Origin: Candidatus Uhrbacteria bacterium CG_4_9_14_3_um_filter_41_35
Lineage (GTDB): Bacteria; Patescibacteriota; Patescibacteriia; UBA9934
Assembly (NCBI GenBank): GCA_002791275.1
Contig: PFWT01000009.1
Span: forward strand, 146,548 to 210,547
Direction of reading: 5' to 3'
Length of the DNA stretch: 64,000 nt
Shown: one piece after another, positions 1 through 64,000 of the stretch
How positions within the stretch are numbered: position 1 is the stretch's first letter
Layout: each line of letters begins with the position of its first letter
Program-made: the position numbers and the translations under genes
The notes under the pieces: model-generated
Database searches by the model: none
Seen by the model: only the letters and a program-made list of their open reading frames with translations
Told to the model about the DNA's origin: nothing

Positions 1-522
1 CCAGTTATTATCAAATCTATTTACGGTACGCACGGTCGAGGTGTATTTCTAGCTGAATCACAACGCTCACTTAAACCGATTGTTGAATATCTAACAGTAA
101 AAGAAAAAGGTCCGGTTTCGGTTCAGGAATATATTAAGGAAGCCAAAGGTAAGGATCTCCGAGTTTTCGTACTTGGTAAAAAAATCGTTGCCACTATGGA
201 ACGTGTTGCGAAATCTGGTGAATTTAGAGCTAACTTCCACAAGGGTGGTAGTGTTGGCGTAGCTGACTTAAGCGCTGAAGAAAAGCGAATTTCTATCAAA
301 GCAACCCAGGTTCTTGGTCTTGATATATCTGGAGTTGATATTCTACGAACAAAGTCTGGTCCAAAGATTATCGAGGTAAACTCAAACCCAGGACTTGAAG
401 GAATTTCAAAGGCTTCTGGCATAAACGTGGCCGAAAAAATCGCGAACTTCATTGAACACCGAGTTGAAAAATACGGGCAAACAAGAAAAATTCCGCTTCC
501 AAAAAAACTAATGAAAGAATAG
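1..522 (+). CDS. RimK-family ATP-grasp ligase, 5'-truncated at window edge
   Basis: Frame 1 reads through from position 1 (PVIIKSIYGTHGRGVFLAESQ...). Contains ATP-grasp motifs including GEFRANFHKGG and EVNSNPGLEG. Confidence 0.7.
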   Translation, partial: PVIIKSIYGTHGRGVFLAESQRSLKPIVEYLTVKEKGPVSVQEYIKEAKGKDLRVFVLGKKIVATMERVAKSGEFRANFHKGGSVGVADLSAEEKRISIKATQVLGLDISGVDILRTKSGPKIIEVNSNPGLEGISKASGINVAEKIANFIEHRVEKYGQTRKIPLPKKLMKE

Positions 523-531
523 AAGAAGGCT

Positions 532-912
532 TTAAGCCTTCTTCTTTCTTTCGTTTAAATAATCATGGACAAGTTCAACGTCATGAAATATCTTTTGACG
601 CATTCTTTCTTTTGACTGCCAAGGGATTAACTCGCTCACTTTGAACAATAGCTCAACTTTAAGGTCTTCCCCTAAAAGGTCGCTATCGAGTTCGAATAAG
701 TGGACTTCAAATTTCACCGGATCGCCAACTCCGTAACAAACCACGCTCTCAAATTTTTGACCTTTGTACTCAGTGATCGCGGCATAAACGCCAGTATCAA
801 TATCCGGCTCCTTAATGAAGTGAAGATTAGCTGTTGGAAAATCATAATCCACACCCGCAATCCCATCACCGGCAACAACTTTTCCATGGAACTTAATACT
901 TTTTTCAGTCAT
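532..912 (-). CDS. monofunctional riboflavin kinase
   Basis: GKVVAGDGIAGVDYDFPTANL resembles the RibF kinase-domain GxVVxGxxxGRxLGFPTANL motif. At 126 aa it is a stand-alone kinase. Confidence 0.6.
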   Translation of the reverse strand: MTEKSIKFHGKVVAGDGIAGVDYDFPTANLHFIKEPDIDTGVYAAITEYKGQKFESVVCYGVGDPVKFEVHLFELDSDLLGEDLKVELLFKVSELIPWQSKERMRQKIFHDVELVHDYLNERKKKA

Positions 913-1106
913 TAGAAAGTTTCAATTAAAGTTTTCCATATATTTATAGCAAAAGTCTAACAAGAAACCGAAAATTTAGCCAGTAAATAAATAACTATTA
1001 CGCTAGAATTAGCCAACTTCTCTAAGGGGGATATTTGTGCTAGGCTTGACATAAGTGGAGTTTTAGGGTAAGTTCAGCGGTCATTTACTTCATATAGGAG
1101 GAAAGA

Positions 1107-1445
1107 ATGATTGAAACACCAGTGATGTGGAGCATTATGCTCTACGTCAAAATCAAAACGCTCGGCAAGAGCGTTAACAGGACGAAGCTGCGCTTCGTGT
1201 ACACAACACTGTTGTGCTACACGATGGATAGCACGCAAATCGGGGAGATGACAAGTTCGTCATCGACTCACAGGCACATCAAAACGGTCAAGGATCTCAT
1301 CGATCACTTGACCGAAACGGAGGAGGTTCATATGGAGCGCGTTATCAAAAAAAACGCGCTCGAATGGGACCAACGCGTTAAGCGCTGGTTCGGAGAAAAA
1401 AACACGGAAAACCTCCGTGAACAGAGTTTGTTCTCCAGAGAATAA
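1107..1445 (+). CDS. hypothetical protein
   Basis: TTGACA-17-TAAGTT promoter at 1046-1074 and AGGAGG 5 nt before the ATG. The ORF ends just before a terminator hairpin. No recognisable domain. Confidence 0.5.
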   Translation: MIETPVMWSIMLYVKIKTLGKSVNRTKLRFVYTTLLCYTMDSTQIGEMTSSSSTHRHIKTVKDLIDHLTETEEVHMERVIKKNALEWDQRVKRWFGEKNTENLREQSLFSRE

Positions 1446-1451
1446 ACAAAA

Positions 1452-1484
1452 GAGCGGTCCCACTAAGGACCGCTCTATTTTTTA
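1452..1484. terminator. bidirectional intrinsic terminator
   Basis: gagcggtcc-cactaa-ggaccgctc hairpin followed by a T-run. It sits between convergent genes. Confidence 0.6.
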
Positions 1485-2054
1485 TGATGTTATTCCTTTG
1501 ATTCCCCCACTTTTTTGTGCTCGTGGTGCTTTAATTCTATCTTTTGAAGAACCTCTACCCACTTCCTGATCCTGTACCATAGCATTTTCCACAGTTAGAA
1601 TTGCCGATACCATATTTTGCTCGTCGATCTCATTCTGTTTCTGTGTGATTTTTTGCTCTAAGTCTCGAGCTGTTTTATTTCCAACTATTCTTGACCAGAA
1701 AGTTTTTGGTGCCTGTTTTGCATCTGCTAATTGTGCCTCTAATTTAGCAAGCTCACCCTGCAATTTTTCAACCTTTTGTTTAGCTTCTGAATAGGCTTTT
1801 TGCTGTTCCAAAGTAATACCTTTTTCAGCTGTTTCCGTTGCCGCATAAAGTCCTTCAAGCGCCTCCATTTCTCTTTCCGCCTTTTCAGCGTCTAGTGCCT
1901 CTGCTTCTGCACTTTCTAAAGCTATGCTCTTAGCATGTTCATCAAGTGATTCGTCAAAAAAATCAACTTCATCTTGAGGGCCTCTTTCTTTAGACTTTTT
2001 GAATTCACGATTCTCTCGTGGACTTTCCATTCCTGTAACGCCACCAACTACCAT
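1482..2054 (-). CDS. coiled-coil hypothetical protein
   Basis: Long E/A/K/Q-rich heptad-like sequence with no catalytic motifs. Confidence 0.5.
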   Translation of the reverse strand: MVVGGVTGMESPRENREFKKSKERGPQDEVDFFDESLDEHAKSIALESAEAEALDAEKAEREMEALEGLYAATETAEKGITLEQQKAYSEAKQKVEKLQGELAKLEAQLADAKQAPKTFWSRIVGNKTARDLEQKITQKQNEIDEQNMVSAILTVENAMVQDQEVGRGSSKDRIKAPRAQKSGGIKGITS

Positions 2055-2106
2055 ATAATTATTGATTAAAGGTATTAATTACTATTAGCTTAACAAATAC
2101 ACAGTA

Positions 2107-2132
2107 TTTTGTGAATAGTCTTATTCACAAAA
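2107..2132. promoter_or_regulatory. perfect 26-bp palindrome (candidate operator) upstream of glmS
   Basis: ttttgtgaata-gtc-ttattcacaaaa, with 11-bp perfect arms. Confidence 0.4.
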
Positions 2133-2138
2133 TAACCT

Positions 2139-2167
2139 TTGACGACAGACGGTTTTTTTCGTAGAAT
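2139..2167 (+). promoter_or_regulatory. sigma70-like promoter for glmS
   Basis: TTGACG, a 17-nt spacer, then TAGAAT, about 80 nt upstream of the glmS ATG. Confidence 0.55.
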
Positions 2168-2247
2168 GCGCCCATAGCATGATTTGTTTGATAGAAAATT
2201 TCAATATCAACATTATTGTACTCTTACTTTCTTATAACCCCTAAATT

Positions 2248-4074
2248 ATGTGCGGAATCGTTGGATTTATTGGTAAGGAACCGGCAGTTGGTCATCTACT
2301 TAGTGGGCTGACTATTTTAGAAAATAGAGGCTACGACTCAGCTGGAATTACAACTATAGACTCAAACGGCGAACTCGTAACCACAAAATTCGCTAGTGTT
2401 GGCAGTACAAGCGACGCAATTGAAGCACTTCGGTCTAAAAAAGATGTACACGGCTCACACCCTGTTGGAATCGCCCACACTCGCTGGGCTACGCATGGCG
2501 GAAAGACGGATGCAAACGCTCACCCGCACCACGATTATAAAGACCGGATCTCGCTAGTTCATAACGGGGTTATTGAAAACGCCAATAAACTCCGAGAACA
2601 GCTAAAATCAAAAGGTATTGCTTTTAAATCAGAAACCGATACCGAGGTAATCTCGCAGTTAATCGGTAGCTATTTAGACCACGGCACACCACTCATTGGT
2701 GCTATTAAGGGCGCACTGAGTGAGCTTGAGGGAACTTGGGGTTTGGTTATTATTAGTAAAGAGGCGCCAGATCAAATTATCGCAGCCAGAAACGGTAGTC
2801 CGATTGTGGTTGGAATTGGTCAGGGCCGAATGTTTGTGGCTTCAGAACCAGCGGCGTTTGGTCAATTTACAAAGGACTTTATCGCTCTTGATAATGGAGA
2901 GATCGCCATAATTAAAACAACTGGTCACTCACTCGACCTTTCCCGTGTTGAAAAAGCACCAGACGAAATCATTCACGATTCACCAGACCCATTTCCCCAC
3001 TGGACGATTCGCGAAATTACTGAGCAACCTGAAGCTATTTCTCGAGCCTTAAATTACGGCGGACGAATTAAAGATGATGCCAACGTAAAACTCGGCGGAC
3101 TGGATGTGAAGGCTGATTGGTTAATGTCGATTAAACATCTCGTTATTGCAGCTTGCGGAACCAGCTACCACTCTGCGCTCTATGGCGCTAGAGTAATGCG
3201 TTCACTTGGCGCTTTTGATACGATTCAGGTTTTTGACGCCGCGGAAATGAGCCGAGACAACTTTCCTAAAGCAGATGGTGGACTTTTGGTAATCTCACAG
3301 TCAGGAGAAACCAAAGACGTACACCGCGTGGTAGTTAATGCTGAAAAGTCTGGTATCCCTTGCTTTTCAATCGTTAACGCAGTTGGTTCATTAATTGCAA
3401 GACAGACTGAGTGCGGTGTTTATCTAAACGCTGGCCGAGAACACGCTGTGGCGTCTACCAAGGCTTTCGTAACTCAGGTGACAGTGCTTAGCCTGATCGC
3501 CAATTGGTTCGCTCAGAATCGAGATACGGAAGAACAGCAACGGAGACGACTTATTGAAAGCATTCACCGTCTACCAACCAGCGTTGGTATGTCGATCGGA
3601 GTTCGGGAGCAGTGTAAAGCGATCGCTGAGAAATTGATCGACGCCGAACACTGTTTTGTGCTCGGTAAAGGTTTTGCTGAACCAATCGCCCGTGAAGGCG
3701 CACTCAAAATTAAGGAAATTACCTATTTACACGCTGAAGGCTACCCAGGTGGCGCACTCAAGCACGGTCCATTTGCGCTTATCGAGGAAGGGACGCCAAT
3801 TATTCTAATGATCCTCGACGACTCACACGCTCACTTCATGCGCACCGCAGCCGAAGAGGTGCGTGCGCGAGGAGCATACACGATTGTTATTACCGATAAA
3901 AAAGAACTGGCAGAAGGCGTAGCTGATGACGTGATAGTTATTCCAAACGACGGTCCAATGACCGCCCTTCTCTCAGTTGTCCCAATGCAACTCATCGCTT
4001 ACGAGCTAGCAGTGCTCCGAGGCATTAACCCAGACAAACCAAGAAACCTAGCAAAAGCGGTTACAGTAGATTAA
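2248..4074 (+). CDS. glmS: glutamine--fructose-6-phosphate aminotransferase
   Basis: N-terminal MCGIVGFIG (Ntn Cys1), two SIS domains and full 608-aa length. Confidence 0.95.
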   Translation: MCGIVGFIGKEPAVGHLLSGLTILENRGYDSAGITTIDSNGELVTTKFASVGSTSDAIEALRSKKDVHGSHPVGIAHTRWATHGGKTDANAHPHHDYKDRISLVHNGVIENANKLREQLKSKGIAFKSETDTEVISQLIGSYLDHGTPLIGAIKGALSELEGTWGLVIISKEAPDQIIAARNGSPIVVGIGQGRMFVASEPAAFGQFTKDFIALDNGEIAIIKTTGHSLDLSRVEKAPDEIIHDSPDPFPHWTIREITEQPEAISRALNYGGRIKDDANVKLGGLDVKADWLMSIKHLVIAACGTSYHSALYGARVMRSLGAFDTIQVFDAAEMSRDNFPKADGGLLVISQSGETKDVHRVVVNAEKSGIPCFSIVNAVGSLIARQTECGVYLNAGREHAVASTKAFVTQVTVLSLIANWFAQNRDTEEQQRRRLIESIHRLPTSVGMSIGVREQCKAIAEKLIDAEHCFVLGKGFAEPIAREGALKIKEITYLHAEGYPGGALKHGPFALIEEGTPIILMILDDSHAHFMRTAAEEVRARGAYTIVITDKKELAEGVADDVIVIPNDGPMTALLSVVPMQLIAYELAVLRGINPDKPRNLAKAVTVD

Positions 4075-4133
4075 ATAGTGTTAAGAGTTTAGCGCAATAA
4101 GGGTGATCAATGACAAAAAGAAACCACAAACCC

Positions 4134-4454
4134 CGTCATTCTGAGGTGAACGTGGATCACACCGAAGAATCTAGTGATAAATTACTAAGTAAATGTCGGT
4201 TAAGCACAGAGCGAAGGAGATCCTTCAGCATGAATCAGCACCCGCTTCAGGATGACGGTATGAGTGAAATGCGGTTTATTTAAGGCGACAGGAAATATAA
4301 ATTACACAATCACACAAACCTCGTCATTCTGAGCCTAGCGTGAATCACGGCGAAGAATCTCAGTGTTGAATTACAGCGTAAACAAGTTTCTGTTTTGTAA
4401 AGAGCGAAGGAGATCCTTTAGCGTAATCTGGCGCTCGCTTCAGGATGACGGTAT
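4134..4454. repeat. intergenic palindromic repeat cluster 1 (A'-B'-A'-B', about 190-nt tandem period)
   Basis: The 38-nt unit cgtcattctgag..ccgaagaatct occurs twice and the 50-nt unit cgaaggagatcc..cttcaggatgacggtat occurs twice. Units are reverse-complement to those in clusters 2 and 3. Confidence 0.8.
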
Positions 4455-4502
4455 AGGTGTGGGTCGAAATAATACAGGTATATTTTAGATCATATTAAAA
4501 CA

Positions 4503-4536
4503 AATAGGAGACCGCAGGCGGTCTCCTATTTGTTTT
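4503..4536. terminator. bidirectional intrinsic terminator
   Basis: aaataggagaccgc..gcggtctcctattt long perfect stem flanked by T-rich runs on both strands. Confidence 0.65.
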
Positions 4537-4621
4537 AAACTCCAACCCTTATTCGCCCGAAAAGGGTGTGTATAAAATATCAGCCTGTATCTATAAGTTA
4601 AATAACTCAAAAACCCTCTCC

Positions 4622-5914
4622 TTATTCATTAAGCCATTTTGGCTCCTGCCGTACCAAAACCTCTGGTGCGCTTAGCGGTTCTGCCATAATATCCTTCACC
4701 ACTTTTTCCATTCGAGCTGACTGTGAGCCCTTTACAAAAACAATGTCACCTTGTTGAACAATGCGATCTAAGTAACGCCCAGCTTCTTCGCTAGTCCCAA
4801 ACCACTCAATACTTTCAGCTCCCATTCCTGCTTCTTTGGCAGAATCTACAGCGCTATGCATAACTTCACCAACCGCCACAAAAATGTCGGCGCTTGTTGC
4901 CACTTGTAAACCGATCATTCTGTGTTCATCGTCTGAATATTGACCGAGTTCTGCCATAGCTCCTAAAACCGCAATCCGACGGTCAACTTCTTCACCTGGC
5001 CTAAACATTTTTAAAATTTTCAGACCGTTTTGCATTGAAGTTGGCGCCGCGTTGTACGAATCATCGATAATAAGTGAACCTTTTATTCCTGGAATTGGGT
5101 TGAGTCGCCCAGGTACCGCGCCGTAATGTTTATTCAGCTCCTTAACCGCGTTCATAACACCAATACCCAAATAGTCAGCTACGGCAATCGCAGCTGCACA
5201 GGCCATTGCTGGCGCGTAGCCGAGTTTATTTTTGAGTTTAAGTTGAGCAATTACTGTACCGTTATGCTCGATGTAAGCGCTAGTGTGCGCAAACACTTCA
5301 CCAGGCTCAAAACTCTCATCCTCTCTAGTTGAGATTGTAATATCCTGAAGCTGGTAATCACTGGCAGTAACTCCGTAAGTCAAAACAGACGCTGTAGTTT
5401 TCTGAGCCATTGCCGATACTCGTTTATCGTCCACGTTCAAAACCGCTAAATTGTCCGAAGCTAAAAAGCCAACAATTGAAGCTTTTTCAGCTGCGATTTC
5501 TTCAATGTTTGTGAAGTATTCTGCGTGAACACTCGAGACTCCAGTCACCACCGCAATACTTGGTTTGGCAATTCCACACAACTTTCCAATATCCCCTGGA
5601 TGATCTGCGCCGTATTCAAGCAAAAGCACGTCTGGCAGTCTCTTCACTTTTCGCGCCCGATTCAGTAACCGAAGCCAGCCCCAAATTGATTTACCGGGAC
5701 TGTTTTCACCTAAAATTGAAAGCGGTACGCCAATTTCATTATTATAATTTTTAACAGTTGATCTTAGGTTAACATAAGGCTCAAGCGCTACCTTAATCGC
5801 TTCTTTTGTTGAAGTTTTACCAACCGAACCGGTTACCGCGATAATAATTGGTTTATGTTTATTCACCAGTTTTCTAACCCTGTTCTGAAGTTTTTTTATT
5901 AAAAATTGTTTCAT
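4622..5914 (-). CDS. murF: UDP-N-acetylmuramoyl-tripeptide--D-alanyl-D-alanine ligase (short form)
   Basis: IIAVTGSVGKTSTKE P-loop and NYNNEIGVPLSIL, the MurF-type GNxNNxIGVPL motif. At 430 aa it lacks the N-terminal domain. Confidence 0.75.
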   Translation of the reverse strand: MKQFLIKKLQNRVRKLVNKHKPIIIAVTGSVGKTSTKEAIKVALEPYVNLRSTVKNYNNEIGVPLSILGENSPGKSIWGWLRLLNRARKVKRLPDVLLLEYGADHPGDIGKLCGIAKPSIAVVTGVSSVHAEYFTNIEEIAAEKASIVGFLASDNLAVLNVDDKRVSAMAQKTTASVLTYGVTASDYQLQDITISTREDESFEPGEVFAHTSAYIEHNGTVIAQLKLKNKLGYAPAMACAAAIAVADYLGIGVMNAVKELNKHYGAVPGRLNPIPGIKGSLIIDDSYNAAPTSMQNGLKILKMFRPGEEVDRRIAVLGAMAELGQYSDDEHRMIGLQVATSADIFVAVGEVMHSAVDSAKEAGMGAESIEWFGTSEEAGRYLDRIVQQGDIVFVKGSQSARMEKVVKDIMAEPLSAPEVLVRQEPKWLNE

Positions 5915-5939
5915 ATTGTTTATTATATCTTATCCTACT

Positions 5940-7889
5940 TTAGCCTGCCACCTCAAGCGATCTTGTTGGCGGAACCTGCATATACTGAAGCAAAAAACTA
6001 GCTGTATCGCCGAAAATAGCGGCTGATGTGTACTCAGCCCAAGTCGAAGCCCTTGGATGGTCCAGCATAATCACCATCACAAATGCTGGATCCTCAACCG
6101 GACCATAGCCCGCAAAAGTAGCTTTTGTGTAGTCACCAGGAAAATAACCTCCCCCATTTTCTTTAGCCACCTGTGCGGTTCCAGTTTTTCCCGCTATATA
6201 GTAACCCGGTACCTTTGCTAAATGTGAATGACCATTTTCGACCACCGATACTAACATTGCGCTAATTGTGGTTGATGTCTTTTTTGAAATTACCTGCCGA
6301 ACAACCTGTGGTTTAGTTTCCTCCACTCTACCATCGGCATAGCGTTTTTCAGACACGATATACGGTTTCATTAAAGTCCCGCCATTTGCCAGCGCTGAAT
6401 ATGCAGATGCTAATTGTAAAGGGGTTACGGTAATTCCCTGACCATAACTCGCAGTAGCAAAATAAATATCCGAAATTTTATCAAGGGAAGCTAAATTTCC
6501 TGCCCTCTCATTTATAAGTTCGATCCCTGAGGCAATGCCAAAACCAAAATCGTGTGAATATTTACGCATCGCCTCTTGACCCATTTCTCGCATAGCGAAA
6601 ATCATCCCAGTATTTAAAGACTTTTCAAGGACCTCGGTCATAGTTTGAATACCGTTCGCTTTTTTATTGGAGTTTCTAATTGTGTACTCTTCAAGCTTTA
6701 CTTCCCCAGTGTCGTCGTAGGTCGTGTTTGGAGTAACTGCCCCAACATCAAGAGCAGCTGCCATTACAATAGGTTTATAGACACTACCCGGTTCGTACGG
6801 TGTCGAGATGGCGTCATTGTTATACACACCAATATCATCAACCATATTATAAATATTTGGATCAAAATCAGGCACATTACAAAGTGCTAAAATTTTACCG
6901 GTTTTAGGCTCCATGATTACCAAACTTCCACTATCTGCATCGAAGCGTTCAACTCCTTCTCTTAATTTTTTACAGGCAATATATTGAATGGTTCGATCAA
7001 CTGTGATTAACAAGTCTCCCCCGTCAATCGCTGGTTCAAAAGTTCTTTTACCAACACCAATCCAACGACCAGAAGCATCGGTTTCAGTATTCAGAAAACC
7101 ATTTTCTCCAGCTAAAAATTTATCAAAATAACCTTCAAGTCCATAGAATCCTTCTTTTCCGCCATCGTTATTTCGCCCGACAAAACCAAAAATCTGTCCA
7201 CCAAGATTTGATTCTGGATAAGACCTTGTTTCTTCTAGAACATAATCAATACCCAGGATATCGAGCGCTAATATTTTTTGAAGCGTGTCGTCGTCCACGT
7301 TGCGCGCCACTGGCTCGTACGGGTCGTCACTTTTAGAAAGTCTGGCCAGTAATAGTTCATACTCACTTGGCCCAGTCTCTTCCCCTGTGGCTGTTGTAGT
7401 AGCATCTTGCGCTCCGACCTCAGTTTCTGTTTGAGCAGTGGTCTCCACTTGCGTTTCATCGCCAAATACACCGTCTAAAATTTGAGCTGTTTTTGGAATA
7501 TTAGTGGCTTCTATATTTCGATCGGTAGGTGTGTTTATAACAATTTCATAACCAAGCAGTCTAGCTATCGACTTTGTAGCTTCAACCGGATCTTCAATTT
7601 TTCTAGGATTTGCAAAAATAAAAGCCTTAGGTTCGTTGGTAGCTGCCAGGTATTCATCCTCTCCGCGCCAGTCTTTAACATAAATACTCCCCCTAGACGC
7701 AAACAACTCTTCGTAAAAAGAGTGCTGTCCTTCGGACATGGTTTGGTAAAAATCTGCGTTTACGATCTGTAAAGAAAATAATCTAAAAATAATCACAAAC
7801 GTAAACAGTCCGAAAAATATTCGGATCGATTGCAAACGCCAGTCCCGAGCCTCTGTTCTGTTTTTATACTTAGCTATCGCCATAGCCAA
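5940..7889 (-). CDS. class B penicillin-binding protein (FtsI/PBP2-type transpeptidase)
   Basis: N-terminal TM helix, SVYKP (SxxK), KSLNTG (SxN-like) and KTGTA motifs. Confidence 0.85.
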   Translation of the reverse strand: MAMAIAKYKNRTEARDWRLQSIRIFFGLFTFVIIFRLFSLQIVNADFYQTMSEGQHSFYEELFASRGSIYVKDWRGEDEYLAATNEPKAFIFANPRKIEDPVEATKSIARLLGYEIVINTPTDRNIEATNIPKTAQILDGVFGDETQVETTAQTETEVGAQDATTTATGEETGPSEYELLLARLSKSDDPYEPVARNVDDDTLQKILALDILGIDYVLEETRSYPESNLGGQIFGFVGRNNDGGKEGFYGLEGYFDKFLAGENGFLNTETDASGRWIGVGKRTFEPAIDGGDLLITVDRTIQYIACKKLREGVERFDADSGSLVIMEPKTGKILALCNVPDFDPNIYNMVDDIGVYNNDAISTPYEPGSVYKPIVMAAALDVGAVTPNTTYDDTGEVKLEEYTIRNSNKKANGIQTMTEVLEKSLNTGMIFAMREMGQEAMRKYSHDFGFGIASGIELINERAGNLASLDKISDIYFATASYGQGITVTPLQLASAYSALANGGTLMKPYIVSEKRYADGRVEETKPQVVRQVISKKTSTTISAMLVSVVENGHSHLAKVPGYYIAGKTGTAQVAKENGGGYFPGDYTKATFAGYGPVEDPAFVMVIMLDHPRASTWAEYTSAAIFGDTASFLLQYMQVPPTRSLEVAG

Positions 7890-7938
7890 TCTATTTTAAC
7901 ACAAAACAGGACTTCGTAGTCCTGTTTTGTTGAAAAGT

Positions 7939-8370
7939 TTAAGCTTCTTGCAATTCGTCTTCTGAAATTTTGTGGCCAACTGATGCGACAACTTCCCCGC
8001 CAACGATATATTCGGTTACTCTTAAAACAGTACCTTCGTTATTTTCAAATTCACGGTAAGAAATTTTATCTAGTTCCTCGCCATCATCTTTAATTTTTCC
8101 TGCAGTTTCATAAGAGAACTCATAATCGTCACCCCCGTAAACTGCTACATCAGATTCACCATCGATCTCCTCTTCAATATCGGTGAATAAAATTATTTCT
8201 TCTGCATCTTGGTCAAGTGACAGCCACATATCTCCACCATCCTTAATCCAAAAAACCTTTTCTCCGGTTTCCAAACTGACCTCGTCGATTTGACGTGTCT
8301 CAAAAGTAGTACCAGCAACAATAATCGGTTCTTCGTTTAATATTTTTTCTAATGCTTCTTCGATATTCAT
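7939..8370 (-). CDS. acidic hypothetical protein
   Basis: 143-aa ORF, highly D/E-rich, with no recognisable motif. Confidence 0.45.
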   Translation of the reverse strand: MNIEEALEKILNEEPIIVAGTTFETRQIDEVSLETGEKVFWIKDGGDMWLSLDQDAEEIILFTDIEEEIDGESDVAVYGGDDYEFSYETAGKIKDDGEELDKISYREFENNEGTVLRVTEYIVGGEVVASVGHKISEDELQEA

Positions 8371-8448
8371 AAGTATTTTATTGTCAGGTTAGTATAACAA
8401 CATTTATATAGATGTAAACAAGTAAATTATCCACAAACTAAAATTAAA

Positions 8449-9030
8449 TTAAAAATCAATTCCTTCACGCGCCGGTACTCCGGAGTAGAAATAGTGGCGC
8501 TCAGAGCCAACATTTGAAATCAGATTAGCTTCTATTAAAAACTCCGGTGCCGGGTTTCGGCCAGTTAAAACAACTTCCACCCCTTTATTTCTGCTCTTTA
8601 ATACACTAAGCACCACGCTGACGTCAAGCATACCCAAATCAGTTGTTGAATTTATCTCATCGAGCACCACTAAATCATAGTCACCAGTGGTTAAATCCTG
8701 CCGTGCTATTTGCAGTCCACGCTCAGCTTCATCCCTATCTACTTGCTGAATTGAAAAATCAAAGCGTCCAGTAATAGAATGAATCCGGTCCCGACCAGTT
8801 ACTGTGTAATCAATATTTTGAATCTGATCCAAAATCGCTCGTTCACTGTAATGCCCAGCGCCACCCTTATCAAAATATATAATCTTCACCCGTCGACCAG
8901 AACCGGCACACCGAATCGCTGTTCCAAGCGCCGAGGTCGTCTTCCCCTTACCTTCGCCATGCAAAATATGAATAAGACCATAACCCTTAAAACCACGAAT
9001 CCGCTCATCCATTTTGGGTTGTTCTACCAT
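8449..9030 (-). CDS. cobA: cob(I)yrinic acid a,c-diamide / cob(I)alamin adenosyltransferase (CobA/BtuR family)
   Basis: GEGKGKTTSALGTAIRCAGSGRRVKIIYFDKG, VLDE, LTGR and a C-terminal GIDF, which is co-linear with E. coli BtuR. Confidence 0.75.
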   Translation of the reverse strand: MVEQPKMDERIRGFKGYGLIHILHGEGKGKTTSALGTAIRCAGSGRRVKIIYFDKGGAGHYSERAILDQIQNIDYTVTGRDRIHSITGRFDFSIQQVDRDEAERGLQIARQDLTTGDYDLVVLDEINSTTDLGMLDVSVVLSVLKSRNKGVEVVLTGRNPAPEFLIEANLISNVGSERHYFYSGVPAREGIDF

Positions 9031-9031
9031 A

Positions 9032-9655
9032 TTACATTTTTTTAATTACAGTCAGTAACTCTTTCACCTTATGAACGACACAAACGGGCGCTCCTAGTTT
9101 TAAAGTCGGTTCTGCTTGATAACCCCAATTAACAGCAATCGCTTGCACGCCTGTCGATTTAGCTTCTTCAATATCACCCAAAGTATCCGTTATAAACAGC
9201 ACCTCGTTTGGCGTGATATTGTACTTTTCTAAATAAGCCATTATTTTTCGTCTTTTGTTTTTATCAATATCACCGCCATACACACTTTCGAAATAATCTA
9301 AGTCATATTTTTTTAGATATCTAGTAATGGGCTCAGAAATTGTTGATGAAATTATACTCATCTGATGCATTTTTACTAATTCAGCAAGCACTTCCTTAAT
9401 ACCTTTCACCGGTTCAATCTCTAAAAGTAGTGGCACATATTTCTTAAAAAACGGATCATTTTCGTCCAAAATATTATCTTCCTGATTTTGATGCATTAAT
9501 ACATCAATCTCTTTCGTGTCGTAGATATTGCCGTTAAAACGAGCCCGATACTCGTTTTCAGACATTTTGTTTGTTAAAAATAAGTTAGTAGTTTCAAACG
9601 CAATTTGAAAAGAATCAACTATAACGCCATCAAAATCGAATAACAGATGTTTCAT
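9032..9655 (-). CDS. HAD-superfamily hydrolase
   Basis: MKHLLFDFDGVIVDS (DxDG motif I). The start is probably this internal Met; the ORF track extends it to 9703. Confidence 0.7.
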   Translation of the reverse strand: MKHLLFDFDGVIVDSFQIAFETTNLFLTNKMSENEYRARFNGNIYDTKEIDVLMHQNQEDNILDENDPFFKKYVPLLLEIEPVKGIKEVLAELVKMHQMSIISSTISEPITRYLKKYDLDYFESVYGGDIDKNKRRKIMAYLEKYNITPNEVLFITDTLGDIEEAKSTGVQAIAVNWGYQAEPTLKLGAPVCVVHKVKELLTVIKKM

Positions 9656-9699
9656 AGGGCTTAATTTTAACAGACTGCGATAAATTAAAAAAATTATTA

Positions 9700-9741
9700 T
9701 CAACCAAGAAAATCAAAGACGAGGCTAAAGCCCCGTCTTTG
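9700..9741 (-). terminator. intrinsic terminator after nrdJ
   Basis: caaagacg..cgtctttg hairpin followed by U-rich tract on minus strand. Confidence 0.5.
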
Positions 9742-9761
9742 ATTTGTCGTAAAAGCTCAGT

Positions 9762-12700
9762 TTACGAACATCCGCTAGTTGAACCGCAGTTCAAACACTT
9801 ATAGCACGAGGCATTTCGCACCATAATTGAACCGCAAGTGTCGCAAGCGGGCGCGTCTGAAGAGTTATCGAAGGTCATTGTGTGTGCAGACCCTTCTTTT
9901 TCTTCAACCACCTTCACAGCCGACTCCACTGTTTTGTTAACCGCGCTCTTAAAAAGATCTGTTTGCTTAGCAACCTCTGGCACGATTTCCTCGTCTTCCA
10001 GTTCCTGTTCTTCAGCTTTTGAAGGCGAAGTGCCAACACTCATCTGATTCTCTGCGAGCTCGAAATTCACGCCAACCTTCACCTGCTCGTCTCGGCTTAA
10101 GAATTTAAGCGCCATCCAGCGGAAAATGTAATCCACGATCGACTTTGCCATACGGATATTTGGATTGTTTGTAAACCCAGATGGCTCAAAGCGCATATGC
10201 GCAAATTTATTCACCAATACCGGAAGTGGCACGCCGTATTGTAGTGCCATTGAAACACTGGTTGCAAAAGCGTCCATAAGTCCGCTAATTACCGAACCCT
10301 CTTTTGCCATTGTTACAAAGAGCTCACCCGGTGTGCCATCGTCGTAAAGACCGACAGTAATGTAACCCTTGTGTGGCCCGATTGAGAATCGGTGCGTCAG
10401 TGATCGACGTTCGTCTGGCATTCTTCGGCGACGTGCTGAATAATCCGCTGTGGTTACCTTTACAGTTTGTACAGCTGGAGTTGCTTCAGGAGTTTTTTCA
10501 GTCTTTCCCTCCTCTACCTTATTCTTTGAATCGTCATCCTTATTTGAGGTAGTGAGTGCTTGTTGTCGCTTAGATCCGTCGCGGTAAATAGCGATTGCTT
10601 TTAGACCCATCTTCCAGCCTTCCATATACACCTCTTCCACATCCAAAACAGTGGCGTCACTTGGCATATTAACTGTTTTACTGATTGCACCTGAAACAAA
10701 TGGTTGCACGGCTGCCATCATTCGAAGATGACCTAAATAGTGAATTGTTCGCTCCCCGTTTTTCGCCTTGAAAGCACAGTCGAAAACTGGTAAATCCGCT
10801 TCCTTAATGTGCGGTGCGCCTTCGATAGTGTCATTAGCGTCGATGTAAATCATTATTTCGTTGATCTCGAGCGCTGAGTAACCAAGTCTGTCCAAAGCCT
10901 CGGTTACGGTGTTATTCACGATTTTGATCATTCCGCCACCAACTAGCCACTTGTACTTTACTAGCGCAATGTCTGGTTCAACCCCGGTGGTGTCGCAGTC
11001 CATAAGAAAAGCAATAGTACCTGTCGGTGCTAACACAGAAATCTGCGCGTTTCGCAAACCGTGTTTAGAACCGTGGTCAACCACGTTGTCCCAACACTTT
11101 CGAGCTTCGAAAAGTAGATCAGACGGTACACCCTCTGGCTTCATATCGTAAGAAGCCTTGCGGTGCATATGCATTACTTCGAGTGTTGGCACCTCATTTT
11201 TCTTGTAACCAGCGAATGCCCCAATTTTTTCGGCAATCTTTGCGGACTGGTAGTAAGCTTCACCGGAAAGAAGCGACATGATTGCACCTGCCATATTTCG
11301 ACCTGCCTCTGAATCGTATGGCAAACCTCGGCTCATAAGGAGCGCCCCCAGGTTTGCAAAACCAATTCCCAAGGGTCGGTAGTCATAACTGTTTTCTTCG
11401 ATCGCTGGTGTTGGGTAGCTAGAATTTGACACTGCAATTTCCTGAGCAGTAATAATTACCGCAGTGGCCTTTTTGAAAGCCTCTGGATCAAATTCCATTT
11501 TTCCATCCACGCGTTTTCGGAACTTCATTAGGTTAAGTGAAGCCAAGTTACATGCTGAGTCATTAATGAACATGTACTCAGAACAAGGGTTTGATGCGTG
11601 AATACGGTCAGTATTTTTTGCAGTGTGCCACTTGTTGATTATAGTGTCGTACTGAATTCCAGGGTCGCCACAAAGCCAAGCAGCTTCTGCCATTTTTCGG
11701 AAAACATCTTTAGCTCGATATTTGAGTGAGTCGTTTCCTGTTGTTACTTCTTTTGTAACCCACTCAGAATCTTCTAAAACGGCCTGCATAAACTCGTCAT
11801 TAACACGAACCGAGTTGTTTGCGTTTTGGAAAAAGATTGAACTGTACGCATCACCGTTCATCGAGGCATCGTAGCCAGCATCAATTAGCGCCCAAGCTTT
11901 CTTTTCTTCCTTTACTTTACACTCAATAAATTCAACCACATCTGGGTGTTCTACGTTTAGAATCACCATTTTTGCTGCCCGTCTTGTTTTTCCACCACTC
12001 TTCACCACACCAGCAAAGGCATCAAAACCTTTCATGAACGAAACTGGCCCTGAGGATTTTCCGTTTGAACCGCCCAAAAATTCCTGCGTTGATCGAAGTT
12101 TAGAAAGATTACATCCAGCCCCAGAACCTCCCTTAAAGAGCATACTTTCGGTAGTTGCAAGATGCAGAATTGAGCGCATATCGTCCTCAACTGAGTTGAT
12201 AAAACACGCAGAGCACTGAGGATTTGAGTTAACACCAACATTGAACCAAACCGGGCTATTGAAAGCCGCCATCTGATTGATTAGAATGTGGGTTAGCTCG
12301 TCTTCAAAAATCTGTGCGTCCTTTGCTGACTGAAAATAACCGTCCATTCGTCCCCAATTAGCCATTGTTGTTGCAACTCGGCTAATGAGTTGTTTCATAC
12401 TGTTTTCTCGCTCAGGTGTACCAACTTTACCTCGGAAATACTTTTGAGCCACGATATTTGTGGCAGTTTGAGACCAATCTTTTGGTGTTTCAATACCTGT
12501 TTGCTCAAAAACTACTCCGCCTTTTGAATCCTTAATGCTAGCCGTTCGTGACTCCCACTCGATTTCATCGTATGGGTGAACGTTTTCTTTAGTAAAATAT
12601 CGATTAAACACTATTCCCTTACCATAAACTGGCACGCCGGTTTTGTTGGTAGAAGTATTTTGTTTAAAAACCATGTACTTTTTAGCCACATGGATGAGGT

Positions 12701-13007
12701 TGTTGTCTATAAGGGTCATCGACACCACTTCCCGAATATCCCCAGTGCTTGGTGTTTTGTGACCGTTATAGATCTTCTGCAAACGCGCAACGACCTGGCT
12801 AGAGATCTTGTCTGTGCGTGACTCTTCTGCAATTCCAGCAGATTTCATTGCTTCAAAAATTGAATTGCGGAGTTTGTTTGGACTAAATTCCACCTGACCA
12901 CCAGATTTCTTTGTTACATTTTTAATTGAGGTCATATAATCCCAAACTGTTTCAGAAATTTTCGAAGCACCACCCTCTTGCTTCGTCTGAATTTTTTGTT
13001 CGCTCAT
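9762..13007 (-). CDS. nrdJ: class II (adenosylcobalamin-dependent) ribonucleotide reductase with N-terminal ATP-cone
   Basis: ATP-cone (VTKKSGGQVEFSPNKL), SNPCSEY thiyl-radical loop (class II NPCGE-type) and a C-terminal Cys-rich tail CDTCGS..CYKCLNCGS. Confidence 0.85.
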   Translation of the reverse strand: MSEQKIQTKQEGGASKISETVWDYMTSIKNVTKKSGGQVEFSPNKLRNSIFEAMKSAGIAEESRTDKISSQVVARLQKIYNGHKTPSTGDIREVVSMTLIDNNLIHVAKKYMVFKQNTSTNKTGVPVYGKGIVFNRYFTKENVHPYDEIEWESRTASIKDSKGGVVFEQTGIETPKDWSQTATNIVAQKYFRGKVGTPERENSMKQLISRVATTMANWGRMDGYFQSAKDAQIFEDELTHILINQMAAFNSPVWFNVGVNSNPQCSACFINSVEDDMRSILHLATTESMLFKGGSGAGCNLSKLRSTQEFLGGSNGKSSGPVSFMKGFDAFAGVVKSGGKTRRAAKMVILNVEHPDVVEFIECKVKEEKKAWALIDAGYDASMNGDAYSSIFFQNANNSVRVNDEFMQAVLEDSEWVTKEVTTGNDSLKYRAKDVFRKMAEAAWLCGDPGIQYDTIINKWHTAKNTDRIHASNPCSEYMFINDSACNLASLNLMKFRKRVDGKMEFDPEAFKKATAVIITAQEIAVSNSSYPTPAIEENSYDYRPLGIGFANLGALLMSRGLPYDSEAGRNMAGAIMSLLSGEAYYQSAKIAEKIGAFAGYKKNEVPTLEVMHMHRKASYDMKPEGVPSDLLFEARKCWDNVVDHGSKHGLRNAQISVLAPTGTIAFLMDCDTTGVEPDIALVKYKWLVGGGMIKIVNNTVTEALDRLGYSALEINEIMIYIDANDTIEGAPHIKEADLPVFDCAFKAKNGERTIHYLGHLRMMAAVQPFVSGAISKTVNMPSDATVLDVEEVYMEGWKMGLKAIAIYRDGSKRQQALTTSNKDDDSKNKVEEGKTEKTPEATPAVQTVKVTTADYSARRRRMPDERRSLTHRFSIGPHKGYITVGLYDDGTPGELFVTMAKEGSVISGLMDAFATSVSMALQYGVPLPVLVNKFAHMRFEPSGFTNNPNIRMAKSIVDYIFRWMALKFLSRDEQVKVGVNFELAENQMSVGTSPSKAEEQELEDEEIVPEVAKQTDLFKSAVNKTVESAVKVVEEKEGSAHTMTFDNSSDAPACDTCGSIMVRNASCYKCLNCGSTSGCS

Positions 13008-13109
13008 AGCATTTGCGGATAAAATTAATTAGATGATTACGGTTATGAATTCGAGGCGAAAAAAATTGACCCCCTGACGGGATCCCACTCTTTGCCCCCG
13101 AACCTTATA

Positions 13110-13157
13110 ACACCATATGTTGTGTCTCCAAAAGGATTGTACCACAACATATAGTGT
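13110..13157 (-). promoter_or_regulatory. tandem NrdR boxes upstream of nrdJ
   Basis: acaccatatgttgtgt and cacaacatatagtgt, both close to the NrdR palindrome consensus acaCwAtATaTwGtgt. Starts are 32 bp apart (about 3 helical turns), 100-150 bp upstream of the start codon. Confidence 0.6.
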
Positions 13158-13219
13158 CTCTCGATACCTAATTGTGGATAAGGTGCGAGTAAGTTTGGTT
13201 GCTATTTTGAATTCAAGTT

Positions 13220-13810
13220 TTAGAATCCCATACTTAAATTAATGACTGGTTTTTCTTCTTTAACCTCAGCGAAATCTATGTTCACCTGCCGTCTCTGACC
13301 CGTTCGGTCGTCAAATAAAACATAGCCGTTCCTCTTTCCAAACTCATAAACTTCCTTGGTCACTTTCACGTCTTGCTGACAGTAATTAATTACCTCTTGA
13401 ACCTTACCCTCTCGCCACCACTGCACCGCAAGTAGTCCGTGGGCACTTTTTTTGATGCCAATTGAAGCTACGGCTACGTCGTCGAGCTTTATTCTGTAGC
13501 CTAAAGACTGGTGAATATGCGCAAGCATATCGCACTGGGGAATATTCATTAGATCACCAACATAATATTTGTTCAGCACCGGAATATCGAAACCTATTGT
13601 GTTGTAGCCAATAATTCGACCATTTCGCTCCAGTCTTTCAAATAACTTTGGTAAATCCTCGACTAAATAGGATTCATATTCGTCTGTAGCGTAGTAATAA
13701 GCAACAACCACAGAAACATCTAGCTTTTCTGGAAAATAACCCCCAACATCCTGAAAAGTATTAGAGGTTTCAATATCTAAAACAACTTCATTACTTACTT
13801 CATTATTCAT
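13220..13810 (-). CDS. predicted 3'-5' exonuclease, RNase H-like fold (PolB-exonuclease-like / YprB-like)
   Basis: LDIETSN (exo I), IGYNTIGFDIPVL (exo II), YCQQDVKVT (exo III). Confidence 0.6.
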   Translation of the reverse strand: MNNEVSNEVVLDIETSNTFQDVGGYFPEKLDVSVVVAYYYATDEYESYLVEDLPKLFERLERNGRIIGYNTIGFDIPVLNKYYVGDLMNIPQCDMLAHIHQSLGYRIKLDDVAVASIGIKKSAHGLLAVQWWREGKVQEVINYCQQDVKVTKEVYEFGKRNGYVLFDDRTGQRRQVNIDFAEVKEEKPVINLSMGF

Positions 13811-13960
13811 AGTGCGAGTATTGTATCATATTAAAACTTCATTCGTTAAGTTAAGTTATTAAGGCTAATTTACCGTAAATAATGGAGGTTAACCAAAAAT
13901 ATTTTTTAATAAAAAAGCTCGGCACCACTTAGGTTACCAAGCTTAAGTTATGCGAAAGCG

Positions 13961-14182
13961 TTAACTTACATAGATAGTGACGGGGTAGATAACCCCGTCG
14001 TGCAGAAATGTCTTTTCTGTAGTCGCCTCGGCACTTGTGGCCCAAACGACAATTTCAGGGGTTGCCTCGCCGACAATTGTCGGCTGCACCGCCTCGAGCC
14101 ATAACTCGTTGCGGAGCTTCTCAGCCAGCGCCCGTGCAGCCCGTAACAAACGAGTGTTTGGCGGGCAATATTCAGCTTTCAT
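13961..14182 (-). CDS. small hypothetical protein (GC-rich islet)
   Basis: GGAGGT 5 nt before the ATG at 14182. TTGACA-17-TAGTTT promoter at 14200-14228 on the minus strand. The ORF track starts at a GTG at 14194. Confidence 0.45.
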   Translation of the reverse strand: MKAEYCPPNTRLLRAARALAEKLRNELWLEAVQPTIVGEATPEIVVWATSAEATTEKTFLHDGVIYPVTIYVS

Positions 14183-14199
14183 CTCTACCTCCACATTCT

Positions 14200-14306
14200 A
14201 AACTAGCAAGCAAATTGATAAATGTCAAGCTGTTCTTAGTTTGATTGATAAAAATTTAAACTAAAATTAGCCCATTATTGACAATACCAACTTTTTCACT
14301 TAATGT
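14200..14306. promoter_or_regulatory. divergent promoter pair with perfect -35 hexamers
   Basis: Minus strand: TTGACA (14223-14228), 17-nt spacer, TAGTTT. Plus strand: TTGACA (14278-14283), 17-nt spacer, TAATGT, then AGGAGG and a GTG start at 14325. Confidence 0.5.
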
Positions 14307-14324
14307 TGCAGAAAGGAGGAAAAA

Positions 14325-14738
14325 GTGGAAAATTATATTTTAGCACTTGCACTCGATAAACTCATCGATCGCGTCCTTGAAAACAAGCTAGCCCTCACGG
14401 CCTTGCGGAATACTCTACAGACCTGTGAACAGCTGGCGCTTCGAGAACAAACGGGCCGGAGAAACCTAGTATTTTGGTCAAACTTTGGCCAATACTTTGA
14501 TCAACACTGGTCAGACGCAGATCTTGAAACAGACGAAGCTGATCCCGAGATCGTGATCTACTTCATCGAACTCGTAAAAGAGTCAGTACCGGCACTTCGT
14601 GCACTTGCGGTCGCACAAAAAAACGCTAGCCTCCTAGCTAAAAACGAGGGGAAAAACAGTGAAGAAGCCTTCTGGGCCAACTTCGGAGACAACTTCACTT
14701 CGGCCTGGCTACAGCCAGATGAAGTCATTGTAGCCTAA
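14325..14738 (+). CDS. hypothetical protein with internal FWxNFG repeat
   Basis: GTG start with a strong SD. Two copies of LVFWSNFGQYFDQHW / EAFWANFGDNFTSAW. Local GC is higher than the surroundings. Confidence 0.6.
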   Translation: MENYILALALDKLIDRVLENKLALTALRNTLQTCEQLALREQTGRRNLVFWSNFGQYFDQHWSDADLETDEADPEIVIYFIELVKESVPALRALAVAQKNASLLAKNEGKNSEEAFWANFGDNFTSAWLQPDEVIVA

Positions 14739-14744
14739 CTCAAA

Positions 14745-14772
14745 GGAGCATCCGCAGATGCCCCTTTTTTTA
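14745..14772. terminator. intrinsic terminator
   Basis: ggagcatc-cgca-gatgcccc hairpin followed by tttttttt. Confidence 0.55.
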
Positions 14773-14773
14773 T

Positions 14774-16177
14774 TTACTCAAGTGAACTTGCCGCTCCAGC
14801 TATCGCTTCTGAGTATGAGGGATAAGCATGAATCATATTTGCTAGCACATCAACTCTACAGTCAACCTCCATCGCAAACGCAATTTCGTGAATTAACTCC
14901 CCGGCCCGTTCGCCGATAATATGGCCTCCTAAAATTTTTCGTGTTTTTTTGTCGACAATAATTTTTACAAGCCCTCTCCGGTCACGTTCTGTTACAGCTC
15001 GACCAAGCGCACCAATTGGGAATCGACCAATCAAAACCTCTTTTTTAAGCATTCCAGCTGTATCTGAAGTTATACCAACCGAAGCCACTTCCGGGTTTGT
15101 AAACGTAACCCTTGGTACAACTCTCATATCTCGCTTCAAGCGTGATTTTTGTTTTTCTAAAAAGTTAACAACATTATTCCCAGCAATCGCGCCTTCGGTG
15201 CGAGCTGTGTGCGTAAAAAGAAATCCTCCCGAAACATCACCAGCTGTAAAAATATGTTTAGCACTGGTTTGTAAGTCTTCCGTAACCTTAAGCCGACCAC
15301 GATCATCGACCTTTACTTTAGCGTTTTCGAGTTTGAGTTCTGAAACATTAGCTCGCTTTCCAGCTGCAACCATTACCTCATCAACAATAATATGTTCTCT
15401 TTGATGTTTACCCTCATCAAAAGTAACCCGTTTTCTGCGACCATATTTTTCAACACTTAGAGTTTTTGTATCTACATACACCTCCACCCCATTTTTCATT
15501 AACTCATGAGTAGCCAAATTCGCAATTTCAACATCTTCTCTAATTAGAATCGTTGGGTCGAGTTGAAGAATATGAACTTTGACACCAAAAGTACTGAAAA
15601 AAGTTGCAAATTCACAAGAAACCGCCCCACCACCAATTATTGCAATTGATTTTGGCAGTTTCTTCATTTTCATTATGTCTTTATAACTAATAAAACCAAG
15701 TTCCGTTAGACCTGCAATCGGTGGAATAAAATCAATCGCGCCAGTTGCAATCACAAAAGCTTTGGCAGTGTATTTTTTTTTCTCTACAACTATTGTATTT
15801 TGATCTAGGAAAACCGCTTTACCTTTTACCGTTTGAATACCAAATTCCTTAGCCAATCGGGGAATTTTTTGACCGTGGCTAGTTATTAAATCTACGATTT
15901 TATTTTTTTCTGCCATTATATTTGCAAAACTGAAACCGACACTGCCAGCACTAATTCCAAAATCTTCTAAATTTTTTGTAACTTCCCGGTATCTTTTGGC
16001 GGATTTAAGCAGGGCCTTAGTAGGAATACAGGCGCTGTTTGGACACTCGCCGCCCCAGTCTCCTGACTCTATTACCAAAACTTTAGCGCCACGAGCCTGG
16101 GCGGTTTCAGCTGCAGAAAAACCAGCTGAACCAGAACCAATCACAATCACATCAAATTTATTTTTCCCCCTTTTCAT
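14774..16177 (-). CDS. pyridine nucleotide-disulfide oxidoreductase, dihydrolipoyl dehydrogenase family
   Basis: DVIVIGSGSAG FAD fold, redox-active GGECPNSACIPTK (Cx4C) and a C-terminal IHAYPSYSE (HxHPTxSE-like) dimerisation motif. Confidence 0.75.
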   Translation of the reverse strand: MKRGKNKFDVIVIGSGSAGFSAAETAQARGAKVLVIESGDWGGECPNSACIPTKALLKSAKRYREVTKNLEDFGISAGSVGFSFANIMAEKNKIVDLITSHGQKIPRLAKEFGIQTVKGKAVFLDQNTIVVEKKKYTAKAFVIATGAIDFIPPIAGLTELGFISYKDIMKMKKLPKSIAIIGGGAVSCEFATFFSTFGVKVHILQLDPTILIREDVEIANLATHELMKNGVEVYVDTKTLSVEKYGRRKRVTFDEGKHQREHIIVDEVMVAAGKRANVSELKLENAKVKVDDRGRLKVTEDLQTSAKHIFTAGDVSGGFLFTHTARTEGAIAGNNVVNFLEKQKSRLKRDMRVVPRVTFTNPEVASVGITSDTAGMLKKEVLIGRFPIGALGRAVTERDRRGLVKIIVDKKTRKILGGHIIGERAGELIHEIAFAMEVDCRVDVLANMIHAYPSYSEAIAGAASSLE

Positions 16178-16192
16178 AATATATTGTTAAAA

Positions 16193-17191
16193 CTACAACT
16201 CACGACTAAGTAATAATTCTGCTCCATCCCATAGTCGAGCGTCGTTGTTAACCTTTAAAAAATACCACCACTCTATACCCCACAAGTATACCTCATCTGC
16301 GCCAGTTCTTTTAGCGAAGACTAGATTCTCAGCTAAATTCTCAAGAGTAAACTCAGCGTAAGCTTTGTCTAAATTATTAGTTATTGGGTATATATAACTA
16401 CCTACACCCCAAGGCTCAGCCTGCAGTTCGGAAATTATAACCTTATCTACAAAAATATTAGCAACCCTGCGTTGAATATTGTACATAAGCGCCGTGTACG
16501 GAAAAATTATTTCACCGAAATTTTTGTCATAAACTTTTCGGTACAAACTCACCCCTAAAACGTCAGCCGGCAGAGCTCGCCAGACCCAAAGTGACTGTTC
16601 ACCACTGACCGTGAGTTGAATCGGCTTATCGTCCATTGCTCTAACTAGATTTATTTCGTTTTGAATCAAGCCAGGGTTTAGTTGTAAACATTTGCCGAAC
16701 GGAAAAAATGATTCATTTTCTATTTGCCATCTTTCAACATTTTCAGAATCCCTGTAACGATTAACAGTAGCCTCAATAAACTCCATTATTTCGTAATCAC
16801 GCTCTTGCTCCTGCATTTTTTCTGCCCAGTCGGGAATAAAACATTCTGGCCAACGTGGAACTTTTTGACCAATAACTAAGGTAAGTTTTAAGTCATTTGC
16901 CCTTGCAATTTCCATTATTTTGTCCATTTCTGTGTAATCGTAAACATTATTCACTCGTTCGATTTCCGACCAGTAAATTGGTACTCGATATTTTTTTATA
17001 CCAAGATCTGAAATTGAAGCCTGAAGTACCTCAATCGGATCAAGACCCAATTCTTTCGAGTAAGTAGTTGAAAGCGTTGCGCCTATTTCTAAATTTGTAT
17101 TATTATTTTTAAAAACCAAAACACTGATTGTTGTAAACATTAAAACAATCAAGGCAAATATTAGAGTAACTCTACCCCATTTTCTGTTCAT
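16193..17191 (-). CDS. membrane-anchored glycoside hydrolase (GH-A clan TIM barrel, GH5-like)
   Basis: N-terminal TM helix, IYWSEIE and WQIENE (NE catalytic-acid-type motif). The family assignment is tentative. Confidence 0.45.
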   Translation of the reverse strand: MNRKWGRVTLIFALIVLMFTTISVLVFKNNNTNLEIGATLSTTYSKELGLDPIEVLQASISDLGIKKYRVPIYWSEIERVNNVYDYTEMDKIMEIARANDLKLTLVIGQKVPRWPECFIPDWAEKMQEQERDYEIMEFIEATVNRYRDSENVERWQIENESFFPFGKCLQLNPGLIQNEINLVRAMDDKPIQLTVSGEQSLWVWRALPADVLGVSLYRKVYDKNFGEIIFPYTALMYNIQRRVANIFVDKVIISELQAEPWGVGSYIYPITNNLDKAYAEFTLENLAENLVFAKRTGADEVYLWGIEWWYFLKVNNDARLWDGAELLLSREL

Positions 17192-17239
17192 AAGCTGAGT
17201 GATACAGACTCAGGCCGCTATTTTGACCCTGAACCAGAC

Positions 17240-18811
17240 TTAAATCTCGTCCTTTTTTTCGCGCACAAAAGAAATCCAACTCTCTACAAAGCGAATAGCA
17301 ACTTTAAGCGGTGCTTCGATGATGAAATCGAAAAAATAAATAAAGATATTGATTTTTGAAACATTGTGCGAAAGCCAGCGCCCTGCGATCACAAGAGGCA
17401 ACATAAAGAAATCAAAAAGTGTGCCGATTAGTCCGCTACGGGCGTCTGAAAGCACAACTTCTTTGGTTGACATTCTAATTCTGATACCAAAGAAAGTAAC
17501 CAGCGAAATAAAGAAGAGGAAGAGAGCAACAGAAAGCCAGGTGAAATTAAAGCCAACCAAAACGAAGCCGATCAGTCCGTAGGTAAAGAGGTACATTAAA
17601 GTGTAGGTGAAGCCAAAAAGCTTTGACCAAGCTCCGAAGCTACTTGCCTTAACCTTCACATTCAAGAGGTCGTGATCAGCACTCACAGAAAGTGCCCGCA
17701 CAGCGCTCTGGTAGTCGGTGGTATTTTTTCGTTCCTTAATACCAATTGTCAAACCAATAACAGCCAAGAATAATGGGTGGAATAGGATATTTACAAGCAA
17801 CGGAGTTGCGCTAATTTCGCCATACATTACTAAATCATATGGTACCTCGAGCGCCAAAGCTAACAACATTTTAGTGAGGAACAAAAATAGCACAGCTCTA
17901 AGCACTGTTCTTTGTAAACGTTTTCTAAATACTGTTGTTCGTTTTTTTAACTGCCTAGCAACAGCGCGATCGAGTAAATCTGGGTCGTCGAGTAGCGCAG
18001 GAAATTGCTTTGGTTCTTGCTCAATCGTATCTCTAATTACTCTAAACACGCCAGCTTTTCGTCGTAGCAAGAGTGATAACTTTCCAGTAACCGGATGCGA
18101 AAGCTGTCGTTCGATCAAGGCAATAACCGACTTGAGGTTTTTTGTAATATCTTCTATTTGTTCACGATTTGATGCGCCTGGCCAATCCGGATAGTAAAGC
18201 GTCAGAACTCTAAAACGCAAAGTTGCCTGATTTGACCTGAGTAAAATTTGATGAATCGCAATATACAGCAATAAATCCTTATCCTCACTTGATAAAACAA
18301 TCCGCGGATCCCACTCAATTCTGGACCGCATTTCTTCGTACATATAACTCACCAGAGCTTCATCTCCAACTGGTGGTGTAATTGCGTATTCAACTTCTGT
18401 TGAGAGAACATCGATGACCCAGTTAAAGGCATCCTCGCGTTTTTCGCCAAAGTCTTCGGTGGCTCGAAGTAGTGGTTCGTACTTCATGAAAATCGGAATG
18501 AGCTCATCTATAAGACGCGCCGGCACCTCTTTATTTGGGAGATACCTAGCCCAAATCAGCTCGCGAAGTAAGTCGCCAGCCATATTTTCAATTGGTACAT
18601 CTGAACCAATATACCGCTTAATAATTCGCAAAATTGCGTTACGCCGCAATAAGTGCTCCTCCTGATAATCGATCGAGGTTCTGAGCTTTTCGTAAATTGT
18701 AGCAGCTGTGCTAGCCGGTGCGCTCACTTCAATCATTTCCTCCCCCGCACTTTCTCCAAAACCAACCGGCCTGGCCAGTTGCGCTGTAAGACGAGTTAAT
18801 TTTTCAGACAT
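17240..18811 (-). CDS. hypothetical membrane protein (large N-terminal soluble domain, C-terminal multi-TM region)
   Basis: 523-aa ORF with a hydrophobic C-terminal third and no motif I recognise. Confidence 0.5.
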   Translation of the reverse strand: MSEKLTRLTAQLARPVGFGESAGEEMIEVSAPASTAATIYEKLRTSIDYQEEHLLRRNAILRIIKRYIGSDVPIENMAGDLLRELIWARYLPNKEVPARLIDELIPIFMKYEPLLRATEDFGEKREDAFNWVIDVLSTEVEYAITPPVGDEALVSYMYEEMRSRIEWDPRIVLSSEDKDLLLYIAIHQILLRSNQATLRFRVLTLYYPDWPGASNREQIEDITKNLKSVIALIERQLSHPVTGKLSLLLRRKAGVFRVIRDTIEQEPKQFPALLDDPDLLDRAVARQLKKRTTVFRKRLQRTVLRAVLFLFLTKMLLALALEVPYDLVMYGEISATPLLVNILFHPLFLAVIGLTIGIKERKNTTDYQSAVRALSVSADHDLLNVKVKASSFGAWSKLFGFTYTLMYLFTYGLIGFVLVGFNFTWLSVALFLFFISLVTFFGIRIRMSTKEVVLSDARSGLIGTLFDFFMLPLVIAGRWLSHNVSKINIFIYFFDFIIEAPLKVAIRFVESWISFVREKKDEI

Positions 18812-18836
18812 ATAGGCGTGAGGTCAGAAATTATTT

Positions 18837-19583
18837 TTAAAAGAAAGTTCGAGGACAAGAATCTTTAACTAGATCAAAAGCCTCTTCCGCCGTATCCACT
18901 ACCTGAAAAATATCCATATCTTCTCGATTAATGGTATCGAACTCTGCGTAAAGAACATCCTCAATCCACTTAATTAAACCACCCCAATATTCTTTACCAA
19001 CTAAAACCACCGGGACTTGAATTGCTTTTTTTGTTTGAATAAGTGTGAGAATTTCAAACAGCTCATCTTGGGTACCAAAACCACCCGGGAAGTAAATATA
19101 GGCTTGAGCCGAGGCTGCCAAAATCACCTTTCGGGTGAAGAAGTAGTAAAAAGCTCGTGATTTGTTCACAAATGGGTTTACTCGCTGTTCGTTTGGTAAT
19201 TGAATATTAAGACCAACCGAAACTCCGCCAGCTTCCGCAGCACCTTTATTTGCCGCCTCCATAATACCAGGACCACCGCCAGTTACTACCGTAAAGCCAT
19301 CTTGTGCCAATAAACGACCCATCTTCTCTGCTTCCTGATACCATCTGTTACTTGCCGGCAGTCGAGCCGATCCCATGATGGTCACCTCTTTGTCGAGGTG
19401 AGAGAGGAACTGAAAGCCTTCAACGAATTCAGACATTATTCTAAAAATCCGCCAAGTAATTTCAGACATTCTTGGCTCTGCGCCAGGTATTTTGAGATCC
19501 TTTTCTTCTTCCGTAAAAGGAATCCGGCAGATATTTACCTTTTCTATTTTTTTATTATTTGATTTTCCATTCATAATACTCAT
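18837..19583 (-). CDS. LOG-family (TIGR00730) nucleotide 5'-monophosphate nucleosidase
   Basis: VVTGGGPGIMEA, PGGFGTQDELFE (PGGxGTxxE). The start is uncertain because of the N-terminal extension. Confidence 0.7.
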   Translation of the reverse strand: MSIMNGKSNNKKIEKVNICRIPFTEEEKDLKIPGAEPRMSEITWRIFRIMSEFVEGFQFLSHLDKEVTIMGSARLPASNRWYQEAEKMGRLLAQDGFTVVTGGGPGIMEAANKGAAEAGGVSVGLNIQLPNEQRVNPFVNKSRAFYYFFTRKVILAASAQAYIYFPGGFGTQDELFEILTLIQTKKAIQVPVVLVGKEYWGGLIKWIEDVLYAEFDTINREDMDIFQVVDTAEEAFDLVKDSCPRTFF

Positions 19584-19636
19584 ACAAGTATTATATCACG
19601 AAACTTTGAAGCTAAGACAACTCAATAAGTTGATAA

Positions 19637-19668
19637 CAAAAAAGAGCCTTTCGGCTCTTTTAATTTAA
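19637..19668 (-). terminator. intrinsic terminator after major pilin gene
   Basis: agagcc-tttc-ggctct hairpin with A-run and T-run flanks. Confidence 0.6.
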
Positions 19669-19671
19669 TTA

Positions 19672-20190
19672 TTATCTAACAGCACTAATTGCTGTTGTAT
19701 TCTCTGACTCACAAGCGCCAACTGTAAGTGTGCCGTTTGCGTTCTTTGTAAGTGTGTAACCGGTTGTAACCGCATCCCAAGTCGCAAGCCCGTTTGGACT
19801 TACAGGTACAGCTCCAAGGTAACCCTGCGTTACGAGTGTAGTTAGATCAACACCACTGGTAGCACTAGTAACATTCACATCACAGTTTGTGTTGTTAACA
19901 TTGCAAGTTGTAGTACAGGTACCGATCATATAAACGTTACCAGCGATTAGCGCAGTAATAGCTGCGTCGTAGTCGCCACCATTGTCGACCTGATCGATTT
20001 TAGCTGCGTGCAAAACCTGAGTTACATCTGAGCTTCGTCGTGCGTCTCGTGCATCTCTGAATCGAGTTGCAGGGTCAAGAGCAACGAATACAATACCCGC
20101 CAAAATCGCGATAATCACAATCACGATTAAGAGCTCGAGCAGTGTAAAACCTTGTTCTGAATCTTTTAAGTTTTTAATCTTATTAATCAT
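19672..20190 (-). CDS. type IV pilin (candidate major pilin)
   Basis: Leader followed by the G|FTLLELLIVIVIIAILAG class III signal (E at +5). Cys pairs in the C-terminal domain and a strong terminator downstream. The ORF track extends the N-terminus to 20253. Confidence 0.7.
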   Translation of the reverse strand: MINKIKNLKDSEQGFTLLELLIVIVIIAILAGIVFVALDPATRFRDARDARRSSDVTQVLHAAKIDQVDNGGDYDAAITALIAGNVYMIGTCTTTCNVNNTNCDVNVTSATSGVDLTTLVTQGYLGAVPVSPNGLATWDAVTTGYTLTKNANGTLTVGACESENTTAISAVR

Positions 20191-20255
20191 ATTTTTAATT
20201 ATATTTAAATCTATTATATCAAACTTGACGTATATATCTAACAACCTGTGCACAA

Positions 20256-21242
20256 TTAAATAAAATTGTGATCTTTGCGGTATTTGTGCTTTTTCACCGA
20301 TCTTAAAGCAGCACCGATTGCCGAGCCGTAAATTTGCAATTCTTTTTCGCTTATATTAGGGATACTAATAACCGAACCTATGCGAATTACCTTACTATTC
20401 TTAATACTTTTATCACACAGTTCCGCAACATTTGGTTGCCCCCCTTCTACACCCGCAAATATAATAAATGGAATCGAGTAACCTGAATCACTAAAAAATT
20501 TATGTGCTTCCTTAATAGCTCCGCAAATTTTTAGAAGAACTTCTTTAGTAATCAGTTTAGTCTTACCACCACTTTTGTCAGCAAGCTTTCGGATTGCAAT
20601 AGATCTAGAAAAAACCGTAGCCCCGGCAATATCGTAAACTGTAATATTCGTCCACCTATGGCCAACATCCACAATCATTATCATCTGCGTATCTTCGGTA
20701 ATTGAAAATTCGTTTAGAACAAAATGGGCATAAAGTCTATCTACCGCCTTATTATTCGACTCAATAGCCACTAGCGGAAATTGCTCACTGGCAAATACTG
20801 TCTGAAGTGAATTCAAAATATCTTTCTCTACAGCCAGAACAGTATTCCTCACCCCTTCGCTTACCTTCGCTCCATCTTCAAAAGCAATAAATGCGTCCTT
20901 AAAAGGCATTGGAATATCCTCTTGTCCGCCTTCGATCATTTTAGCTTTTTTCTCCTCCTTTAACAGTTTTTCAGAAGACATTATAAAACTTGTTGAAAAA
21001 ACTCTTGATTCTGGGACTAAAATCGTAGTGTCTGCAGTTATATCTTGAATGCCGGACTTTACTAAAAGTTTCTTGATCTGTTCCTTGAGTTCCTTTGGTT
21101 TTTCAATTTTATCGTCAACAATGTAGCCTGGCGACAAGACAAGCTCATAAAGACCAACAGGTATTCCACTGTGGTTTACGTAGGCAATTCTAATATGGTG
21201 ATCCGAAACGTCAATTCCGATTCCTGATGAAAGTAATGGCAT
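20256..21242 (-). CDS. pilM: type IV pilus assembly protein PilM-like (actin/FtsA-like ATPase fold)
   Basis: GIGIDVSDHHIRIAYV N-terminus, a C-terminal IYGSAIGAALR and its position within the pilus operon. Confidence 0.55.
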   Translation of the reverse strand: MPLLSSGIGIDVSDHHIRIAYVNHSGIPVGLYELVLSPGYIVDDKIEKPKELKEQIKKLLVKSGIQDITADTTILVPESRVFSTSFIMSSEKLLKEEKKAKMIEGGQEDIPMPFKDAFIAFEDGAKVSEGVRNTVLAVEKDILNSLQTVFASEQFPLVAIESNNKAVDRLYAHFVLNEFSITEDTQMIMIVDVGHRWTNITVYDIAGATVFSRSIAIRKLADKSGGKTKLITKEVLLKICGAIKEAHKFFSDSGYSIPFIIFAGVEGGQPNVAELCDKSIKNSKVIRIGSVISIPNISEKELQIYGSAIGAALRSVKKHKYRKDHNFI

Positions 21243-21243
21243 A

Positions 21244-21714
21244 TTAAATTTCTTCCCAATTTGTAATTAAAACATTAATTGCATTTCCAAAATTGTTATA
21301 AACCAGAGCTGTGTTGACAACTAGATTTCTTGTTATACCCGCAACTGTTACAGCAACCGTAATAAGTCTTGTGCTTCCCCCACCAGTTACAGTAACCGTA
21401 CACACACCATTTCCGATAGTTGTAATCGTTCCACCAGTATAACCAATATTGTCCTTCAGTCTATAAATTGCCTCATCAACACAGGCTTCACCGATTTGAA
21501 TTGCCTGATGCGCCTGATCAGATTCTAGATTTAGCGAAAGTTCGTTTACACTAAATTTAGCAACAGCTAATCCAAGTGATAATGTCATTGCTAAAATTAC
21601 AACCACAACAAGTAGCGCAGCAACTCCGTGCTCATCTTTTTGGATAATCTTAAATTTATTTTTCAGGCTTTTCATCTGTTTAATTATAGAATTTTTCCTA
21701 GCGCACCACAACAC
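21244..21714 (-). CDS. PilX_N-domain minor pilin-like protein
   Basis: Hydrophobic N-segment GVAALLVVVVILAMTLSLGLAV followed by AHQAIQIGEACVDEAIYRL. An internal Met at 21675 is an alternative start. Confidence 0.45.
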   Translation of the reverse strand: MLWCARKNSIIKQMKSLKNKFKIIQKDEHGVAALLVVVVILAMTLSLGLAVAKFSVNELSLNLESDQAHQAIQIGEACVDEAIYRLKDNIGYTGGTITTIGNGVCTVTVTGGGSTRLITVAVTVAGITRNLVVNTALVYNNFGNAINVLITNWEEI

Positions 21715-22240
21715 TTGTTTGCATAGAGGTTGAGGTATTTATTAATACTCCTGATTTATCGCGCCACTCCAGTGTGAGATCTATTTTAATATTTGTTGTT
21801 CTGCCCGGAACACTTAGATCCGTGAAGACTAGACTGGTGACATTAACTAGGTCCGAACTTATGTTCATCGGCGCGCCAGCTCCCTGCTGAATGCGAACTA
21901 CACCGCCCACAACATCAAAAACTGTTGGGTCCAAACTCCCGGTATTATTCACGAGCGAAAGAACGCCGGGATTTACGCCAAAACTTGAAGTTGTGAAATT
22001 AACATCGTTTGCCGACTTAATTTCGCGCGCAATTTTTTCCATTATGAACCGACCATTTTGACTAACTTCGTGCATAGTTCTCGCCTTTTGACCGCTTTGG
22101 ACAACGCTAACAGTGAAGCCAATCATACTAGTAAAAAAGACGGAAATAATCGCAAGATATATAATCAATTCCACTAAAGTATTACCTTTTGTATTCGATC
22201 TTATCTTTTTTAGACCAGAACTTATAGCAAGAACATTCAT
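21698..22240 (-). CDS. type IV minor pilin (prepilin N-terminal domain)
   Basis: KG|NTLVELIIYLAIISVFF prepilin-type signal with a Glu at the conserved +5 position. 180 aa. Confidence 0.55.
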   Translation of the reverse strand: MNVLAISSGLKKIRSNTKGNTLVELIIYLAIISVFFTSMIGFTVSVVQSGQKARTMHEVSQNGRFIMEKIAREIKSANDVNFTTSSFGVNPGVLSLVNNTGSLDPTVFDVVGGVVRIQQGAGAPMNISSDLVNVTSLVFTDLSVPGRTTNIKIDLTLEWRDKSGVLINTSTSMQTSVVVR

Positions 22241-22241
22241 A

Positions 22242-25200
22242 TTATTTATAAGTTACGGTGATGTCATTAAATAGCGGTGGAGTAAGCGCACCTGTTGATG
22301 TAATAATCACCCGGTACTGGAAGTAGCGACCAGTTTGACCAGCCAAACTCACACCATCTGCGGTTGTGTAATCCGGTGAAAAAACTGACCAAGTACCATC
22401 AATAACCGGCGAATTTCCACTCCGCACCGCTACGGTAATTTCTGAATTAGCCGGCAAAGTTTCACTCCACGAGAGTGTGTCCCAAACATTTGAAGCAACG
22501 TCGCTGTCAAAAATTATTGATGTGTAAGTCCCGAGTCCTCCCACGGAACCAGCACCACCACCGATAATTTGCTCAAGATGCATAAAGAGTCCAGCATCAC
22601 CTACAATCCAACCATTACCCGAACTTGTCATTGAGATGTCGTTCAAATTAGTGGTAACCGGTGAAGTAAAGAGCGCCCAAGAGATGCCCTTGTACTGAAT
22701 TAAGGCTCCGGCATCCCCAACTGCCCAGCCGTCATCGAAAGCTGTTAAATTGATCGCATTAAGATTTGCAACTGTTGGTGAAGTATCCGTTGTCCAAGTT
22801 GTCCCGTTATAGATGAGGATCGTACCAGTTGCACCAACCGCCCAACCATCGGTGGCCGAAACCATATAGATATCGTTCAGTTGATTGCCAGTTGGCGATG
22901 TTACAGTGCTCCAGTTTGAACCATTGTAGTGAATAATGGTACCGCCTGCCCCCACTGCCCAAATATCGCCAGGACCAACCGCATAAACAGCCTGTAGGTT
23001 TTGTATTGTTGGTGAAGTAGTCAATACCCAATTTACACCGTTAAAATGTAAAATTATACCGCCGTTACCCACTGCCCAAGCATCCGCCGTATCTATTACA
23101 TCAACTGCGGTTAGATTGTTTACAGTTGGTGAAGACATTGTGGTCCAAACCCCCGTATCATTTTTTACAATCGTACCATTATCACCTACGGCAAAACCTG
23201 TTGTTTCATTAAAGAAATCAACCGCGTTCACGTTAACTGTTACTGGCGACGCGTCCACATCCCAAGCGGTACCAGCGTAACTATTGAGCGACCCTAGGTT
23301 GGCCACTGAGAAACCGACCGTATCTGAAACTAAATGAATACCATTGATATTTTCAGTTGTTGGGTTGTTGTAGCTAATTTTTATTGAGTCTAGGCTTGGC
23401 GTAATGCTTTGATTCAAGGTACTTAAAGTAACTTCATACTGCAGATACTGACCATTTAGCGAAGCAATTACTTCACCGTTTGGATTGGTATACGCACCAG
23501 CAAACGCTGACCAGCTACCGTCTGGTACTGGTGTTGCGCCAGTCCGAGTGTTAATCACAACATCCACTGCCCCCTGACCAATATCTTCAACCCAAGAAAT
23601 ATAATCCCAGTGAGTGTTTGGATCTAGACTGTTGATTATCGGAGAAGTGTAGGTACCGGTTAAGAAGTAAAGTCCTGTGTAGTGCACAAAGGTTGAACTC
23701 AGACCTCCGGCCCAGATATCGCTGCTATCCGCGATCGAAACTGAGTTAAGATCTGTCCCCGTTGGTGAACTCGCTTGTGTCCAAGTTAACCCGTCCCACT
23801 TTAAAATAACTCCATTGTCTCCCACAATCCAGCCATCAGTCGCCGAAACCATTTCGACATCCTGAAGCTCACTATTCGTTGGCGACGCCACATTTGACCA
23901 ACTTGTTCCGTCGTAGTGCATAATCGTGCCACTGCGACCAACTACCCAACCGTCTGTTGCAGAAATGAAATTGATAGCATTTAAGTTTTGACTCGTTGGT
24001 GTGCTCATTGAAGACCAGTTTGAACCGTTCCAATGCAGAATTCGACCACTTCGACCTGCAATATAACCATCTGTAGCCGAGATCATACTAACATCATTTA
24101 AACTACTACTGGTGCCTGAGTTAACTAAGGACCAAGAAATACCGTCATACGAAAGGATTTTTCCATTTTTTCCAACAGCCACTCCAAACGAGGAGCTGAC
24201 CATATCAACATCATAAAGTGTTTGTGAGGTTGGTGAAGTTGCAATTGTCCAGACCGAACCATTGTTTACTAAAATCTGACCCTCTTCACCCACCGCCCAA
24301 CCTTCGGTTGCTGATGCAAAATCAACTCCGTACATTTGTTTTTGTGTTGGAGAATTGATTTGCGACCAGCCATTATTTTCGTATTTAAACATTGCACCGT
24401 TTCGTCCCACAGCCCAACCAGTTGAACTATTAATCATACAAATATCTTCCACCGTATCGTTTCCAAGTTCAGCTGTGTAGTCACTCCAGTATGTTGGAAT
24501 AAAGTAGGTTGTTGCTGTCCAAACTGTACCATCATAATTTGCCACCATTCCATTTGCGCCAACCGCAAAGCCGGAAGAAGTGTTTTGCATTTTTACTCCA
24601 ATAAAATCCTCAGTCGTAAGCGTGGTAACTGTGTACCAATTACTTCCGTTATAGTGAAGTATCGTCCCTGAGTCACCAACAGCCCAAACATCATTTGTAG
24701 CAATAGCATATACGCCACGTAAATCATCATGAGTTGGTGTGTTTACACTCGACCACGAAGACCCGTTCCAGTGCCGAGCCGTGCCATTATCCCCAACAGC
24801 CCAACCGTCATTCGCCGAAATAAAGTACACATCTCTAAGTTTCTGTGAGGTGCCGCTTGAAACGTTTGACCAACTATTACCGTTCCAATGAATTATTTGA
24901 CCACTCTCACCAACAGCCCAACCATCTGTTGTTGAAAGCATATAAACTGCTGCGAAGTTTCTAGATGTTGGTGAGGAGATTTTTGACCAAGAATTGCCAT
25001 TGTACCGTAAAATTGTTCCATCCTCGCCAACTGCCATACCAAAACTTGAACTTACCATTGAAACACTTGCCAGATCTTCTGAGGTTGGCGAAGAAACCGT
25101 GCTCCAGGTTCCATTATAATTCAAAATCGTACCCGAATCACCAACCGCAAAGCCGTTATTTGAATCTATGAAATCAAGAGAATTTAAGTCACGAGTCGTT

Positions 25201-26885
25201 GGAGAAGATAAATCGATCCAATTTGTGCCGTTAAAATTTGCTATTGTACCAGAATCTCCAACACCCCAACCGCTTGTGTTACCAAGTATTTCAACACTGT
25301 TAAGATCATTTGAACCAGAGACGCCACTTGCACCTGTGCCGTCAAACAAACCAATCACCGGTATACTCGATCCCCCAACGAACCAGCCATTATTTTCGTC
25401 TAGCAGATAAACACTCTTTAGATCCTCACCAGTAACTGATGCCTGTGCTGTCCAGCTACTACCATTCCAGTGGAAAATATCCCCGTTATCACCAACCGCA
25501 ACACCAAAGTTAGCGCTCACCATTGATAAACCTCTTATATCAGGTGAACCTGAAATTTGCTGGCTAACCCACGAATTACCATTGTAAAAAATCATGGTTC
25601 CCGATCGACCTCCTGCCCAGACATGCGAGGCATCAACCGCATAAACCGTGTAAAGTCGTTGATTAATTGGATTTGATACCGAAATCCATAGAGAGCCATT
25701 CCAATTATACGTGTGCCCATTTCGATCAACGGCCCAAGCATTAGTTTCTGAAATTACTGAAACATCGTATAAATCAGAATTGGTACCAGAAGTAACCGCT
25801 GTCCAAACAGCTCCATTCCAGTGTTGAATTTCACCACCAGTTGCGACAATCCAGCCATCAGTCGGGCTTGAAAAATCTATCGCATTCAAATTTTTATTAC
25901 TTGCCGAGGGTATAGTACTCCAGCTAAGACCATTCCAGTGAAGTATTAGGCCGGAATCTCCAACCAACCAAACATCATTCACCGATTTAACATAAACTCC
26001 ATTTAAATCTGCAGTTACTCCACTTGCCACCTGAAACCAATTTGCACCATCCCACTTCAAAATTGAACCAGTATTTCCAACTGCATAGCCAAGATCTGCG
26101 GAACTCATGTGAATGTCATTTAACAAATCCGAGTTAGCAGCTGGCGGAGAAAATACTCCCCATTGTGGGGTATTGTTGAGTTCAATCGATGCTGTAGCTC
26201 CGGTTCTTGCTCGAACTGTGTCCGTGAAGGTTCCTGGATCAAAATCAAGATCGGTCGTATGAATTACCGACAGTCCTCCTCCAGGAATCCACCTGTCAAC
26301 GGCAAAGGATGTGTCTCCTGAAATTGTGAGTGATGCTGAATCGCCAGTGCCATTTATTACAATGTCCGTTGCCGTACCAGCGCTAAAATCAGTACTCGAA
26401 GTTTCGTGCCAATCAAAAACGTTCCAGTCGGTTAAATAAGTAACCGCCTGCACACTTCGCAGAGCGTTTCTGGCAGTCCAACTCACAACTGAAGTTACTT
26501 TTTTTGTACGCGGATCAATCTGCCCGCCGGTTGCCACGATATTATTATTCACATCCCGCTCAACACTTGAAATTGTAACCACACGAGTGTAAATATCAAC
26601 AATGTCATTTACACCACTAAACGCCCAGCTACCACCCGTGTTTGCCACGCCATGCGCACCGTCAATTAAGTTCAGCCAAGATTCATCGCGGATACTCCGA
26701 GCCGCTTCAAGTCCCTCCTGCGCTATAACCGTTGCCCGCACCTCTTCGTTACTGACGCCAAGCGAAACTAAACTATCAAGGAAAATTGTGCTCACAACCA
26801 AGGTTATGATACTAAAAATCGACATGGCAATAACTACTTCTGCCAAACTTTGACCTTTTTTATTTTTGAAAATTGAAGTAAACAT
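22242..26885 (-). CDS. giant prepilin-fused multi-beta-propeller protein (candidate pilus-associated adhesin)
   Basis: N-terminal KG|QSLAEVVIAMSIF prepilin signal. At least 26 tandem blades, each about 42 aa, with the motif t-SPT-x-DL-x-V-x(5)-GWAVGdsGtILhYNGsnWS, plus two copies of a roughly 90-aa non-repeat module. Translationally coupled to its flanking pilin genes. Confidence 0.85.
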   Translation of the reverse strand: MFTSIFKNKKGQSLAEVVIAMSIFSIITLVVSTIFLDSLVSLGVSNEEVRATVIAQEGLEAARSIRDESWLNLIDGAHGVANTGGSWAFSGVNDIVDIYTRVVTISSVERDVNNNIVATGGQIDPRTKKVTSVVSWTARNALRSVQAVTYLTDWNVFDWHETSSTDFSAGTATDIVINGTGDSASLTISGDTSFAVDRWIPGGGLSVIHTTDLDFDPGTFTDTVRARTGATASIELNNTPQWGVFSPPAANSDLLNDIHMSSADLGYAVGNTGSILKWDGANWFQVASGVTADLNGVYVKSVNDVWLVGDSGLILHWNGLSWSTIPSASNKNLNAIDFSSPTDGWIVATGGEIQHWNGAVWTAVTSGTNSDLYDVSVISETNAWAVDRNGHTYNWNGSLWISVSNPINQRLYTVYAVDASHVWAGGRSGTMIFYNGNSWVSQQISGSPDIRGLSMVSANFGVAVGDNGDIFHWNGSSWTAQASVTGEDLKSVYLLDENNGWFVGGSSIPVIGLFDGTGASGVSGSNDLNSVEILGNTSGWGVGDSGTIANFNGTNWIDLSSPTTRDLNSLDFIDSNNGFAVGDSGTILNYNGTWSTVSSPTSEDLASVSMVSSSFGMAVGEDGTILRYNGNSWSKISSPTSRNFAAVYMLSTTDGWAVGESGQIIHWNGNSWSNVSSGTSQKLRDVYFISANDGWAVGDNGTARHWNGSSWSSVNTPTHDDLRGVYAIATNDVWAVGDSGTILHYNGSNWYTVTTLTTEDFIGVKMQNTSSGFAVGANGMVANYDGTVWTATTYFIPTYWSDYTAELGNDTVEDICMINSSTGWAVGRNGAMFKYENNGWSQINSPTQKQMYGVDFASATEGWAVGEEGQILVNNGSVWTIATSPTSQTLYDVDMVSSSFGVAVGKNGKILSYDGISWSLVNSGTSSSLNDVSMISATDGYIAGRSGRILHWNGSNWSSMSTPTSQNLNAINFISATDGWVVGRSGTIMHYDGTSWSNVASPTNSELQDVEMVSATDGWIVGDNGVILKWDGLTWTQASSPTGTDLNSVSIADSSDIWAGGLSSTFVHYTGLYFLTGTYTSPIINSLDPNTHWDYISWVEDIGQGAVDVVINTRTGATPVPDGSWSAFAGAYTNPNGEVIASLNGQYLQYEVTLSTLNQSITPSLDSIKISYNNPTTENINGIHLVSDTVGFSVANLGSLNSYAGTAWDVDASPVTVNVNAVDFFNETTGFAVGDNGTIVKNDTGVWTTMSSPTVNNLTAVDVIDTADAWAVGNGGIILHFNGVNWVLTTSPTIQNLQAVYAVGPGDIWAVGAGGTIIHYNGSNWSTVTSPTGNQLNDIYMVSATDGWAVGATGTILIYNGTTWTTDTSPTVANLNAINLTAFDDGWAVGDAGALIQYKGISWALFTSPVTTNLNDISMTSSGNGWIVGDAGLFMHLEQIIGGGAGSVGGLGTYTSIIFDSDVASNVWDTLSWSETLPANSEITVAVRSGNSPVIDGTWSVFSPDYTTADGVSLAGQTGRYFQYRVIITSTGALTPPLFNDITVTYK

Positions 26886-27349
26886 TAGTTTCGGGTTATA
26901 GCTCCAGCTGGATTGACTAAGATTGTTTTTTTCTCCGCTGTTTCGTTTAATTCGACCGTAATCGTGGCCGGGGTCGAAGTGTTTCCGTGCGAATTATTAA
27001 ACAGCACATCTGCGCCCCCACCCTGAATTGTAATCTGAGACAAAGTTGTAGAATTTGGCAGGGTTGTTGTAACATTATCCGGAGCTCCTGGAATATAGGT
27101 AGTGCCTCGGTACAAAGTAAAATCATTAGCTGTAAAGTGCACACCCCAAACATCATTTTGACGACCATTCATAGTGTGCCACTCGGCGCGCCTCAGAGTA
27201 TCAACAACATCTGTTGAAACGTTTACTAAATCATTTCTGTTAACCGAAGAACTCATTACCAAGGCGCCAATCAAAACTATTATCGATGATAACGCGGTTA
27301 CTATCAGCGTTTCAAGTAAAGTAAAACCATGGTGATTTATGTTTTTCAT
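26885..27349 (-). CDS. type IV pseudopilin (GspH/FimT-like)
   Basis: HG|FTLLETLIVTALSSIIVLIG prepilin signal. Confidence 0.6.
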   Translation of the reverse strand: MKNINHHGFTLLETLIVTALSSIIVLIGALVMSSSVNRNDLVNVSTDVVDTLRRAEWHTMNGRQNDVWGVHFTANDFTLYRGTTYIPGAPDNVTTTLPNSTTLSQITIQGGGADVLFNNSHGNTSTPATITVELNETAEKKTILVNPAGAITRN

Positions 27350-27357
27350 AAGGATGA

Positions 27358-28512
27358 TTAAACACCCGACAAAATTGAATAAATTGGTGTCAGAATAGAC
27401 ATCGCCATAATCGCTACCACACCTCCAATAAATAGAAGCATAATCGGTTCCAAGATTGACGATAGGTTTTTTGACATCACCATCACCCGTTCTTCATAAT
27501 AATCAGCCAAAAACTCGAGTGTTGAACCTAAACTTGCAGATCTTTCACCAACCGCAACCATTCGCTGAATCATTTTTGGATATAGATCAGGGTACCGTTC
27601 AATAATTGCCGAAAATTCGCTACCGCCCGCTACCTGTTTCATCATATTCTTCACTGATTTTGCGTAAACGTAGTTTGGCATCACTCGCGAAGTAATATCG
27701 AGCGCCTCTTCGATCGCGGTTCCACTTTGCAGTAAGGTTCCAACAGTCCTACAAAAGCGAGCGCGATTGATAAGGTTTGTAAACACACCAACCACCGGGA
27801 TTGCTAAAAGTACTCTGTCAGTAATTGGACGCACCGCCTTTCGCCTTGAAAACCAAAGGAAAAACACGGTACCTCCGATTGAAGCTGGTACCACAATCGC
27901 GCCATAGGCCACGAAGAAATTTGAAACCCAGATCAAAATTCGGGTAGTAATCGGCAGTTCCACGTTCAAAGACTCGAAAATCTGGCTAACCTGTGGCAAC
28001 ACGAAAATTGCAATTCCAAAACCGAGCACAACTGCCATACTAAGTACCACGGAAGGATAAATCATAGCTGACTGCACATTTCGCTTTAAGCTAAGATCGC
28101 TCTCCATTTGTTTTGCTAAACGTTCAAGGTTTGCGTCGAGAGTCCCTGAGTTTTCTCCCACCTCCACAGCACTAATAAACGAAGCATCAAAAGTTTTCGA
28201 CTCAAATTTTAAAGCATCAGCAAAAGCTGAACCGCCCTGAACTCGACGATTTACCCGTTTTAACACCTTCTTGAGGGTCCCCACCGACTGCTCTGTGATT
28301 ACCTCAAGCGCTTCAGGCACCGAAAGACCAGCATTTAGCATAACCGCAAAGTGCTTCGAAACCATCGCTACATCGGTGGTTTTTACCTTACCTAAACTAA
28401 TTTCCGTCTTGTACCAAGGAAGTTTTCCTTCTTTTGCAACGACCCTGTTAAGGCTATTTTTTGTCGGACTATTATTCACTTTTTTTGTAATTGTTTTTGC
28501 CATATTATTCAA
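27358..28512 (-). CDS. pilC: type IV pilus platform protein PilC (GspF family)
   Basis: Two GspF-type repeats with 3 TM segments. Confidence 0.8.
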   Translation of the reverse strand: MNNMAKTITKKVNNSPTKNSLNRVVAKEGKLPWYKTEISLGKVKTTDVAMVSKHFAVMLNAGLSVPEALEVITEQSVGTLKKVLKRVNRRVQGGSAFADALKFESKTFDASFISAVEVGENSGTLDANLERLAKQMESDLSLKRNVQSAMIYPSVVLSMAVVLGFGIAIFVLPQVSQIFESLNVELPITTRILIWVSNFFVAYGAIVVPASIGGTVFFLWFSRRKAVRPITDRVLLAIPVVGVFTNLINRARFCRTVGTLLQSGTAIEEALDITSRVMPNYVYAKSVKNMMKQVAGGSEFSAIIERYPDLYPKMIQRMVAVGERSASLGSTLEFLADYYEERVMVMSKNLSSILEPIMLLFIGGVVAIMAMSILTPIYSILSGV

Positions 28513-29497
28513 TAATTCCGTCAGCTTGGAGTTGTTCTAAAACTTGTTTCATAGAAATCATTCCAAATTTTCGTCCGGTTTCGATAGCTGAACGTATAGT
28601 TGAAAGTTTGTTGTTTCTTATAGCATTCCTTACCGCCGAAGTTGAGGTTAAAATTTCCCTCGCAGCCATTCGTGTACCATCTTTCTTCATCACAAGGTGT
28701 TGCGATACAACCATTTTTAAGGCAGCTGATAGTTGAATTAAAATCTGTTGCTGCTTTGCGCCTTCAAAAACTCCCACAATTCTTTCTACAACTTCAGTGG
28801 CATTTGGCGAGTGAAGAGTTGATAAAACCAAGTGTCCAGTTTCCGCAGCTGTTAACGCTAGTTCAATAGTTTCCGGATCACGCATCTCGCCTATCACAAT
28901 TACATTCGGATCCTGCCTTAAAACGTGGCGTAAACCCGAGGCAAAAGTCTGAAAATCTGTCCCAAGCTCCCGTTGTTCAATAAGTGAATTACCTTTTTGA
29001 AAACGGTATTCAATCGGATCTTCGAGTGTAATAATGTGCTGTTTGTCAGTTTCATTGATGTGTTGAATCATTGTTGCAAGCGTAGTTGACTTTCCGGTTC
29101 CTGCCGGACCACTTAAAATAACCAGGCCACTTAGCTCACCGACAATATCTAAAATTTGCTGATCAAGTTCTATTTCTTCTGGCGTTGGCGGTTCGTTTGC
29201 AAAAATTCTTATTGAAAGCCCAAAACCGCCCGATTGTTTATGCGCATTAATTCGCAAAAATGTTTTACTCACTTCAAGACCAGTATCTACATCTCCAGTT
29301 TTCACCAATCTAGATTTTTGTTCAGCATTTAAAATTTTTCCCAGTATATTCTTTGCCTCAACCTGTGTAAAAATAGGCTTATCTATAACCGTCAGTTCAC
29401 CTTCAATTCGAAAATAAGGCGCTGATCCAACCACCAAGTGGATATCCGAGGCACCTTTCTTGAGCGCAAGTAATAGTATTTTTTTAAATTCCTCCAT
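28505..29497 (-). CDS. pilT: twitching-motility retraction ATPase PilT
   Basis: GPAGTGKSTT Walker A, VIVIGEMRD and 330-aa PilT-size ORF. Confidence 0.8.
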   Translation of the reverse strand: MEEFKKILLLALKKGASDIHLVVGSAPYFRIEGELTVIDKPIFTQVEAKNILGKILNAEQKSRLVKTGDVDTGLEVSKTFLRINAHKQSGGFGLSIRIFANEPPTPEEIELDQQILDIVGELSGLVILSGPAGTGKSTTLATMIQHINETDKQHIITLEDPIEYRFQKGNSLIEQRELGTDFQTFASGLRHVLRQDPNVIVIGEMRDPETIELALTAAETGHLVLSTLHSPNATEVVERIVGVFEGAKQQQILIQLSAALKMVVSQHLVMKKDGTRMAAREILTSTSAVRNAIRNNKLSTIRSAIETGRKFGMISMKQVLEQLQADGIIE

Positions 29498-29498
29498 A

Positions 29499-31187
29499 TT
29501 ATTCTTGAGTTACGCGCAAAACTTCTTCGAGCGTAGTTTCACCGGTTAATATTTTCTGTACCCCATCAAAAAGCATTGTGCTCATTCCCTGCTTAACCGC
29601 TATTTCTTTGACTTGATCGGCATCTTTATTACTCATTACCGCTTCTCTGATTTCATCTGTAACTGCCAAAAGTTCAAAAATTCCGGTTCGACCCTTGTAA
29701 CCTGTGTTTTTACAAATTTTACAACCCTGACCGTGAAAAACACGAATACCTGAAAGTGATTTCTTGCCGGTTACATCAGAAAAATATTTTTTTAAGTGCG
29801 GTAAATGGTTAATGGTTTTCAGTTCCTGCTCCGAAATATTCACACTTTTAATACAGTTCAAACAGATCCTTCTCACCAGTCGCTGGGCAATAACCACCAA
29901 AATTGTTGAAGAAACCAAAAAGTCTTCAACACCCATATCTTTAAGTCTTGGAAAGGCGGTTGCAGCGTCGTTTGTGTGTAAAGATGAAAAAACCAAATGC
30001 CCGGTCATCGCAGCGTTCACTGAGATATCTGCTGTTTCGCCGTCTCGAATCTCCCCCACCATAATAATGTCCGGATCCTGACGAACAATTGAACGCAATC
30101 CCTTGGCGAAAGTTAGGTTAGTTTTTGGGTTAACCTGAATCTGGCTAATACCATCAACATCATATTCAACCGGGTCTTCAATCGTGGCAATATTCACCTC
30201 GCGTTTGTTTAAAACCTTGAGCGCAGCGTAAAGCGTGGTACTTTTTCCTGAACCTGTTGGTCCAGTCACCAGGATCATACCCCAAGGTTTTTTGATAGCT
30301 TTTTTAAAAAGCTCAAAATGCGCCTCGCTTAAACCAAGATCCGTTAGGCTGAATTGACGAGTCTTCGCAGCAAGTAGTCGCATTACTGCTTTTTCACCGT
30401 TTGTGGTCGGCACAATTGACAAACGAATATCAATTTTGTCACCAAAATCGTTCGTATAGGAAATACGGCCATCCTGAGCTGCACGTTTTTCATCTGTCGC
30501 GAGTTTAGACAAAACCTTTAATCTGGTAATAACCGGGTCGTGAATTTTTTTAGGAAATTCTGCAATATCTTGCAAAATACCGTCGATTCTGAAACGAATC
30601 TGCGTAAACTCATCTTCGGGTTCAATATGAACATCACTAGTTCTAGTTTGATATGAATAATCAAAAATAGCATTAACAAGTTTTACAACAACTCCGTCCG
30701 AGTCATCGCTGTTTAAATCAGCGCCTTCGAGAATATTTTTAAAGGCAACCTTTGGATCTTTTTGAAAAAGGAATAAATTCGAAAGAATCTCACGTTCAGT
30801 TGAATAATAAAAAACCACCTCACGTCTTAAATATTTTTCAAGTAGAGCCTGTAAAGTAACGTCATGTGGGTTTGTAACTGCAAGGACTACCGAATCTTCG
30901 GTTTGTGAAATTGGCAGTAAATGTTTCTTTCGCGCAAAAGCTTCTGGAACTAAAAGAATAACATCGTCTTGTGGTTTTGTCTGTGCTGGATCGAAGTGCC
31001 GAACACCAAACCAAGACGCTACCAACTGACCAAGCTGGGCTTCGGTTAATGAACCATCTGAAACTAAAACACTGTCGATGCCTTTGGTTTTAGCACTTCG
31101 CGACTGCGCAGCTTTCATGAACTCCTCCCTTGTAACTCCACCCCCTTCAACCAGTGCCTCGTATAGTTGTTCTTTACTTAACACCAC
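29499..31187 (-). CDS. pilB: type IV pilus extension ATPase PilB (GspE family)
   Basis: GPTGSGKSTTLYA Walker A, Asp/His boxes and a C-terminal tetra-Cys motif CLNC..CKIC. Confidence 0.85.
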   Translation of the reverse strand: MVLSKEQLYEALVEGGGVTREEFMKAAQSRSAKTKGIDSVLVSDGSLTEAQLGQLVASWFGVRHFDPAQTKPQDDVILLVPEAFARKKHLLPISQTEDSVVLAVTNPHDVTLQALLEKYLRREVVFYYSTEREILSNLFLFQKDPKVAFKNILEGADLNSDDSDGVVVKLVNAIFDYSYQTRTSDVHIEPEDEFTQIRFRIDGILQDIAEFPKKIHDPVITRLKVLSKLATDEKRAAQDGRISYTNDFGDKIDIRLSIVPTTNGEKAVMRLLAAKTRQFSLTDLGLSEAHFELFKKAIKKPWGMILVTGPTGSGKSTTLYAALKVLNKREVNIATIEDPVEYDVDGISQIQVNPKTNLTFAKGLRSIVRQDPDIIMVGEIRDGETADISVNAAMTGHLVFSSLHTNDAATAFPRLKDMGVEDFLVSSTILVVIAQRLVRRICLNCIKSVNISEQELKTINHLPHLKKYFSDVTGKKSLSGIRVFHGQGCKICKNTGYKGRTGIFELLAVTDEIREAVMSNKDADQVKEIAVKQGMSTMLFDGVQKILTGETTLEEVLRVTQE

Positions 31188-31208
31188 ATGATTTTTTTAT
31201 ATTATAAC

Positions 31209-31237
31209 ATAAAAAAGTAGAGAGCCTGTGCTCTCTA
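31209..31237 (-). terminator. intrinsic terminator after response-regulator gene
   Basis: agagagc-ctgt-gctctct hairpin with a U-run on the minus strand. Confidence 0.55.
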
Positions 31238-31291
31238 TCCACTTTTTTATTTTTCTGTTTTAGTAGTCTCAATTTAAAATCTTGCCGTTGC

Positions 31292-31654
31292 CTAGATGTA
31301 AGATTTTATTTTTGCAACTACATCCTGAATTGATGCGTCTGACTTTACAATAAAATCTTTTGCACCAAGTAGTTTTGCTTTTTTAACATCTTCCTCTTGC
31401 CCTAGATTAGAAAGCACAATCACTGGAATTTTTTTAAGACTACTATCCTTTTGAATTGCCTCGAGCACGCTAAAACCGTCCAACTTAGGCATAATAAGGT
31501 CTAGTAAAACTAGCGTTGGGCTAATTTCTTTCATTTTTTTCAAACCCTCCTCTCCATTTAAAGAAAAATCCGCCTCAATTCCTTCTTTGTTTAGTTTTGT
31601 AGCATAAATCCTCGAAAGGAATTTATCATCTTCAATGATTAATACTTTGACCAT
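31292..31654 (-). CDS. single-domain response regulator (CheY-like receiver)
   Basis: IIEDD, the phospho-acceptor LLDLIMP, a KIPVIVLS block whose Ser is the conserved T/S and the conserved receiver Lys in FIVKS. Confidence 0.75.
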   Translation of the reverse strand: MVKVLIIEDDKFLSRIYATKLNKEGIEADFSLNGEEGLKKMKEISPTLVLLDLIMPKLDGFSVLEAIQKDSSLKKIPVIVLSNLGQEEDVKKAKLLGAKDFIVKSDASIQDVVAKIKSYI

Positions 31655-31731
31655 ATATATCGAATTCCTTTCTAGTATATCAGGTGTTAAAAATTATTAC
31701 TAATAAATCTCTGTGCACAGCACCAGAAAGC

Positions 31732-33396
31732 TTACCAACTTCCACCACCACCGCCACCCATTCCGCCACCTGAAGCTCCACCACCTGAAGAACCACTTGA
31801 TTTTGGTGTTATGTCCGAAGCTAAAGAAACCACAACTGCTTGGTTTAAATCCATAGCAATAGCTGAATAGTTTGTTAAGGCTGAATCTGATCTATACCAA
31901 TCAGGTTGTTTAAACTCAAGCCCGGCAAAAGCCTCTGCCCATTTAAACGTAAGACCAAATACAATTGCGGGTGGCAAGTGTTTCTCAAACATATTCTCCT
32001 CTTCCTGCCACTTTATTCGGTACTTTTCCGCTGTTCCTAAAAATAGTCTATACCCCATTACCAATCTAACAAGTTCAAGACCTTTTTCAGTAATTGTTGG
32101 CATTAAAAAACCGAAAACCACCGTAACCACACCTGACAATACAAAGAGCACTGTTGTTACTGGACCGTAAAGATTTCCCAGATTCACCCCTACAAATATC
32201 TGGATGATGCCAAAAAATATAAATAGACCAACAAACAGTAAAGATTTTTTCAAATAAATATTTTCAAGTTTTATCCTGTCTTGAACAAGTGTTGTAAGTT
32301 CTTTAAATTCAGTTTCAGTAATCGAGTTTTTTAGTTCCGTGTTCGTAACTGTCGACCTACCGTCAGCGAACAACAGATTAAACAAATAAGTATGCGCACT
32401 GTCTAAACCCAGACTCTCTCGTTTCTTTGTAAGTGTTACAACTTTAGCTGGTTTAAAAATCTTACCAAGCCCGCTTTTTTCCTCCTCCTGCACGCTAATC
32501 TGCAAGAAACCATTCACCGCCATAGTCACAATCATGGCGCTAACCTCAGGTTTCTTCATAAAGGGCGTGAGTATACCTGGCAAATATACTGCTTCTAAAT
32601 TATGAGGTGCCTCATATTCAGCAACCACTGCCCCCATTTTTTTATCTCGACCATACTTAAACCACATCAGACTAACGATAAATACGAGTAGCACCGGAAC
32701 CAGATTGATCAAATTATTCAGCAAACTTTGCCGAAGCTTCTCCCAAAAAGTTGGCTCCGCCACCACACCTTTTTCAAAACCTACCGCCACAGTTAAATAA
32801 TCCTTCGCAGCAAACGCCGCCACGCTACCGTCGGTAGCAATTCCGCAGTCAGAACTTGTTGAACCCGAGGCACCGGTATAACAGCTCGTTTGTAAAACCT
32901 GAGCACCACCCGGAAGTCTCACAATTGCAGAAGACGTTTTGATCGGCACCTCCCAAGTGTCGCCAGTTACATTCCAGTAAATCTCATCAAAATCATTAAA
33001 GAATAGCACCCCTTTTTCAACTTTATAATCAATCGTGTAGGTGTGGTCGTTTAAAATTGTAATATCAGGATCTCCAATCTTTATATAATGCTCCTTAGAA
33101 TTTCTCGATTCTGAAAATTGGGCAGTTTTTCCGTCCACTAAAACATCACCTAGCTTAAAACCAATCTTTATTCGATTATTAAATTCATCCTTGTAGGCTA
33201 CTGGAATAACTCGGAAAATTCCGTGTTTTTCTACATTGAAATTCACAGAAATATTTTCAGAAACCTGTAAACTACCATCTGAATTTAAATCAATAATTGC
33301 ATCAAATTTTTCAATCGACCAGTCTTCTGCTGGAGTCTGCGCAAAAACTAACTGCGGAAACAATAATAATCCAAAAATTAGAAGCAGTTTTTTCAT
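31732..33396 (-). CDS. DUF2207-family membrane protein
   Basis: Signal peptide, extracellular domain, TM cluster, and a C-terminal Gly-rich tail SGSSGGGASGGGMGGGGGGSW, which is typical of DUF2207. Confidence 0.6.
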   Translation of the reverse strand: MKKLLLIFGLLLFPQLVFAQTPAEDWSIEKFDAIIDLNSDGSLQVSENISVNFNVEKHGIFRVIPVAYKDEFNNRIKIGFKLGDVLVDGKTAQFSESRNSKEHYIKIGDPDITILNDHTYTIDYKVEKGVLFFNDFDEIYWNVTGDTWEVPIKTSSAIVRLPGGAQVLQTSCYTGASGSTSSDCGIATDGSVAAFAAKDYLTVAVGFEKGVVAEPTFWEKLRQSLLNNLINLVPVLLVFIVSLMWFKYGRDKKMGAVVAEYEAPHNLEAVYLPGILTPFMKKPEVSAMIVTMAVNGFLQISVQEEEKSGLGKIFKPAKVVTLTKKRESLGLDSAHTYLFNLLFADGRSTVTNTELKNSITETEFKELTTLVQDRIKLENIYLKKSLLFVGLFIFFGIIQIFVGVNLGNLYGPVTTVLFVLSGVVTVVFGFLMPTITEKGLELVRLVMGYRLFLGTAEKYRIKWQEEENMFEKHLPPAIVFGLTFKWAEAFAGLEFKQPDWYRSDSALTNYSAIAMDLNQAVVVSLASDITPKSSGSSGGGASGGGMGGGGGGSW

Positions 33397-33397
33397 A

Positions 33398-34435
33398 TTA
33401 TTTTAAATATTTGTTTTTATTGGTAATGTGCTGATCAAAAGTTACACCATAAAAAACTTCACCTTTTGCGTCGGTTAAAAAGTAATAATAATCGTTTGTT
33501 TTTGGTGAAACCGCAGCTTTTAGCGAATCAATTCCAGGGTTCGAGATCGGTCCAGGTGGCAAACCGGTGTTTAAATAAGTATTGTACGGCGACTCAATAT
33601 CGCGATCAGCTAGTGAAATTGATGGTGTATTATTCCCTGTAAAATAGTTCACGGTTGAATCCATTTGAAGTGGCATCCCTATTTTTAGACGTTTATAGAT
33701 AATATCCGCAACCTGTGGAATGTCTTGACTCGTTCGCACTTCTCTTTCCAGAATCGAAGCTGTTGTTAATAGTTCATGCAAATTGGAAATCTCTGACTGA
33801 AATTTAAAATCTGAATTGAACGCTCCAGTATCTACCAAGCGATTTTCCATAGTATCCAGCATCACTTCCACTATATCTTCTGCGGTTGCCTCAACGAAAA
33901 AACGGTAAGTATCTGGAAAAAGGTAGCCTTCAAGATCAACACCAGCTGGTTTTTGTGCAGTTAGAACAAAATTGTGATTATTAAGTGGTGAGTTTACGCC
34001 TGTCATTACACTCCACTCCTCTGGGGTGATATTGAATTTTTCGGCAACAAGTTCACCCATTTGTTTTACTGTGTAACCTTCCGGAAAAGTAATAGAAACC
34101 TCTTCGGAGTTTGGCGCCACCATTAGCGTCTTCATAATGTCGGAGTAGCTCATGCCCGGTTTTAATTCAAAAACACCAGCCTTAAGGTCAGACGCTGTTC
34201 CGTTTATAATCGTATAAAACTTAAACCAATTTTTGCTGTTGATGATATGTTGTTCCGCTAAATCATCTGCTATTGAGGAGAAACCCGCACCAGCCTCTAC
34301 AGTATAAAGGACTGTTTCAGCATCCTTGGTAGGTGATTGAAACCAGAAGTGATAAGACTGCCAGGCTACAAATCCACCAGCAAGCAAAATACTAAAGAGT
34401 AAAATACCAATACAAGATAATAATTTTTTGATCAT
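33398..34435 (-). CDS. mltG: endolytic murein transglycosylase MltG (YceG family)
   Basis: N-terminal TM helix and YceG-like domain. Confidence 0.75.
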   Translation of the reverse strand: MIKKLLSCIGILLFSILLAGGFVAWQSYHFWFQSPTKDAETVLYTVEAGAGFSSIADDLAEQHIINSKNWFKFYTIINGTASDLKAGVFELKPGMSYSDIMKTLMVAPNSEEVSITFPEGYTVKQMGELVAEKFNITPEEWSVMTGVNSPLNNHNFVLTAQKPAGVDLEGYLFPDTYRFFVEATAEDIVEVMLDTMENRLVDTGAFNSDFKFQSEISNLHELLTTASILEREVRTSQDIPQVADIIYKRLKIGMPLQMDSTVNYFTGNNTPSISLADRDIESPYNTYLNTGLPPGPISNPGIDSLKAAVSPKTNDYYYFLTDAKGEVFYGVTFDQHITNKNKYLK

Positions 34436-34935
34436 AAATACTCTGCAATTACAGCTATTAAAATACCAATTACTCCCCCAGCAAGAAGATCTGAGAGGTA
34501 GTGAACACCCACAAATAATCTGGTAACGACAATTATACTAGTAAATACTAAAATTATCGAGGCAACTAGCCAAGTTAGCGAATTTCCGTGACTGAGTTTA
34601 ATTAATAGAAGTGCAAGTGAAGTCGCAAACGCAAAGCCAACTGATGCGTGGAGAGACGGAAAAGACCATTTCAGCATTGCCTTGTAACTTGTTTTAATAA
34701 CTTCAGGTCTTGGTCGTTTTATAATCCATCTAAGAATGAGTACACCAAAAAAACTAACAATTACTGAGATTATTAGATCGTAAAACAACTCCAGATTACG
34801 AAGCTGATATAGTAAAATTATCGCATACGCAGTTAAGAACCAGAAGCCGAATCTCGATAAAAAAGACCAGAAAGCAAAATGCTTCTTTCCAAAGCTATGA
34901 ATCCTTTTTGACATTTCTAAATCCAAATTGTACAT
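34432..34935 (-). CDS. PAP2-family phosphatase (undecaprenyl-diphosphatase-like)
   Basis: KRPRP, PSLH and SRLFVGVHYLSD acid-phosphatase motifs. Multi-TM. Confidence 0.75.
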   Translation of the reverse strand: MYNLDLEMSKRIHSFGKKHFAFWSFLSRFGFWFLTAYAIILLYQLRNLELFYDLIISVIVSFFGVLILRWIIKRPRPEVIKTSYKAMLKWSFPSLHASVGFAFATSLALLLIKLSHGNSLTWLVASIILVFTSIIVVTRLFVGVHYLSDLLAGGVIGILIAVIAEYL

Positions 34936-35015
34936 AAATTCATTGTACAGGTAATCATAAAACTAGCGAAGGTTTTCTCAGCGGATAAAAATATGGATAA
35001 TTCAGGAATTACCAG

Positions 35016-35046
35016 ACAAAAAAACCGCCAAAGGGCGGTTTTAAAA
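35016..35046. terminator. bidirectional intrinsic terminator
   Basis: aaccgcc-aaag-ggcggtt hairpin flanked by an A-run and a T-run. Confidence 0.6.
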
Positions 35047-35916
35047 TTACTCTGGTCGATACTCTCGTTTGCAGGTTAAAATCCCCTCTTTATCTGAAAC
35101 CTGTAAATCGTACACTGTGGTGCAAGACTCGATTAATGTCTTATCGTTAACTGCAGTGTCTAAAATATAATAATTCCAAGTGCTATGCCCGTCTTCACCA
35201 AAACTATTTGAAATAAATGGCAAGCCTTCTAAATAGTCAGGGATAAACTTGTAGTCAAAACTTACGATTGGCACAGAAGTTACCTGTTCAAGTTTTAGAT
35301 CCTTATAACTTGATGAAATATTATAGATTTTTAGTTCCTGTTTACCCTGTTCAGCTATCAAATAAGTATTTTTAACTCCAGAACAAATTTCAAGGACACC
35401 ATCTAAACTTTTATTGTTTGCAAGTGCCTCAATTGCGTTAAAAAATCGCTCTGGACTTTGGACTACTCCTGATATTTGCTCTGCGATATCTTGCTTTTCA
35501 AGTTCTGTAAAACTTCGCGGGTCAACTGAACCAACATAATCCTTTGCGTTTACAATACTATTGAAAGATAAACACTCAGAGTTGCGCTTTTCCTCTCTCT
35601 CGGCTCTTTTGTTTGATAAATAAGTTTTGCGATCAGGTCCTGTACTTTCCTTAAAGTCAACTTTTGAAATAACCTGCGTAAAAGGATTCACCACTGCAAC
35701 ATTACTACTAAACACGGCCTCTGAAGCAATATATTTAAGTTCCTCCTCCAGCTGATTCTTCTGTTCGTCAACCGTTGGTGGGTTCCAGTAAAGTGCGTTC
35801 ATGACTACAATGAACATTAGAAAAATAATAAACAGAATCATGAACAGAATCGACAAAACTGTTCCGTTAAACTCGTGCTCGTGCTCAGGTGTGTGCTCGT
35901 GTTTATTTATTTTCAT
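35047..35916 (-). CDS. membrane-anchored hypothetical protein (His-rich N-tail, single TM, extracytoplasmic domain)
   Basis: HEHTPEHEHE N-tail and one TM helix. The C-terminal domain is weakly similar to the two paralogs downstream. Confidence 0.55.
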   Translation of the reverse strand: MKINKHEHTPEHEHEFNGTVLSILFMILFIIFLMFIVVMNALYWNPPTVDEQKNQLEEELKYIASEAVFSSNVAVVNPFTQVISKVDFKESTGPDRKTYLSNKRAEREEKRNSECLSFNSIVNAKDYVGSVDPRSFTELEKQDIAEQISGVVQSPERFFNAIEALANNKSLDGVLEICSGVKNTYLIAEQGKQELKIYNISSSYKDLKLEQVTSVPIVSFDYKFIPDYLEGLPFISNSFGEDGHSTWNYYILDTAVNDKTLIESCTTVYDLQVSDKEGILTCKREYRPE

Positions 35917-35919
35917 ATT

Positions 35920-36735
35920 TTAGTTTAAACACATCTCGCGATTTTCTTTAAAACTATACGTAATATCACCATTTTCCAAAACTGATTTCTGGTAAACACC
36001 CACCAATATACACGAATTATTCACCCAGTTTATAGAGACTTTTTTAAATGGATCATTAAAATCAGGTTCCCTATCCGTAAGCGACTCATCATTTTTAAGT
36101 TCGCCTACAACTGTTATGTTACCTTTGTTAAAATTATACACCAAAATCTGGTTTTCTAAATAATCATTATATAGTTTATCTGAAATATCTGAGCTAAACA
36201 CCACTGTCTGACTTTGATCTGGAGACAAAATGCCGGACTGACTTCTAAGACCAGTTTCAGAAACATCACCAGTTTTTAGGTTAACCTCCGACACTGCAGA
36301 GAAAAAATCTGCTTCATCTCGAATTAAAGAAACGTAAATTCGTCCATCAAAACCAACCTGGGGCACAGCTACTAAACTTGAAATTCCTGGCCAATCAAGC
36401 GCTAATTCGGATTCAAGTCCAGTTTTTCTGTCTATGCTAACCACTTTAGGCTTTCCGTCTAGCCCTCTAAACGAAGTCGTAAAAAGTGGGATCTGCGACT
36501 CTTTGCTGTTCATTAATTTCTCAGCATTATTTAAATCGTTTTGCAGTGCAATAATCTCATTTTTAGCGGTATCAATTTCAGTGTACTTAACCTTCGTCAC
36601 GTAAACTGCCAAAATAAGTAATACAGAGACAATGCCAAACATACTCAAAGATAACCCAGTGTAAAATCTACACCTTACTGGACACTTCATTTTTACAAAT
36701 GTCTTATTTCGAGTTGTTTGCATTCCCTCCTCCAT
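35920..36735 (-). CDS. membrane-anchored protein, paralog pair member (Cys-rich N-tail + TM + coiled coil + PD40-like domain)
   Basis: MKCPVRCRF N-tail and a TM helix. ENQILVYNF and VAVPQVGFDGRIYV align with ENQILLFDL and FAVPKLDYDGKIF of the adjacent gene. Confidence 0.6.
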   Translation of the reverse strand: MEEGMQTTRNKTFVKMKCPVRCRFYTGLSLSMFGIVSVLLILAVYVTKVKYTEIDTAKNEIIALQNDLNNAEKLMNSKESQIPLFTTSFRGLDGKPKVVSIDRKTGLESELALDWPGISSLVAVPQVGFDGRIYVSLIRDEADFFSAVSEVNLKTGDVSETGLRSQSGILSPDQSQTVVFSSDISDKLYNDYLENQILVYNFNKGNITVVGELKNDESLTDREPDFNDPFKKVSINWVNNSCILVGVYQKSVLENGDITYSFKENREMCLN

Positions 36736-36739
36736 AAAA

Positions 36740-37585
36740 TTACTCTATACAAAATTCGCGCCATTCTTTATGCCGCCTGACCTGCACTGTAGCTCCTGGC
36801 TCAGCACCTTCACTCGTGTCTGGCTCGTTACTTACTGCGTAGATACGGACATTTGCGCACGTTGGGCTTAACCAATGCACCTGAATATCTCGTAAATTCG
36901 CAAAACGAGCATTTGGCGCTGCAGCGTCCAAATCTTCACCATCACGATAAGTTCCCAAAACCGAAACCTTTTCAGTAACTAAATCAAAAAGCAAAATCTG
37001 ATTTTCCTTGTAATCAACCTTTAAAACATTGTCCAAAAACTCCACCCCAGTAACCAAATATCTTTCACTTGGCGAAACTGTATTATCGGTTGCGTTTGAA
37101 GCAACACTTATTCCCGTTGTTTTACTTATCTCAGTTGCTACGTCAAAAACGTTTACCTCTCTTGACGGCAAATCGCCATCAACTGGCCCCATAACTGTAA
37201 AAATTTTTCCATCGTAATCTAATTTTGGCACCGCAAAAACTACCCTATTGCCAGTAATAATCTCTTTTGATTCGTTAAGTTCTGGGTCATACATTAAAAT
37301 TCCGCTTGAATAACCAGTTGCTTCGTCTACTGCATTGTAAAAAAGTGGGGTTGGACCTGGTAAGTTATCTATTTCAACGTTTTTGAGCCCCAGATCTAAC
37401 TCTAGCCCCTGAACCTGAGTTTCTAGTTCCTTCACTTTACTCGCACTTCCAGTATTTTGAAACCAAAGAACAAGTGAACTTATTCCTGCCACTACAAAAA
37501 GGGCAATGAACGAAAAACCGATTTTTTTCCAGCCGGTCCCACACTTAGGACAAGCTTGCGACGTTGGTGTACCCAGTGTTGCCAT
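36740..37585 (-). CDS. membrane-anchored protein, paralog of 35920..36735
   Basis: CPKCGTGW N-tail, TM helix and coiled coil. Clear collinear similarity to the neighbouring gene. Confidence 0.6.
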   Translation of the reverse strand: MATLGTPTSQACPKCGTGWKKIGFSFIALFVVAGISSLVLWFQNTGSASKVKELETQVQGLELDLGLKNVEIDNLPGPTPLFYNAVDEATGYSSGILMYDPELNESKEIITGNRVVFAVPKLDYDGKIFTVMGPVDGDLPSREVNVFDVATEISKTTGISVASNATDNTVSPSERYLVTGVEFLDNVLKVDYKENQILLFDLVTEKVSVLGTYRDGEDLDAAAPNARFANLRDIQVHWLSPTCANVRIYAVSNEPDTSEGAEPGATVQVRRHKEWREFCIE

Positions 37586-37688
37586 ATTATTTTTTTAAAT
37601 TAAAATCTTTGCAAAGGTTCAGTTAACTTAAAATTAATTGAACAAAAGTTTGCTTTGTTTCTACCTCCTTTTATTCTGCATGTTTTTA

Positions 37689-39317
37689 TTATACCAGAGG
37701 AACGCCCGACATTTCAGGTGGCTGTGGAATACCCATAATTTTGAGCATCGTCGGCGCTACATCAGCCAGCATACCAATCGGTGGCATTAAACTTAAATCA
37801 CCATTTGGCACATCACCCGCCATACTTGCCTGACCTTCAAACTGATTCCCGATAATAAACAATGGGATCGGGTTCGTACTATGTTCCTTATCAATATCAC
37901 CTGTTTGTAAATTCAAAACTTCCTCACCATTTCCATGGTCAGCGGTAATCAAAACCACTCCATCGTGTTTTAGAACTTCGTCCACCACTCTTCCTACAGC
38001 TCCATCCAAAAATTCATGAGCTTTAATAGTTGCCTCAACGTTTCCGGTATGCGCCACCATATCAGAGTTCGCAAAGTTCATAATAATTGCGTCGTAGTTA
38101 TTGGTTTTTATTTCTTTAATAACTCGTTCAGATAATTCACCCGCCGACATTTCCGGTTGTTGATCATAGGATTCAACCTTTGGTGAAGGAATAATTACCC
38201 TATCTTCATTAGGAAAAGCTGTTTCGATTAAGCCATTAAAGAAAAAGGTAACGTGAGCGTACTTTTCCGTTTCAGCAATGTGCAATTGAACCATTCCAGC
38301 GTTTGAAAGCACTTCAGCTAAACAATTTTTTATAAGCACAGGCGGATACGCAACCTCTACTGGCAACCCCTTTTCGTACTCCATCATAGTAACAAAAACC
38401 AAATCCTGAATATAGATTCGCTGGAACTTGTCGAAAGACGGCAGTGTAAAAGCCTTTGTTATCTGCCGGGATCTATCTGGTCTAAAGTTAAAATTAATCA
38501 CTGAATCGCCTGATTTTATAGTTGCGACCGGCTGACCATTTTTGGTAATCACTGTTGGCACGATCTCCTCGTCGTAAACCTCTTTCGCGTAAGACGCCTT
38601 TATTGCTTCAATCGGATCCTCAGCCATTGAAACTGATTGCCCAAGCACCATTGCGTTGTAAGCTTTCTCCTCTCGATCCCAGCGGTTATCCCGATCCATC
38701 GCGTAATACCGACCCGAAAGTGAGGCAATTCTACCGATGCCAATTTCCTGAATCTTCCCCTGTAGCTCATTAAGATATTCAAGTCCAGAATTATACAAAC
38801 TATCACGGCCGTCCATAAAACAGTGGATCGCGACGTCTTTCACCCCCTGATCTTTCGCAAGTTGCATTAGTGCGTAACAGTGAATATTATAGCCGTGCAC
38901 TTTTCCTGAAGACATAATCCCCATAAGGTGCAAGGTCCCCCCAGACTTTTTTGCGTGATCAATCGCTTTCAAAAACGCCTCGTTTTCAAAAAACGACCTG
39001 TCTTTGATTGCACGCTCAATCCTAGGTAATGACTGATAAAACACTCGCCCAGTTCCGGCTGTAAGATGCCCAACCTCAGAGTTACCCATTTCCCCCCACA
39101 TAAGTCCAACCGTTTCACCAGCCGCCCGAATTGTCATCACTGGGTAGCGTTTCTTAAATTCATCAAATCTTGGCATTTTTGCCCGAGTTACCGCGTTACC
39201 TTCACCGTCTGGCGCAATTCCAAAACCGTCGAGCATCATAAGCACAACCGGCCGTGGTCTCGCCGGGCTTGCAGTAATTGGCTGGATAATTTGAGGCTGA
39301 TTTTGTTCATCTGACAT
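37689..39317 (-). CDS. gpmI: 2,3-bisphosphoglycerate-independent phosphoglycerate mutase
   Basis: LMMLDGFG, GNSEVGHL and DGRD motifs. The start is probably MSDEQNQ (the ORF track extends to 39359). Confidence 0.85.
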   Translation of the reverse strand: MSDEQNQPQIIQPITASPARPRPVVLMMLDGFGIAPDGEGNAVTRAKMPRFDEFKKRYPVMTIRAAGETVGLMWGEMGNSEVGHLTAGTGRVFYQSLPRIERAIKDRSFFENEAFLKAIDHAKKSGGTLHLMGIMSSGKVHGYNIHCYALMQLAKDQGVKDVAIHCFMDGRDSLYNSGLEYLNELQGKIQEIGIGRIASLSGRYYAMDRDNRWDREEKAYNAMVLGQSVSMAEDPIEAIKASYAKEVYDEEIVPTVITKNGQPVATIKSGDSVINFNFRPDRSRQITKAFTLPSFDKFQRIYIQDLVFVTMMEYEKGLPVEVAYPPVLIKNCLAEVLSNAGMVQLHIAETEKYAHVTFFFNGLIETAFPNEDRVIIPSPKVESYDQQPEMSAGELSERVIKEIKTNNYDAIIMNFANSDMVAHTGNVEATIKAHEFLDGAVGRVVDEVLKHDGVVLITADHGNGEEVLNLQTGDIDKEHSTNPIPLFIIGNQFEGQASMAGDVPNGDLSLMPPIGMLADVAPTMLKIMGIPQPPEMSGVPLV

Positions 39318-39421
39318 AGTGAAACTATTATACCAGATTCTGAAGAAAATTAACCTCAAAAGTCAACGGTGAGTTTTGATTATTAACAGACAAATCTCAA
39401 AGTATCGAGTTCTTAATATAC

Positions 39422-39450
39422 AAAAAAACTGCCCGAAGGCAGTTTTATTA
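39422..39450. terminator. bidirectional intrinsic terminator
   Basis: aactgcc-cgaa-ggcagtt hairpin followed by a T-rich tract. Confidence 0.55.
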
Positions 39451-39456
39451 AATAGA

Positions 39457-40104
39457 TTATTGAATCATTTTCATGATTTTACCTGAAAAAGGTCCGTACC
39501 ACGTTTCTATTAAACCTATATCAGCAGAACCAAGTGCCGGTCTACCTTCAACTAATATGTAAAATGGCAAGTTCGTTTCTAAATTCCCTTCAGTTCCTAA
39601 ATCTTTAGAAAGGTAAACAAACACACCTGCTGAAAGTCCATCTGGTGCAATGTTTACATCATTCATACCAAAGTGTGCTCTTGAATAATTAACAGGCACA
39701 CTGGTTGCTAAATATTTATCCTTTGTTGCTGGACTTAATATCTGCATAACTATATCGTCGAGATTTGTTACCTCAACAGCTGTCCATTCACCCATCATTC
39801 CATTTCTATCACCAACTTCCACTGAACCCATCGCAGTCTGGCTCGAATTTCCCGATATCCGATCTCGAACGTTTATCATATTTTCAAAATCACCTCTGTC
39901 CATCATACCAAAACCATCACGGCTTAGATCACGATCTCCTAATATACTTACGAACATCATTACGGACATGAATAGCATCATAATTAAAATAACACCTGCG
40001 ACTGCCATTAAACTTTTGTGTTCACAATGTCCGCACTCCCCCACTGATGATCTTTTATGTTCATTCATATTTTTATATTTCATATTATTTACATTGTACT
40101 TCAT
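39457..40104 (-). CDS. membrane-anchored hypothetical protein (CGHCEH N-tail + TM)
   Basis: 215-aa ORF with a single TM helix. Confidence 0.5.
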   Translation of the reverse strand: MKYNVNNMKYKNMNEHKRSSVGECGHCEHKSLMAVAGVILIMMLFMSVMMFVSILGDRDLSRDGFGMMDRGDFENMINVRDRISGNSSQTAMGSVEVGDRNGMMGEWTAVEVTNLDDIVMQILSPATKDKYLATSVPVNYSRAHFGMNDVNIAPDGLSAGVFVYLSKDLGTEGNLETNLPFYILVEGRPALGSADIGLIETWYGPFSGKIMKMIQ

Positions 40105-40209
40105 TTAATTTGTTGAAACAAATACTGCGATCACCATTTTTGCAAGGTTGAAACTTACTGAACTCCAAGACTTAACATTGGTATGTTCATAATAGAAAAT
40201 TTTTTACAT

Positions 40210-40558
40210 AAAAAAGACGCCGTCAGCAACAAGGCTGATCGGCGAAGGGGCGATGGAATTCGTGAAGGTGGGACTAAACATCCACATACAGCTTTTTTAC
40301 GGCGTGTATTGAACAGTTTAAAGGATTAGCCACTCGAGTTTACTCGCTGACCGGTCGACTTCACTGTTCTTGACAGATTGGCCCCTTTTCAGAAGCAGGT
40401 TGAAATGCACAACCCTGGTCTTTTAATTAGTCAGTTTGTTTGTCTGCTCGCCGTAGAGTTACGGTGTACAGGAAACGATGGCGGAGGTTTGCCGAAGCAA
40501 TTTGTTATACCATCCTGACCAAATACCAATCTAGTCCACCTTCACGAACTCATCGCAG
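40210..40558 (-). ncRNA. candidate structured RNA of about 350 nt (unknown family; either a stand-alone ncRNA or a long cis-regulatory leader)
   Basis: 540-bp region with no ORF and higher GC. TTGACA-17-TATCTT promoter on the minus strand. A 17-bp terminal helix pairs 40262-40278 with 40532-40548, with internal hairpins including a UUCG tetraloop. The 3' end is an intrinsic terminator at 40218-40248 (cgccgatcagc-cttgtt-gctgacggcg) followed by a U-run. Confidence 0.55.
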
Positions 40559-40564
40559 TTTGCG

Positions 40565-40593
40565 TAAGATAACAGATCAATCCATATTTGTCA
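40565..40593 (-). promoter_or_regulatory. sigma70-like promoter for the candidate RNA
   Basis: On the minus strand, TTGACA (40588-40593), a 17-nt spacer, then TATCTT (40565-40570). Confidence 0.5.
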
Positions 40594-40683
40594 AATATAA
40601 TTAGCTAACCTTCAATTAATATTTATGAATAAAAAAATGACTATTCAAGGTCATTAGCAGTGCATTTCTACGATTTCGTCTCT

Positions 40684-40914
40684 TCAAAAGTTTGGTCTAA
40701 ACCACTCCGTATAAACGTAAACGGCAATATCAAGCTCCCGGTTTAGTAGCTTTTTTGGATCTAATTCGGTCAAATAGTATTTAGAAAGCATATACATATA
40801 GTACATGTTCAAAAGAATGGCGATAACCGCAATCAAGACCATAACACTACGGTGATAAAACGTCAGATACCAAAGATGGTACAAATTCGAAGAGGTAAAA
40901 AACAAAAGGAGCAA
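40684..40914 (-). CDS. small hydrophobic hypothetical protein (doubtful)
   Basis: 76-aa ORF in an AT-rich stretch. No other support. Confidence 0.2.
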   Translation of the reverse strand: MLLLFFTSSNLYHLWYLTFYHRSVMVLIAVIAILLNMYYMYMLSKYYLTELDPKKLLNRELDIAVYVYTEWFRPNF

Positions 40915-41014
40915 AAATTTAAGTTAGCGTCTTCAGTGATTGAATGAACATACTACCTCTATTTTAAGTATTGCATCCAACTTAAGTTTATTTTTCAAAT
41001 TTGCCAATTTTTCT

Positions 41015-41050
41015 TTGTTAACATTAAAAAAATAACCAAACTAATATTTG
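41015..41050. terminator. intrinsic terminator after ftsL
   Basis: aataaccaaa-ctaatat-ttggttatt hairpin followed by tttttt. Confidence 0.55.
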
Positions 41051-41063
41051 GTTATTTTTTAGA

Positions 41064-41387
41064 TTATCGGTTGATCGCCACTGCCCCTCTATCTGGAGTT
41101 ATGTATTCAATTTTTGAAACCTTTGATAGTCCCAGCATTTGCACTCTAGTTGAAACACTGTCAACTGACTGAAGTTTGGCTACTTTTAAGTCTAGTTTGT
41201 CCTTCTCTAATTTCAAATCATCAATTGACTGAGACAGTTCACGCATTTCGTAACCCGCTGTGGCTGAAATATTGACCTGCCAAATATATGCAGAGCCGAG
41301 AACTATTGTAATCGAGACTAAAACAACCGGCAGTAAGCCATTGCTTTCGGTAAAACCTTTCAGTTGTTGATATTTTGTTTTAAACAT
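41064..41387 (-). CDS. ftsL: cell division protein FtsL/DivIC-like (septum formation initiator)
   Basis: N-terminal TM helix and coiled coil. Lies directly downstream of rsmH in dcw order. Confidence 0.6.
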   Translation of the reverse strand: MFKTKYQQLKGFTESNGLLPVVLVSITIVLGSAYIWQVNISATAGYEMRELSQSIDDLKLEKDKLDLKVAKLQSVDSVSTRVQMLGLSKVSKIEYITPDRGAVAINR

Positions 41388-41458
41388 ACCCTCCTATATT
41401 TAAGCGATGATGGTAACGGTAACAACGATTTAATCATTGTTACTAGTTACACTCACGG

Positions 41459-42316
41459 CTAGATTTTTTCTGCAATTCTTAATTTAGCACTTCGAGCCCG
41501 TTTGTTCTCCTTGATTTCGTCGTATTTCGGAACAATTGGTTTCTTCGTAACTTTTTCAAGCTGAGCCAAATCCTTTATCAGATTCTTGATCAATTTATCT
41601 TCAAGCGAGTGAAAACTGATTATAGCAAGTCGGCCACGGTTATTTAGCTGACTAACAGCCGAAGCGAAACCCTTTTCAATCTCACCAAACTCATCATTTA
41701 CCGCAATCCTGATCGCTTGGAATATTCGCGTAGCAGGATGCGCTTTTCCTCTGTGCTTGATAACATCTTCGACGACCTCAGCTAACTGAACAGTTGAAGT
41801 GATCCGAGATTTTTTTCTAGCAACAAAGATAGCTTTTGCAATTTCCCGTGCTTTCGGTTCTTCACCATAAACACGGAATAACTGAGCTAACTCTTCTTTT
41901 GACCATCCGTTAACAATCATCTCGGCAGTTAACTCTTGCGCCTTGTCGTAGCGCATATCAAGTGGGCCTTCTCGCAAGAAACTAAATCCACGGGAAGCGT
42001 CGTCAACATGAACAGACGAAAAGCCAAGATCGAACAGTATGGCGTCGGCTGGTGGTAAATCGTATTTACTCATGTTCCCGAAGGAATCTTTAATGAGCGT
42101 AATCTGATCTTTAAACTCCTTTAAATTTTGCCGAGCCTGATCCAAATTATTTTCATCCCGATCAAAGCCAATTAAGTGACCCTTAGGACCAATAATTTCT
42201 AAAATCATTTTGGCGTGACCGCCAAGACCAAGCGTTGCGTCAATTACAGTTGCACCAGGCTGTAAGTTCAGGCCCTCCAAAACCTCTTTAGCTAGTACCG
42301 GTATGTGTTTTGTCAT
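41459..42316 (-). CDS. rsmH: 16S rRNA (cytosine1402-N4)-methyltransferase
   Basis: HIPVL and DATLGLGGH SAM-binding motifs. Follows mraZ. Confidence 0.85.
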   Translation of the reverse strand: MTKHIPVLAKEVLEGLNLQPGATVIDATLGLGGHAKMILEIIGPKGHLIGFDRDENNLDQARQNLKEFKDQITLIKDSFGNMSKYDLPPADAILFDLGFSSVHVDDASRGFSFLREGPLDMRYDKAQELTAEMIVNGWSKEELAQLFRVYGEEPKAREIAKAIFVARKKSRITSTVQLAEVVEDVIKHRGKAHPATRIFQAIRIAVNDEFGEIEKGFASAVSQLNNRGRLAIISFHSLEDKLIKNLIKDLAQLEKVTKKPIVPKYDEIKENKRARSAKLRIAEKI

Positions 42317-42324
42317 AAATTAGG

Positions 42325-42756
42325 CTAAATTCCAAACTCCCCTAGTTGCTCGGCAATCGAACCGGCGTTCTCTTCCGTTTGGCTTCTATAAATATCCCAA
42401 GTTTCTTCACTCCAAATTTCCAAACGGTTATGAACACCTACAATCACTACTTTTTTTGTTAACCCAGCGTACTCTCTCAAGTACTCGGGTATGACGAACC
42501 TGCCCTGCTTATCAAGCTGAACGTCCATTGCGCCAGCAAGCATGAGCCTGGCGAATGCACGCGAGTTTGCTTGCCCCAAGGGCAAACCGGCCAATTTTTC
42601 GGCGAGTTTCCCCCACTCCTCCAAGGAAAGCAGGAACAGCGAAGAATCTAAACCTCTAGTCACAACTGCACCTTGTGCGAGGTCTGGACGAAACTTCGTA
42701 GGAGTCGCAATTCGACCCTTTTCGTCAATTTGATGATGATATTCACCTATAAACAT
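42325..42756 (-). CDS. mraZ: transcriptional regulator MraZ
   Basis: Duplicated SpoVT/AbrB-like domains (GRIATPTKFR, GRFVIPEYLR). 143 aa. Confidence 0.85.
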   Translation of the reverse strand: MFIGEYHHQIDEKGRIATPTKFRPDLAQGAVVTRGLDSSLFLLSLEEWGKLAEKLAGLPLGQANSRAFARLMLAGAMDVQLDKQGRFVIPEYLREYAGLTKKVVIVGVHNRLEIWSEETWDIYRSQTEENAGSIAEQLGEFGI

Positions 42757-42809
42757 AGTGATGTTTTAGCTGTGAATGCTAATTTTGGTGCAGTTAATTA
42801 AAATCCCTG

Positions 42810-42846
42810 CCACGAAACGTCACAGCGAAGCGTAAACGTTTCGTGG
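42810..42846. promoter_or_regulatory. 11-bp perfect inverted repeat in mraZ leader
   Basis: ccacgaaacgt-N15-acgtttcgtgg, 55-90 nt upstream of the mraZ start. Confidence 0.35.
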
Positions 42847-42953
42847 GCGAAAATTCATGACAGGGGGAAATTCTCCGAAATAGGTCTTAACAAAACCACT
42901 AAAGCACAATAAAGGCTTTAGTCAGAGAGTACACATTAGCAGATCTATTCTGC

Positions 42954-43002
42954 CCCACTTTGTGCCTCAATACCTCCACTTTACCCCACTTTATTTCCAC
43001 CC
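42954..43002 (-). promoter_or_regulatory. phased GTGG(G/A)G direct repeats (candidate MraZ boxes)
   Basis: On the minus strand, AAGTGGGG / AAGTGGAGG / AAGTGGGG / GGGTGG spaced at about 10, 20 and 11 bp. E. coli MraZ binds phased TGGGN direct repeats. Confidence 0.35.
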
Positions 43003-43127
43003 GCAACCATTTCAATCCATTGTGTGTGGATAAACAATTTTATTGGCTTATTTTAGTAAAATTTAATAAATAAAAAACGCATCACCGTTTGCGGCAATGC
43101 GCACAGATTCTAACCAATCCGGCCTAT

Positions 43128-43556
43128 CTACTTACCAGTCGGGACTTCCGTGAAGTCATCGTCTTTTCCCTCATACCTAGTCGATGACATCACCATAAGG
43201 ATGCATCCTTCGGGGATGGTCACCTTGTGCCAAGTGCCCGGCCGAATGAGGAGCGCCTCTTGCTCCCGGCCATTTAGTACCACCTGGTGAGTTGCGCCAT
43301 CTGGCGAAGTAACGAGATCAATAGTGATCTCGCCAAGCACAGCCATCATGATCTCCACCTTCCTCAAGTGGCTATGCAAGCCCACTGGAAACTCGGCGCT
43401 CGACTCGTCTACAACATAGACGTGTACGATGCCGTTCGGGAAATCATACGGGTAGCTCTCATAAGGACGTGTGTCCCTCAGCCTGCCCATCTTACCGGTA
43501 ACCGCCTTGTTGTGGCGAAACTGGAACGCTTTGAACACTTCAAACTTATTTAGCAC
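43128..43556 (-). CDS. cupin-fold sugar 3,4-ketoisomerase-like protein (FdtA/WxcM C-terminal-like)
   Basis: LHSHLRKVEIMMAVLGEITIDL..DG..ALLIRPGTWHKV resembles FdtA. Local GC is elevated. Confidence 0.45.
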   Translation of the reverse strand: MLNKFEVFKAFQFRHNKAVTGKMGRLRDTRPYESYPYDFPNGIVHVYVVDESSAEFPVGLHSHLRKVEIMMAVLGEITIDLVTSPDGATHQVVLNGREQEALLIRPGTWHKVTIPEGCILMVMSSTRYEGKDDDFTEVPTGK

Positions 43557-43695
43557 GATCTTTCTCCTTGAAATAGATCTAATAATAAACTAGCATACTA
43601 TGTATTAGTTTGTCAAGATAATTATCTAGTTTTAATCTTACATTTTTAACCAACTAAGACTGGAACATTTGATTTTCTGCTCTCATTAGTAAAAT

Positions 43696-44262
43696 ATGAA
43701 TACTCAAAAGATCAAAACAATAGAAGAATATTTAAATTCACATTCCTCTCAAATGGAAGAGATTATTGATAATTTAGTCGAATTTGCCACACTCCATCCT
43801 GGTCATATAGTGCCTCAGGCCTATTTTCAAATGTTAGCTCGAATTGTCCCACAGTGTTCAATTGAACTAATGATTTTAAAAAAAATAGAAGATGAAGTTC
43901 AGATTTTTCTAATACAAAGACCTGAAAATGATCCAGAGTGGCCAAATAAATGGCACTTTCCAGGCTGTATTATGCGGTTCGATGATACTGAAAAAACAAT
44001 GTTAGACAGGTTGCTAAACGATGAACTACAAAACAGCAACCTGAAACCAAACCTAGCTTTTACATACGTGACTACCAGCAAAACTAGACGCCGTGGTCCG
44101 TGTATGCATTTGGTACATATCGAAAAAGTAGTACCGAATACGGAATTTGAAACTGGTCAGTTTTATAATATCAACAAGCTTCCAGAAAAAACAATTCATC
44201 ACCACCGAGATATGATTGGTGAAATGAAAACTAGGTGGCTCAAAACTAATTTTTTTGACTAA
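43696..44262 (+). CDS. hypothetical protein, possibly a degenerate Nudix fold
   Basis: WHFPGCIMRFDDTEKTMLDRLLNDEL resembles a Nudix box that has lost its consensus Glu spacing. Confidence 0.4.
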   Translation: MNTQKIKTIEEYLNSHSSQMEEIIDNLVEFATLHPGHIVPQAYFQMLARIVPQCSIELMILKKIEDEVQIFLIQRPENDPEWPNKWHFPGCIMRFDDTEKTMLDRLLNDELQNSNLKPNLAFTYVTTSKTRRRGPCMHLVHIEKVVPNTEFETGQFYNINKLPEKTIHHHRDMIGEMKTRWLKTNFFD

Positions 44263-44331
44263 TCTTTAAATAACCAGCTTGACTACAGGCTGGTTATACA
44301 TTAAGGTAGGTTCGCAACATGGAGTTCATAA

Positions 44332-44715
44332 ATGAGCCAAAAACAGCGACCACACGTCCTCATAATAAATGAAAAACACGGCGTTCCTGAGGATGCTCTG
44401 CCTTTTTTAGGCAAGTACTATGGAGATGTTGAGGCTCATAAGATCACGAGCTATCGCGGTCTAGAGCAATCTTTAAAAGAAGGGATCAACCAGTTTTCGC
44501 TGGTTATCGCCACGGCGTCATTCGTTGAATACGACCTGTATGCCAACTGGAAGCAAATCCTTCACCAAATCCTGCGTCATCCTGATGCTCCGCCGATCAT
44601 CATGGTTTCAAAAAGCCAAGGTTTTCTCGACAACCTGAAAGGCATCGACGACCGTCTACATCTAGTGAATACACCAGAAGAATGTGCCGAGCTGGTGGAA
44701 CAGCTCCTCTTCTAA
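44332..44715 (+). CDS. pseudo-receiver (CheY-like fold lacking phospho-acceptor Asp) protein
   Basis: Has the receiver-like layout (VLIIN.., ..LVIATAS.., PIIMVS) but the conserved Asp residues are replaced. Confidence 0.4.
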   Translation: MSQKQRPHVLIINEKHGVPEDALPFLGKYYGDVEAHKITSYRGLEQSLKEGINQFSLVIATASFVEYDLYANWKQILHQILRHPDAPPIIMVSKSQGFLDNLKGIDDRLHLVNTPEECAELVEQLLF

Positions 44716-44716
44716 G

Positions 44717-44738
44717 CCCGCAACCGCGGGTTTTTTTA
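44717..44738 (+). terminator. intrinsic terminator
   Basis: cccgc-aacc-gcggg hairpin followed by ttttttt. Confidence 0.65.
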
Positions 44739-44760
44739 TGACAAAATAAAGGCTAGGCCC

Positions 44761-46095
44761 TTATTTTTTCTTTTTTATCCCCGAAGCCTTCGAGCGCAAC
44801 TCTTTGTGATACTTCACCGCAAAGCGATGCGATTCATCGCGAGCCTTCTGAAACAGTTCCTTTCCGCGCCCAGCTACCTGAAGTAAATTTGTGTTTGATC
44901 TATCGTAAACCATTCGGTCTTGTTTGCGATCAAAACCTTTTGCGAGACCAATAATCGAAACCTTCACTCCCAGCTCATCCAAAACTTTTTGGACTCTGTT
45001 CACCTGTGGCTTTCCGCCGTCGATGACCATCACCTCCGGAAGTGGCCAAGATTTTGGACTGATTTCCGCTCTTCGTAAACGCCGGCGCATCACTTCCTCC
45101 ATCATCGCCGTGTCGTTCGCTCCGATCACGGTTTTGATTTTAAACTTACGGTAATCTTCTTTTGACGCCCTACCCTCCTTAAACACCACCATCGAACCCA
45201 CAGCAGAAGTGCCGCTAATGTTTGAAATATCATAGGCCTCAATTCGACCCTCAAGATCTATAGTCGACTCTAGCCGAACTTTTGAAAACGGTAAATCAAC
45301 ATCCTCCTTGGTGATAAACGCCACGTCCCTAATGTGTGTTAAGGCGTAAATATTATTTCGAAGCACTGCCGCTCGCTCGAACTCCATATTTTTTGAAGCT
45401 GTGAGCATTTCCGTTTCTAGCGATTTAAGCAACCTTCCTTTTTTACCCTCAAAAAACAGCATTAACTGTTTAATTATTTTTCGATATTCCTGTTTACTGA
45501 TCTCCCCACTGCAAACACCCGGGCACTGTTTAATATGCCGATAAAAACAGGGCTTTGATTTTTTTGAAACTGAAGGTGGTTCACAAATACTCCAGGGAAT
45601 CATTTTGCGGAGAAACTCTAAAGCTTTTTTTAGCTGATAACCGCTGGTGTACGGTCCATAGATAGCCAAGAATTTTTTTCGAGCCTTTTCGGAGAGTTCA
45701 CTTTTAAACGGGTCAACATCTATCTTTTCAAGATCAAGCCCACGGAACATTAACGGCTTCGGAAACTCTTCATTCGTAATCCCTAGATAAAGATAACTTT
45801 TATCGTCGCGCATTAGAATATTGTACGGTGGTTTTAGAACTTTAATTTTATTTGCCTCAAGTACTAAAGCCTCAATCACTGTTGGGGTTTGAATGTAATC
45901 TATCCGTCGAATTCTGGTAACCAACTCCCCAATCCGATTATCGTGCGCTTTAGTGAAGTAAGAGTTAACTCGATTCTTGAGTGACGTTGCTTTTCCAACA
46001 TACAAAATCTCGTCATTTTCATCAAAATAAAAGTACACCCCCGGTGAATCCGGTAGCTCGTTATTTTTAATAATAATGTTATCTCGAATTGCCAT
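44761..46095 (-). CDS. uvrC: excinuclease ABC subunit C, short form lacking C-terminal (HhH)2
   Basis: GIY-YIG domain (PGVYFYFDENDEILYVGKA), a UVR domain, and an RNase H-like endonuclease domain (YDISNISGTSAVGSMVV). The protein ends without HhH repeats. Confidence 0.8.
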   Translation of the reverse strand: MAIRDNIIIKNNELPDSPGVYFYFDENDEILYVGKATSLKNRVNSYFTKAHDNRIGELVTRIRRIDYIQTPTVIEALVLEANKIKVLKPPYNILMRDDKSYLYLGITNEEFPKPLMFRGLDLEKIDVDPFKSELSEKARKKFLAIYGPYTSGYQLKKALEFLRKMIPWSICEPPSVSKKSKPCFYRHIKQCPGVCSGEISKQEYRKIIKQLMLFFEGKKGRLLKSLETEMLTASKNMEFERAAVLRNNIYALTHIRDVAFITKEDVDLPFSKVRLESTIDLEGRIEAYDISNISGTSAVGSMVVFKEGRASKEDYRKFKIKTVIGANDTAMMEEVMRRRLRRAEISPKSWPLPEVMVIDGGKPQVNRVQKVLDELGVKVSIIGLAKGFDRKQDRMVYDRSNTNLLQVAGRGKELFQKARDESHRFAVKYHKELRSKASGIKKKK

Positions 46096-46149
46096 TTTTT
46101 TGCTTATTGTAGCTTATAGTCTAGCTTCTACTTAGTAATCAGGCAATGG

Positions 46150-46469
46150 GATTCTTCGGTGTGGTCCACGTTAACCTCAGAATGACGGGGTTTGTAATTT
46201 TCTCCGAGGTGCCAAGCGCCAGGCTCAGAATGATGGTTTAGTTTTTGACGATACGGTTTCGTTATTCTGACGCTTATCATTCATACTCCACACTCATACC
46301 GTCATCCTGAAGCGAGCGCCAGGTTACGCTGAAGGATCTCCTTCGTTTAGCCGAACCAACATTTGCTTAGTGATCCAGTAATAAGATTCTTCGCCGTGGT
46401 TCACGCCAGGCTCAGAATGACAGGGCGATTAGATTCTTCGGTGTGATCCACGTTCACCTCAAAATGACC
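46150..46469. repeat. intergenic palindromic repeat cluster 2 (between uvrA and uvrC)
   Basis: A units at 46150-46187, 46385-46422 and 46432-46469 (plus a partial copy around 46207-46236). B unit at 46298-46345. Confidence 0.8.
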
Positions 46470-46580
46470 GTTTAGTAGTTATTGTTTAATTTAGTATTTT
46501 CCACTACCTCTAGCTCCGAAGCTTAACATCGTAATATCTTCAGTTTCAAATAACCTAAGGCAATACCCAAAACCTAAACA

Positions 46581-49100
46581 CTACTTCAACATCTTTTTCA
46601 AATACTTCCCTGTATAACTTTCCGCAGTTCGGGCAACCTCCTCTGGTGTGCCTTCGACCACGATTGTCCCACCGTCCACTCCACCTTCTGGACCAAGATC
46701 GATAATCCAATCTGAAGTTTTAATTACGTCGAGGTTATGCTCAATAATAATTACTGAGTTTCCTTTTTCAACTAGTTTATGCAGAACGTCTAGTAATTTT
46801 TGTATATCTTCAAAGTGCAGTCCGGTTGTTGGCTCATCGAGCAGATACAGAGTCCGCCCAGTTTGACGTTTGCTAAGCTCGTTTGCAAGTTTTACTCGTT
46901 GCGCTTCCCCACCTGACAGTGTTGGCGCTGGTTGACCAAGTTTTAAGTAGCCGAGTCCAACATCAGTTAACGTCTTTACCTTAGTGTAAATCATTGGCAC
47001 ATCCTTAAAGAAATCAACCGCCTCCTCGATTGTGAGATCAAGTACCTGTGAAATATTCTTATTGTTCCAAGTTACCTCCAGTGTTTCTCGATTAAAGCGT
47101 TTTCCTTTACAAACATCACACTCCACATAAACCGTTGGCAAAAAGTGCATTTCGATCGCAATTTCACCATGACCTTCACAGTTATCACACCGACCACCTG
47201 GTCGGTTAAAACTAAAACGACCGACTTTATACCCGCGGAATTTTGCCTCTTCGGTTGAGGCAAAGATATCGCGTATCGGTGTCCAACAACCGGTGTATGT
47301 TGCCGGATTCGATCTTGAAGATCGACCAATCGCTGACTGATCCATCAAAATCGCCTTATCAATATACTCAACTCCCAAAACTGATTTATGCTCCCCTGGT
47401 TTTGCTTTACTCTGATAAAGCTTTTTGGCAATTGATTTATACATAATCTCAAACATAAGTGTGGATTTTCCGGATCCAGATACCCCAGTTACACACACAA
47501 AACGACGAAGTGGAATGTCTACGTTTACATTTTTAAGATTATTCGCTACCGCTCCCCGAATTTTAATTGCATCCTTACCGATCTTTAATCGATCACGAGA
47601 AATTGAAACCTTTTTGTCACCCCGCAAATAGGCTGCAGTGTTTGAGTTTTTGTCGTTTAGAATCTCAGGCATTGGCCCAGCAGCCACGATTTGACCACCA
47701 TGAACACCGGCCGCTGGTCCGATTTCAACCATATAATCCGATCGGCGAATTGTATCTTCATCGTGCTCAACCACGATTACAGTGTTACCAATATCCCGCA
47801 AGTTTTCGAGGGTTCGAATCAACTGTTCATTATCACGCTGATGTAAACCAATTGTTGGCTCATCAAGTACGTAAAGCGCACCCACTAAGCGTGAGCCAAT
47901 CTGCGAAGCTAGGCGAATACGTTGTGCCTCACCCCCTGAAAGCGATCCCGCTTTTCTATTTAAAGTCAGATAATGCAAACCAACGTCCAGCATAAACGTT
48001 AGTCGATTTTCAACCTCTTTCAAAACAGTGCCAGCAATTTCCTGAGTTCTATCGTTTAGATCAATATTAATTATGAACTCAGCCGCCTCGTTAATCGTCA
48101 TGTTTGTGAAATCAACAATGTTGATACCATTGATCAACACCGACATTGCCTCCGGCCGGAGTCGGTTTCCGTTACAGGTTGTGCAAATATCTTCGGAGAA
48201 AATTTCTTCTGTTCCTAAACCGCCACAGTCTGGACAGGCTCCGTAGGGACTGTTAAAACTAAAGAGTCGAGGCTCAATTTCCGGAAACGAAAATCCACAA
48301 TCAACACAACTAAATTTAGTCGAAAGTAAACGCTCGCTTCCGTCAGCATAAATAACTCCTGCTAGATCATGACCAGTTTCAATCGCACGTTCAAGAGCCT
48401 CACTTAAACGCTGACGATCGTCTTTTTTGGGACTTTTGAGCATTACCTCTGGAATTGTATCGATAATTACCTCGATTGTGTGGGCTTTATACCTAGATAA
48501 CTCAATTTTTTCGGAAAGACGGTGGATTTTGCCGTCAATTCTAACCTTGGCAAAACCAGAGTTGTACAGATCATACAGAAGTTGATAATAGTTTCCTTTT
48601 CGCCCCCTGATCATTGGCGCTAAAATTATCACCTCGTTTGTATTTTTTGACTGCTTTTTTTCGGCCTGCACCTCCCTAATTACAATATCCGTCATCTCAT
48701 CGATGGTCAGTTTTTCAATCTTGTGGTTACAGGTCGGGCAATGAGGGTCGCCAATTCGGGCAAATAAAACTCGAAGATAGTCATAAATCTCGGTAACCGT
48801 TGCTACAGTAGACCTTGGGTTTCGCGAGTGCGCTTTTTGATCAATTGAAATTGCTGGTGACAACCCTTCAATTTCGTCAACATCCGGCTTTTGCATCTGT
48901 CCCAAGAACTGCCGAGCGTAGGCAGAAAGTGATTCAATATATCGTCTCTGCCCTTCAGCAAAGATAGTGTCAAACGCCAGTGACGATTTTCCACTACCCG
49001 ATAATCCCGTAAAACAAACCATCTTATTTCGAGGAATTTCCAAACTAATATTTTTCAGATTATGCTCACGCGCCCCTTTTATTGTAATTTTATCTTTCAT
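46581..49100 (-). CDS. uvrA: excinuclease ABC subunit A
   Basis: Two ABC ATPase modules ([24 protein letters not shown]) and zinc-finger Cys clusters. Confidence 0.9.
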
Positions 49101-49168
49101 ATTTTTATTTTCAATTTGATTTGCTATAATTCTAAAGTTCCTTCTCCTTTACAAGCTACGAGGTTAGA

Positions 49169-49657
49169 ATGTCTACCAAGAATGAAAAGCAAGATTTCGG
49201 CTATGGTGGTCTACGTGCGCCGGGAAAGCCAAAACCGGTGCGAGTTCCAGACCCATCTGTTAACATCGAGCTTCCAGAAGTCACCGGCTCTATATATCGA
49301 ACCGATGAAGCTGGCATCCCGATTATTCCTCAAAGAATCTGGAGAGAACCAAAGTCGGATATTGGCTACCATCCGAACTGGCGCTTTCACTTCATTCTCA
49401 TAGAAGGCCTTTCCTACAACAGGATGCAAGCCATCCCCTCTCTTATTGAATGGCTTGTTGATCACCTGGACGTTGACTTCAGTGATCTGAGCACGGCGCT
49501 AGCTTTTCTGAAAGAGGCTTACAATAGCGAAAACCGAGAGAATTTTCCAAAGTGGGCCGAGTACTACCTGATAGACTATTGCGCTGAAAACAACATCAAA
49601 CTTCAGCCAGAGATTGCTAGCAACGTAGTCAATCCCTTGGTACCTAGGCGCTGTTAA
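49169..49657 (+). CDS. hypothetical protein
   Basis: TATAAT-like -10 box and a GAGGT SD. Followed by a terminator. Confidence 0.5.
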   Translation: MSTKNEKQDFGYGGLRAPGKPKPVRVPDPSVNIELPEVTGSIYRTDEAGIPIIPQRIWREPKSDIGYHPNWRFHFILIEGLSYNRMQAIPSLIEWLVDHLDVDFSDLSTALAFLKEAYNSENRENFPKWAEYYLIDYCAENNIKLQPEIASNVVNPLVPRRC

Positions 49658-49665
49658 ACCTTACT

Positions 49666-49695
49666 GAGCCCCGCCCCTGCGGGTCTTATTTTTTA
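49666..49695. terminator. bidirectional intrinsic terminator
   Basis: cccgc-ccct-gcggg hairpin followed by a T-run. Sits between convergent genes. Confidence 0.6.
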
Positions 49696-51737
49696 TTCTT
49701 GAGCTCCTTTTGTAAGACCTCAATTTCATCTCGAATAACTGCCGCAGTTTCAAAGTTAAGGTTTGCTGCGGCTTTTGCCATCTCTTCTTCTTTTTCTTTT
49801 ATTACCAAGCGTATTTCGTGCGGTTCAGCCATCATTTCAATCTTTAGAATCTGAGATGTGTCTGCGGTATCAAGGTCGTGACCAAGTACAGCTCTAATAT
49901 CGTTGATATTTTTAATTACTGATTTTGGCGTAATTTTATGTTTTTTGTTGTATACTACCTGAATTTTCCGACGTCTATCCGTTTCCTTAAGCGCTCTTTC
50001 AAGTGAACCGGTCATTTTATCGGCATAGGCTACAACTAAACCATTTAAATGCCGAGCCGCGCGACCAATTGTTTGCACCAGCGAAGTCTCTGACCGCAAA
50101 AAACCTTCTTTGTCGGCATCCAGAATCGCAACCAGTGAAACCTCTGGCAAATCGAGTCCTTCTCTTAAGAGATTAACCCCAACCACACAATCGTAAACAC
50201 CTTTTCGTAAATCCGTCAGAATTTCCACTCGATCAAAGGTTTTAATGTCCGAATGTATGTACTCTACCTTCACTCCAGCTTCTTTCAGATATTGAGTTAA
50301 ATCTTCGGCCATTTGTTTAGTAAGAGTTGTAACCAGAGTTCGTTCACCAAGCTCGGCTCTTTCAATAATCCGCGGAATTAAATCGTCAATCTGACCTTTA
50401 TTATCCTCACATTTTTTACAGCCCTTACAATCACTTTTTACTTCACAAGGCATCTCAGTCACCGGTCGAATGATCACTTCCGGATCGATAAGTCCGGTTG
50501 GTCTTACAATCTGCTCAACAATCTGCGAAGACATTTCATTTTCATAATCGCCCGGTGTAGCCGAAACATAAATTGTTTGGTGTGTACGTTCTTCAAACTC
50601 ATCAAACTGAAGCGGTCTGTTATCCTTGGCGCTTGGCAATCTAAAACCATGCTCGACTAATGTATTTTTTCGCGCCTGATCCCCGGCATACATTGCCCGG
50701 ATCTGAGGAACGGTAACGTGCGACTCGTCGATGACGGTTAAAAAGTCATCCGGAAAATATGCCATTAGAGTATCTGCTGGCTCTCCTTCAGGTCGGCCTT
50801 CGAAATGCCGGGAGTAATTTTCAATCCCATTTGTGTAGCCCACATTTCTGAGCATCTCAATATCGTACCTTGTTCTACGATTTAAACGTTCGTATTCAAG
50901 AAGCTTGCTTTCTTTTTTTAGTCTAAGTAGACGCATTTTAAGTTCATCCTCAATTGACCTAATTGCCCCCTCTAAACTTTCGCTTCCGACCACATAGTGT
51001 TTGGCAGGGAAAAGCCACAAATCCTTGAGTCGTTCTTTAATTCTTCGCGAGACTGGGTCGAGCTCAAAAATTTCGATCAGCTCTTCGCCTTCAATAATTA
51101 ACCTGTAAATTGACGAGTTATCTGATTTTGGCATTACTTCAATAACATCACCTTTAGCTCTGAACTGACCCCGATCAACATCTGCATTAGTCCGCTCAAA
51201 GTACATACTCACCAGTTTTCGCAAAAACTCGCTTCGGTCAATTTTGTCGCCAGTGGTTAAATGAACAACTGTTTTTTTGTATTCCGTAGGCGAACCTAAA
51301 CCGTAAATACACGAAACCGAAGCTACGATAATTACATCTTTTCGAGTAAGTAGCGACTGTGTTGCTGAGTGCCGTAAACGATCAATTTCTTGATTAATTT
51401 GTGCCTCTTTTTCAATGTAAGTATCACTCCGTGGCATATATGCTTCCGGCTGATAGTAATCGTAGTAACTTACAAAATACTCTACCGCAGCCTCTGGAAA
51501 AAATTCCCGAAACTCATTCGTGAGCTGAGCTGCTAGTGTTTTGTTATGTGCAATCACCAGAGTTGGTTTCTGCGCCTGTTCAATAACATTCGCGATCGTA
51601 AAGGTTTTACCAGAACCGGTAACTCCAAGCAGAGTCTGTTTTTGCAGACCCTCTTTTAAACCACCGACCAATTTCTGAATCGCTAACGGCTGATCACCGG
51701 CTGGTTTATATTTTGATTCCAGTTTAAATTTTGCCAT
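49686..51737 (-). CDS. uvrB: excinuclease ABC subunit B
   Basis: YKPAGDQP N-terminus, helicase motifs (GVTGSGKT) and a C-terminal UVR domain. The start is probably MAKFKLESKY (the ORF track extends to 51818). Confidence 0.9.
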   Translation of the reverse strand: MAKFKLESKYKPAGDQPLAIQKLVGGLKEGLQKQTLLGVTGSGKTFTIANVIEQAQKPTLVIAHNKTLAAQLTNEFREFFPEAAVEYFVSYYDYYQPEAYMPRSDTYIEKEAQINQEIDRLRHSATQSLLTRKDVIIVASVSCIYGLGSPTEYKKTVVHLTTGDKIDRSEFLRKLVSMYFERTNADVDRGQFRAKGDVIEVMPKSDNSSIYRLIIEGEELIEIFELDPVSRRIKERLKDLWLFPAKHYVVGSESLEGAIRSIEDELKMRLLRLKKESKLLEYERLNRRTRYDIEMLRNVGYTNGIENYSRHFEGRPEGEPADTLMAYFPDDFLTVIDESHVTVPQIRAMYAGDQARKNTLVEHGFRLPSAKDNRPLQFDEFEERTHQTIYVSATPGDYENEMSSQIVEQIVRPTGLIDPEVIIRPVTEMPCEVKSDCKGCKKCEDNKGQIDDLIPRIIERAELGERTLVTTLTKQMAEDLTQYLKEAGVKVEYIHSDIKTFDRVEILTDLRKGVYDCVVGVNLLREGLDLPEVSLVAILDADKEGFLRSETSLVQTIGRAARHLNGLVVAYADKMTGSLERALKETDRRRKIQVVYNKKHKITPKSVIKNINDIRAVLGHDLDTADTSQILKIEMMAEPHEIRLVIKEKEEEMAKAAANLNFETAAVIRDEIEVLQKELKNKK

Positions 51738-51866
51738 AACACAAACGCCTGCATCCTTAAAGTTATAGGGTGGCCTATAACGCTTTGGGATCCAGGTTTT
51801 AGATTTAATTGTACGCAAAGTATGCCAAAAAAAAGTCTTTTGGTCAAGTTGTTGCTGGTCCTTATT

Positions 51867-52112
51867 CTACCGAAAAGGGTGTGTATAAAAATCACCCCGA
51901 TCATCAGAATCGGGGTGATTAGACGAAGTGCGACGATAACCGCGCTTGCCCTTTTTAGTGCTGTGAAAACCCTCACCACCACGCATACGCATAGCGAGCA
52001 CTTCCGGGTTACGGTTAACGGGCACTTGAACACTCTGCGCCTTTTGAGCGGAACGTTCCGCTCGCTTGGCTTGGCGCGCTTTCCTACGCGCTTTTTCAGA
52101 CTTACTCTTCAC
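51867..52112 (-). CDS. small highly basic protein (uncertain; alternative is a non-coding GC-rich element)
   Basis: GTG start preceded by AAGGAGGTG. K/R-rich. A 10-bp perfect hairpin with a U-run lies inside the last 15 codons, which is unusual for a CDS. Confidence 0.35.
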   Translation of the reverse strand: MKSKSEKARRKARQAKRAERSAQKAQSVQVPVNRNPEVLAMRMRGGEGFHSTKKGKRGYRRTSSNHPDSDDRGDFYTHPFR

Positions 52113-52289
52113 TTGGCACCTCCTTTTGGTAACTATCTGCAGTGATCAGCAGACCAAGTGGAACTGCCATCTGAGCAAGTCCCATCAGAGATAACTCAAA
52201 CAAATAAGTAAAAATAACCTCAGTCACAGTAACCTCCAACAACTTTTGTTGATAGTCAAAAGTACCACATAAAAACTAGAAAGTCAACC

Positions 52290-52322
52290 TTATCAGAACA
52301 AATAACAGCCCGAAGGCTGTTA
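52290..52322. terminator. intrinsic terminator
   Basis: aacagcc-cgaa-ggctgtt hairpin followed by a T-rich tract. Confidence 0.55.
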
Positions 52323-52793
52323 TTTGTTCATATGACGCATTACTACATCGTTCGCTCCGCCTGGTACTTTTGTCATCCAGGCTCGGTCTTTATTTTTTAT
52401 CATCTCTCGAATCTCAGCAGAATCGTGGCCAGGTACGTGCGTAATTCGTTTTGTAGCTATACCAGCTTTATCCGCCAAAGCGAGTACATCGTCTTTGCCA
52501 CTCCAAATTGCTACTTCGTCCGCAGGTCGCTCGGCAACTTCAAGAAGTTTGTCGACCCAATCCTCGTCCGAAATGCAGTCATCCACTACTACGATCTGAG
52601 CATCCATAATGCTTTCGTTAAGTAGTGCTGCGCTGATCATATCGCGTACCTCCTCCGCATTAAACATCTCCTCCTGACCACCACCACAAATTGCAATAAT
52701 CACTCGATCGCAAGTTTTCATCATTCCTTGCACTACCATCAATTGGCCCGTGTGGAATGGTTCAAATTTACCTGGAAAAATACATGTAGCCAT
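52320..52793 (-). CDS. archaeal-type nicotinamide-nucleotide adenylyltransferase (NadM-like cytidylyltransferase fold)
   Basis: GKFEPFHTGQL (GxFxPxHxGH-like), RVIIAICGGGQ, and co-linearity with archaeal NMNAT. Confidence 0.6.
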   Translation of the reverse strand: MATCIFPGKFEPFHTGQLMVVQGMMKTCDRVIIAICGGGQEEMFNAEEVRDMISAALLNESIMDAQIVVVDDCISDEDWVDKLLEVAERPADEVAIWSGKDDVLALADKAGIATKRITHVPGHDSAEIREMIKNKDRAWMTKVPGGANDVVMRHMNK

Positions 52794-52851
52794 AAATATA
52801 ATTTAAATTTCAAAACTAAATATAAAAGTATCTTCAATATTTAGTATAATT

Positions 52852-53796
52852 TTATTGTTCCGATATTATAACATCTGGCGAGGCCGAACGCCAAGCTAAA
52901 GAATTTTCATCAAAATTTGGCGGTCGATTAAATTTTCTGGTCAAGACTGCCATTTGCATTGGTGGAACGTTGATCTTCGACATATCAACACTACCAAGGC
53001 CAGCTTCCGAGGCCATCACTAAATAACCCACTGTTGTTGGGTCGACACCCATCAGTGTCGACGCCACAGCGTCAACTGCCACTGCATCGAACCCAGCCAG
53101 CACCACTCCCATGTTCACAGCTGAACCGTTTGTTGATTCATTGCCTTCCATAGCCTGAATACCGTCGATAATTGAAACATCTGCCGGTAGTTGATTGAAT
53201 ATCTCCGCAATTGATTTGTGATGTGCCCAAGCCCCTTCTTCATTTAGCCACGGCCACCTCGCCCACACTCTACCCATTGCCGAAATACGTGACGGTACAA
53301 TCCAGGTGCCGAGCGCCCAGTTTTTTATGCCAAGCGAAACCGAAGTTTCCCGATTAACCTTCATATTACTAACAGAGATCCGAAAATCTACCTCACTTGC
53401 AAGTTTCGATCTACGAATTGAGTTCCTTGAGCCGTCGCGCCTCACAGAATAACCATCCACGAATGCGTCATCGTTTAGATCAACCAGCTCAACTTTTTGA
53501 TACTCCTTCAGTAACTGCTCATAACCTAAATTCCGAAAAGCTGATTTTGTTCCAAAATAGGCTGCATCACCCACAAAGATTTTTGCCGGCGAATGCTCTT
53601 GAATAACCTCGATCACCGAGCGAACCGCATCCACGTGAGTTGAGGCGAGCTGATTCTCAGGGTGAACCAAATTTGGTTTTATCAAAATAGTACTAGCTGA
53701 TTTCACCCGTTCAATAAACTGGTCACCTAAACCCTCGACTGCCCTTCGGATCAGTTCCTTTCGGCTCCCATCTGTTTCTAGTATCACGTCAATCAT
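52852..53796 (-). CDS. DUF362-domain protein
   Basis: ILIKPNLV...VGDAAYFG pattern. Confidence 0.45.
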   Translation of the reverse strand: MIDVILETDGSRKELIRRAVEGLGDQFIERVKSASTILIKPNLVHPENQLASTHVDAVRSVIEVIQEHSPAKIFVGDAAYFGTKSAFRNLGYEQLLKEYQKVELVDLNDDAFVDGYSVRRDGSRNSIRRSKLASEVDFRISVSNMKVNRETSVSLGIKNWALGTWIVPSRISAMGRVWARWPWLNEEGAWAHHKSIAEIFNQLPADVSIIDGIQAMEGNESTNGSAVNMGVVLAGFDAVAVDAVASTLMGVDPTTVGYLVMASEAGLGSVDMSKINVPPMQMAVLTRKFNRPPNFDENSLAWRSASPDVIISEQ

Positions 53797-53901
53797 ATTA
53801 ATACGAGTTTACCACAGTGAAAAAAGAATTGTAAATTTGTCTTAAATAAATAAAAAACCCTGTATTTCTACAAGGTTTTTTGGTTTATCAAAATCCGAAG
53901 T

Positions 53902-54804
53902 TTAGCCCCGCTTCAGATAAACCTTCACAAAACTACTTTTGAGTTCGCCTGCCTTGGCTGAAAGTTCCTCAGTTTTACCAGCTTTTGCCAAATCTAGAAG
54001 CGCATTGAGATTCTGTCTGATTGCCTGAATTTCAGTATCGTTCGCTTCCGTTTCAACCGCTACCAGTTTTTCGCTCACCATTTGGTATGCCTCGATTATG
54101 CCCTGTGAGTTTTGAGCATCTGCCTCCGCAATAATCACTTCCATAGCGTCATGAAAATCAACCAAAGTTACCGCAAGAAGCGAAAAGTTATTACGCTTCA
54201 AGATATCTTGAAAGATCTGTCGAACTGATTCTAGGCCAATATGAGCACTTGGTAAATCGCCAGTTTTAATAGTTTCGTTAAGTTCTGCCACTTTTACAGA
54301 AACTGTCTCAAGATCGGCGTTAAACTGTCCGTCTCCTAAAATGGCATAGGGGCGGTAGTTTTTATACTTCTTTTGAAAAACTGCAAGCTCCGAAACTAGG
54401 TTGTCATAATTTTCGATTGATTCAGCTCGTTTGTTCTGACCGGTATTAAATAAAGTCTGTTTGTAGAAGTTATTCATTACATTAAAATCTTCAATAAAGA
54501 ATTTCTTAGTAAAGAAATTGCTCGCGTAACCACCGCCAACTAATATCAAGATTATCATCGCGGCAAATAAACCAAGTGTTACTTTTGAAACTTCCACGGG
54601 TTTTTTACAAGTATTTACGCCAACTAGTCGGTAAAGTGCGCAAAAACCAGAACAAGCGGTTCCAAACATCACAACCGCAAGCACATAAAATAAAACCGAC
54701 AGCGCTCCACCGACCCAGAAAAGAGCCGTTAAGAACAATCCTGCCGCTAGCACAACCCGCGCCATTCGATCATAGACTCCTTCGTTTGCTTTCACACCAA
54801 ACAT
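53902..54804 (-). CDS. membrane protein with N-terminal DUF2892 (YgaP-like) domain
   Basis: RMARVVLAAGLFLTAL...GFCALYRLVGVNTC, followed by TM helices and an alpha-helical domain. Confidence 0.45.
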   Translation of the reverse strand: MFGVKANEGVYDRMARVVLAAGLFLTALFWVGGALSVLFYVLAVVMFGTACSGFCALYRLVGVNTCKKPVEVSKVTLGLFAAMIILILVGGGYASNFFTKKFFIEDFNVMNNFYKQTLFNTGQNKRAESIENYDNLVSELAVFQKKYKNYRPYAILGDGQFNADLETVSVKVAELNETIKTGDLPSAHIGLESVRQIFQDILKRNNFSLLAVTLVDFHDAMEVIIAEADAQNSQGIIEAYQMVSEKLVAVETEANDTEIQAIRQNLNALLDLAKAGKTEELSAKAGELKSSFVKVYLKRG

Positions 54805-54822
54805 ATAGATGAATATTAATAA

Positions 54823-55260
54823 TTATTTTATTAAAAACTTACCGCCAATTTCGAGCATCAGATCCGAACACCGCTGAATATCTTCTTTCTTTTGCGTTGG
54901 CATAACTTCTTCCAGTAAAAGTTCCAACCTTTCCAGAGCCTCTTCATATTTTTCTCGGCCACTGTCTGATATTTGTACTAGTCGCACCCGAGCGTCGGTT
55001 TCAGATGGTCCGGTGCTAACTAAACCAATTTTTTCCATCGGCACCAGCATTCTGGTAATTCCCGAAGCGGTTACCGCGATCTGATCCGCAAGATCGATTC
55101 GCCGGAGTTCGTGATTTTTAGGTTGATTTAAATAATGAAGAATTAAAAACTCATTAAAGCCAATCCCGTTCCCCATCCCGAAATTAAACTTCTTCGCCAC
55201 TATTGCCTCTATTTTTGAAAGATTGAGTAGAAATTGTACTGATTCGCTAATATTTATCAT
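54823..55260 (-). CDS. MarR-family transcriptional regulator
   Basis: Winged-helix region LADQIAVTASGITRMLVPMEKIGLV. 145 aa. Confidence 0.75.
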   Translation of the reverse strand: MINISESVQFLLNLSKIEAIVAKKFNFGMGNGIGFNEFLILHYLNQPKNHELRRIDLADQIAVTASGITRMLVPMEKIGLVSTGPSETDARVRLVQISDSGREKYEEALERLELLLEEVMPTQKKEDIQRCSDLMLEIGGKFLIK

Positions 55261-55325
55261 AAATATATACTTGATTACTCAAGTATATCACAAGTAGTTT
55301 TTTGTACCATACCGATTGTTCTTAT

Positions 55326-55556
55326 TCAAGATATCCCCCAGCCTGAATTTTCCAGAATTCTTGGTAAAGTGAGTCCTTTTTTATAAGTTCTTCGTGCATT
55401 CCAGAATCTACAATTTTTCCTTTATTCATTACCAAAAAACAATAAATATTTCCACTCCTTTTTCATTAAAGGCCATACTGTCGCCCAAACTTTTTTGTAA
55501 TCAATCTTCTCCCCCGTTTTCTTTTTCATATGTCCGTTAATTTTTAATATCGTCAT
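55326..55556 (-). pseudogene. ABC exporter ATPase/permease remnant with large internal deletion
   Basis: An N-terminal fragment MTILKINGHMKKKTGEKIDYKKVWATVWPLMKKEWKYLLF (ABC exporter N-terminus) runs into a stop. A C-terminal fragment GKIVDSGMHEELIKKGLTLPRILENSGWGIS (ABC ATPase C-terminus) continues 1 nt out of frame. About 500 codons between them are missing. Confidence 0.55.
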
Positions 55557-55658
55557 ATCTTATCACTATTTCATTCAATGTAAAACGATGCAGGATTAGC
55601 CAAAAGATCTCATATATTTGTGATGACTCAAAACTTATATACGAAATAATTCAGAGTA

Positions 55659-56090
55659 AGATTCCTCGCCGTGATTCACGGTAGGCTCTGAATGACGAGG
55701 TAATGAGATTCTTCGGTGTGATTCGCGTTAGGCTCTGAATTACGGTTTTGCTTGTCGTATTATAATAAATCGTCCCACACTCATACCGTCATCCTGAAGC
55801 TAGCGCCAGATTACGCTGAAGGATCTCCTTCGCCCTTTACTAAACAGAAACCTGTTTACGCTGTGATTCAACACTGAGATTCTTCGGTTTAATCCACGTT
55901 CACCTCAGAATGACAGGGTTTGTGATTTTTTATGCTGTTATTTTGATTAGGTCCCTTACCCATTCCGTCATCATGAAGCTGGCGACGACTCACGCTGAAG
56001 GATCTCCTTCGTATTGTGCTGAACCGACATTTACCTGGTGATTCAGTAATGAGATTCTTCGGTGTGATTCGCGTTCACCTCAGAATGACG
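55659..56090. repeat. intergenic palindromic repeat cluster 3
   Basis: A units at 55659-55696, 55706-55743, 55878-55915 and 56053-56090. B units at 55784-55831 and 55963-56011. Confidence 0.8.
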
Positions 56091-56210
56091 ATTTAATTTA
56101 TTATACATTCCTCCTCACAAAACTCCTCCACTTTAATACATAAACTCTCTACTGAACCAGTATATAAAAAACAGCTCAAACAAAAAACCACCAATGGCTT
56201 GGTGGTTTTT

Positions 56211-56284
56211 TGGTTCCCGGACAGGGATTCGAACCCCGATTACCTGTTCCAGAAACAGGTGTCCTGCCTTTAGACGATCCAGGA
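56211..56284 (-). tRNA. tRNA-Gln (anticodon CUG)
   Basis: Folds by hand into a cloverleaf: 7-bp acceptor stem with U1:A72, D-loop GG, anticodon loop UUCUGGA, T-loop TTCGAAT, and an encoded CCA. Confidence 0.85.
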
Positions 56285-56450
56285 GTGAGTGAACACAGTA
56301 TTAAAAGTCTACTTATAAATACTATTGAGCGAACGAGTTGGACACCGGAGGTATCCAGGAGTGATATTGGAAATTAACACCTAATCGTGCGAAGAGAATA
56401 TCTAATTTGTGAGTGTTTGTCAATACTTTGTTTAATTGTTTTGTAGATAA

Positions 56451-56482
56451 CCAAAAAGTACGGATAGTATCCGTACTTTTTG
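56451..56482. terminator. bidirectional intrinsic terminator
   Basis: gtacgga-tagt-atccgtac hairpin flanked by A-run and T-run. Confidence 0.6.
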
Positions 56483-56487
56483 GTAAG

Positions 56488-57180
56488 TTATTCGTTTTCT
56501 TTGTGTTTTTCGCGTAAGTCTTGATAAAGATGGTCGAGTGCCTTTGAAGCGTGTTCTTTTCCGCCAAGTCCGAACGCTAATCCACCAGCTAGCGCTAGCA
56601 TTGCAATGAAACCGGTGAACAGTGTCTGAATTAGAGCCTCGGCAATTCCGAGTTGAACGAGCGACGCCATACCACTGAACACGATAATTGCCCACTTACC
56701 AATTCCAGATAAAAAGTTCGCACTCTTCATTTGCGCCACTTCCATTGCCGACCGAATAACGTCCTGGACAAAGTTTCCAAGCAGAAGTCCAACCAGCAAA
56801 ATCACGATCGCGATCAAAACATTTGGAATATAGGTAATTACTTGGCCCAAGAACACCGTGATCTGTGTCCACTGCATCGCGTCCGCTGCCACAATGAGGA
56901 ACATTACAATCACGAACCACTTCACTAGGAAGCCAAGCACTTCGCCAATATCGAGTTTAACTCCAGCTTTGTGAAAAATTTCTTTTACCTCTAAACGTTC
57001 AAGTAAATCATCAATCTTGAACATATGAACCAAGCGTACCACCGCTTTTTTAAGCAAGTTTGAAGCAACTATTCCGACTATAATTACCGCAGTCGCAAAA
57101 GCGAACTTTGGCAAAAAGAGCATAATCGTCGCCCATAAATCCACAAACGCAGTTCGTAAGACCTCTACTGAATCTGGCAT
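56488..57180 (-). CDS. small membrane protein with conserved TM-helix repeats (MscS-like N-terminal TM_helix family)
   Basis: Multiple TM helices and charged loops. Overlapping minus-strand ORFs 56322..56567, 56432..56695 and 56696..56920 and plus-strand ORF 56731..56928 are treated as spurious. Confidence 0.5.
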   Translation of the reverse strand: MPDSVEVLRTAFVDLWATIMLFLPKFAFATAVIIVGIVASNLLKKAVVRLVHMFKIDDLLERLEVKEIFHKAGVKLDIGEVLGFLVKWFVIVMFLIVAADAMQWTQITVFLGQVITYIPNVLIAIVILLVGLLLGNFVQDVIRSAMEVAQMKSANFLSGIGKWAIIVFSGMASLVQLGIAEALIQTLFTGFIAMLALAGGLAFGLGGKEHASKALDHLYQDLREKHKENE

Positions 57181-57214
57181 ATAATTTTCGTTAATAATTA
57201 ATTTTATTAATAAA

Positions 57215-57628
57215 TTACCGACCTAAATTATCTTTTTTTGACACCGTAATCCGTGGACTGCTTTCATAAACCGGCTCAGCAAAAGCTTCATCCGCGTGTT
57301 GATCAAAATTTTTGTTCAGTAAATTTTTAATGGTTACACTATCCTGCTCATCTAGGTTTTTTTGTACACTGTACACCTTCGTGTTGAATGCAAACTTGAT
57401 AGTGTTCACTATTGAAAGGAGCGTACGCAAGGCAGTAGCAGAGCCAGGACCAGTTACCACATATATCCCCTCAAGGCTGGCTGGTAATACATCGAAATCT
57501 TTAAGATAAGCATCTATTTCTTTCAAATAACCCTCTGGCGGAGTCTTCACCACTATTAGACTTTTCTCTGAATCTAGATCAGCTAGCACTAATTGCTCTA
57601 AATCTGAACCATTTAAATAGAGTCTCAT
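57215..57628 (-). CDS. tsaB: tRNA threonylcarbamoyladenosine biosynthesis protein TsaB-like (short form)
   Basis: N-terminal ASKHA half with GIYVVTGPGSATALR (GPGSFTGLR-like). At 137 aa it lacks the C-terminal half. Confidence 0.5.
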   Translation of the reverse strand: MRLYLNGSDLEQLVLADLDSEKSLIVVKTPPEGYLKEIDAYLKDFDVLPASLEGIYVVTGPGSATALRTLLSIVNTIKFAFNTKVYSVQKNLDEQDSVTIKNLLNKNFDQHADEAFAEPVYESSPRITVSKKDNLGR

Positions 57629-58356
57629 ACGGTCTCTATAAGCTTATTAATAAGAACTACTTTTTCAGTTTGCAGTAAGCTGGAGAGGAATCTATCTTTT
57701 ATTTCTTGCCGATAAATAAATTCTTCTTTTGGCATATAGGTGTAGTTGACTTCATGACCTATCTCGACCTCAAAATTTGAAATTGCTTGTTGAAGATCAT
57801 CAATTTTAATCTCGCCCACAATCAGCAAATCAGACGGCACTGTTTTATTGTCTATAAAACGACCGGTAAGAAAAAGAAAATCAATCTTACCTTTCTTTTC
57901 AACCTCAATCACAAAACTCTTATTCATAAGAACTGACGACTTTTTCATTATACTTCGTAGTTCTTCAAAGAAACTAAAAACAGCATTTGCTCGATAGTAT
58001 TTTTTCTTTGTGTTTGTTTTTCCCTTTACTTTAGTATCTTCTTCAGATTCATCATTTTCGTCATCATCTTCATTTTCCAAAATTTTACCCTCGACTTCTA
58101 AAATAATCCCAATATCCACCAAGTTTTTCAGTTCCCGTCTAACCGAATTCAGCTGTGCCTCGATTCTTCTAGTTAGTTCGCGAACGTAGAATGATCGTTC
58201 GGGATTATCTAATAGTAATCTTAATAATCTTACTCTAGTTTTCGAACCAAACAATTGTTCCAAACTAAAATCTGGTGCACCTACGGCATCGTTAGTGTTC
58301 ACTTTCTTTTCACCCTTGACAATACTTTTCATACACTCGATAATTATGGTGTTCAA
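57625..58356 (-). CDS. winged-helix DNA-binding protein with acidic linker and C-terminal domain of unknown function
   Basis: ArsR/MarR-like wHTH (RVRLLRLLLDNPERSFYVRELTRRI). Overlaps tsaB by 4 nt. Confidence 0.5.
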   Translation of the reverse strand: MNTIIIECMKSIVKGEKKVNTNDAVGAPDFSLEQLFGSKTRVRLLRLLLDNPERSFYVRELTRRIEAQLNSVRRELKNLVDIGIILEVEGKILENEDDDENDESEEDTKVKGKTNTKKKYYRANAVFSFFEELRSIMKKSSVLMNKSFVIEVEKKGKIDFLFLTGRFIDNKTVPSDLLIVGEIKIDDLQQAISNFEVEIGHEVNYTYMPKEEFIYRQEIKDRFLSSLLQTEKVVLINKLIETV

Positions 58357-58425
58357 TTGAGCTTGTAGGACTCATTCTTTCGTATATACTATATATTAGA
58401 GGTTAAAGACGAAACAGTCAAAGAC

Positions 58426-60582
58426 ATGAATAAGCTATTAATAAAATCCGCTAAGTTAGTTGCGGTTTCAAGCACAAATAATACTATCGTTAGCGCAAAT
58501 TTAATTAAACTACCTCATTCTAGAGGTCATATTTTTAGTTTAGTTAGATTACTTGGTAAGCCAGACGAAAAACGCAAAAAGATTGAAACAATAATAAAGG
58601 ATCATTTAGTTAGACTCGAGCAAACCACCACTGAAGAGGCAAATATACCTCGAAGATTCGAGCAAATACTGTCGGCGATTAACGAAGATATCCACAAACA
58701 CATTCTAGAATCAGCCAAAATTCCACTCACCGATATTCACGCAATCATCGGTGTGGTTCATAAAAATCAGGTCTTCATTTCCGGTATCGGTAATCTTGGA
58801 GCAATCTTTATGCATAAAACCGCTCAAGCTAGATTTGTTATATACGAACTAGATAAGCAGTTTGAACACGACGAAAAGACTTGGGAAAAAATATTTGTTA
58901 CAGTTTTAGACGGTGAACTGCACCCGGGTGATATTTTTTATGTTGCCACAAAATTACCAGCGCGTGAAATAAGCCTGGGTGAACTCCAAGATATCTTAGC
59001 CACCCTTCCCCCGGCTAGTGCGCTAAAAAGAATCCATCAGCACGTCAGTATTGGTACGGCTTTTGGTGGTATTGATTTTGTAGTGCAGGATCAAACAGAA
59101 GTCGGACCGCCAAAAAAGGTTAATCCGATGAATTCTATTGAACAACTTGGAAAAACCAAAAAAGATACCGCAACCCTACTTGGTGATCAAAGCCCCGACT
59201 TCAGCAATATCCTAGATAAAATCACCAAACCACTTATAAAGAATCTTTCAAAACCAGGCACACACGGGACAAAGAATATTTTTGGTCGAGTCATAACCGT
59301 CGCTATTAAAATCATCGTCGCTAGCTATACCTTCGTTAGTAGTCTAATAAAAAAGTTGTTCACCATAATTTTTGACAAACAGAAATATGAATCCAAACAA
59401 ATCTCAAAAATTAACAGCGACATCAAAAAACAAAATAGTCCTCTAAATTTCGTACAAAACAGCTTTAAAAAAGTTGTTCAGCTTTCAACAAGCACAAAAT
59501 TGATTTTAGTTGGTATTCTTGGTGTAAGCATTATTCTAATTGTCGGTATTTCGGTGCTCAATTCCAAAACCAGTATTGCAGATGAACAAAGTGCTTTTAG
59601 TACCATTATTGCCAGGGTTGAAGAAAAGAAAAACTCTGCCGATGCTTCGCTAATTTACGAGGACAAATCCCAGGCCAGATCACTACTTGCAGAAGCCGGG
59701 GCTTTACTCGAAACGCTGAACGCCGATTCAAGTCCGGAAAAATCCGAAATAGAAAGATTACGACAGGAAATTAACGCTGTCTTTTTCAAACTACGTGGGG
59801 TAACTGCACCCCAACTTCAAACCATAGCCGAAAGTTCTGTGCTGTTTTCAAATATCACTGAAGCTGGTGGGGTTATTTTCGGAGTTACCGACAATCAAGA
59901 GCTTTACAAACTAAACGAACTTGAACTTGCTTGGCAAAAAGTGGAGACTACAAACGGCAGTATTGGCAACTTCCTACACTCAACCGGCGAAGGTTCGAAT
60001 GTTTTGTTCGTAGATTCAAACAATCGCCTCGGTAGAATCGACACTTCCGCTAAAACTATAAATCCAATTACCAGCGGCGCTGATCTATTAGCCGGCATTA
60101 AAGCGTTAACTATTTACAACGAAAACCTTTACATTCTAGACACCGATACTGAACAGCTTATCAAGATGCGTCCTCAAGGTACCGGATTTGAAGCGGGCAC
60201 TCCTTGGATAAATTCGAAAGAATCAAGCTTAAAAAACGCCAAAGACGTAGCGATCGATGGTGATATCTATATTTTAACCCCCGACAGAATTGTTAGATTA
60301 AGATCCGGAAAAGAGGTGCCGTTTAAGCTCGATGTTGTAGACCCACCTTTAATATCCGCTACTAATTTCTGGACATCAGTAAATACTCAGAGTATTTACA
60401 TCCTGGATTCAGTAGAAAAACGAGTCTTAGTATTCAATAAAGATGGCCAGTTCTTAGCGCAATACGTGGACGACGCTTTTGGAGAGGCACTCACCGTTAT
60501 CGTTAGAGAAGATAAGCGTAATATTATTGTAGTCACACCAAATAAAGCTCTTACCTTCCCTGCCGTTCACACTTTAAACTAA
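58426..60582 (+). CDS. hypothetical membrane protein (cytoplasmic N-domain, one TM, extracytoplasmic beta-propeller-like repeats)
   Basis: TM helix KLILVGILGVSIILIVGISVL. C-terminal YILDTDTEQLIKM, IYILTPDRIVRL and IYILDSVEKRVLVFNKDGQF resemble NHL/PQQ-type blades. Confidence 0.6.
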   Translation: MNKLLIKSAKLVAVSSTNNTIVSANLIKLPHSRGHIFSLVRLLGKPDEKRKKIETIIKDHLVRLEQTTTEEANIPRRFEQILSAINEDIHKHILESAKIPLTDIHAIIGVVHKNQVFISGIGNLGAIFMHKTAQARFVIYELDKQFEHDEKTWEKIFVTVLDGELHPGDIFYVATKLPAREISLGELQDILATLPPASALKRIHQHVSIGTAFGGIDFVVQDQTEVGPPKKVNPMNSIEQLGKTKKDTATLLGDQSPDFSNILDKITKPLIKNLSKPGTHGTKNIFGRVITVAIKIIVASYTFVSSLIKKLFTIIFDKQKYESKQISKINSDIKKQNSPLNFVQNSFKKVVQLSTSTKLILVGILGVSIILIVGISVLNSKTSIADEQSAFSTIIARVEEKKNSADASLIYEDKSQARSLLAEAGALLETLNADSSPEKSEIERLRQEINAVFFKLRGVTAPQLQTIAESSVLFSNITEAGGVIFGVTDNQELYKLNELELAWQKVETTNGSIGNFLHSTGEGSNVLFVDSNNRLGRIDTSAKTINPITSGADLLAGIKALTIYNENLYILDTDTEQLIKMRPQGTGFEAGTPWINSKESSLKNAKDVAIDGDIYILTPDRIVRLRSGKEVPFKLDVVDPPLISATNFWTSVNTQSIYILDSVEKRVLVFNKDGQFLAQYVDDAFGEALTVIVREDKRNIIVVTPNKALTFPAVHTLN

Positions 60583-60597
60583 GCTTGGAAACAATTA

Positions 60598-60632
60598 CCA
60601 ATAAAAAACGCGCTTATTGGTGCGTTTTTTTT
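60598..60632 (+). terminator. intrinsic terminator
   Basis: ccaataa..ttattgg hairpin followed by tgcg and tttttttt. Confidence 0.5.
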
Positions 60633-60769
60633 GAGACACGACGATTAAAGATCGGACTTCACTTTCGAAAAAGTGTTACCGCTACAAGAAGACAATAGCG
60701 GATTTACACTACATTCCACAATCAAAGGTCGGGTTTATGACACTCTGAACACATTTTGTTGTCAAGATA

Positions 60770-61558
60770 TTAGTCTTTTTCTTTTACTAAAATTACATTC
60801 GGAATCGAGGTCAGACTATTTACAGATCTATCATAACCTGAAGCAATTCCAGACGATGGACCACCATCTAGATTAACCATATTATCCCATTTTTCAAGAT
60901 CTTGTAATAAGTTCATCATTTCAAATAGGCTAACGTCAGATTTTTTAATTACACCTAAATAAATATTTCCAGCTAAATCTGCAGCCATAAATGACCGTCT
61001 AGCCTTGAGTGCACTATCTTCCTTAATGGCACCTTCTCCGTGTTTGAAAATAAATGGATAGGTCTGAGCACCATTTTTAACTTCACTTATATTCAACTGT
61101 TCCAAAGCTGTATCAGTGATTTTAAAATTGGGTTCAAACTCTATAAATGCAGTTTTATCAAAATCAAATTGACGGTCCGAAACCTGCTGACCATCAATTA
61201 TTACTTTACCCGAAGGTAAATAGTCATCGTGAAAATACACCCCGTTCACCACAATATCAGCACCCGTTTTCAGTTGCCAATCAATAACACTCCCCATTTC
61301 TTTATCATGAGCAAACCTGATATCTACACTAGATTGTTTAATCTTATAGATCACTAAAAAATCATCACCAATTTCACTATTGTTTATGATTTCTGAATAC
61401 TCATAATACTCAATATTTGGCGACAACTCAGTCTGCAGTTTAAGTTCAATACCCGTCCTAATTGCCAGTTCAAAATTTGGCCTTGAATCAAATTCAAAAG
61501 TCTGACAACCTACCCCAAGTATAATGAGAAAAGTCGAGTATAAAAAGATCCGTTTCAT
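60770..61558 (-). CDS. lipoprotein, phosphodiester glycosidase (NAGPA/DUF2233)-like
   Basis: ILGVGC lipobox and NLDGGPSSG resembling the NAGPA-family LDGGGSS motif. Confidence 0.45.
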   Translation of the reverse strand: MKRIFLYSTFLIILGVGCQTFEFDSRPNFELAIRTGIELKLQTELSPNIEYYEYSEIINNSEIGDDFLVIYKIKQSSVDIRFAHDKEMGSVIDWQLKTGADIVVNGVYFHDDYLPSGKVIIDGQQVSDRQFDFDKTAFIEFEPNFKITDTALEQLNISEVKNGAQTYPFIFKHGEGAIKEDSALKARRSFMAADLAGNIYLGVIKKSDVSLFEMMNLLQDLEKWDNMVNLDGGPSSGIASGYDRSVNSLTSIPNVILVKEKD

Positions 61559-61635
61559 AAAGCCGTTTCAGTTGTTTTAATTTGAATGTTGGTCACGTTA
61601 TAATAGCTAAGTTTTAACGAATTTACTAGCTTGGA

Positions 61636-61670
61636 TATTAAAAATCCCTGCAAAAGCAGGGATTTCATTT
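61636..61670. terminator. bidirectional intrinsic terminator
   Basis: aaatccctgc-aaaa-gcagggattt 10-bp hairpin followed by a T-rich tract. Confidence 0.6.
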
Positions 61671-63093
61671 ATTGACCAAAATTGCTATTTAAAACATCGC
61701 TAGGGATTGCCTTTAGGTTACTATCAGCGATACCTTTACTTAGAAATCGCATTATATTGTAAGCCGACTCACCATCTTTCATATAAATTCGCCGACAAGT
61801 ATCCGGTTGAATATACCAAGCTTCACCGTGCTGTTCAACCTGTAACAGGATTCTTCCACTCAATCTTCTGGCTAAAGAATTAGTTTTGCAGATACTCGTG
61901 GCTTCTAGCATATCAGCTGGTGTTGCCTCGGCTGGTATTTTCATTAGATCAGCGTCCGCAATTCCAAGCCCAAATTGACGCATCATTTCGTAAGCTGTTG
62001 GTCCATCCTTCATGTAATAGCGTTTATCGAGTTCTGGGTGCAAATACCACGCCTCACCGTGTTGTTCTACCTGGAGTAAAATATTTCCCTGCATTCGGTC
62101 GATTATTTTTTGGTCCTTCAAGTCCGGGTCATAAACACTAGTTTCAGGCTCTAGTTCCAAAACTTTTTCGCCAATCTGCACATTTTCTTCTCCAGTCGCA
62201 ATTATGTTTTGAGACGCTATAACATCATCCACCCCTTCACCAAAATGGTAACAACTATCCTCAAAACATGCGACATTATCTCTAGTGTAGAGAGTATCGT
62301 AGTCTCGTATCATCAGATATTCACCGAACATATCTTCAAATATAGCATTGATATTTGAAATGTAGGTCATGGAATTTAACTCACCAGTAGAAACTACTGT
62401 TGGAATTCCTATTAAATTTCCATTTTCATCAAAAGCGCCACCACCTGAATTTCCAAACTCAGCAATAGCATCTGATTTAATCCAATTACTATATTCAAAA
62501 CCTGAAACTGCACCAGAAGTTGAAGTAATCGTTTCACCAGAATTTGCCGGGTATCCGATCAAAGTAAGTTTATCACCATGAATTAAAGAGTCAGGATTTC
62601 CGTAGGTGGCAAATTCTGGAAATATATAAGGCTCGCCATTTAAATCAAGAGCTGTCATTAAAGAATAATCAAAATAGTCTGTCCGACTAAAGTAGATGTC
62701 GCTTGGTACAAAAACCATATCTATAATAGGTGCTAAATAACTATGTTCTGAAATACCACCCACACAGAAATCATAAAAATACCAGTTTTCAGCATCTCCG
62801 TCATAAGAAATTACATGTCCATTAGTGATCACTAGCCCCTCACCCAGAACTACTCCAGAGCCAGTTGAATAAAAAACGTTCTCCCCATTTTCGACGTTTC
62901 CACAGGAAATATATACGATATTTTTTAGATTTTGGTCGATTGTTGTGCTGGCTTGTAAATCAAAAGCTAATATACCTTGCGGTAAAAACAAGACCCCAAT
63001 CATCAGAGCCAATACTGTACGCCTTATATATTTATAAATATTCATATATATTTTTTTCTGATCATACCTTTTTTTTGGTTCTTGTAAAAGCAT
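61669..63093 (-). CDS. secreted trypsin-like serine protease with two C-terminal repeats of about 50 aa
   Basis: Signal/TM, His in VITNGHV, Ser in GNSGGGAF, then a tandem duplicate ILLQVEQHGEAWY(L/I)(H/Q)P...YMKDG..AY..MR..GIAD..L..IP. Confidence 0.65.
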   Translation of the reverse strand: MLLQEPKKRYDQKKIYMNIYKYIRRTVLALMIGVLFLPQGILAFDLQASTTIDQNLKNIVYISCGNVENGENVFYSTGSGVVLGEGLVITNGHVISYDGDAENWYFYDFCVGGISEHSYLAPIIDMVFVPSDIYFSRTDYFDYSLMTALDLNGEPYIFPEFATYGNPDSLIHGDKLTLIGYPANSGETITSTSGAVSGFEYSNWIKSDAIAEFGNSGGGAFDENGNLIGIPTVVSTGELNSMTYISNINAIFEDMFGEYLMIRDYDTLYTRDNVACFEDSCYHFGEGVDDVIASQNIIATGEENVQIGEKVLELEPETSVYDPDLKDQKIIDRMQGNILLQVEQHGEAWYLHPELDKRYYMKDGPTAYEMMRQFGLGIADADLMKIPAEATPADMLEATSICKTNSLARRLSGRILLQVEQHGEAWYIQPDTCRRIYMKDGESAYNIMRFLSKGIADSNLKAIPSDVLNSNFGQ

Positions 63094-63144
63094 GCATATT
63101 CTATATTAAAAAAACCTGCTATACTTAGCTCATAATCAAATTAT

Positions 63145-63918
63145 ATGCCAAATGATCACAAAAATAACTTAAACTATTTTCTTGCTCTAAGGTCAGTTGC
63201 GATACTGTCCGCAATTGTCCTAGTTGTCACTTTAACCGTTTACGTTGGCAAACTAGCTTCGCAAGTTGGTGAAGCCGATCCAAGCGAACAGTCTATCTCG
63301 GTTGATGGTAGCGCGACGGTAAAAGCAGATCCCGATAAAGCAACTGTTAGCGTTTCAATTGAAACAAAGAATGTAGATACAGCTAAAGCTCAAGACCTGC
63401 ACAGTACTCAAAGCAAGGCCTTGACCGAGGCGATTATGAAGCTCGGAATCGAGAAAAAAGATATTCAAACTTCCTATTACAATATTTTCGAAGATACAAG
63501 GTGGAATCCAGATAATCAGCGCTACGACTCAGTTGGTTGGGTTGTTTCTGAAAGTTGGGATATTGAAATTAGAGACTTAACCTTGGTTGATCAAGTTCTG
63601 CAAGTTGCTGGCCATAGTGGCGCTACCGACGTAAACGGTCCAAATTTCGTAGTTGACGACACTACTGTTGCGACTCAAAAAGCACGAACCGAAGCAATTG
63701 CCGACGCTCGAGCTAAAGCCACAGAGATTGCAACCGCGCTTGGCCTCAAACTCGATGAAATAGTTGGTTACAGCGAATGGGCCGACAACGTACAAACTCC
63801 GTTTTACGCCTATGCCGAACGCGCGATGGATATGAAAGACCCTGCACCTTTACCACAAGTAATGCAAGGACAAGAAGACGTTTCAATAAATGTTACAATT
63901 ACTTTTAGACTAAGATAA
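63145..63918 (+). CDS. SIMPL-domain (DUF541) protein
   Basis: N-terminal TM helix and SIMPL-like GSATVKADPDKATVSVSIET...DISINVTITF architecture. Confidence 0.6.
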   Translation: MPNDHKNNLNYFLALRSVAILSAIVLVVTLTVYVGKLASQVGEADPSEQSISVDGSATVKADPDKATVSVSIETKNVDTAKAQDLHSTQSKALTEAIMKLGIEKKDIQTSYYNIFEDTRWNPDNQRYDSVGWVVSESWDIEIRDLTLVDQVLQVAGHSGATDVNGPNFVVDDTTVATQKARTEAIADARAKATEIATALGLKLDEIVGYSEWADNVQTPFYAYAERAMDMKDPAPLPQVMQGQEDVSINVTITFRLR

Positions 63919-63925
63919 AAAAGAT

Positions 63926-63955
63926 GGCCCGTGATTCGATCACGGGCCTTTTGTT
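63926..63955 (+). terminator. intrinsic terminator
   Basis: ggcccgtgat-tcga-tcacgggcc hairpin followed by ttttgtt. Confidence 0.65.
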
Positions 63956-64000
63956 AACTCTGCGTGCTATCCGTCTCGTTTCGACGGACAGCCTTTGCGC

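Follow-up and report, generated by a model that had tools for sequence, protein, structure and literature searches.

We found that a 1547-residue protein encoded within a type IV pilus operon of an uncultivated Candidatus Uhrbacteria bacterium, hereafter the big pilin, comprises a pilin module together with what are predicted to be four beta-propellers of seven blades each and two beta-sandwiches resembling lectins. We propose, with a probability of about 65%, that it is a minor pilin of modular build in a Patescibacterial type IVa-like pilus, at whose tip it would serve as a multivalent adhesin for a host or partner cell. Its domains and the neighbouring genes are collected in Table 1; positions refer to the window, that is, the whole 64-kb stretch of DNA that was analysed.

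Table 1. Position of the big pilin domains and of the neighbouring genes, in order of transcription (aa, residues of the protein concerned).
Feature	Position	Strand	Evidence
Motor/platform genes PilB (29499-31187), PilT (28505-29497), PilC (27358-28512)	27358..31187	-	Pfam T2SSF 5e-56, T2SSE 2e-47; NCBIfam PilB 7e-156
GspH-like minor pilin upstream of the big pilin (154 aa; G|FTLLE), coupled by TAATG	26885..27349	-	Pfam N_methyl and GspH; NCBIfam ComGD hint
Prepilin leader, aa 1-11 (MFTSIFKNKKG); Gly precedes predicted prepilin-peptidase site	26853..26885	-	sequence, Pfam N_methyl, G11 conservation
Pilin module, aa 12-155: hydrophobic alpha-1 helix with Glu +5 (E16), then antiparallel beta-sheet; GspI/GspK-like minor-pilin class	26421..26852	-	
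Linker motif 1, aa 160-190 (T-x-TDF-x-GT...G..AS..L), predicted beta-hairpin	26316..26408	-	motif HMM
Linker motif 2, aa 208-238, second copy of the motif 1 hairpin	26172..26264	-	motif HMM
Propeller 1, aa 250-509, seven Ycf48-type blades, last truncated	25359..26138	-	blade HMM, PSII_BNR for whole protein
Propeller 2, aa 523-792, seven blades	24510..25319	-	blade HMM
Propeller 3, aa 808-1073, seven blades	23667..24464	-	blade HMM
Module A, aa 1074-1173, galactose-binding/discoidin-like beta-sandwich	23367..23666	-	fold inferred from module B model
Propeller 4, aa 1174-1438, seven blades, holds best PSII_BNR stretch	22572..23366	-	blade HMM, Pfam
Module B, aa 1449-1547, C-terminal beta-sandwich	22245..22541	-	
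Downstream minor pilin, 180 aa (G|NTLVE), GspJ/ComGF position	21698..22240	-	Pfam N_methyl; weak HpsC, ComGF matches
Pilin-like protein in GspK position (156 aa, or 143 aa if counted from called start); G|VAALL, Glu5 absent	21244..21714	-	sequence; position conserved in related loci
PilM-like assembly protein	20256..21242	-	Pfam PilM_2, 5e-10
PilA-like pilin (G|FTLLELLIV), probable major subunit	19672..20253	-	Pfam N_methyl 2e-9; GspG, GspH, ComGC-type matches

The gene and its operon

The first-pass annotation described a 1547-aa ORF at 22242-26885, translationally coupled to its neighbours within a type IV pilus operon, and left its strand unstated. The ORF exists as described, with 4644 nt on the minus strand. 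It is coupled on both sides: the upstream stop and the start of the big pilin overlap as TAATG at 26885, and TAA-T-ATG at 22240-22244 ties the gene to the next pilin gene. The setting was also as annotated, with the genes for a GspH-like pilin, PilC, PilT and PilB upstream and those for two pilin-like proteins, PilM and a PilA-like pilin downstream. The source is a Patescibacterium, and PilB of the operon is the same in sequence as the Candidatus Uhrbacteria protein PIZ54038.1. The minor-pilin genes are contiguous in the order H154-BIG-J180-K156 and lie next to assembly genes, as is characteristic of core minor pilins. The absence of Glu5, seen in the protein at the GspK position, is a trait of GspK. 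A gene with weak Pfam resemblance to glycoside hydrolases (GH) is located downstream of the operon at 16193-17191.

The slot occupied by the big pilin is fixed among relatives. All 24 Patescibacteria genomes recovered through the pilin module showed the order PilB-PilC-GspH-like-BIG-pilin180-p156-(PilM)-PilA-like as far as their contigs reach, which answers the call for homologues near pil genes in this group; two further loci fetched through homologous proteins showed the same order within the same limits. The 180-aa pilin adjoins the big pilin in related loci too. The cargo of the slot varies from genome to genome and includes Ycf48 propellers, Laminin_G_3 (LamG lectin), Lectin_like, CBM_4_9 and LVIVD propellers. 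The pilin module family comprises 613 cluster representatives at E<=1e-30, and about a quarter of the best 148 of these carry Ycf48-type blades.

The pilin module

The N-terminus of the big pilin reads MFTSIFKNKKG|QSLAEVVIAMSIF. A short basic leader ending in Gly is followed by a hydrophobic segment with Glu at +5, and by these sequence features it is a type IV pilin signal. The Pfam N_methyl profile matched residues 7-31 with 21.9 bits against a cutoff of 21.2. In a 73-sequence family alignment of relatives, G11 (Gly-1) and E16 (Glu+5) were at least 90% conserved. Position +1 is atypical, with Gln in place of the usual Phe or Met. A prepilin peptidase (Peptidase_A24) was not found among the scanned ORFs of the window.

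The structure of the pilin module was modelled with AlphaFold2. The model, with pLDDT of 96-98, is a lollipop in which a long N-terminal alpha-helix packs on an antiparallel beta-sheet, and its nearest folds are GspK, GspI and PilV-type minor pilins. The N_methyl match, the conserved Gly-1 and Glu+5 and the modelled fold together uphold the class III prepilin signal proposed at first pass. An ordinary signal anchor at the N-terminus, the alternative named at first pass, is not supported, as the modelled domain is a pilin fold.

Propellers and repeated modules

The blades were located with a self-built blade HMM, which identified 28 of them with E-values of 1e-9 to 1e-22 each. Their start-to-start spacing is 38-40 aa with a period of 39 aa (117 nt in DNA), and not the 42 aa reported earlier. 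The blades fall into four sets of exactly seven, split by gaps or modules, and as judged from the sequence these would form four seven-bladed propellers. The earlier estimate of at least 26 blades in three to four propellers was thus right about tandem propeller blades but short in its count. PSII_BNR, which is Ycf48-like, was the only significant Pfam repeat family (6.3e-38, 9 stretches), whereas BNR, Reg_prop and Sortilin had no Pfam match in the big pilin. Propellers 1 and 2 are 42% identical. The number of blades in relatives is 7, 14, 21 or 28, and sets divided as 2+5 are seen as well. To our knowledge, no lectin activity has been established for Ycf48-type propellers.

We considered the possibility that the repeat array was expanded, collapsed or chimerically joined during assembly, a concern raised in the first-pass annotation. 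An NCBI MAG scaffold, PFNS01000106.1, does show a run of N from codon 12 of the gene followed by unrelated genes. However, the 4644-nt gene was recovered with 0 mismatches from five further assemblies, which include MEGAHIT and SPAdes-style contigs from different samples, and one more assembly holds its first 576 codons with 1 mismatch. The blade copies are only 60-74% identical to each other in DNA, and Tandem Repeats Finder detected no array in the gene. Since the blade DNA is this divergent and the identical gene is present in six assemblies, the array is not regarded as an artefact. The ORF is moreover intact and coupled on both sides, and its homologues are built of the same 7-blade units. 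An assembly error is hence hardly credible.

The order of blades and modules along the protein is 7+7+7, module A, 7, module B, with a Gly-rich linker at residues 1439-1448 preceding module B. The repeated module noted at first pass is indeed present in two copies, each of about 100 aa, which are 35% identical. None of 29 module copies had a significant match to a Pfam family. Module B models as a galactose-binding/discoidin-like beta-sandwich resembling discoidin, CBM32 and the ephrin LBD, and among its fold neighbours are CBM32 and further accessory domains of glycosidases. The family is marked by a module that lies right at the C-terminus.

The two linker motifs were modelled with low confidence, with a pLDDT of 60-73 for motif 1 in the absence of the modules and of 46-55 for motif 2 in isolation. 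Motif 1 may constitute the first strands of a beta-sandwich that module B completes, and motif 2 would pair with module A. It is conceivable, although we hold this only tentatively and think it somewhat doubtful, that the propellers are nested insertions in split beta-sandwich scaffolds instead of beads on a string, with each TDF..GT hairpin starting a sandwich that is finished by a module of about 100 aa hundreds of residues on. The nesting may be such that hairpin 2 and module A enclose propellers 1 to 3, while hairpin 1 and module B enclose all of that and propeller 4. Propellers inserted into split beta-sandwiches are possibly a new point. If the nesting is true, the chain would lead back to the pilin head, with the module at the C-terminus acting as a conserved socket. 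There would then be a Patescibacteria-wide tip-pilin cassette system, whose fixed scaffold takes up propellers, lectins or CBMs as exchangeable adhesive cargo. Host range in the candidate phyla radiation (CPR) could plausibly be determined, at the genetic level, by such a system.

Function of the big pilin

The reading of the big pilin as a pilus-displayed adhesin, already suggested at first pass, best fits a prepilin-type protein with stacked Ycf48-like propellers in a type IV pilus operon. The steps that follow, from cleavage through placement at the tip to adhesion and the class of ligand, are inferred from the features described above. Once the protein sits in the membrane, cleavage behind Gly11 by a prepilin peptidase would be expected. 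The 144-aa GspI/GspK-like pilin module with its Glu5 would then join the minor pilins of the GspH, GspJ and GspK positions in a complex that primes assembly and caps the fibre. The C-terminal cargo is about 150 kDa, strongly acidic and much wider than the pilus shaft, and it could therefore be seated only at the tip. The four Ycf48-type propellers and two galactose-binding-like sandwiches would constitute a multivalent adhesin, whose ligands are most probably glycans or proteins on the surface of the host or partner. Extension and retraction by PilB and PilT would then draw the cell onto its target. The passage of a tip of roughly 160 kDa through the cell wall or S-layer is a difficulty for this reading. 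The lectin, CBM and propeller cargo found in the same slot elsewhere is a point in favor of this adhesin logic. Gly, Ala, Ser and Thr make up 40.5% of the big pilin, which falls within the range given for exposed pilins (PMC11623550).

It is unlikely in our judgment that the big pilin is a cell-surface protein which uses the pilin signal and helix just for export and anchoring, or that it sits on a short pseudopilus, so that the array would be displayed on the cell surface or contact zone and not at the tip of a long retractile pilus. Parallels for such a protein are offered by archaeal bindosomes, whose substrate-binding proteins have class III signal peptides, and by type II secretion pseudopili. 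Against it, the PilX2 protein of TM7x acts as part of a pilus (PMC11623550). The operon here has both PilB and PilT, which together indicate a retractile system, and a PilA-like major pilin; the gene lies within a four-gene minor-pilin set in every related genome, and the conserved Glu5 is a trait of fibre-docking subunits.

The propeller array could instead be catalytic or nutrient-capturing, for example by hydrolysing polysaccharides in the manner of GH74 or by binding soluble substrates, which would make the pilus a scavenging device. Seven-bladed Ycf48/BNR-type propellers also occur paired in glycoside hydrolases, the fold neighbours of the module include CBM32 and other glycosidase accessory domains, and the weakly GH-like gene is encoded downstream of the operon. 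Yet the big pilin matched no glycoside hydrolase or other enzyme family in Pfam or NCBIfam, and sister proteins of the same slot bear lectin or CBM cargo and not enzymes, leaving this explanation quite improbable. The chance that the big pilin is the DNA receptor of a competence pilus, like Thermus ComZ or Neisseria ComP, appears very slight. Its pI of 4.16, with 139 acidic versus 50 basic residues, argues against DNA binding; every domain is strongly acidic (pI 4.05-4.7; net charge of the protein about -89), and there was no match to a DNA-binding family in Pfam or NCBIfam. A tip adhesin remains our preferred reading.

Comparison with known systems

The Ycf48/Hcf136 photosystem II assembly factor shares with the big pilin the PSII_BNR repeats and the seven-bladed propeller with blades of about 39 aa, but it is a thylakoid-lumen protein with a single propeller. 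The NCBIfam Ycf48 equivalog PRK13684 scored 128 bits over 5 partial stretches of the big pilin, below its cutoff of 326. An identity as this assembly factor was consequently rejected, with only the repeat and fold family shared and not the function. The entry IPR028203, which recurs below, is presumably the Ycf48/Hcf136-like one. The PilY1/PilC proteins of diderm type IVa pili are likewise large, tip-associated beta-propeller proteins, encoded with core minor pilins and involved in adhesion and priming. PilY1 is not a pilin, however; it docks on the minor-pilin complex, and its propeller is of the Neisseria_PilC family. As the big pilin has its own pilin module and no Pfam match to Neisseria_PilC even at E<=1, this identity was rejected also. 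In the GspI-GspJ-GspK tip complex of type II secretion (3CI0, 5VTM), GspI extends for about 85 aa past the helix and is free of cargo, and an alpha-domain is inserted into GspK. The system of the big pilin differs from the secretion pseudopilus in PilT and a PilA-like major pilin, whose presence indicates a pilus instead.

The first-pass annotation regarded the fusion of a pilin with propellers as an unusual alternative to a separate tip protein. This does not hold, since pilins onto which adhesion modules have been grafted are documented as widespread, the CPR included (PMC8179133), and a propeller minor pilin is present in TM7x (PMC11623550). With a pilin module and at least one non-pilin domain in one polypeptide, the big pilin is a new, extreme example of this known modular adhesin design. 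Among the known cases, Streptococcus sanguinis PilB (vWA) is a tip-located modular pilin adhesin and PilC of the same species is a modular pilin with a ConA-like lectin (PMC8179133). In their InterPro survey, Raynaud et al. 2021 list many CPR modular pilins, and Dataset S1 of that work includes one protein with an IPR012902-IPR028203 architecture; the most extreme modular pilin cited there has 860 residues (PMC8179133). All of these share functional modules grafted on a pilin module, a tip location predicted on steric grounds and an adhesive function. The big pilin differs in its 1547 aa, its six extra domains and its GspI/GspK-like pilin module within an H-I-J-K gene set, and its modules may be nested insertions and not simply appended.

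PilX2 of Nanosynbacter lyticus TM7x (Saccharibacteria) is a minor pilin that bears a seven-bladed propeller at its C-terminus and is needed for efficient host binding; its deletion only halves this binding, and PilX2 has been proposed to be a tip adhesin (PMC11623550). In architecture PilX2 and the big pilin agree: each is a Patescibacterial minor pilin whose N-terminal lollipop is joined to beta-propeller cargo, and each is encoded among other minor pilins. The single propeller of PilX2 is built of RCC1 repeats and a PilD signal is not predicted for it, whereas the big pilin combines a canonical G|xxxxE motif with four propellers of the Ycf48 type and two beta-sandwich modules.

Anatomy of the big pilin

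The 1547-codon ORF on the minus strand of the window encodes a 164 kDa product, here called the big pilin, with a cargo of four propellers and two lectin-like sandwiches; a plus-strand reading was rejected since its frame is full of stops. The protein begins with MFTSIFKNKKG|QSLAEVVIAMSIFSIITLVV, and the Pfam N_methyl profile matched aa 7-31 with 21.9 bits, barely above the gathering score of 21.2. The N-terminus was examined further in an alignment of 73 sequences, compiled from the 11 nearest full-length homologues plus another 61 relatives, where Gly11 and Glu16 were conserved at 90% or more. The AlphaFold2 model built on this alignment, with a pLDDT of 96-98 over aa 11-150, consists of a single long helix (14-68) that leads into an antiparallel sheet (76-152). 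Foldseek returned no significant match for this model, and the N-terminal profile matched PDB sequences weakly and only at the pilin helix of Geopilin and PilA (E 0.026-0.12), indicating that the pilin module is divergent. As modelled, the N-terminus of the big pilin is a pilin. The conserved Gly11 and Glu16 and the lollipop-type model thus bear out the first-pass annotation, which had read a prepilin rather than an ordinary signal anchor.

Pfam assigned the repeats to PSII_BNR (Ycf48-like; 6.3e-38 over nine stretches) and matched no other propeller family in the protein. The blades were counted with an HMM made from the big pilin's own blades, which found 28, each with an E value of 1e-9 to 1e-22 and spaced by 38-40 aa. 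The pilin-propeller-module anatomy proposed from the sequence alone was therefore right in kind, including both module copies. The earlier minimum of 26 blades in three to four propellers becomes 28 blades in exactly four sets of seven, and the 42-aa period is corrected to 39 aa; among the propeller families named for checking, PSII_BNR was found and the others were not. Pairwise identity is 33-42% among the four seven-blade groups and 35% between the two modules. The propeller family assignment is based on Pfam and NCBIfam profiles, as a phmmer comparison of this region with PDB sequences yielded no Ycf48 structure and a single irrelevant match (E 2e-4). Identity with the Ycf48 equivalog was rejected, as the score of 128 bits falls short of the cutoff, 326.

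A Pfam scan of 29 copies of the module, which is about 100 aa long, found no family. The AlphaFold2 model of module B is an all-beta domain (pLDDT 95.4) whose fold neighbours are the DDR1 discoidin-like domain (8.3), ephrin-receptor ligand-binding domains (7.7-7.8), CBM32 modules (7.4-7.5), and neuropilin and factor V/VIII discoidin domains. The model places the module among galactose-binding-domain-like jelly rolls, a type used for ligand recognition. With the module profile, a word-indexed search for homologues gave only 7 short fragments and was uninformative on the module's wider distribution.

Features of the big pilin, its operon and the surrounding window (nucleotide positions in the window; aa, residues of the big pilin)
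Feature	Position	Strand	Remarks
CheY-like response regulator	31292-31654	-	stand-alone, directly upstream of pilB
GspH-like pilin, 154 aa			G|FTLLE; upstream of big pilin
Big pilin	22242-26885	-	1547 codons
Hairpin motif, first copy	aa 160-190
Hairpin motif, second copy	aa 208-238
Blade group 1	aa 250-509		seven blades, own-blade HMM
Blade group 2	aa 523-792		seven blades, own-blade HMM
Blade group 3	aa 808-1073		seven blades, own-blade HMM
Module A	aa 1074-1173		after third blade group
Blade group 4	aa 1174-1438		seven blades, own-blade HMM
Module B	aa 1449-1547		after fourth blade group
Pilin, 180 aa			G|NTLVE; downstream of big pilin; weak ComGF/HpsC-type matches
Pilin-like protein, 156 aa	21244-21714	-	leader …DEHG|VAALLVVVV, no Glu at +5; last minor-pilin gene
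PilA-like pilin			G|FTLLE; after PilM
LOG/'lysine decarboxylase'-family gene	18837-19583		between pilin genes and the following pair
Gene pair downstream of pilus operon	16193-18811	-	332 aa, weak GH10/GH42/GH5 matches; 523 aa, no family match
Three tandem genes	35047-37585	-	289/271/281 aa; N-terminal membrane anchors; no Pfam match; second and third weakly related (E 1e-12)
ORF, 718 aa	58426-60582	+	no Pfam match
tRNA-Gln	56211		single

Integrity of the gene

We considered the possibility that the repeat array had been misassembled. At the DNA level, identity between blade copies is no higher than 60-74%, over stretches of 69 nt or less, and no array was reported by Tandem Repeats Finder. 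The window's PilB has the same sequence as PIZ54038.1 from a Candidatus Uhrbacteria MAG, and the same 4644-nt gene occurs with 0 mismatches in five other assemblies, on contigs bearing the identical PilB; in a sixth, the contig stops within the gene and has 1 mismatch. The diverged blades, the lack of an array and the identical gene in five assemblies answer this concern, and an assembly artefact was rejected as exceedingly improbable. In NCBI scaffold PFNS01000106.1 (GCA_002792095.1, Candidatus Uhrbacteria; locus L031, 12560 onward), a run of N interrupts the gene at codon 12 (window position ~26850). Because of this gap, the gene is unannotated in that MAG and the exact protein is absent from the protein collection. 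Past the gap, the scaffold carries unrelated genes (Polysacc_deac_2, TsaD). A close relative with other cargo was sought through the PilB cluster (P0308), but the candidate proved to be the same genome with a different start call. All 16 genes compared were 100% identical and therefore give no information on selection.

The pilus operon and its surroundings

Read along their strand, the genes encode the CheY-like regulator, PilB, PilT, PilC, the GspH-like pilin, the big pilin, the 180-aa pilin, the 156-aa pilin-like protein, PilM and the PilA-like pilin. The translational coupling noted in the first-pass annotation was seen on both sides of the big pilin gene: its start overlaps the stop of its upstream neighbour as TAATG, and a TAA-T-ATG junction links it to the downstream one. 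The four minor pilin genes follow an H-I-J-K order in which the big pilin takes the I position and the protein without Glu5 the K position; a missing Glu5 is a trait of GspK-type tip subunits. Gene callers begin this last ORF 13 codons later, giving 143 aa. The CheY-like regulator, together with the kinases and regulators of loci L001 and L003 described below, suggests that a PilG/PilH-like two-component system controls the pilus. The window ORFs scanned included no prepilin peptidase.

Elsewhere in the window, housekeeping genes encode a class II ribonucleotide reductase (ATP-cone, TSCPD domains), UvrA/B/C, a MurE-like ligase, PBP2, GlmS and iPGM. The GC skew stays negative along the whole window, and the minus strand carries nearly all genes, the plus strand being sparsely used apart from the 718-aa ORF. 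No RNA feature relevant to the big pilin was present.

Relatives and exchangeable cargo

A full-length search returned 11 proteins with pilin module, blades and modules at 26-55% identity; the other 75 matches were unrelated Ycf48-type multi-propeller proteins (e.g. cytochromes, T9SS-sorted proteins). The pilin-module alignment, searched against one genome per species, identified 24 loci. Patescibacteria are named in the titles of 14 (Paceibacter/Paceibacterota, Uhrbacteria, Magasanikbacteria, Saccharibacteria, Parcubacteria, "Patescibacteria group"), and the titles of the remaining 10 are uninformative or doubtful, e.g. "uncultured Gammaproteobacteria". All 24 loci, as far as each contig reaches, have the order PilB, PilC, GspH-like pilin, big pilin homologue, 180-aa pilin and 156-aa protein, usually followed by PilM and PilA-like genes. 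At loci L001 and L003, histidine kinases and two or three CheY-like regulators lie at the place equivalent to that of the CheY-like gene. L003 (Candidatus Paceibacter) has a 23S_rRNA_IVP-family gene between pilB and pilC (7898-8284), and the called start of its protein P0007 (10001-13444), which is probably wrong, takes in a second such domain ~120 aa before the pilin leader.

Among 1.84 billion cluster representatives, the pilin-module profile matched 613 at E<=1e-30 and 4263 at E<=1e-10. The match was N-terminal in all 150 best matches listed, in proteins of 195 to 2414 aa. At least three Ycf48-type blades, mostly 7, 14, 21 or 28, were present in 36 of the best 148 relatives; 111 of the 148 measure 450 aa or more, and in 98 of these the module forms the exact C-terminus. 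Members lacking Ycf48-type blades carry, in the same slot, Laminin_G_3, Lectin_like/DUF4082, CBM_4_9 or LVIVD-propeller domains. These differing domains indicate that the slot is a conserved carrier for exchangeable, mostly lectin-like cargo.

Hairpin motifs and a possible nested topology

The stretch separating the pilin module from blade 1 contains two copies of a ~30-aa motif (T-x-TDF-x-GT...G..AS..L), which appear as low-confidence hairpins (pLDDT 46-73) in a model that excludes the modules. With each motif written as "(" and each module as ")", strings were made for 45 complete propeller-bearing relatives. The big pilin reads "( ( 21b ) 7b )", six relatives read "( ( ( 7b ) 7b ) 7b )", and L005 reads "( ( ) 7b )". 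The strings balanced in 20 relatives, and openers were fewer than modules in 25 (by one in 24, by two in P0183); an excess of openers occurred in none of the 45. In several inspected members of the P0008-P0010 subfamily, a divergent first segment (WTQT[DN]WSGG.GQ..WSD), undetected by the motif HMM, replaces the absent opener. The motif directly abuts the module in P0011 and L005. Four relatives have a set of seven blades broken 2+5 by an insertion that comprises the hairpin motif, another seven blades and a module; such breaks were noted in P0008, P0211, P0212 and at L024 8200-12465, and P0005 and P0167 show a 3+3 break instead. Such split sets look like a domain inserted inside a propeller. 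Taken as sequence patterns, these observations suggest that hairpin and module may together make one sandwich, with the propellers as insertions, an arrangement that would bring the chain back to the pilin head. The module folds confidently in a model without the hairpin.

Role of the big pilin

We propose that the big pilin is a minor pilin, probably cleaved by PilD, that would act at the pilus tip as a modular, multivalent adhesin. This best-supported reading draws on the pilin fold, the conserved place among priming minor pilins and the retractile PilB/PilT machine, as well as on the lectin-like folds, the variable cargo of the slot, the strong acidity and the 40.5% of Gly+Ala+Ser+Thr, a content within the range given for exposed pilins (PMC11623550). 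The tip location would follow from the steric reasoning put forward for S. sanguinis PilB (PMC8179133), and the ligands would most likely be glycans or surface proteins of a host or partner cell. The first-pass interpretation is thus partly supported: its pilus-displayed adhesin agrees with this reading, but its view of the design as unusual does not hold.

Other roles fit these observations less well. A surface anchor outside the fibre is unlikely given the retractile PilB/PilT system, the PilA-like pilin, the conserved Glu5 and the place within the minor-pilin set; an enzyme or scavenger is somewhat less likely still, since Pfam and NCBIfam matched no enzyme family and sister proteins in the slot carry lectin or CBM cargo. 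A DNA receptor was rejected as very improbable because the protein is strongly acidic (pI 4.16; 139 acidic and 50 basic residues). The tip adhesin remains our preferred reading.

Comparison with known systems

Among the ultrasmall Patescibacteria, only Saccharibacteria have genetics with which to study how hosts are found and held; to our knowledge, Candidatus Uhrbacteria has no cultured member. One conserved slot and one pilin module that bear differing adhesive cargo from lineage to lineage give a concrete starting point for predicting which genes of uncultured CPR genomes serve host recognition. This comparison may prove of more use than the gene by itself, and the cargo supplies defined domains for binding assays.

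The first-pass annotation had considered the design an unusual alternative to a PilY1-type tip protein. Identity with PilY1 was rejected, since the big pilin is a pilin in its own right and has no Neisseria_PilC domain. Nor is the design unusual in kind: Raynaud et al. 2021 found modular pilins to be widespread, with 264 architectures, many CPR examples and one IPR012902-IPR028203 protein in Dataset S1 (PMC8179133). In TM7x, a Saccharibacteria system, the minor pilin PilX2 carries one RCC1-type seven-bladed propeller and is needed for efficient host binding, and PilX1 bears a lectin-like jelly roll (Grossman et al. 2024; PMC11623550). Among the listed results of full-text literature searches on Ycf48 with pilins and on modular pilins with Patescibacteria, no paper described a multi-propeller Ycf48-type pilin. 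Two points go beyond the published descriptions we found, the carrier-and-cargo pattern across the family and the possible nesting of the propellers. The big pilin is a probable modular adhesin pilin of known kind and unusually large, with 1547 aa compared to 860 residues for the most extreme modular pilin of Raynaud et al. (PMC8179133), and the adhesin-on-pilin solution of TM7x would thus reach Candidatus Uhrbacteria in an extreme form.

Follow-up and report, generated by a model that had tools for sequence, protein, structure and literature searches.

The C-terminal β-propeller of TolB, built of PD40 repeats (PF07676), is the described domain to which the proteins considered here are most readily compared. 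Their ectodomain pattern, SPDQTK-φφφ...φφVWDLxTGE, resembles the SPDGTKLAF...LYVMDLASGQ of TolB, and the domain is extracytoplasmic in both. TolB, however, has six blades where this family has about three plus a C-terminal disulfide hairpin, it carries an N-terminal α/β domain that is absent from the family, and it is soluble in the periplasm, whereas the family is anchored by an N-terminal transmembrane (TM) helix and occurs here in a monoderm-like CPR host without a Tol-Pal system. A candidate identity as a TolB orthologue was rejected on the absence of the TolA-binding α/β domain from the model and of tol/pal genes from the neighbourhood. Propellers can also be assembled from partial-propeller chains, as in the trimer of the Ralstonia RSL lectin. 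The three-blade unit described below resembles Keap1-456 (8pks) and the designed SAKe propellers in needing oligomerisation to close, but those are soluble proteins or designed constructs, whereas this family is natural, membrane-anchored and only putatively oligomeric.

At the cytoplasmic end, a different set of systems offers comparisons. Zinc-binding anti-sigma (ZAS) proteins such as RsrA, RslA and ChrR also have a Cys/His cytoplasmic N-terminus, and their membrane-bound members have one TM helix and an extracytoplasmic domain; unlike them, the family has no HxxxCxxC motif, anti-sigma helical domain, partner sigma gene or Pfam match. Intermolecular two-plus-two metal sites are found in the CxxC zinc hook of Rad50 and the zinc clasp of CD4/CD8-Lck, which serve here as analogies only. 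As in those proteins, each chain may offer two ligands (CxxC, CxxxC or HxH) near a dimerising helix or anchor, although half of the present family lacks such a motif and both the metal and the dimer are putative.

Genomes of CPR/Patescibacteria encode many unannotated single-pass surface proteins that are presumed to serve an episymbiotic lifestyle. Of 106 CPR-enriched families, 76 contain one or more TM helices, and functional annotation is poor for the majority (PMC6744442). The locus analysed here belongs to an uncultured Candidatus Uhrbacteria (Patescibacteria) from groundwater and lies within a 64,000-nucleotide stretch of one contig (the window). The initial annotation had listed four open reading frames with Cys/His-rich N-terminal motifs, here called A to D, and all four, each on the minus strand, are present with the quoted motifs (Table 1). 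It had also ascribed one architecture to the four, which holds for the short Cys/His N-tail and the single TM helix but not for the helical stalk, which D lacks. Scans of all four proteins against Pfam (E up to 1) and NCBIfam gave nothing significant.

Table 1. Features of the locus, in window positions unless given as residues
Feature	Position	Strand	Description
Gene C	36740..37585	-	281 aa; N-tail 1-21 with CPKCG, TM 22-42, helical stalk to ~66
Gene C ectodomain	residues 76-281		roughly three PD40-like blades (predicted) and Cys243/Cys279 hairpin
Gene B	35920..36735	-	271 aa maximal ORF; paralog of C
Gene B parts	TM about 28-46; ectodomain 78-271		N-tail with CPVRC
Gene A	35047..35916	-	289 aa orphan bitopic protein; one TM
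Gene A parts			His-rich tail HxHTPEHEHEFNGT; α+β ectodomain with 4 conserved Cys
Gene D	39457..40104	-	215 aa orphan bitopic protein; CGHCEH tail; Met-rich TM and juxtamembrane region
Intrinsic-terminator-like hairpin and T-run	35021..35042	-	immediately 3' of A stop codon; closes C-B-A
Intrinsic-terminator-like hairpin	39425..39446	-	immediately 3' of D
Promoter-like site (candidate)	37688..37717	-	CTGAAA-18-TATAAT, extended TG; at 3' end of gpmI; consensus match only

The claim that B and C are tandem paralogs was borne out by BLASTP, which aligned them at 22% identity across ~237 residues (E=3e-11). Comparison with related genomes added that the family is present in one copy in every relative examined and in tandem in the present organism only, and the C/B pair is a lineage-specific tandem duplication within an uncurated Patescibacteria protein family. 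The true start of B is probably Met5 at 36723, which yields a 267-aa product; the SD sequence GGAGGAGGG lies directly 5' of this second ATG, and the 267-aa form is called on 18+ contigs. Relative to the sister organism (L010), B has a dN/dS of about 0.15, and A has a dN of 0.10 with saturated dS relative to its 83%-identical sister sequence, which indicates that A is a real gene. These estimated rates place both A and B under purifying selection.

The B/C family comprises ~36 representatives among 1.84 billion, which are 225 to 320 aa long and alike in length and architecture. Word-index searches gave no other match among the 1.84 billion representatives, and word-index homology searches with C and B returned only the query itself. 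None of the 37 family members matched a Pfam model (E up to 0.1, PF07676 included), NCBIfam covers none of them, and the NCBI and UniRef names are without exception "hypothetical protein" from Candidatus Uhrbacteria. The family is previously undescribed and uncurated, and it is definable as a new domain family. Relatives were sought in genomes with a profile built from an alignment subset (A3), and a scan of metagenome contigs with a family subset found nothing. Four long repeat proteins (P0010, P0024, P0030 and P0043) were rejected as members, as a single blade-length stretch was matched repeatedly and their domains are unrelated; we take these matches as repeat-level or spurious. A Luteolibacter candidate (L006) was likewise set aside, its match being limited to a 28-aa motif.

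The PD40/TolB-like motifs noticed in the ectodomains of B and C are real. The family profile aligned to TolB propeller blades with an E value of 0.003 (SPDQTK...VVWDLLTGE), and a fold search with an AF2 model of C (pLDDT 84.5, with the ectodomain mostly above 90) matched β-propellers only. The family carries the PD40/TolB-type repeat signature (SPDG-type, four-stranded blades of ~40-50 aa), and a self-comparison with hhalign recovered a ~50-residue repeat (E=0.001). The best length-normalised structural match was a three-blade fragment, Keap1-456 8pks (TMt about 0.5), while TM-scores against full propellers were low (~0.3) and rmsd was high, indicating a geometry unlike that of a canonical, closed propeller; with ~200 aa and 13 β-strands, the ectodomain does not form a closed six- or seven-blade propeller within one chain. 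With blades counted from secondary structure, repeat analysis and fold-search matches rather than from inspection of the model, the ectodomain is predicted to consist of roughly three PD40/TolB-type blades and a C-terminal β-hairpin. A disulfide between Cys243 and Cys279, which are kept in 36 of 37 sequences and lost together in the remaining one (P0034), is predicted to staple this hairpin. Part of the coiled coil proposed for all four proteins persists as a helical stalk predicted in C only, where the AF2 model has one TM-plus-stalk helix (26-66), but not as an oligomeric coiled coil.

Each of the four proteins has exactly one hydrophobic segment, located near the N-terminus and ~19-21 aa long. 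The tail of B contains 6 Lys/Arg residues versus 1 after the TM helix. In two homologs (P0005 and P0033) lipoprotein signal peptides take the place of the tail and TM helix, and the domain is therefore extracytoplasmic. The single TM helix, the positive-inside bias of B, the co-lost Cys pair and the lipoprotein homologs together support an exported C-terminal domain, and the sequence features are consistent with a type II (N-in, C-out) signal-anchor membrane protein. The proposal that B and C are N-in single-pass surface proteins with an extracytoplasmic PD40/TolB-like domain is a reasonable one.

The N-tails contain CPKCG in C, CPVRC in B, HxHTPEHEHE in A and CGHCEH in D, so that C and B have CxxC and CxxxC spacing where the family often has HxH(x)G. 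At the Cys and His frequencies of the window proteome (0.66% and 1.67%), such tails would arise by chance with P = 0.008 (C), 0.014 (B), 0.0002 (A) and 0.001 (D), and none of the 11 other N-terminally anchored proteins of the window has at least two Cys in its tail. At least two His within the 14 aa before the TM helix occur in 16 of 35 homologs (chance about 0.02 each), where they recur as HxH(x)G. Statistically, the Cys/His-containing juxtamembrane tail is non-random, and this motif enrichment is the basis on which we regard metal coordination by HxH or CxxC as putative. About half of the family, including the closest relative of B (P0003), has no His/Cys tail motif at all, so the tail is not essential to domain function. 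In the AF2 model the N-tail has low confidence (pLDDT below 50). The initial annotation's view of the tails as metal-binding-like thus stands as a statistical enrichment in Cys and His but not as a zinc ribbon or ZAS reading. A zinc ribbon (for example PF13240, with two CxxC knuckles) was rejected on the single two-ligand motif in each tail and the lack of a Pfam match; the ORFs of A to D cannot be extended upstream, which bears on this comparison.

Neither A nor D belongs to this family. The suggestion that A is a more distant third copy was not confirmed, as BLASTP comparisons with B and C gave E values of 0.17 or worse and hhalign of its ectodomain against that of the family, whether run as local, low-mact or global, yielded no signal (E=0.4); hhalign of the family against all of A matched the TM helix and stalk only. 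An AF2 prediction for A, built on an alignment of two sequences, was unusable (pLDDT 36.8). The only homolog of A recovered by word-index search is the 83%-identical sister, in which the tail motif and all Cys are kept. D has nothing beyond a generic architecture in common with B and C. Searches of PDB sequences with A and D, tblastn of both against fetched loci of relatives and a metagenome contig scan with D returned nothing. Both A and D are lineage-restricted orphans unrelated to B/C, and we read them as surface proteins, fast-evolving or orphan, that share the generic topology.

With intergenic gaps of 4 nt (C-B) and 3 nt (B-A), genes C, B and A look like one three-gene operon with an intrinsic terminator at its end and a candidate promoter upstream, where the neighbouring genes are gpmI and ftsL. 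D forms a transcription unit of its own, upstream of gpmI. We consider it probable, with some reservation, that C-B-A is an operon of N-in single-pass envelope proteins in which C and B are three-blade propeller duplicates with a non-enzymatic binding role. Each of the two would combine a cytoplasmic two-ligand His/Cys tail, a signal-anchor TM helix, a helical stalk and the three-blade ectodomain, and the latter, by analogy with the PD40 propellers of TolB and the propellers of S9 peptidases, probably serves as a binding rather than an enzymatic platform at the membrane's outer face. Because three blades cannot close a propeller, dimerisation is the most economical mechanism: the stalk could mediate formation of a six-blade pseudo-propeller, as a homodimer in single-copy relatives and possibly as a C/B heterodimer here. 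Two juxtamembrane two-ligand motifs brought together in this way might make up a four-ligand metal site. In a fuller version, which strikes us as quite unlikely, the family would be a Patescibacteria-specific set of half-propellers in which an intermolecular metal clasp and the stalk complete a six-blade surface propeller; here, gene duplication would have turned a His4 homodimer into a Cys4 pairing of C with B, and the co-transcribed orphan A would be a partner peculiar to this lineage. Propeller completion through dimerisation and the metal clasp are offered as hypotheses; no new biological principle is revealed, and what is gained for one "hypothetical protein" family is a fold, a topology, a predicted conserved disulfide and a recurrent His/Cys motif.

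A possible, if somewhat unlikely, alternative is that an episymbiotic CPR cell uses these as fast-evolving surface adhesins or for interaction with its host, the propeller fragment being the part that binds a ligand on the host surface; the C/B duplication and the orphans A and D would then be products of a diversifying surface proteome. The proteins lie outside the cytoplasm, both the duplication and the two orphans beside it are specific to the lineage, and a complete type IV pilus cluster lies ~4 kb away on the same strand as C-B-A; most CPR-enriched families, moreover, consist of membrane or surface proteins that lack annotation and are tied to cell-cell interaction (PMC6744442). On the other hand, selection on A and B is strongly purifying when measured against the sister organism (dN/dS about 0.05-0.15), and a family that is single-copy and syntenic in relatives appears more housekeeping-like than one in an arms race. 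We note that this alternative overlaps with the envelope-protein operon favoured above, from which it differs in ligand and role only.

The gene order mraZ-rsmH-ftsL-gpmI-(cca)-X-(nth)-PAP2-mltG, where X is the family gene, is kept in four relatives (L002, L004, L005 and L008) and could point to an accessory of envelope biogenesis acting with the PAP2 phosphatase, the MltG/YceG lytic transglycosylase and mraZ-rsmH-ftsL, for example as a scaffold for peptidoglycan enzymes, as TolB is for Pal. We find this doubtful, since synteny with PAP2 and mltG is confined to the Uhrbacteria-like clade, where among close relatives it may reflect inheritance only, and a terminator separates A from PAP2. Distant members adjoin unrelated genes (Ni-SOD, dnaK-dnaJ and a 2-hydroxyacid dehydrogenase), so the family has no robust guilt-by-association.

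The pilus cluster also raises the idea that the tails are prepilin-type (class III) leaders cut after a conserved Gly, which would make the proteins pilus-associated, pseudopilin-like subunits with a propeller head and would turn the His-rich tail from a metal site into part of the leader. Many members do have ...HxHxG/F right before the helix (for example MHKHTG/FIIAI, the slash marking the cut; C has KKIG/FSF and B has YTG/LSL), much as the window's major pilin has the leader MKNINHHG/FTLLE, and the AF2 model predicts a long N-terminal helix. Even so, this is improbable: the Glu at +5 is absent in all family members, a subgroup shows G-A-L-P or lacks the Gly altogether, lipoproteins account for two members, genes of the family lie away from pilus genes, and A to D have no PF07963 N_methyl match (E up to 1), while four genuine pilins of the window match.

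A role as zinc-binding anti-sigma factors or in transmembrane signal sensing, which their layout had suggested, is highly improbable: the proteins share with such factors and sensors a generic arrangement only (Cys/His cytoplasmic N-terminus, one TM helix, extracytoplasmic domain), whereas the tails, at 19-33 aa, are too short for the ~80-90 aa domain, contain no HxxxCxxC (in none of SQACPKCG, KCPVRCRF and ECGHCEH does a His stand four residues ahead of the first Cys), match neither zf-HC2 (PF13490) nor RskA nor any further anti-sigma family of Pfam at E up to 1 and are unstructured at low confidence in the AF2 model, many homologs are motif-less or lipoproteins, and the anticipated ECF sigma factor does not appear, with no Sigma70_r2/r4 or ECF gene among the Pfam-annotated neighbours within ~10 kb on each side. 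None of A, B, C and D is an anti-sigma factor, and this interpretation is ruled out.

The cluster had also been placed directly downstream of a candidate structured RNA, for which an Rfam search returned nothing. A functional link is not upheld, since a separate promoter and terminator belong to the RNA and a further terminator to D, but the position of the RNA upstream of the cluster stands.

Proteins B and C, encoded by two of four minus-strand genes (A to D) for single-pass membrane proteins, are paralogs, as the initial annotation had proposed (22% identity over ~237 aligned residues, E = 3e-11), and the motifs it quoted are all present. The blocks conserved between them are AVPQ/K-x-x-[YF]DG[RK]I[FY], SP[SD], ENQIL, W..xxC, and KE.RE.C. 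Word-index searches with C and B returned only the queries themselves, and an exhaustive HMMER search of 1.84 billion representatives with a B/C ectodomain profile gave 44 matches, ~36 of which are proteins of 225 to 320 aa aligned over the whole C-terminal domain. None of these family members matches any Pfam family, and the B/C family is captured by no curated model. The Gly of YDGRIF and a Trp are invariant in the family alignment, while the P of PFxY, the A-x-P of AVPQ, the S of SPDQT, and two Cys are near-invariant. The Cys pair occurs in 36 of 37 sequences; the exception, P0034, has substitutions at both positions, the pattern that a disulfide would produce. Lipoprotein-type signal peptides replace the tail and transmembrane (TM) segment in two members (P0005 and P0033), so that the conserved domain is extracytoplasmic. 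One subgroup (e.g., P0007, P0012, P0020, and P0039; 10001..10825 of the relatives' locus L004) has a conserved Glu and Gly-Tyr within the TM helix (LVxE[TS]xxLGYVV), suggesting that this helix makes specific intramembrane contacts and is more than a mere anchor; the motif is absent from B and C.

An AF2 model of C built with the family alignment (mean pLDDT 84.5, mostly >90 in the ectodomain, with a low-confidence N-tail) contains an unbroken helix at residues 26 to 66, comprising the TM segment and a stalk, and 13 β-strands within residues 81 to 279. The family profile aligned to TolB blades with an E value of 0.003 ('alSpDqtkiaavyd...eivvwdLltge' to 'AFSPDGTKLAFAL...LYVMDLASGQ'), and its comparison with itself gave a register shift of ~50 residues (E = 0.001), a repeat length that agrees with three φxDxxTGE motifs in the family alignment. 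From predicted secondary structure and this repeat analysis, we conclude that the ectodomain likely consists of three PD40-type blades and a disulfide-stapled C-terminal β-hairpin; three blades are too few for one chain to close a propeller. Among known proteins, PD40/TolB-type propellers come closest; the B/C family differs from them in blade number and membrane anchoring, and also in its additional C-terminal disulfide hairpin and juxtamembrane His/Cys motif. The best-supported reading is that the family comprises membrane-tethered, extracytoplasmic PD40-like propeller fragments acting as a binding scaffold. Dimerization through the stalk could complete a six-blade propeller and might join two two-ligand tails into one four-ligand metal site; in this organism, the dimer would be a C/B heterodimer. 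As CPR has many unannotated families with one TM segment (PMC6744442), the B/C family comes as no surprise; we regard it as helpful for annotation and as a variant of modest interest.

Each of the four proteins has exactly one hydrophobic segment, close to the N terminus, preceded by a tail that contains C12/C15 in C, C18/C22 in B, H6/H8/H12/H14 in A, and C24/H26/C27/H29 in D. At the Cys and His frequencies of the window proteome (0.66% and 1.67%), such tails have individual chance probabilities of 0.008 (C), 0.014 (B), 0.0002 (A), and 0.001 (D). The window encodes 11 further N-terminally anchored proteins, all with fewer than two Cys in the tail. In 16 of 35 homologs, the last 14 residues ahead of the TM segment include at least two His, usually as HxH(x)G (e.g., MHKHTG-F and TPHKHHGA-L), where chance would give ~0.02 per protein, the homologs being phylogenetically nonindependent; His makes up ~1% of family ectodomains. 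The equivalent position holds CxxxC in B and CxxC in C. The tail of A (HxHTPEHEHEFNG) is similar to those of one family subgroup ('H-D-TP-H-K-H-H-G'), and the ectodomain of A is not detectably related. The juxtamembrane His/Cys motif is thus a real, recurrent feature and a dispensable one: roughly half of the family does without it, among them P0003, to which B is most closely related.

We considered whether the N-tails are prepilin leaders, since a ...HxG/F junction (slash marking the junction) recurs in the family, the leader of the major pilin of the window is MKNINHHG/FTLLE, and a type IV pilus (T4P) cluster lies nearby, but Glu+5 is missing throughout the family, and the N_methyl model matches the true pilins and not A to D. 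The likeness to zinc-binding anti-sigma factors drawn in the initial annotation does not pass any of its defining tests: tail length is 19 to 33 aa versus a domain of ~80 aa, the HxxxCxxC motif is absent, zf-HC2 is unmatched, and no sigma factor gene was found among the Pfam-annotated neighboring genes. A zinc ribbon was rejected for the A to D tails, which offer a single knuckle only.

Protein A, previously taken for a more distant third copy, gave E values of 0.17 or worse against B or C, and D has no significant similarity to either. The AF2 model of A is too low in confidence to use (pLDDT 36.8); its secondary structure, helices at residues 103 to 168 followed by strands, contrasts with the all-β family domain, and hhalign found no ectodomain similarity between A and the family; nothing supports a common fold of A with B and C. 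The sole nonself homolog of A (83% identity) belongs to a sister organism (locus L010), where its flanking genes are likewise a B-like gene and PAP2; the His motif is retained, as is every one of the four ectodomain Cys. With dN of 0.10 and saturated dS for A, and dN/dS of ~0.15 for B, both are real, constrained genes. No relatives or family were detected for D. Its residues ~40 to 100, around and after the TM segment, are Met-rich (MMLFMSVMMFV, GMMDRGDFENM, and GMMGEW) and, with the CGHCEH tail, recall the Met motifs that bind Cu(I), by composition alone.

Coordinates of genes and other features in the window
Feature	Position	Strand	Remarks
Small ORF	40684..40914	-	between ftsL and structured RNA; 76 aa maximal
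Promoter of structured RNA	40594..40566	-	TTGACA-17-TATCTT with TG, near-consensus
Structured RNA	40215..40565	-	~330 nt; between ftsL and D
D	39457..40104	-	215 aa
Hairpin + T-run	39446..39425	-	directly after D
gpmI	37689..39359	-	between D and C; maximal ORF
C	36740..37585	-	281 aa
B	35920..36735	-	271 aa as maximal ORF
A	35047..35916	-	289 aa
Hairpin + T-run	35042..35021	-	directly after stop codon of A
T4P cluster	19672..31654	-	complete; few kb downstream

The gaps of 4 nt (C-B) and 3 nt (B-A), together with the hairpins and T-runs after A and D, make C-B-A look like one operon and D a separate unit. A perfect Shine-Dalgarno sequence (GGAGGAGGG) immediately 5' of the second ATG of B indicates that translation probably starts at Met5; the resulting 267-aa form is the call on most contigs, and the 240-aa NCBI call would remove part of the TM segment. 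C has no alternative start ahead of its TM segment, and its CPKCG tail is therefore part of the protein. The maximal gpmI ORF opens with a TTG; other assemblies start it 14 codons further 3', at a Met (542 aa), and this downstream ATG is probably the true start.

Exact-sequence look-up placed A to D in Candidatus Uhrbacteria MAGs (PIZ54031-33 and PJA46632-36), every one named 'hypothetical protein', and their arrangement recurs on >20 contigs from several groundwater-type metagenomes. By tblastn with all members, the family has one copy per locus, this organism being the exception. Four relatives (L002, L004, L005, and L008) have a single family gene, X, in the order mraZ-rsmH-ftsL-gpmI-(cca)-X-(HhH-GPD)-PAP2-mltG, which in L008 continues DUF2207-RR-pilB-pilC-pilin exactly as in the window. 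More distant members occupy unrelated gene contexts, so that the linkage to cell-wall genes is clade-level synteny and no robust association. In relatives, gpmI and the family gene are separated by cca (tRNA nucleotidyltransferase) or by a 64-aa TM ORF, neither of which is present here. The MAG of L002 (CAYJQH010000002.1) is titled 'uncultured Gammaproteobacteria bacterium', a label that is probably wrong; its order mraZ-rsmH-ftsL-gpmI-cca-X-PAP2-mltG-uvrD is of the Patescibacteria type, as in the Uhrbacteria loci. The T4P cluster encodes a response regulator, PilB, a PilT-like ATPase, PilC, a GspH-like major pilin, minor pilins, PilM, and a 1547-aa pilin-like giant with BNR/YCF48-type propeller repeats.

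The strongly structured RNA upstream of D has a closing stem of ~30 bp and its own terminator, with an MFE of -127 kcal/mol (z = -6.8 versus shuffles). It is unmatched in Rfam and was found in contigs of the same organism only; in relatives, ftsL and gpmI lie too close together to accommodate it. The adjacent small ORF encodes one hydrophobic helix and is called as 52 aa on JGI and ENA contigs.

Follow-up and report, generated by a model that had tools for sequence, protein, structure and literature searches.

Among described bacterial RNAs, those closest to the locus analyzed here are the housekeeping RNAs (RNase P RNA, 6S RNA, SRP RNA, and tmRNA), with which it shares a length of 300–400 nt, a strong predicted promoter and a terminator of its own, GC enrichment within an AT-rich genome, and 5′ and 3′ ends that pair to close a branched body. 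A second set comprises OLE, ROOL, GOLLD, raiA, and HEARO, which were found by screens for GC-rich intergenic regions and are defined by hundreds of covarying homologues. Parts of the same layout also appear in riboswitches and attenuators that act through a terminator, and in the long near-perfect helices of RNase III stalks (pre-rRNA stems, phage and IS transcripts) and of MITEs (e.g., Correia elements). The genomes of CPR/Patescibacteria are tiny and contain little non-coding DNA, and to our knowledge almost nothing has been described of their regulatory or structural RNAs.

The candidate lies in a 64,000-nt stretch of DNA (hereafter the window) from Candidatus Uhrbacteria bacterium CG_4_9_14_3_um_filter_41_35, an uncultured groundwater bacterium. 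The RsmH encoded at 41459-42316 is 100% identical to a protein of this CPR/Patescibacteria MAG, whose assembly includes PJA46636 and PJA46637. With moderate confidence, we read it as a candidate gene for a young, species-restricted, independently transcribed, and stable structured sRNA. The features of the locus, in the order of transcription, are as follows.

Positions 40684-40914, minus strand: predicted small hydrophobic ORF upstream of the RNA, 76 aa from a TTG start and 52 aa according to the gene callers.
Positions 40210-40594, minus strand: candidate RNA locus, in which a promoter, a terminal helix, and a terminator bracket a GC-rich, ORF-free interior.
Positions 40566-40594, minus strand: predicted sigma-70-type promoter, with a −35 TTGACA (40594-40589), a 17-nt spacer, and an extended −10 TGtTATCTT (hexamer 40571-40566).
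Positions 40210-40560, minus strand: predicted primary transcript of ∼350 nt, from the positions of promoter and terminator.
Positions 40529-40556, minus strand: 5′ strand of the terminal helix P1 (GCGAUGAGUUCGUGAAGGUGGACUAGAU), from the minimum-energy fold, the duplex energy, and an inverted-repeat search.
Positions 40416-40528, minus strand: interior domain 1, a branched stem, from the minimum-energy fold and the partition function (helix probabilities 0.73–0.99).
Positions 40489-40500, minus strand: C(UUCG)G tetraloop hairpin uugc-UUCG-gcaa in domain 1 (pair probability 0.94–0.97).
Positions 40451-40464, minus strand: hairpin CCGUA-ACUC-UACGG in domain 1 (pair probability 0.94–0.97).
Positions 40397-40415, minus strand: hairpin GGGUUG-UGCAUUU-CAACCU (pair probability 0.96).
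Positions 40381-40396, minus strand: hairpin GCUUCU-GAAA-AGGGGC (pair probability 0.92).
Positions 40311-40369, minus strand: long interrupted hairpin GAACAGU...ACUGUUC, capped by CGAG-UAAA-CUCG (probabilities 0.56–0.99).
Positions 40286-40309, minus strand: weak hairpin whose loop is rich in A (AUACA.GC / GC UGUAU; probability 0.64–0.67), the least certain element.
Positions 40250-40279, minus strand: 3′ strand of P1 (GUUUAGUCCCACCUUCACGAAUUCCAUCGC), with two bulged C residues, from the fold and the duplex energy.
Positions 40210-40244, minus strand: intrinsic terminator, CGCCGaUCAGC-CUUGUU-GCUGACGGCG (40244-40218) followed by UCUUUUUU (U-run 40215-40210).
Positions 39457-40104, minus strand: downstream gene, whose 215-aa orphan product has a single transmembrane helix at its N terminus.

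The minus-strand gene order is mraZ, rsmH, an ftsL-like gene, the hydrophobic ORF of 52–76 aa, the RNA, the 215-aa orphan membrane protein, and iPGM. The small ORF is followed by a weak AT-rich hairpin, and neither it nor the 215-aa protein matches a family in Pfam, PADLOC, or PHROGs. The 215-aa protein has zero homologues among 5.8 billion proteins, and its AlphaFold2 model was unusable for assigning a function (pLDDT 40, with the transmembrane helix alone confident). Downstream of iPGM, three successive minus-strand genes (35047-37585) encode proteins of 271–289 aa, each with an N-terminal transmembrane helix and none assigned to a family by Pfam, PADLOC, or PHROGs; relatives have different genes there. 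The gap between the small ORF and the 215-aa gene (40105-40683) is 579 nt long. Its ORFs reach just 46–54 aa, and the most that any frame offers between two stop codons is 57 aa. GC content is 0.465–0.48 across 40200-40499 and 0.31–0.33 on either flank; for most of the window's short intergenic regions it is 0.20–0.35. A preliminary description, made from the sequence alone, had pointed to a GC-rich stretch here with no ORF longer than 60 aa, and this is borne out, with no ORF of at least 60 aa in the gap and GC rising to 0.48. Another GC-rich gap in the window, of 514 nt (13811-14324), contains a 77-aa ORF (MEVEMKAEYCPPNTRLLRAARALAEKLRNELW...) at 13961-14194 on the minus strand, which appears to be a genuine small gene and not an RNA.

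The predicted promoter (40594-40566) has 10 of 12 consensus matches plus the TG, is preceded by an AT-rich stretch, and is the top promoter-like site within 39400-41500. Taken alone, hexamer pairs that score this well are common: they are expected by chance about once per 5 kb, and the window holds 25 such sites versus 19.4 in shuffled sequence. The site is persuasive because of its position and because the same layout recurs at tRNA-Gln(CTG) (56211-56284, minus strand), where a TTGACA-17-TATTCT site of identical architecture (56395-56423, minus strand) lies ∼110 nt upstream. The transcript would start at A40559/40560, 6–7 nt past the −10 and 3–4 nt before P1, and would end in the U-run of the terminator, whose hairpin begins 5 nt after P1. 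This hairpin has 10 bp, one bulged A, and a CUUGUU loop (−16 kcal/mol, pair probability 0.98–1.00), and is followed by six U residues that end ∼105 nt ahead of the ATG at 40104. A pattern scanner overlooked it because of the bulge. Both signals had been proposed in the preliminary description, as a minus-strand TTGACA with a 17-nt spacer to TATCTT and as a canonical terminator ∼105 nt before the next gene; each is present as described, the −10 being additionally preceded by TG. The locus thus has what is generally asked of a stand-alone sRNA gene, namely a predicted promoter and an intrinsic terminator of its own that bracket a non-coding structured segment. The improbable feature is the positioning of promoter and terminator against P1, not the quality of the promoter.

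P1 consists of 28 bp in three segments (6 + 15 + 7) with two single-base bulges and three G-U pairs; its duplex energy is −41.2 kcal/mol and its pair probabilities are 0.82–0.93. Its arms are the sole long-range inverted repeat with at least 90% complementarity in the 64-kb window. The pairing had been recognized earlier as a 17-bp terminal helix with arms ∼270 nt apart; the arms do pair, over a greater length than was then stated. P1 closes a predicted five-branch interior of short, mostly perfect hairpins, and the body of the RNA measures ∼310 nt. One of these hairpins carries a C(UUCG)G tetraloop, a type that is hyperstable. Two of the local hairpins named in the preliminary description (uugc-UUCG-gcaa and ccgua-acuc-uacgg) recur in the minimum-energy fold; the outer cuccgcc/ggcgag pairing does not, and GCCAUC-GAUGGU replaces it.

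The full-length RNA folds better than shuffled sequence. The 361-nt sense strand has a minimum free energy of −127.3 kcal/mol (z −6.8) and the antisense strand one of −118.3 kcal/mol (z −4.1), with none of 100 shuffles as good in either case; the sense strand is thus the more stable by 9 kcal/mol. The 249-nt interior by itself is modest, at −68.4 kcal/mol for the sense strand (z −2.0, 8 of 200 shuffles as good) and −66.3 kcal/mol for the antisense strand (z −1.4, 18 of 200), so that the statistical weight lies mostly in the P1 inverted repeat and the terminator. On the sense strand, the three non-Watson-Crick pairs of P1 are without exception G-U; their antisense counterparts would be C-A. There are ∼12 G-U pairs across the whole sense-strand fold. 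That the imperfections of P1 are all G-U fits selection on an RNA rather than on a DNA palindrome, weakly (3/3, p ∼0.125). In a crude window-wide scan of folding energy against GC content, the candidate region ranked 7th of ∼1,060 windows. The same scan, made with 360-nt windows, placed ∼1081-1560 (both strands) and ∼51721-52440 (minus strand) above the candidate, at ∼3 SD better folding than GC predicts; both of these stretches overlap predicted ORFs.

The RNA region is present on nine contigs of this species, recovered from different metagenomes, at 99.9–100% identity over the part that each covers; two of the contigs stop within the RNA. Since the flanks match just as closely, conservation of the RNA among these contigs is uninformative on constraint. 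The next relatives are just 61–68% identical in RsmH. In five of six (L019, L020, L026, L027, and L028), iPGM follows directly after ftsL with gaps of 24–137 nt, and the RNA sits in a 1.7-kb segment that these five relatives are missing. The closest relative found is L029 (RsmH 68%), in which a spacer of 418 nt separates ftsL from the next gene, which encodes a membrane protein. Neither blastn nor nhmmer detects any similarity between that spacer and the RNA; the spacer scores at most 7.4 bits with two sub-domain covariance models, and has no long closing helix (folding z −1.8). The L029 protein (1655-2191) aligns with the 215-aa orphan at 33% over 76 aa (E 0.43), and the two proteins share a short motif after the transmembrane helix, FGMMD..D.E.MI ... 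MMG. Such a pattern suggests a very fast-evolving, lineage-specific family of putative membrane proteins beside the division cluster.

Wider searches likewise returned no homologue of the RNA. Covariance models run on 258 kb of the relatives' loci and on the window itself found none, and a blastn search (word 11) gave no match among 50,697 phage and 72,556 plasmid records. Two scans of viral_contigs with antisense-frame pseudo-peptides, used as degenerate multi-seed DNA probes, were also empty. The same pseudo-peptide probe gave a single 25-aa match of 46% in JGI metagenome_contigs, on a GC-rich 1.1-kb contig (L022; nhmmer E 0.11), which we take as chance; this metagenome result is a weak negative, as the scan also missed the host species' own contigs. 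A single genome_contigs scan, made with the RsmH protein, did not return the host species, and its best match, 61% identical, lacks the RNA gap. The preliminary description had named a lack of conservation in relatives as a finding that would speak against it, and this is what we observe: the RNA is absent from the equivalent locus of six RsmH relatives (nhmmer, blastn, and two sub-domain covariance models) and from all collections searched. No base pair of the candidate RNA therefore has covariation support. To judge from these comparisons, the RNA seems to be confined to one species-level population, within a fast-evolving, lineage-specific segment.

A restricted distribution and a terminal inverted repeat would also be expected of non-functional or selfish DNA, i.e., a MITE-like remnant or the product of a recent inverted duplication, acquired together with the fast-evolving ftsL-iPGM segment, whose fold is a by-product of its terminal repeats. 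The arms do form terminal inverted repeats that pair over 28 bp and carry most of the folding signal, the 1.7-kb segment around them is missing from five relatives, no homologue occurs in the searched collections, and the same genome harbors another palindromic intergenic repeat family. The candidate further resembles both RNase III stalks and MITEs in its long near-perfect helix, its arms ∼270 nt apart, and its lineage-specific setting. It differs from them in having no rRNA or mobile-element content, no target-site duplication flanking the arms, and a single copy in the 64-kb window, and it is dissimilar to the window's other repeat family. Moreover, the imperfections of the helix are all G-U on one strand, the sense fold is the better one by the margin given above, and promoter and terminator hug the ends of the helix, a placement that random insertion leaves unexplained. 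We consider a selfish or non-functional origin unlikely.

The other repeat family fills the remaining long intergenic gaps of the window (4131-4455, 46176-46469, and 55686-56090). Its palindromic unit is ∼130 nt long, is closed by CGTCATTCTGAG... / ...CTTCAGGATGACG, and shares the internal sequences AGAGCGAAGGAGATCC and CGAAGAATCT; the 12-mer of the repeat occurs 18 times at up to two mismatches, against 3.6 expected. The family has no Rfam match at the gathering score; it may represent either a MITE- or REP-like element or a structured RNA present in several copies.

Comparison with known RNA families gave no assignment for the candidate. At the gathering score, the 4,227 families of Rfam 15 yielded tRNA-Gln as the sole match in the whole window, and at E ≤ 10, searches of 801 nt and 371 nt around the candidate returned noise only (rli62, E 5.4; snoU83B, E 3–7). 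ARAGORN likewise found tRNA-Gln (56211-56284) alone, with no tmRNA, tRNA-like domain, or tag frame. The RNase P RNA models (RF00010/RF00011) give no match at E ≤ 10, and the GGAAAGUCC and ACAGAA...GGCUUA motifs are absent from the sequence. We rejected tmRNA because no tRNA-like domain, tag frame, or model score was found, and SRP RNA and 6S RNA because neither scores in Rfam and the predicted body is a five-branch junction of ∼310 nt rather than a rod, the form of 6S RNA being a ∼190-nt rod that has a bubble at its center. No riboswitch family scores at E ≤ 10 in the 371-nt search, and the Rfam covariance models of OLE, ROOL, GOLLD, raiA, and HEARO find no match. Among the neighboring proteins there is no reverse transcriptase, TnpB/IscB, IS110 recombinase, or Cas protein (Pfam, PADLOC, PHROGs), which rules out the usual guide and mobile-element RNAs (retron msr-msd, omega RNA, IS110 bridge RNA, and tracrRNA).

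Coding explanations fared no better. The concatenated open stretches of all six frames matched nothing among 5.8 billion proteins. A HMMER search of 1.84 billion representatives with the antisense-frame pseudo-peptide returned, apart from three unrelated proteins rich in repeats, only the spurious 46-aa ORF from which the probe derives. Because these translations have no protein relatives, a decayed protein gene is not supported. The earlier finding that RNase P, tmRNA, SRP, T-box, and B12-box consensus elements are lacking holds at E ≤ 10 across Rfam, and the frameshifted protein gene that had been named as a possible refutation has left no sign in the six-frame pseudo-peptides.

These searches bear most directly on whether the locus encodes a highly divergent CPR version of a housekeeping RNA (RNase P RNA, tmRNA, SRP RNA, or 6S RNA) that current models miss. 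CPR bacteria are known for divergent RNAs, and the size, the predicted promoter and terminator, the 5′-3′ terminal helix closing a branched body, and the GC enrichment are all typical of such genes. However, the candidate has none of their motifs, no covariance model scores at E ≤ 10 on the 371 nt, ARAGORN detects neither a tRNA-like domain nor a tag frame, and P1, at 28 bp, is far longer than the terminal helices of these RNAs. A housekeeping RNA should also be detectable in relatives, whereas this one is absent at their equivalent locus (a locus-only search). We regard a missed housekeeping RNA as highly improbable.

Some smaller proposals were tried and rejected. An anti-Shine-Dalgarno mimic (an exposed CCUCC) was dismissed as the Shine-Dalgarno motif is scarcely used here; a motif of this kind precedes just 5 of the 42 genes of the window. 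For a type I toxin-antitoxin pair with the upstream small ORF, the sole complementarity is a 9-nt match (an estimated ∼0.4 expected by chance), and a 15/17 direct repeat between the 5′ end of the RNA and the downstream ORF is likewise close to chance (∼0.2 expected). Several genes of the window have a TATAAT-like element, in some cases with a TG, 6–12 nt before the ATG (e.g., 39318-39342, 18812-18836, and 29498-29522). To judge by these motifs, the Uhrbacteria genome may make widespread use of leaderless or very short-leader mRNAs, as the pattern suggests.

A further alternative is that the RNA is the 5′ leader of the orphan membrane-protein gene (39457-40104), reached by partial read-through of the terminator, and that its structure attenuates expression or stabilizes the mRNA against 5′-end-dependent decay without sensing a ligand. 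The gene lies on the same strand, ∼105 nt beyond the U-run; the promoter scan has no scoring site from the terminator to the start codon, and the 215-aa gene could be co-transcribed with the candidate RNA through the terminator. P1 also begins within ∼4 nt of the predicted 5′ end, a geometry like that of the known 5′ stabilizers of Bacillus mRNA decay, in which a helix lies close to the 5′ end. Against this, the terminator is strong (−16 kcal/mol, six U residues) and no alternative pairing disrupts it. Its hairpin forms independently of P1 and still appears when only the 3′ part is folded; if the hairpin is disallowed, the remaining structure does not change; and the best competitor for its 3′ arm lies ∼120 nt upstream, within a stable hairpin. 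A leader of ∼460 nt would moreover be atypical in a host whose genes often have a −10 just before the ATG and no Shine-Dalgarno sequence. A conserved association between RNA and downstream gene was not seen in the one comparison available, L029, which seems to have a weak homologue of the gene without the RNA. We think that a leader function is unlikely.

The ligand-sensing form of this alternative is disfavored more strongly. The locus resembles terminating riboswitches and attenuators in its P1-closed domain, in the terminator directly after it, and in its place upstream of a same-strand membrane-protein gene. It differs from them in the strength of P1, which at 28 bp and −41 kcal/mol is not plausibly ligand-gated, and in lacking an aptamer match, a conserved gene association (judged from L029), and competition between terminator and antiterminator; folding tests found no antiterminator that overlaps P1 or competes with the terminator. 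A terminator that forms whatever the state of P1 is as expected of the end of a gene, not of a switch. Of the interpretation first put forward, the unassigned structured RNA candidate therefore stands, with no Rfam or protein match; the riboswitch-like leader is unlikely, and a novel ncRNA class is unproven.

If the locus is, as we favor, an independently transcribed sRNA gene, RNA polymerase would start at the sigma-70-type promoter ∼3–4 nt ahead of the first P1 pair, and transcription would stop at the intrinsic terminator 5 nt past the last one. The two ends of the ∼310-nt body would then zip into the 28-bp helix around the five-branch interior. By analogy with the terminal helices of other stable RNAs, we conjecture that the near-flush 5′ helix and the 3′ terminator hairpin may shield the RNA from exonucleases. 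P1 has the length required of an RNase III substrate, and the mature RNA may therefore be a processed form. The branched interior would serve as a module that works through its structure, e.g., by binding a protein, and not as a linear antisense seed.

A bolder form of this reading is that the RNA is the founder of a new CPR/Patescibacteria class of large (∼310 nt) structured ncRNA, acting as a protein-binding scaffold or a catalytic RNA. Its relatives would then be too divergent to be detected from one sequence, or would lie in genomes outside the reach of our searches. The candidate shares with OLE, ROOL, GOLLD, raiA, and HEARO a long GC-rich, ORF-free intergenic region in an AT-rich genome and a predicted multi-branched fold; it matches none of their Rfam models and, unlike them, is a single sequence. 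We hold the founding of such a class to be quite doubtful. A class needs homologues, and we have therefore filed the candidate as an unclassified, generic stand-alone bacterial structured sRNA. Its present standing is that of a single-species candidate and not of an established discovery. If well expressed, a complex RNA of ∼310 nt in CPR bacteria would be unexpected, and it could indicate a lineage-specific ribonucleoprotein or a new RNA function.

Follow-up and report, generated by a model that had tools for sequence, protein, structure and literature searches.

A pseudogene of an ABCB-type exporter beside a cluster of palindromic repeats in Candidatus Uhrbacteria

The window analysed here, a stretch of 64,000 nucleotides from a contig of a groundwater Candidatus Uhrbacteria genome, with a G+C content of 41%, contains two short open reading frames that resemble the opposite ends of an ABC exporter. 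Both lie on the minus strand between a tRNA-Gln gene and a gene for a MarR-family regulator, and the spacer upstream of them holds a cluster of palindromic repeat units, termed A and B. The features of the locus, together with the positions of all the repeat clusters, are as follows.

52852-53796, minus strand: DUF362 protein gene (Pfam), which directly follows the intact ABC gene in relatives
53902-54804, minus strand: gene for a YgaP-like/DUF4363 membrane protein of 300 aa (Pfam)
54823-55260, minus strand: MarR-family regulator gene (Pfam MarR), 61 bp downstream of the ABC stop codon
55322-55435, minus strand: C-terminal remnant in the +1 frame, LVMNKGKIVDSGMHEELIKKDSLYQEFWKIQAGGYLE followed by TAA, corresponding to residues ~559-594 of the orthologues
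55422-55556, minus strand: N-terminal remnant ORF, 44 codons and a stop (sequence, alignments)
55431-55439, minus strand: deletion junction, inside TTTTTTGGT (three-frame translation, alignment ends)
55557-55584, minus strand: promoter-like site TTTACA-16-TAAGAT (TG-extended; consensus scan), which abuts the ATG at 55556
55659-56097, plus strand: A/B cluster of 4 A and 2 B units, in the spacer that separates tRNA-Gln from the ABC start codon
55659-55704, 55706-55751, 55877-55922 and 56052-56097, plus strand: A units of this cluster (profile searches)
55772-55848 and 55951-56027, plus strand: B units of this cluster (profile searches)
56211-56284, minus strand: tRNA-Gln(CTG) (Rfam tRNA, 56.4 bits), which relatives likewise have upstream of the ABC gene
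4129-4463 (minus strand), 46133-46474 (plus strand) and 55659-56097 (plus strand): the three A/B clusters found by A/B profile searches of the window

The first of the two frames (ORF 55556..55422) begins at the ATG at 55556, reads MTILKINGHMKKKTGEKIDYKKVWATVWPLMKKEWKYLLFFGNE and ends at a TAA (55424-55422). Homology covers Met10 (55529) to Phe41 (55434), the equivalent of residues 1-32 in intact orthologues of ~594 aa; past the junction, there are three unrelated codons (GNE) and then the TAA. The original prediction had an ABC exporter N-terminus running into a stop codon, and three-frame translation shows the N-terminal string quoted there to be exact. The second frame, displaced by +1 nt, is an ORF at 55435..55322 that reads (L/M)VMNKGKIVDSGMHEELIKKDSLYQEFWKIQAGGYLE and ends at a TAA at 55324-55322. 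For this end, the earlier string is correct up to '...HEELIKK', after which it slipped out of frame at a run of A (GLTLPRILENSGWGIS and a stop); the true continuation after the run is DSLYQEFWKIQAGGYLE and a stop, which resembles a typical ABC C-terminus more closely than the earlier string does, and the corrected C-terminal reading as a whole is GKIVDSGMHEELIKKDSLYQEFWKIQAGGYLE. This remnant comprises the last strand of the NBD and the C-terminal helix, downstream of the H-loop. From start codon to stop codon, the remnant measures 235 nt, in keeping with the earlier estimate that a gene of ~600 codons had collapsed to ~230 nt, on which the homology of the ends, the synteny and the assemblies agree.

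Homology to exporters is found in both stubs at the corresponding positions of the protein (residues 1-32 and ~559-594). In an exhaustive HMMER search of 1.84 billion representative proteins with the stubs fused into a query of 78 aa, the best match besides both ORFs themselves was a protein of 593 aa (P0124), which aligned in two stretches (E 1.3e-9), the N stub to its residues 8-32 and the C stub to its residues 557-592. The family of this protein (~594 aa, ABC_membrane and ABC_tran) is common in Candidatus Uhrbacteria; a word-indexed protein search with the fused stubs returned a single candidate, a partial NBD (P0001). In ~25 members of the family, residues 10-41 of the N stub align to protein residues 1-32, that is, from the second Met (MKKKTGEK...). 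The highest BLOSUM62 score is 84, whereas shuffled controls average 39 and do not exceed 51. The check named with the original prediction, tblastn of ABC exporters against the region, was carried out with nine intact family members, and both stubs were matched: the C-terminus at 55435-55328 in frame -1 (E 2e-12 to 2e-8) and the N-terminus at 55529-55434 in frame -3 (E 1e-4 to 5e-2). For the interior, exporter residues 33-558, the same nine queries gave no match at the locus.

Searched separately, the C stub has hits to 126 distinct PDB sequences (E<=1), and all the matches listed are ABCB-type exporters aligned at their extreme C-terminus, the best E-values being 7e-7 (Ste6) and 1.4e-6 (2ghi). 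The N stub alone has no match in Pfam or in a search of PDB sequences, which is expected because exporter N-termini are poorly conserved, and Pfam finds no domain in either stub since both are too short. The match of the N fragment is modest alone and is convincing only in combination with its position in the protein, the concordant family members and the synteny described below. A search of genome contigs for loci related to P0124 returned only generic exporters of 30-37% identity (from Clostridia, Verrucomicrobia and others) and was uninformative, and a possible paralogue in the window, an ORF of 608 aa beside repeat locus 1, was rejected as GlmS. The other ABC similarity that tblastn detects in the window is limited to the generic ATPase fold of UvrA, and there is no intact ABC exporter elsewhere within the 64-kb window.

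Between the two stubs, ~526 codons are missing (codons ~33-558, ~1.58 kb), and 69 of the ~594 codons are left, or 12% of the gene. The lost part contains all six transmembrane helices as well as Walker A, the Q-loop, the signature, Walker B, the D-loop and the H-loop. The six helices of ABC_membrane (PF00664) are absent, the ~32 N-terminal residues breaking off where the first helix starts. The hallmarks of an NBD (PF00005; Walker A, LSGGQ, Walker B and the H-loop) are likewise absent, given that LVMNKG, the first residues of the C stub, lie beyond the H-loop as placed by 'AHRLST..D.ILV' in P0161 and P0124. All helices and ATPase motifs are gone, and therefore nothing functional can remain; with 88% of the codons missing, a +1 frame break and assembly-level support, the lesion is real and disabling.

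The comparison with an intact orthologue, which had been proposed as a further check, was possible in two related contigs, both of which carry an intact ABC gene at the same syntenic position. In one of them (L092), the order is tRNA-Gln(CTG), a 300-bp spacer, the ABC gene (606 aa), DUF362, a 157-aa protein, UvrB and UvrA. In the other (L093), it is a 700-aa protein, an HTH protein, a TsaB-like protein, an MS-channel, tRNA-Gln, two extra genes, the ABC gene (597 aa), DUF362, a 157-aa protein, UvrB and UvrA. Order and orientation are the same as in the window, the flanking proteins are 41-76% identical between the window and these contigs, and the DUF362 protein of the window is 61% and 46% identical to those of L092 and L093, respectively. 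The synteny therefore identifies the stubs as the positional orthologue of one intact gene. The upstream extras of L093 (119 aa, RimK-like) and genes of 178 aa and 133 aa have left no remnants at this locus.

The tRNA-Gln gene is followed by a hairpin and a T-run (inverted repeat I1, 56178-56215), a terminator hairpin. Its anticodon is CTG in the window (56211-56284) and in L092 (1457-1530) and TTG in L093 (4504-4577). The first 12 nt of the region at its 5′ end (ATCCAGGAGTGA on the plus strand, 56277-56288) recur 76 nt upstream at 56353-56364, which may be a chance match or the scar of a tRNA-associated rearrangement.

On the other side of the stubs, the gene order of the window departs from that of the relatives, given that neither marR nor the ygaP-like gene has a counterpart at this position in L092 or L093. 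Judged by this comparison, the two genes (53902-55260) are a lineage-specific insertion of ~1.4 kb between the ABC gene and DUF362. The closest homologues of MarR outside CPR come from Pedobacter and Dyadobacter (43-45% identity), a likeness that hints at horizontal acquisition. MarR homologues (~55% identity) were also tried as a route to intact orthologues of the exporter, which failed, as they do not lie beside ABC exporters and have no synteny with the locus. Directly upstream of the marR start (55260), there is a perfect 10-nt palindrome, ATATACTTGA-TTAC-TCAAGTATAT (55265-55288), which looks like a putative MarR autoregulatory operator.

Promoter-like -10 hexamers, which are consensus matches only, abut the ATG of both the ABC remnant (55557-55584) and marR (55262-55291) on the minus strand. 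There is no Shine-Dalgarno sequence between these hexamers and the two ATGs, and the transcripts of both may be leaderless. The site at 55557-55584 is possibly the promoter of the dead gene, still in place; the consensus scan is weak, since it found 7 sites where 4.6 were expected.

How the interior was lost can be approached from the junction itself, which reads TTA TTG TTT TTT GGT AAT G (55445-55427, minus strand). In the frame of the N stub, this is ..TTG TTT TTT GGT (LFFG), with homology through LLFF(G); in the frame of the C stub, it is ..(T)TT TTG GTA ATG ((F)LVM), with homology from (F/I)LVM, and the two homologies overlap on TTTTGG(T) (55437-55431). From this relationship of the frames, it follows that the deleted length, ~1.58 kb, is 2 mod 3. 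In the relatives, the 5′ site is CTT TTG TTT TTC GGG (LLFFG, L093) and the 3′ site ATT TTG GTC ATG (ILVM, L094), and T-rich, GG-containing sequence is present at both orthologous break sites. It is thus plausible that a direct microhomology of ~6-7 nt, TTTTGG[T], existed at both ancestral sites, and a deletion between such sites would yield the observed phase (2 mod 3). The microhomology is deduced from relatives rather than observed, because the databases searched contain no close relative with an intact gene, the best being ~50-65% identical in the stubs.

The following sequence of events would account for these observations. The ancestor would have carried a single-copy ABCB-type half-transporter of ~594 codons, a six-helix TMD followed by an NBD, between tRNA-Gln and DUF362. 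One deletion of ~1.58 kb, in what we infer to have been a single event, would have removed codons ~33-558, most likely by slipped or illegitimate recombination between the T-rich microhomologies at the sites coding for LFFG and ILVM. Codon ~32 is now joined to codon ~559 out of frame, such that the N stub stops after three more codons and the 37 C-terminal codons are left without a proper start. The A/B repeats would be bystanders, members of a dispersed MITE-like family that settled in the spacer upstream.

Neither stub appears to have decayed further. The mean identity of the C stub to the family is 0.64, as compared with 0.69 between intact members (5-95% range 0.58-0.83), and the N stub scores 51.7, as compared with 53.2 for intact members, the values for the stubs being from one clonal population; no stops have been acquired within either stub. 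Since neither stub shows extra decay, the deletion seems to be young compared with the divergence of these species.

The original prediction considered the deletion possibly repeat-mediated and placed the cluster immediately downstream of the gene. The cluster does adjoin the remnant and, with 6 units, is the largest of the three in the window, but it lies upstream of the minus-strand start codon, between the terminator hairpin of tRNA-Gln and the promoter-like site. It consists of two lone A units and two composite inverted-repeat elements of ~135-160 nt, each made of B, a spacer and A. In these, a B arm (CCGTCATCCTGAAGC..GCTGAAGGATCTCCTTCG), a spacer of ~45 nt that exists in two variants and an A arm (GAGATTCTTCGGTG..CACCTCAGAATGACGG) fold as a long hairpin (z -2.0 and -2.8), A being a weak reverse-complement match to B. 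The whole window contains 9 strong copies of A and 5 of B, which are confined to the three intergenic clusters, and the composite unit recurs at no fewer than 33 further metagenome loci (L098-L130, with 121 A and 68 B profile hits). Just one of the composite-unit loci overlaps the window, and contig names suggest that they come from the same JGI sample series. These are the properties of a MITE-like family, that is, a short non-coding unit with terminal inverted repeats and many dispersed copies. Inspection of the flanks by eye revealed no clear target-site duplication, Rfam finds a tRNA and no family for the A/B repeats in 55200-56500, and a literature search for MITEs in Patescibacteria returned nothing relevant. 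A different inverted-repeat element (CGTAGGGACGTTGCCTGCAACGTCC ... GGACGTTGCAGGCAACGTCCCTACG, ~80 bp apart) lies in the spacer between tRNA-Gln and the ABC gene of L092 (~1575-1705), and the spacer seems prone, in more than one lineage, to take up small palindromic elements.

For the repeats to have mediated the deletion, an A/B element inside the gene would have recombined with the upstream cluster, or transposition machinery would have caused an adjacent deletion. The abundance and dispersal of the family, which point to its mobility in this lineage, speak for such a mechanism, as does the position of the largest cluster of the window ~100 bp upstream of the start codon. However, with thresholds as loose as E<=1, nhmmer detects neither whole nor partial copies of A or B in 55300-55650, and the deletion broke the gene at two points within its coding sequence, the closest repeat being ~220 bp away. 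Moreover, recombination with the upstream cluster would remove the promoter and the N-terminus, yet both were kept, and in 64 kb with three clusters, it is not very unlikely that a given gene has one next to it. Thus, as no A/B repeat is present at or near the junction (55431-55439), where the sequence looks like a short T-rich microhomology instead, this part of the original prediction is unsupported, and we consider a repeat-mediated origin improbable.

We regard it as more improbable still that the remnant has been kept because it is used, be it as a peptide of 35-44 aa encoded by the N stub, as a slippage fusion of ~76 aa, or as the leader or promoter of the downstream marR operon. A use of this kind would be compatible with the retention of the promoter-like site found by the consensus scan and with two stubs that are stop-free and undecayed, and a +1 slip of tRNA-Phe on TTT TTT G (the T6 run) would join both frames. 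The lack of decay is explained equally well by a recent event, however, and the remnant contains no catalytic or membrane-spanning element, while marR has a promoter-like site of its own and an operator-like palindrome. In-frame mini-ORFs of the same architecture, N-terminus plus C-terminus, on two unrelated contigs (P0137 and P0150) could also be cited in favour of a use, but the query that retrieved them selects for this very junction, they lie on short single-sample contigs, and their similarity is limited to generic ABC termini.

In P0150 (94 aa; L096, 1082-1366) and P0137 (58 aa; L097, 272-448), an exporter N-terminus is in frame with the last ~37 residues of an exporter, and the strings read there are ..LVMHKGKIIETGTHKELI.. 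and ..IVMEKGAIVEEGTHSELL... The two are probably independent collapsed exporters, which surfaced because the query selects for this junction. There is also a very slight chance that collapse to an N stub plus the last ~37 codons is a recurrent, non-random outcome, the products of which, as in-frame peptides or a +1-slippage fusion, are retained for a function; if this were true, there could be, for instance, a retained peptide that mimics the C-terminal helix of the NBD.

The reality of the deletion is supported by five assemblies from different samples and pipelines (JGI 3300009004, 3300008085 and 3300025005; ENA ERZ27293400 and ERZ17986938), which are 100% identical to the window over 55250-56300, and by the recording of the remnant ORFs on 23 and 34 contigs, the longest contig being 325 kb. 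Thus, the deletion is not an assembly artefact. The adjacent MarR has accessions from three NCBI genome records, and a protein identical to the MarR of the window is annotated in CG_4-series genomes of Candidatus Uhrbacteria. As the assemblies appear to come from one clonal population, the deletion can be taken as fixed in the sampled population only. It is almost inconceivable that an assembly or binning artefact hides an intact gene in this organism: although metagenome assemblies are able to collapse repeats and one contig (L005) ends near this locus, the junction has the same sequence in JGI and ENA assemblies that stem from different samples and different assemblers, the stub ORFs are on 23-34 contigs, one of 325 kb, there is no repeat at the junction that could cause a collapse, and tblastn finds the missing 1.58 kb nowhere else in the window.

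We therefore hold with high confidence that this segment is a non-functional pseudogene of an ABCB-type exporter, formed by one recent deletion of ~1.58 kb, with the A/B repeats as bystanders. The homology of the ends, the positional orthology, the missing interior, the frame relationship and the reproducibility across assemblies are direct observations.

Deletion-driven gene loss is the standard route of bacterial genome reduction, and the original prediction described the locus as a snapshot of this process. The description is apt only in a loose sense: tRNA-Gln and DUF362 are 2.4 kb apart in the window as compared with 2.1 kb in L092, because the loss of 1.58 kb has been offset by the gain of ~0.45 kb of repeats and of the ~1.4-kb marR/ygaP-like insertion. 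Pseudogenes make up ~5-10% of genes in groundwater CPR genomes (PMC11188291). The locus provides a clean, datable case in which a single large deletion removes a gene in a CPR genome, and the gains next door to the loss call for caution in reading single pseudogenes as net genome reduction. For annotation, the two small ORFs (35-44 aa) called by gene finders should be merged as one pseudogene feature, and this Uhrbacteria population should be scored as being without the exporter that its relatives keep beside tRNA-Gln. Beyond annotation, the significance of the locus is small.

Among known systems, the lost protein is closest to the ABCB-type exporters of the type IV fold, such as Sav1866, the glucan exporter NdvA/ChvA, MsbA and TM287/288. 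Intact orthologues (P0184 and P0200) share ABC_membrane and ABC_tran with them and give full-length matches to Sav1866 (2hyd, E 4e-98) and NdvA (7znu, E 2e-88), the nearest homologues of known structure, and the C stub of the window matches the last ~35 residues of such exporters. Unlike them, the remnant of the window amounts to 12% of a gene, with no transmembrane domain or ATPase motif. The original prediction spoke of MsbA-like exporters, which is appropriate as a resemblance but not as an equivalog identity, given that the intact orthologues are under every NCBIfam cut-off; for instance, the intact family scores 448 bits against a cut-off of 733 for the glucan exporter and 378 against 602 for MsbA. 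As no NCBIfam equivalog cut-off is reached, the label “MsbA” in some records should be read as resemblance only.

With MITE or REP-type elements, the A/B units share their length (~135-160 nt), inverted-repeat arms, long hairpins, intergenic position and occurrence at many loci. They differ from such elements in having no Rfam match and no target-site duplication that is clear by eye, and they are neighbours of the pseudogene rather than part of it. The pseudogene itself belongs with the deletion-formed pseudogenes of bacteria, in which a functional gene has been disabled by an internal deletion and a frameshift and the remnant has not yet been erased. A deletional bias in bacteria was reportedly described by Mira, Ochman and Moran in 2001, and the turnover of bacterial pseudogenes is said to have been treated by Kuo and Ochman in 2010, a work that PMC11188291 lists as well. 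Nothing essential sets the present case apart from such pseudogenes, its particular features being the size of the loss (88%) and the clean retention of both termini. It is an ordinary pseudogene, real and well supported, and a new instance of a well-known kind.
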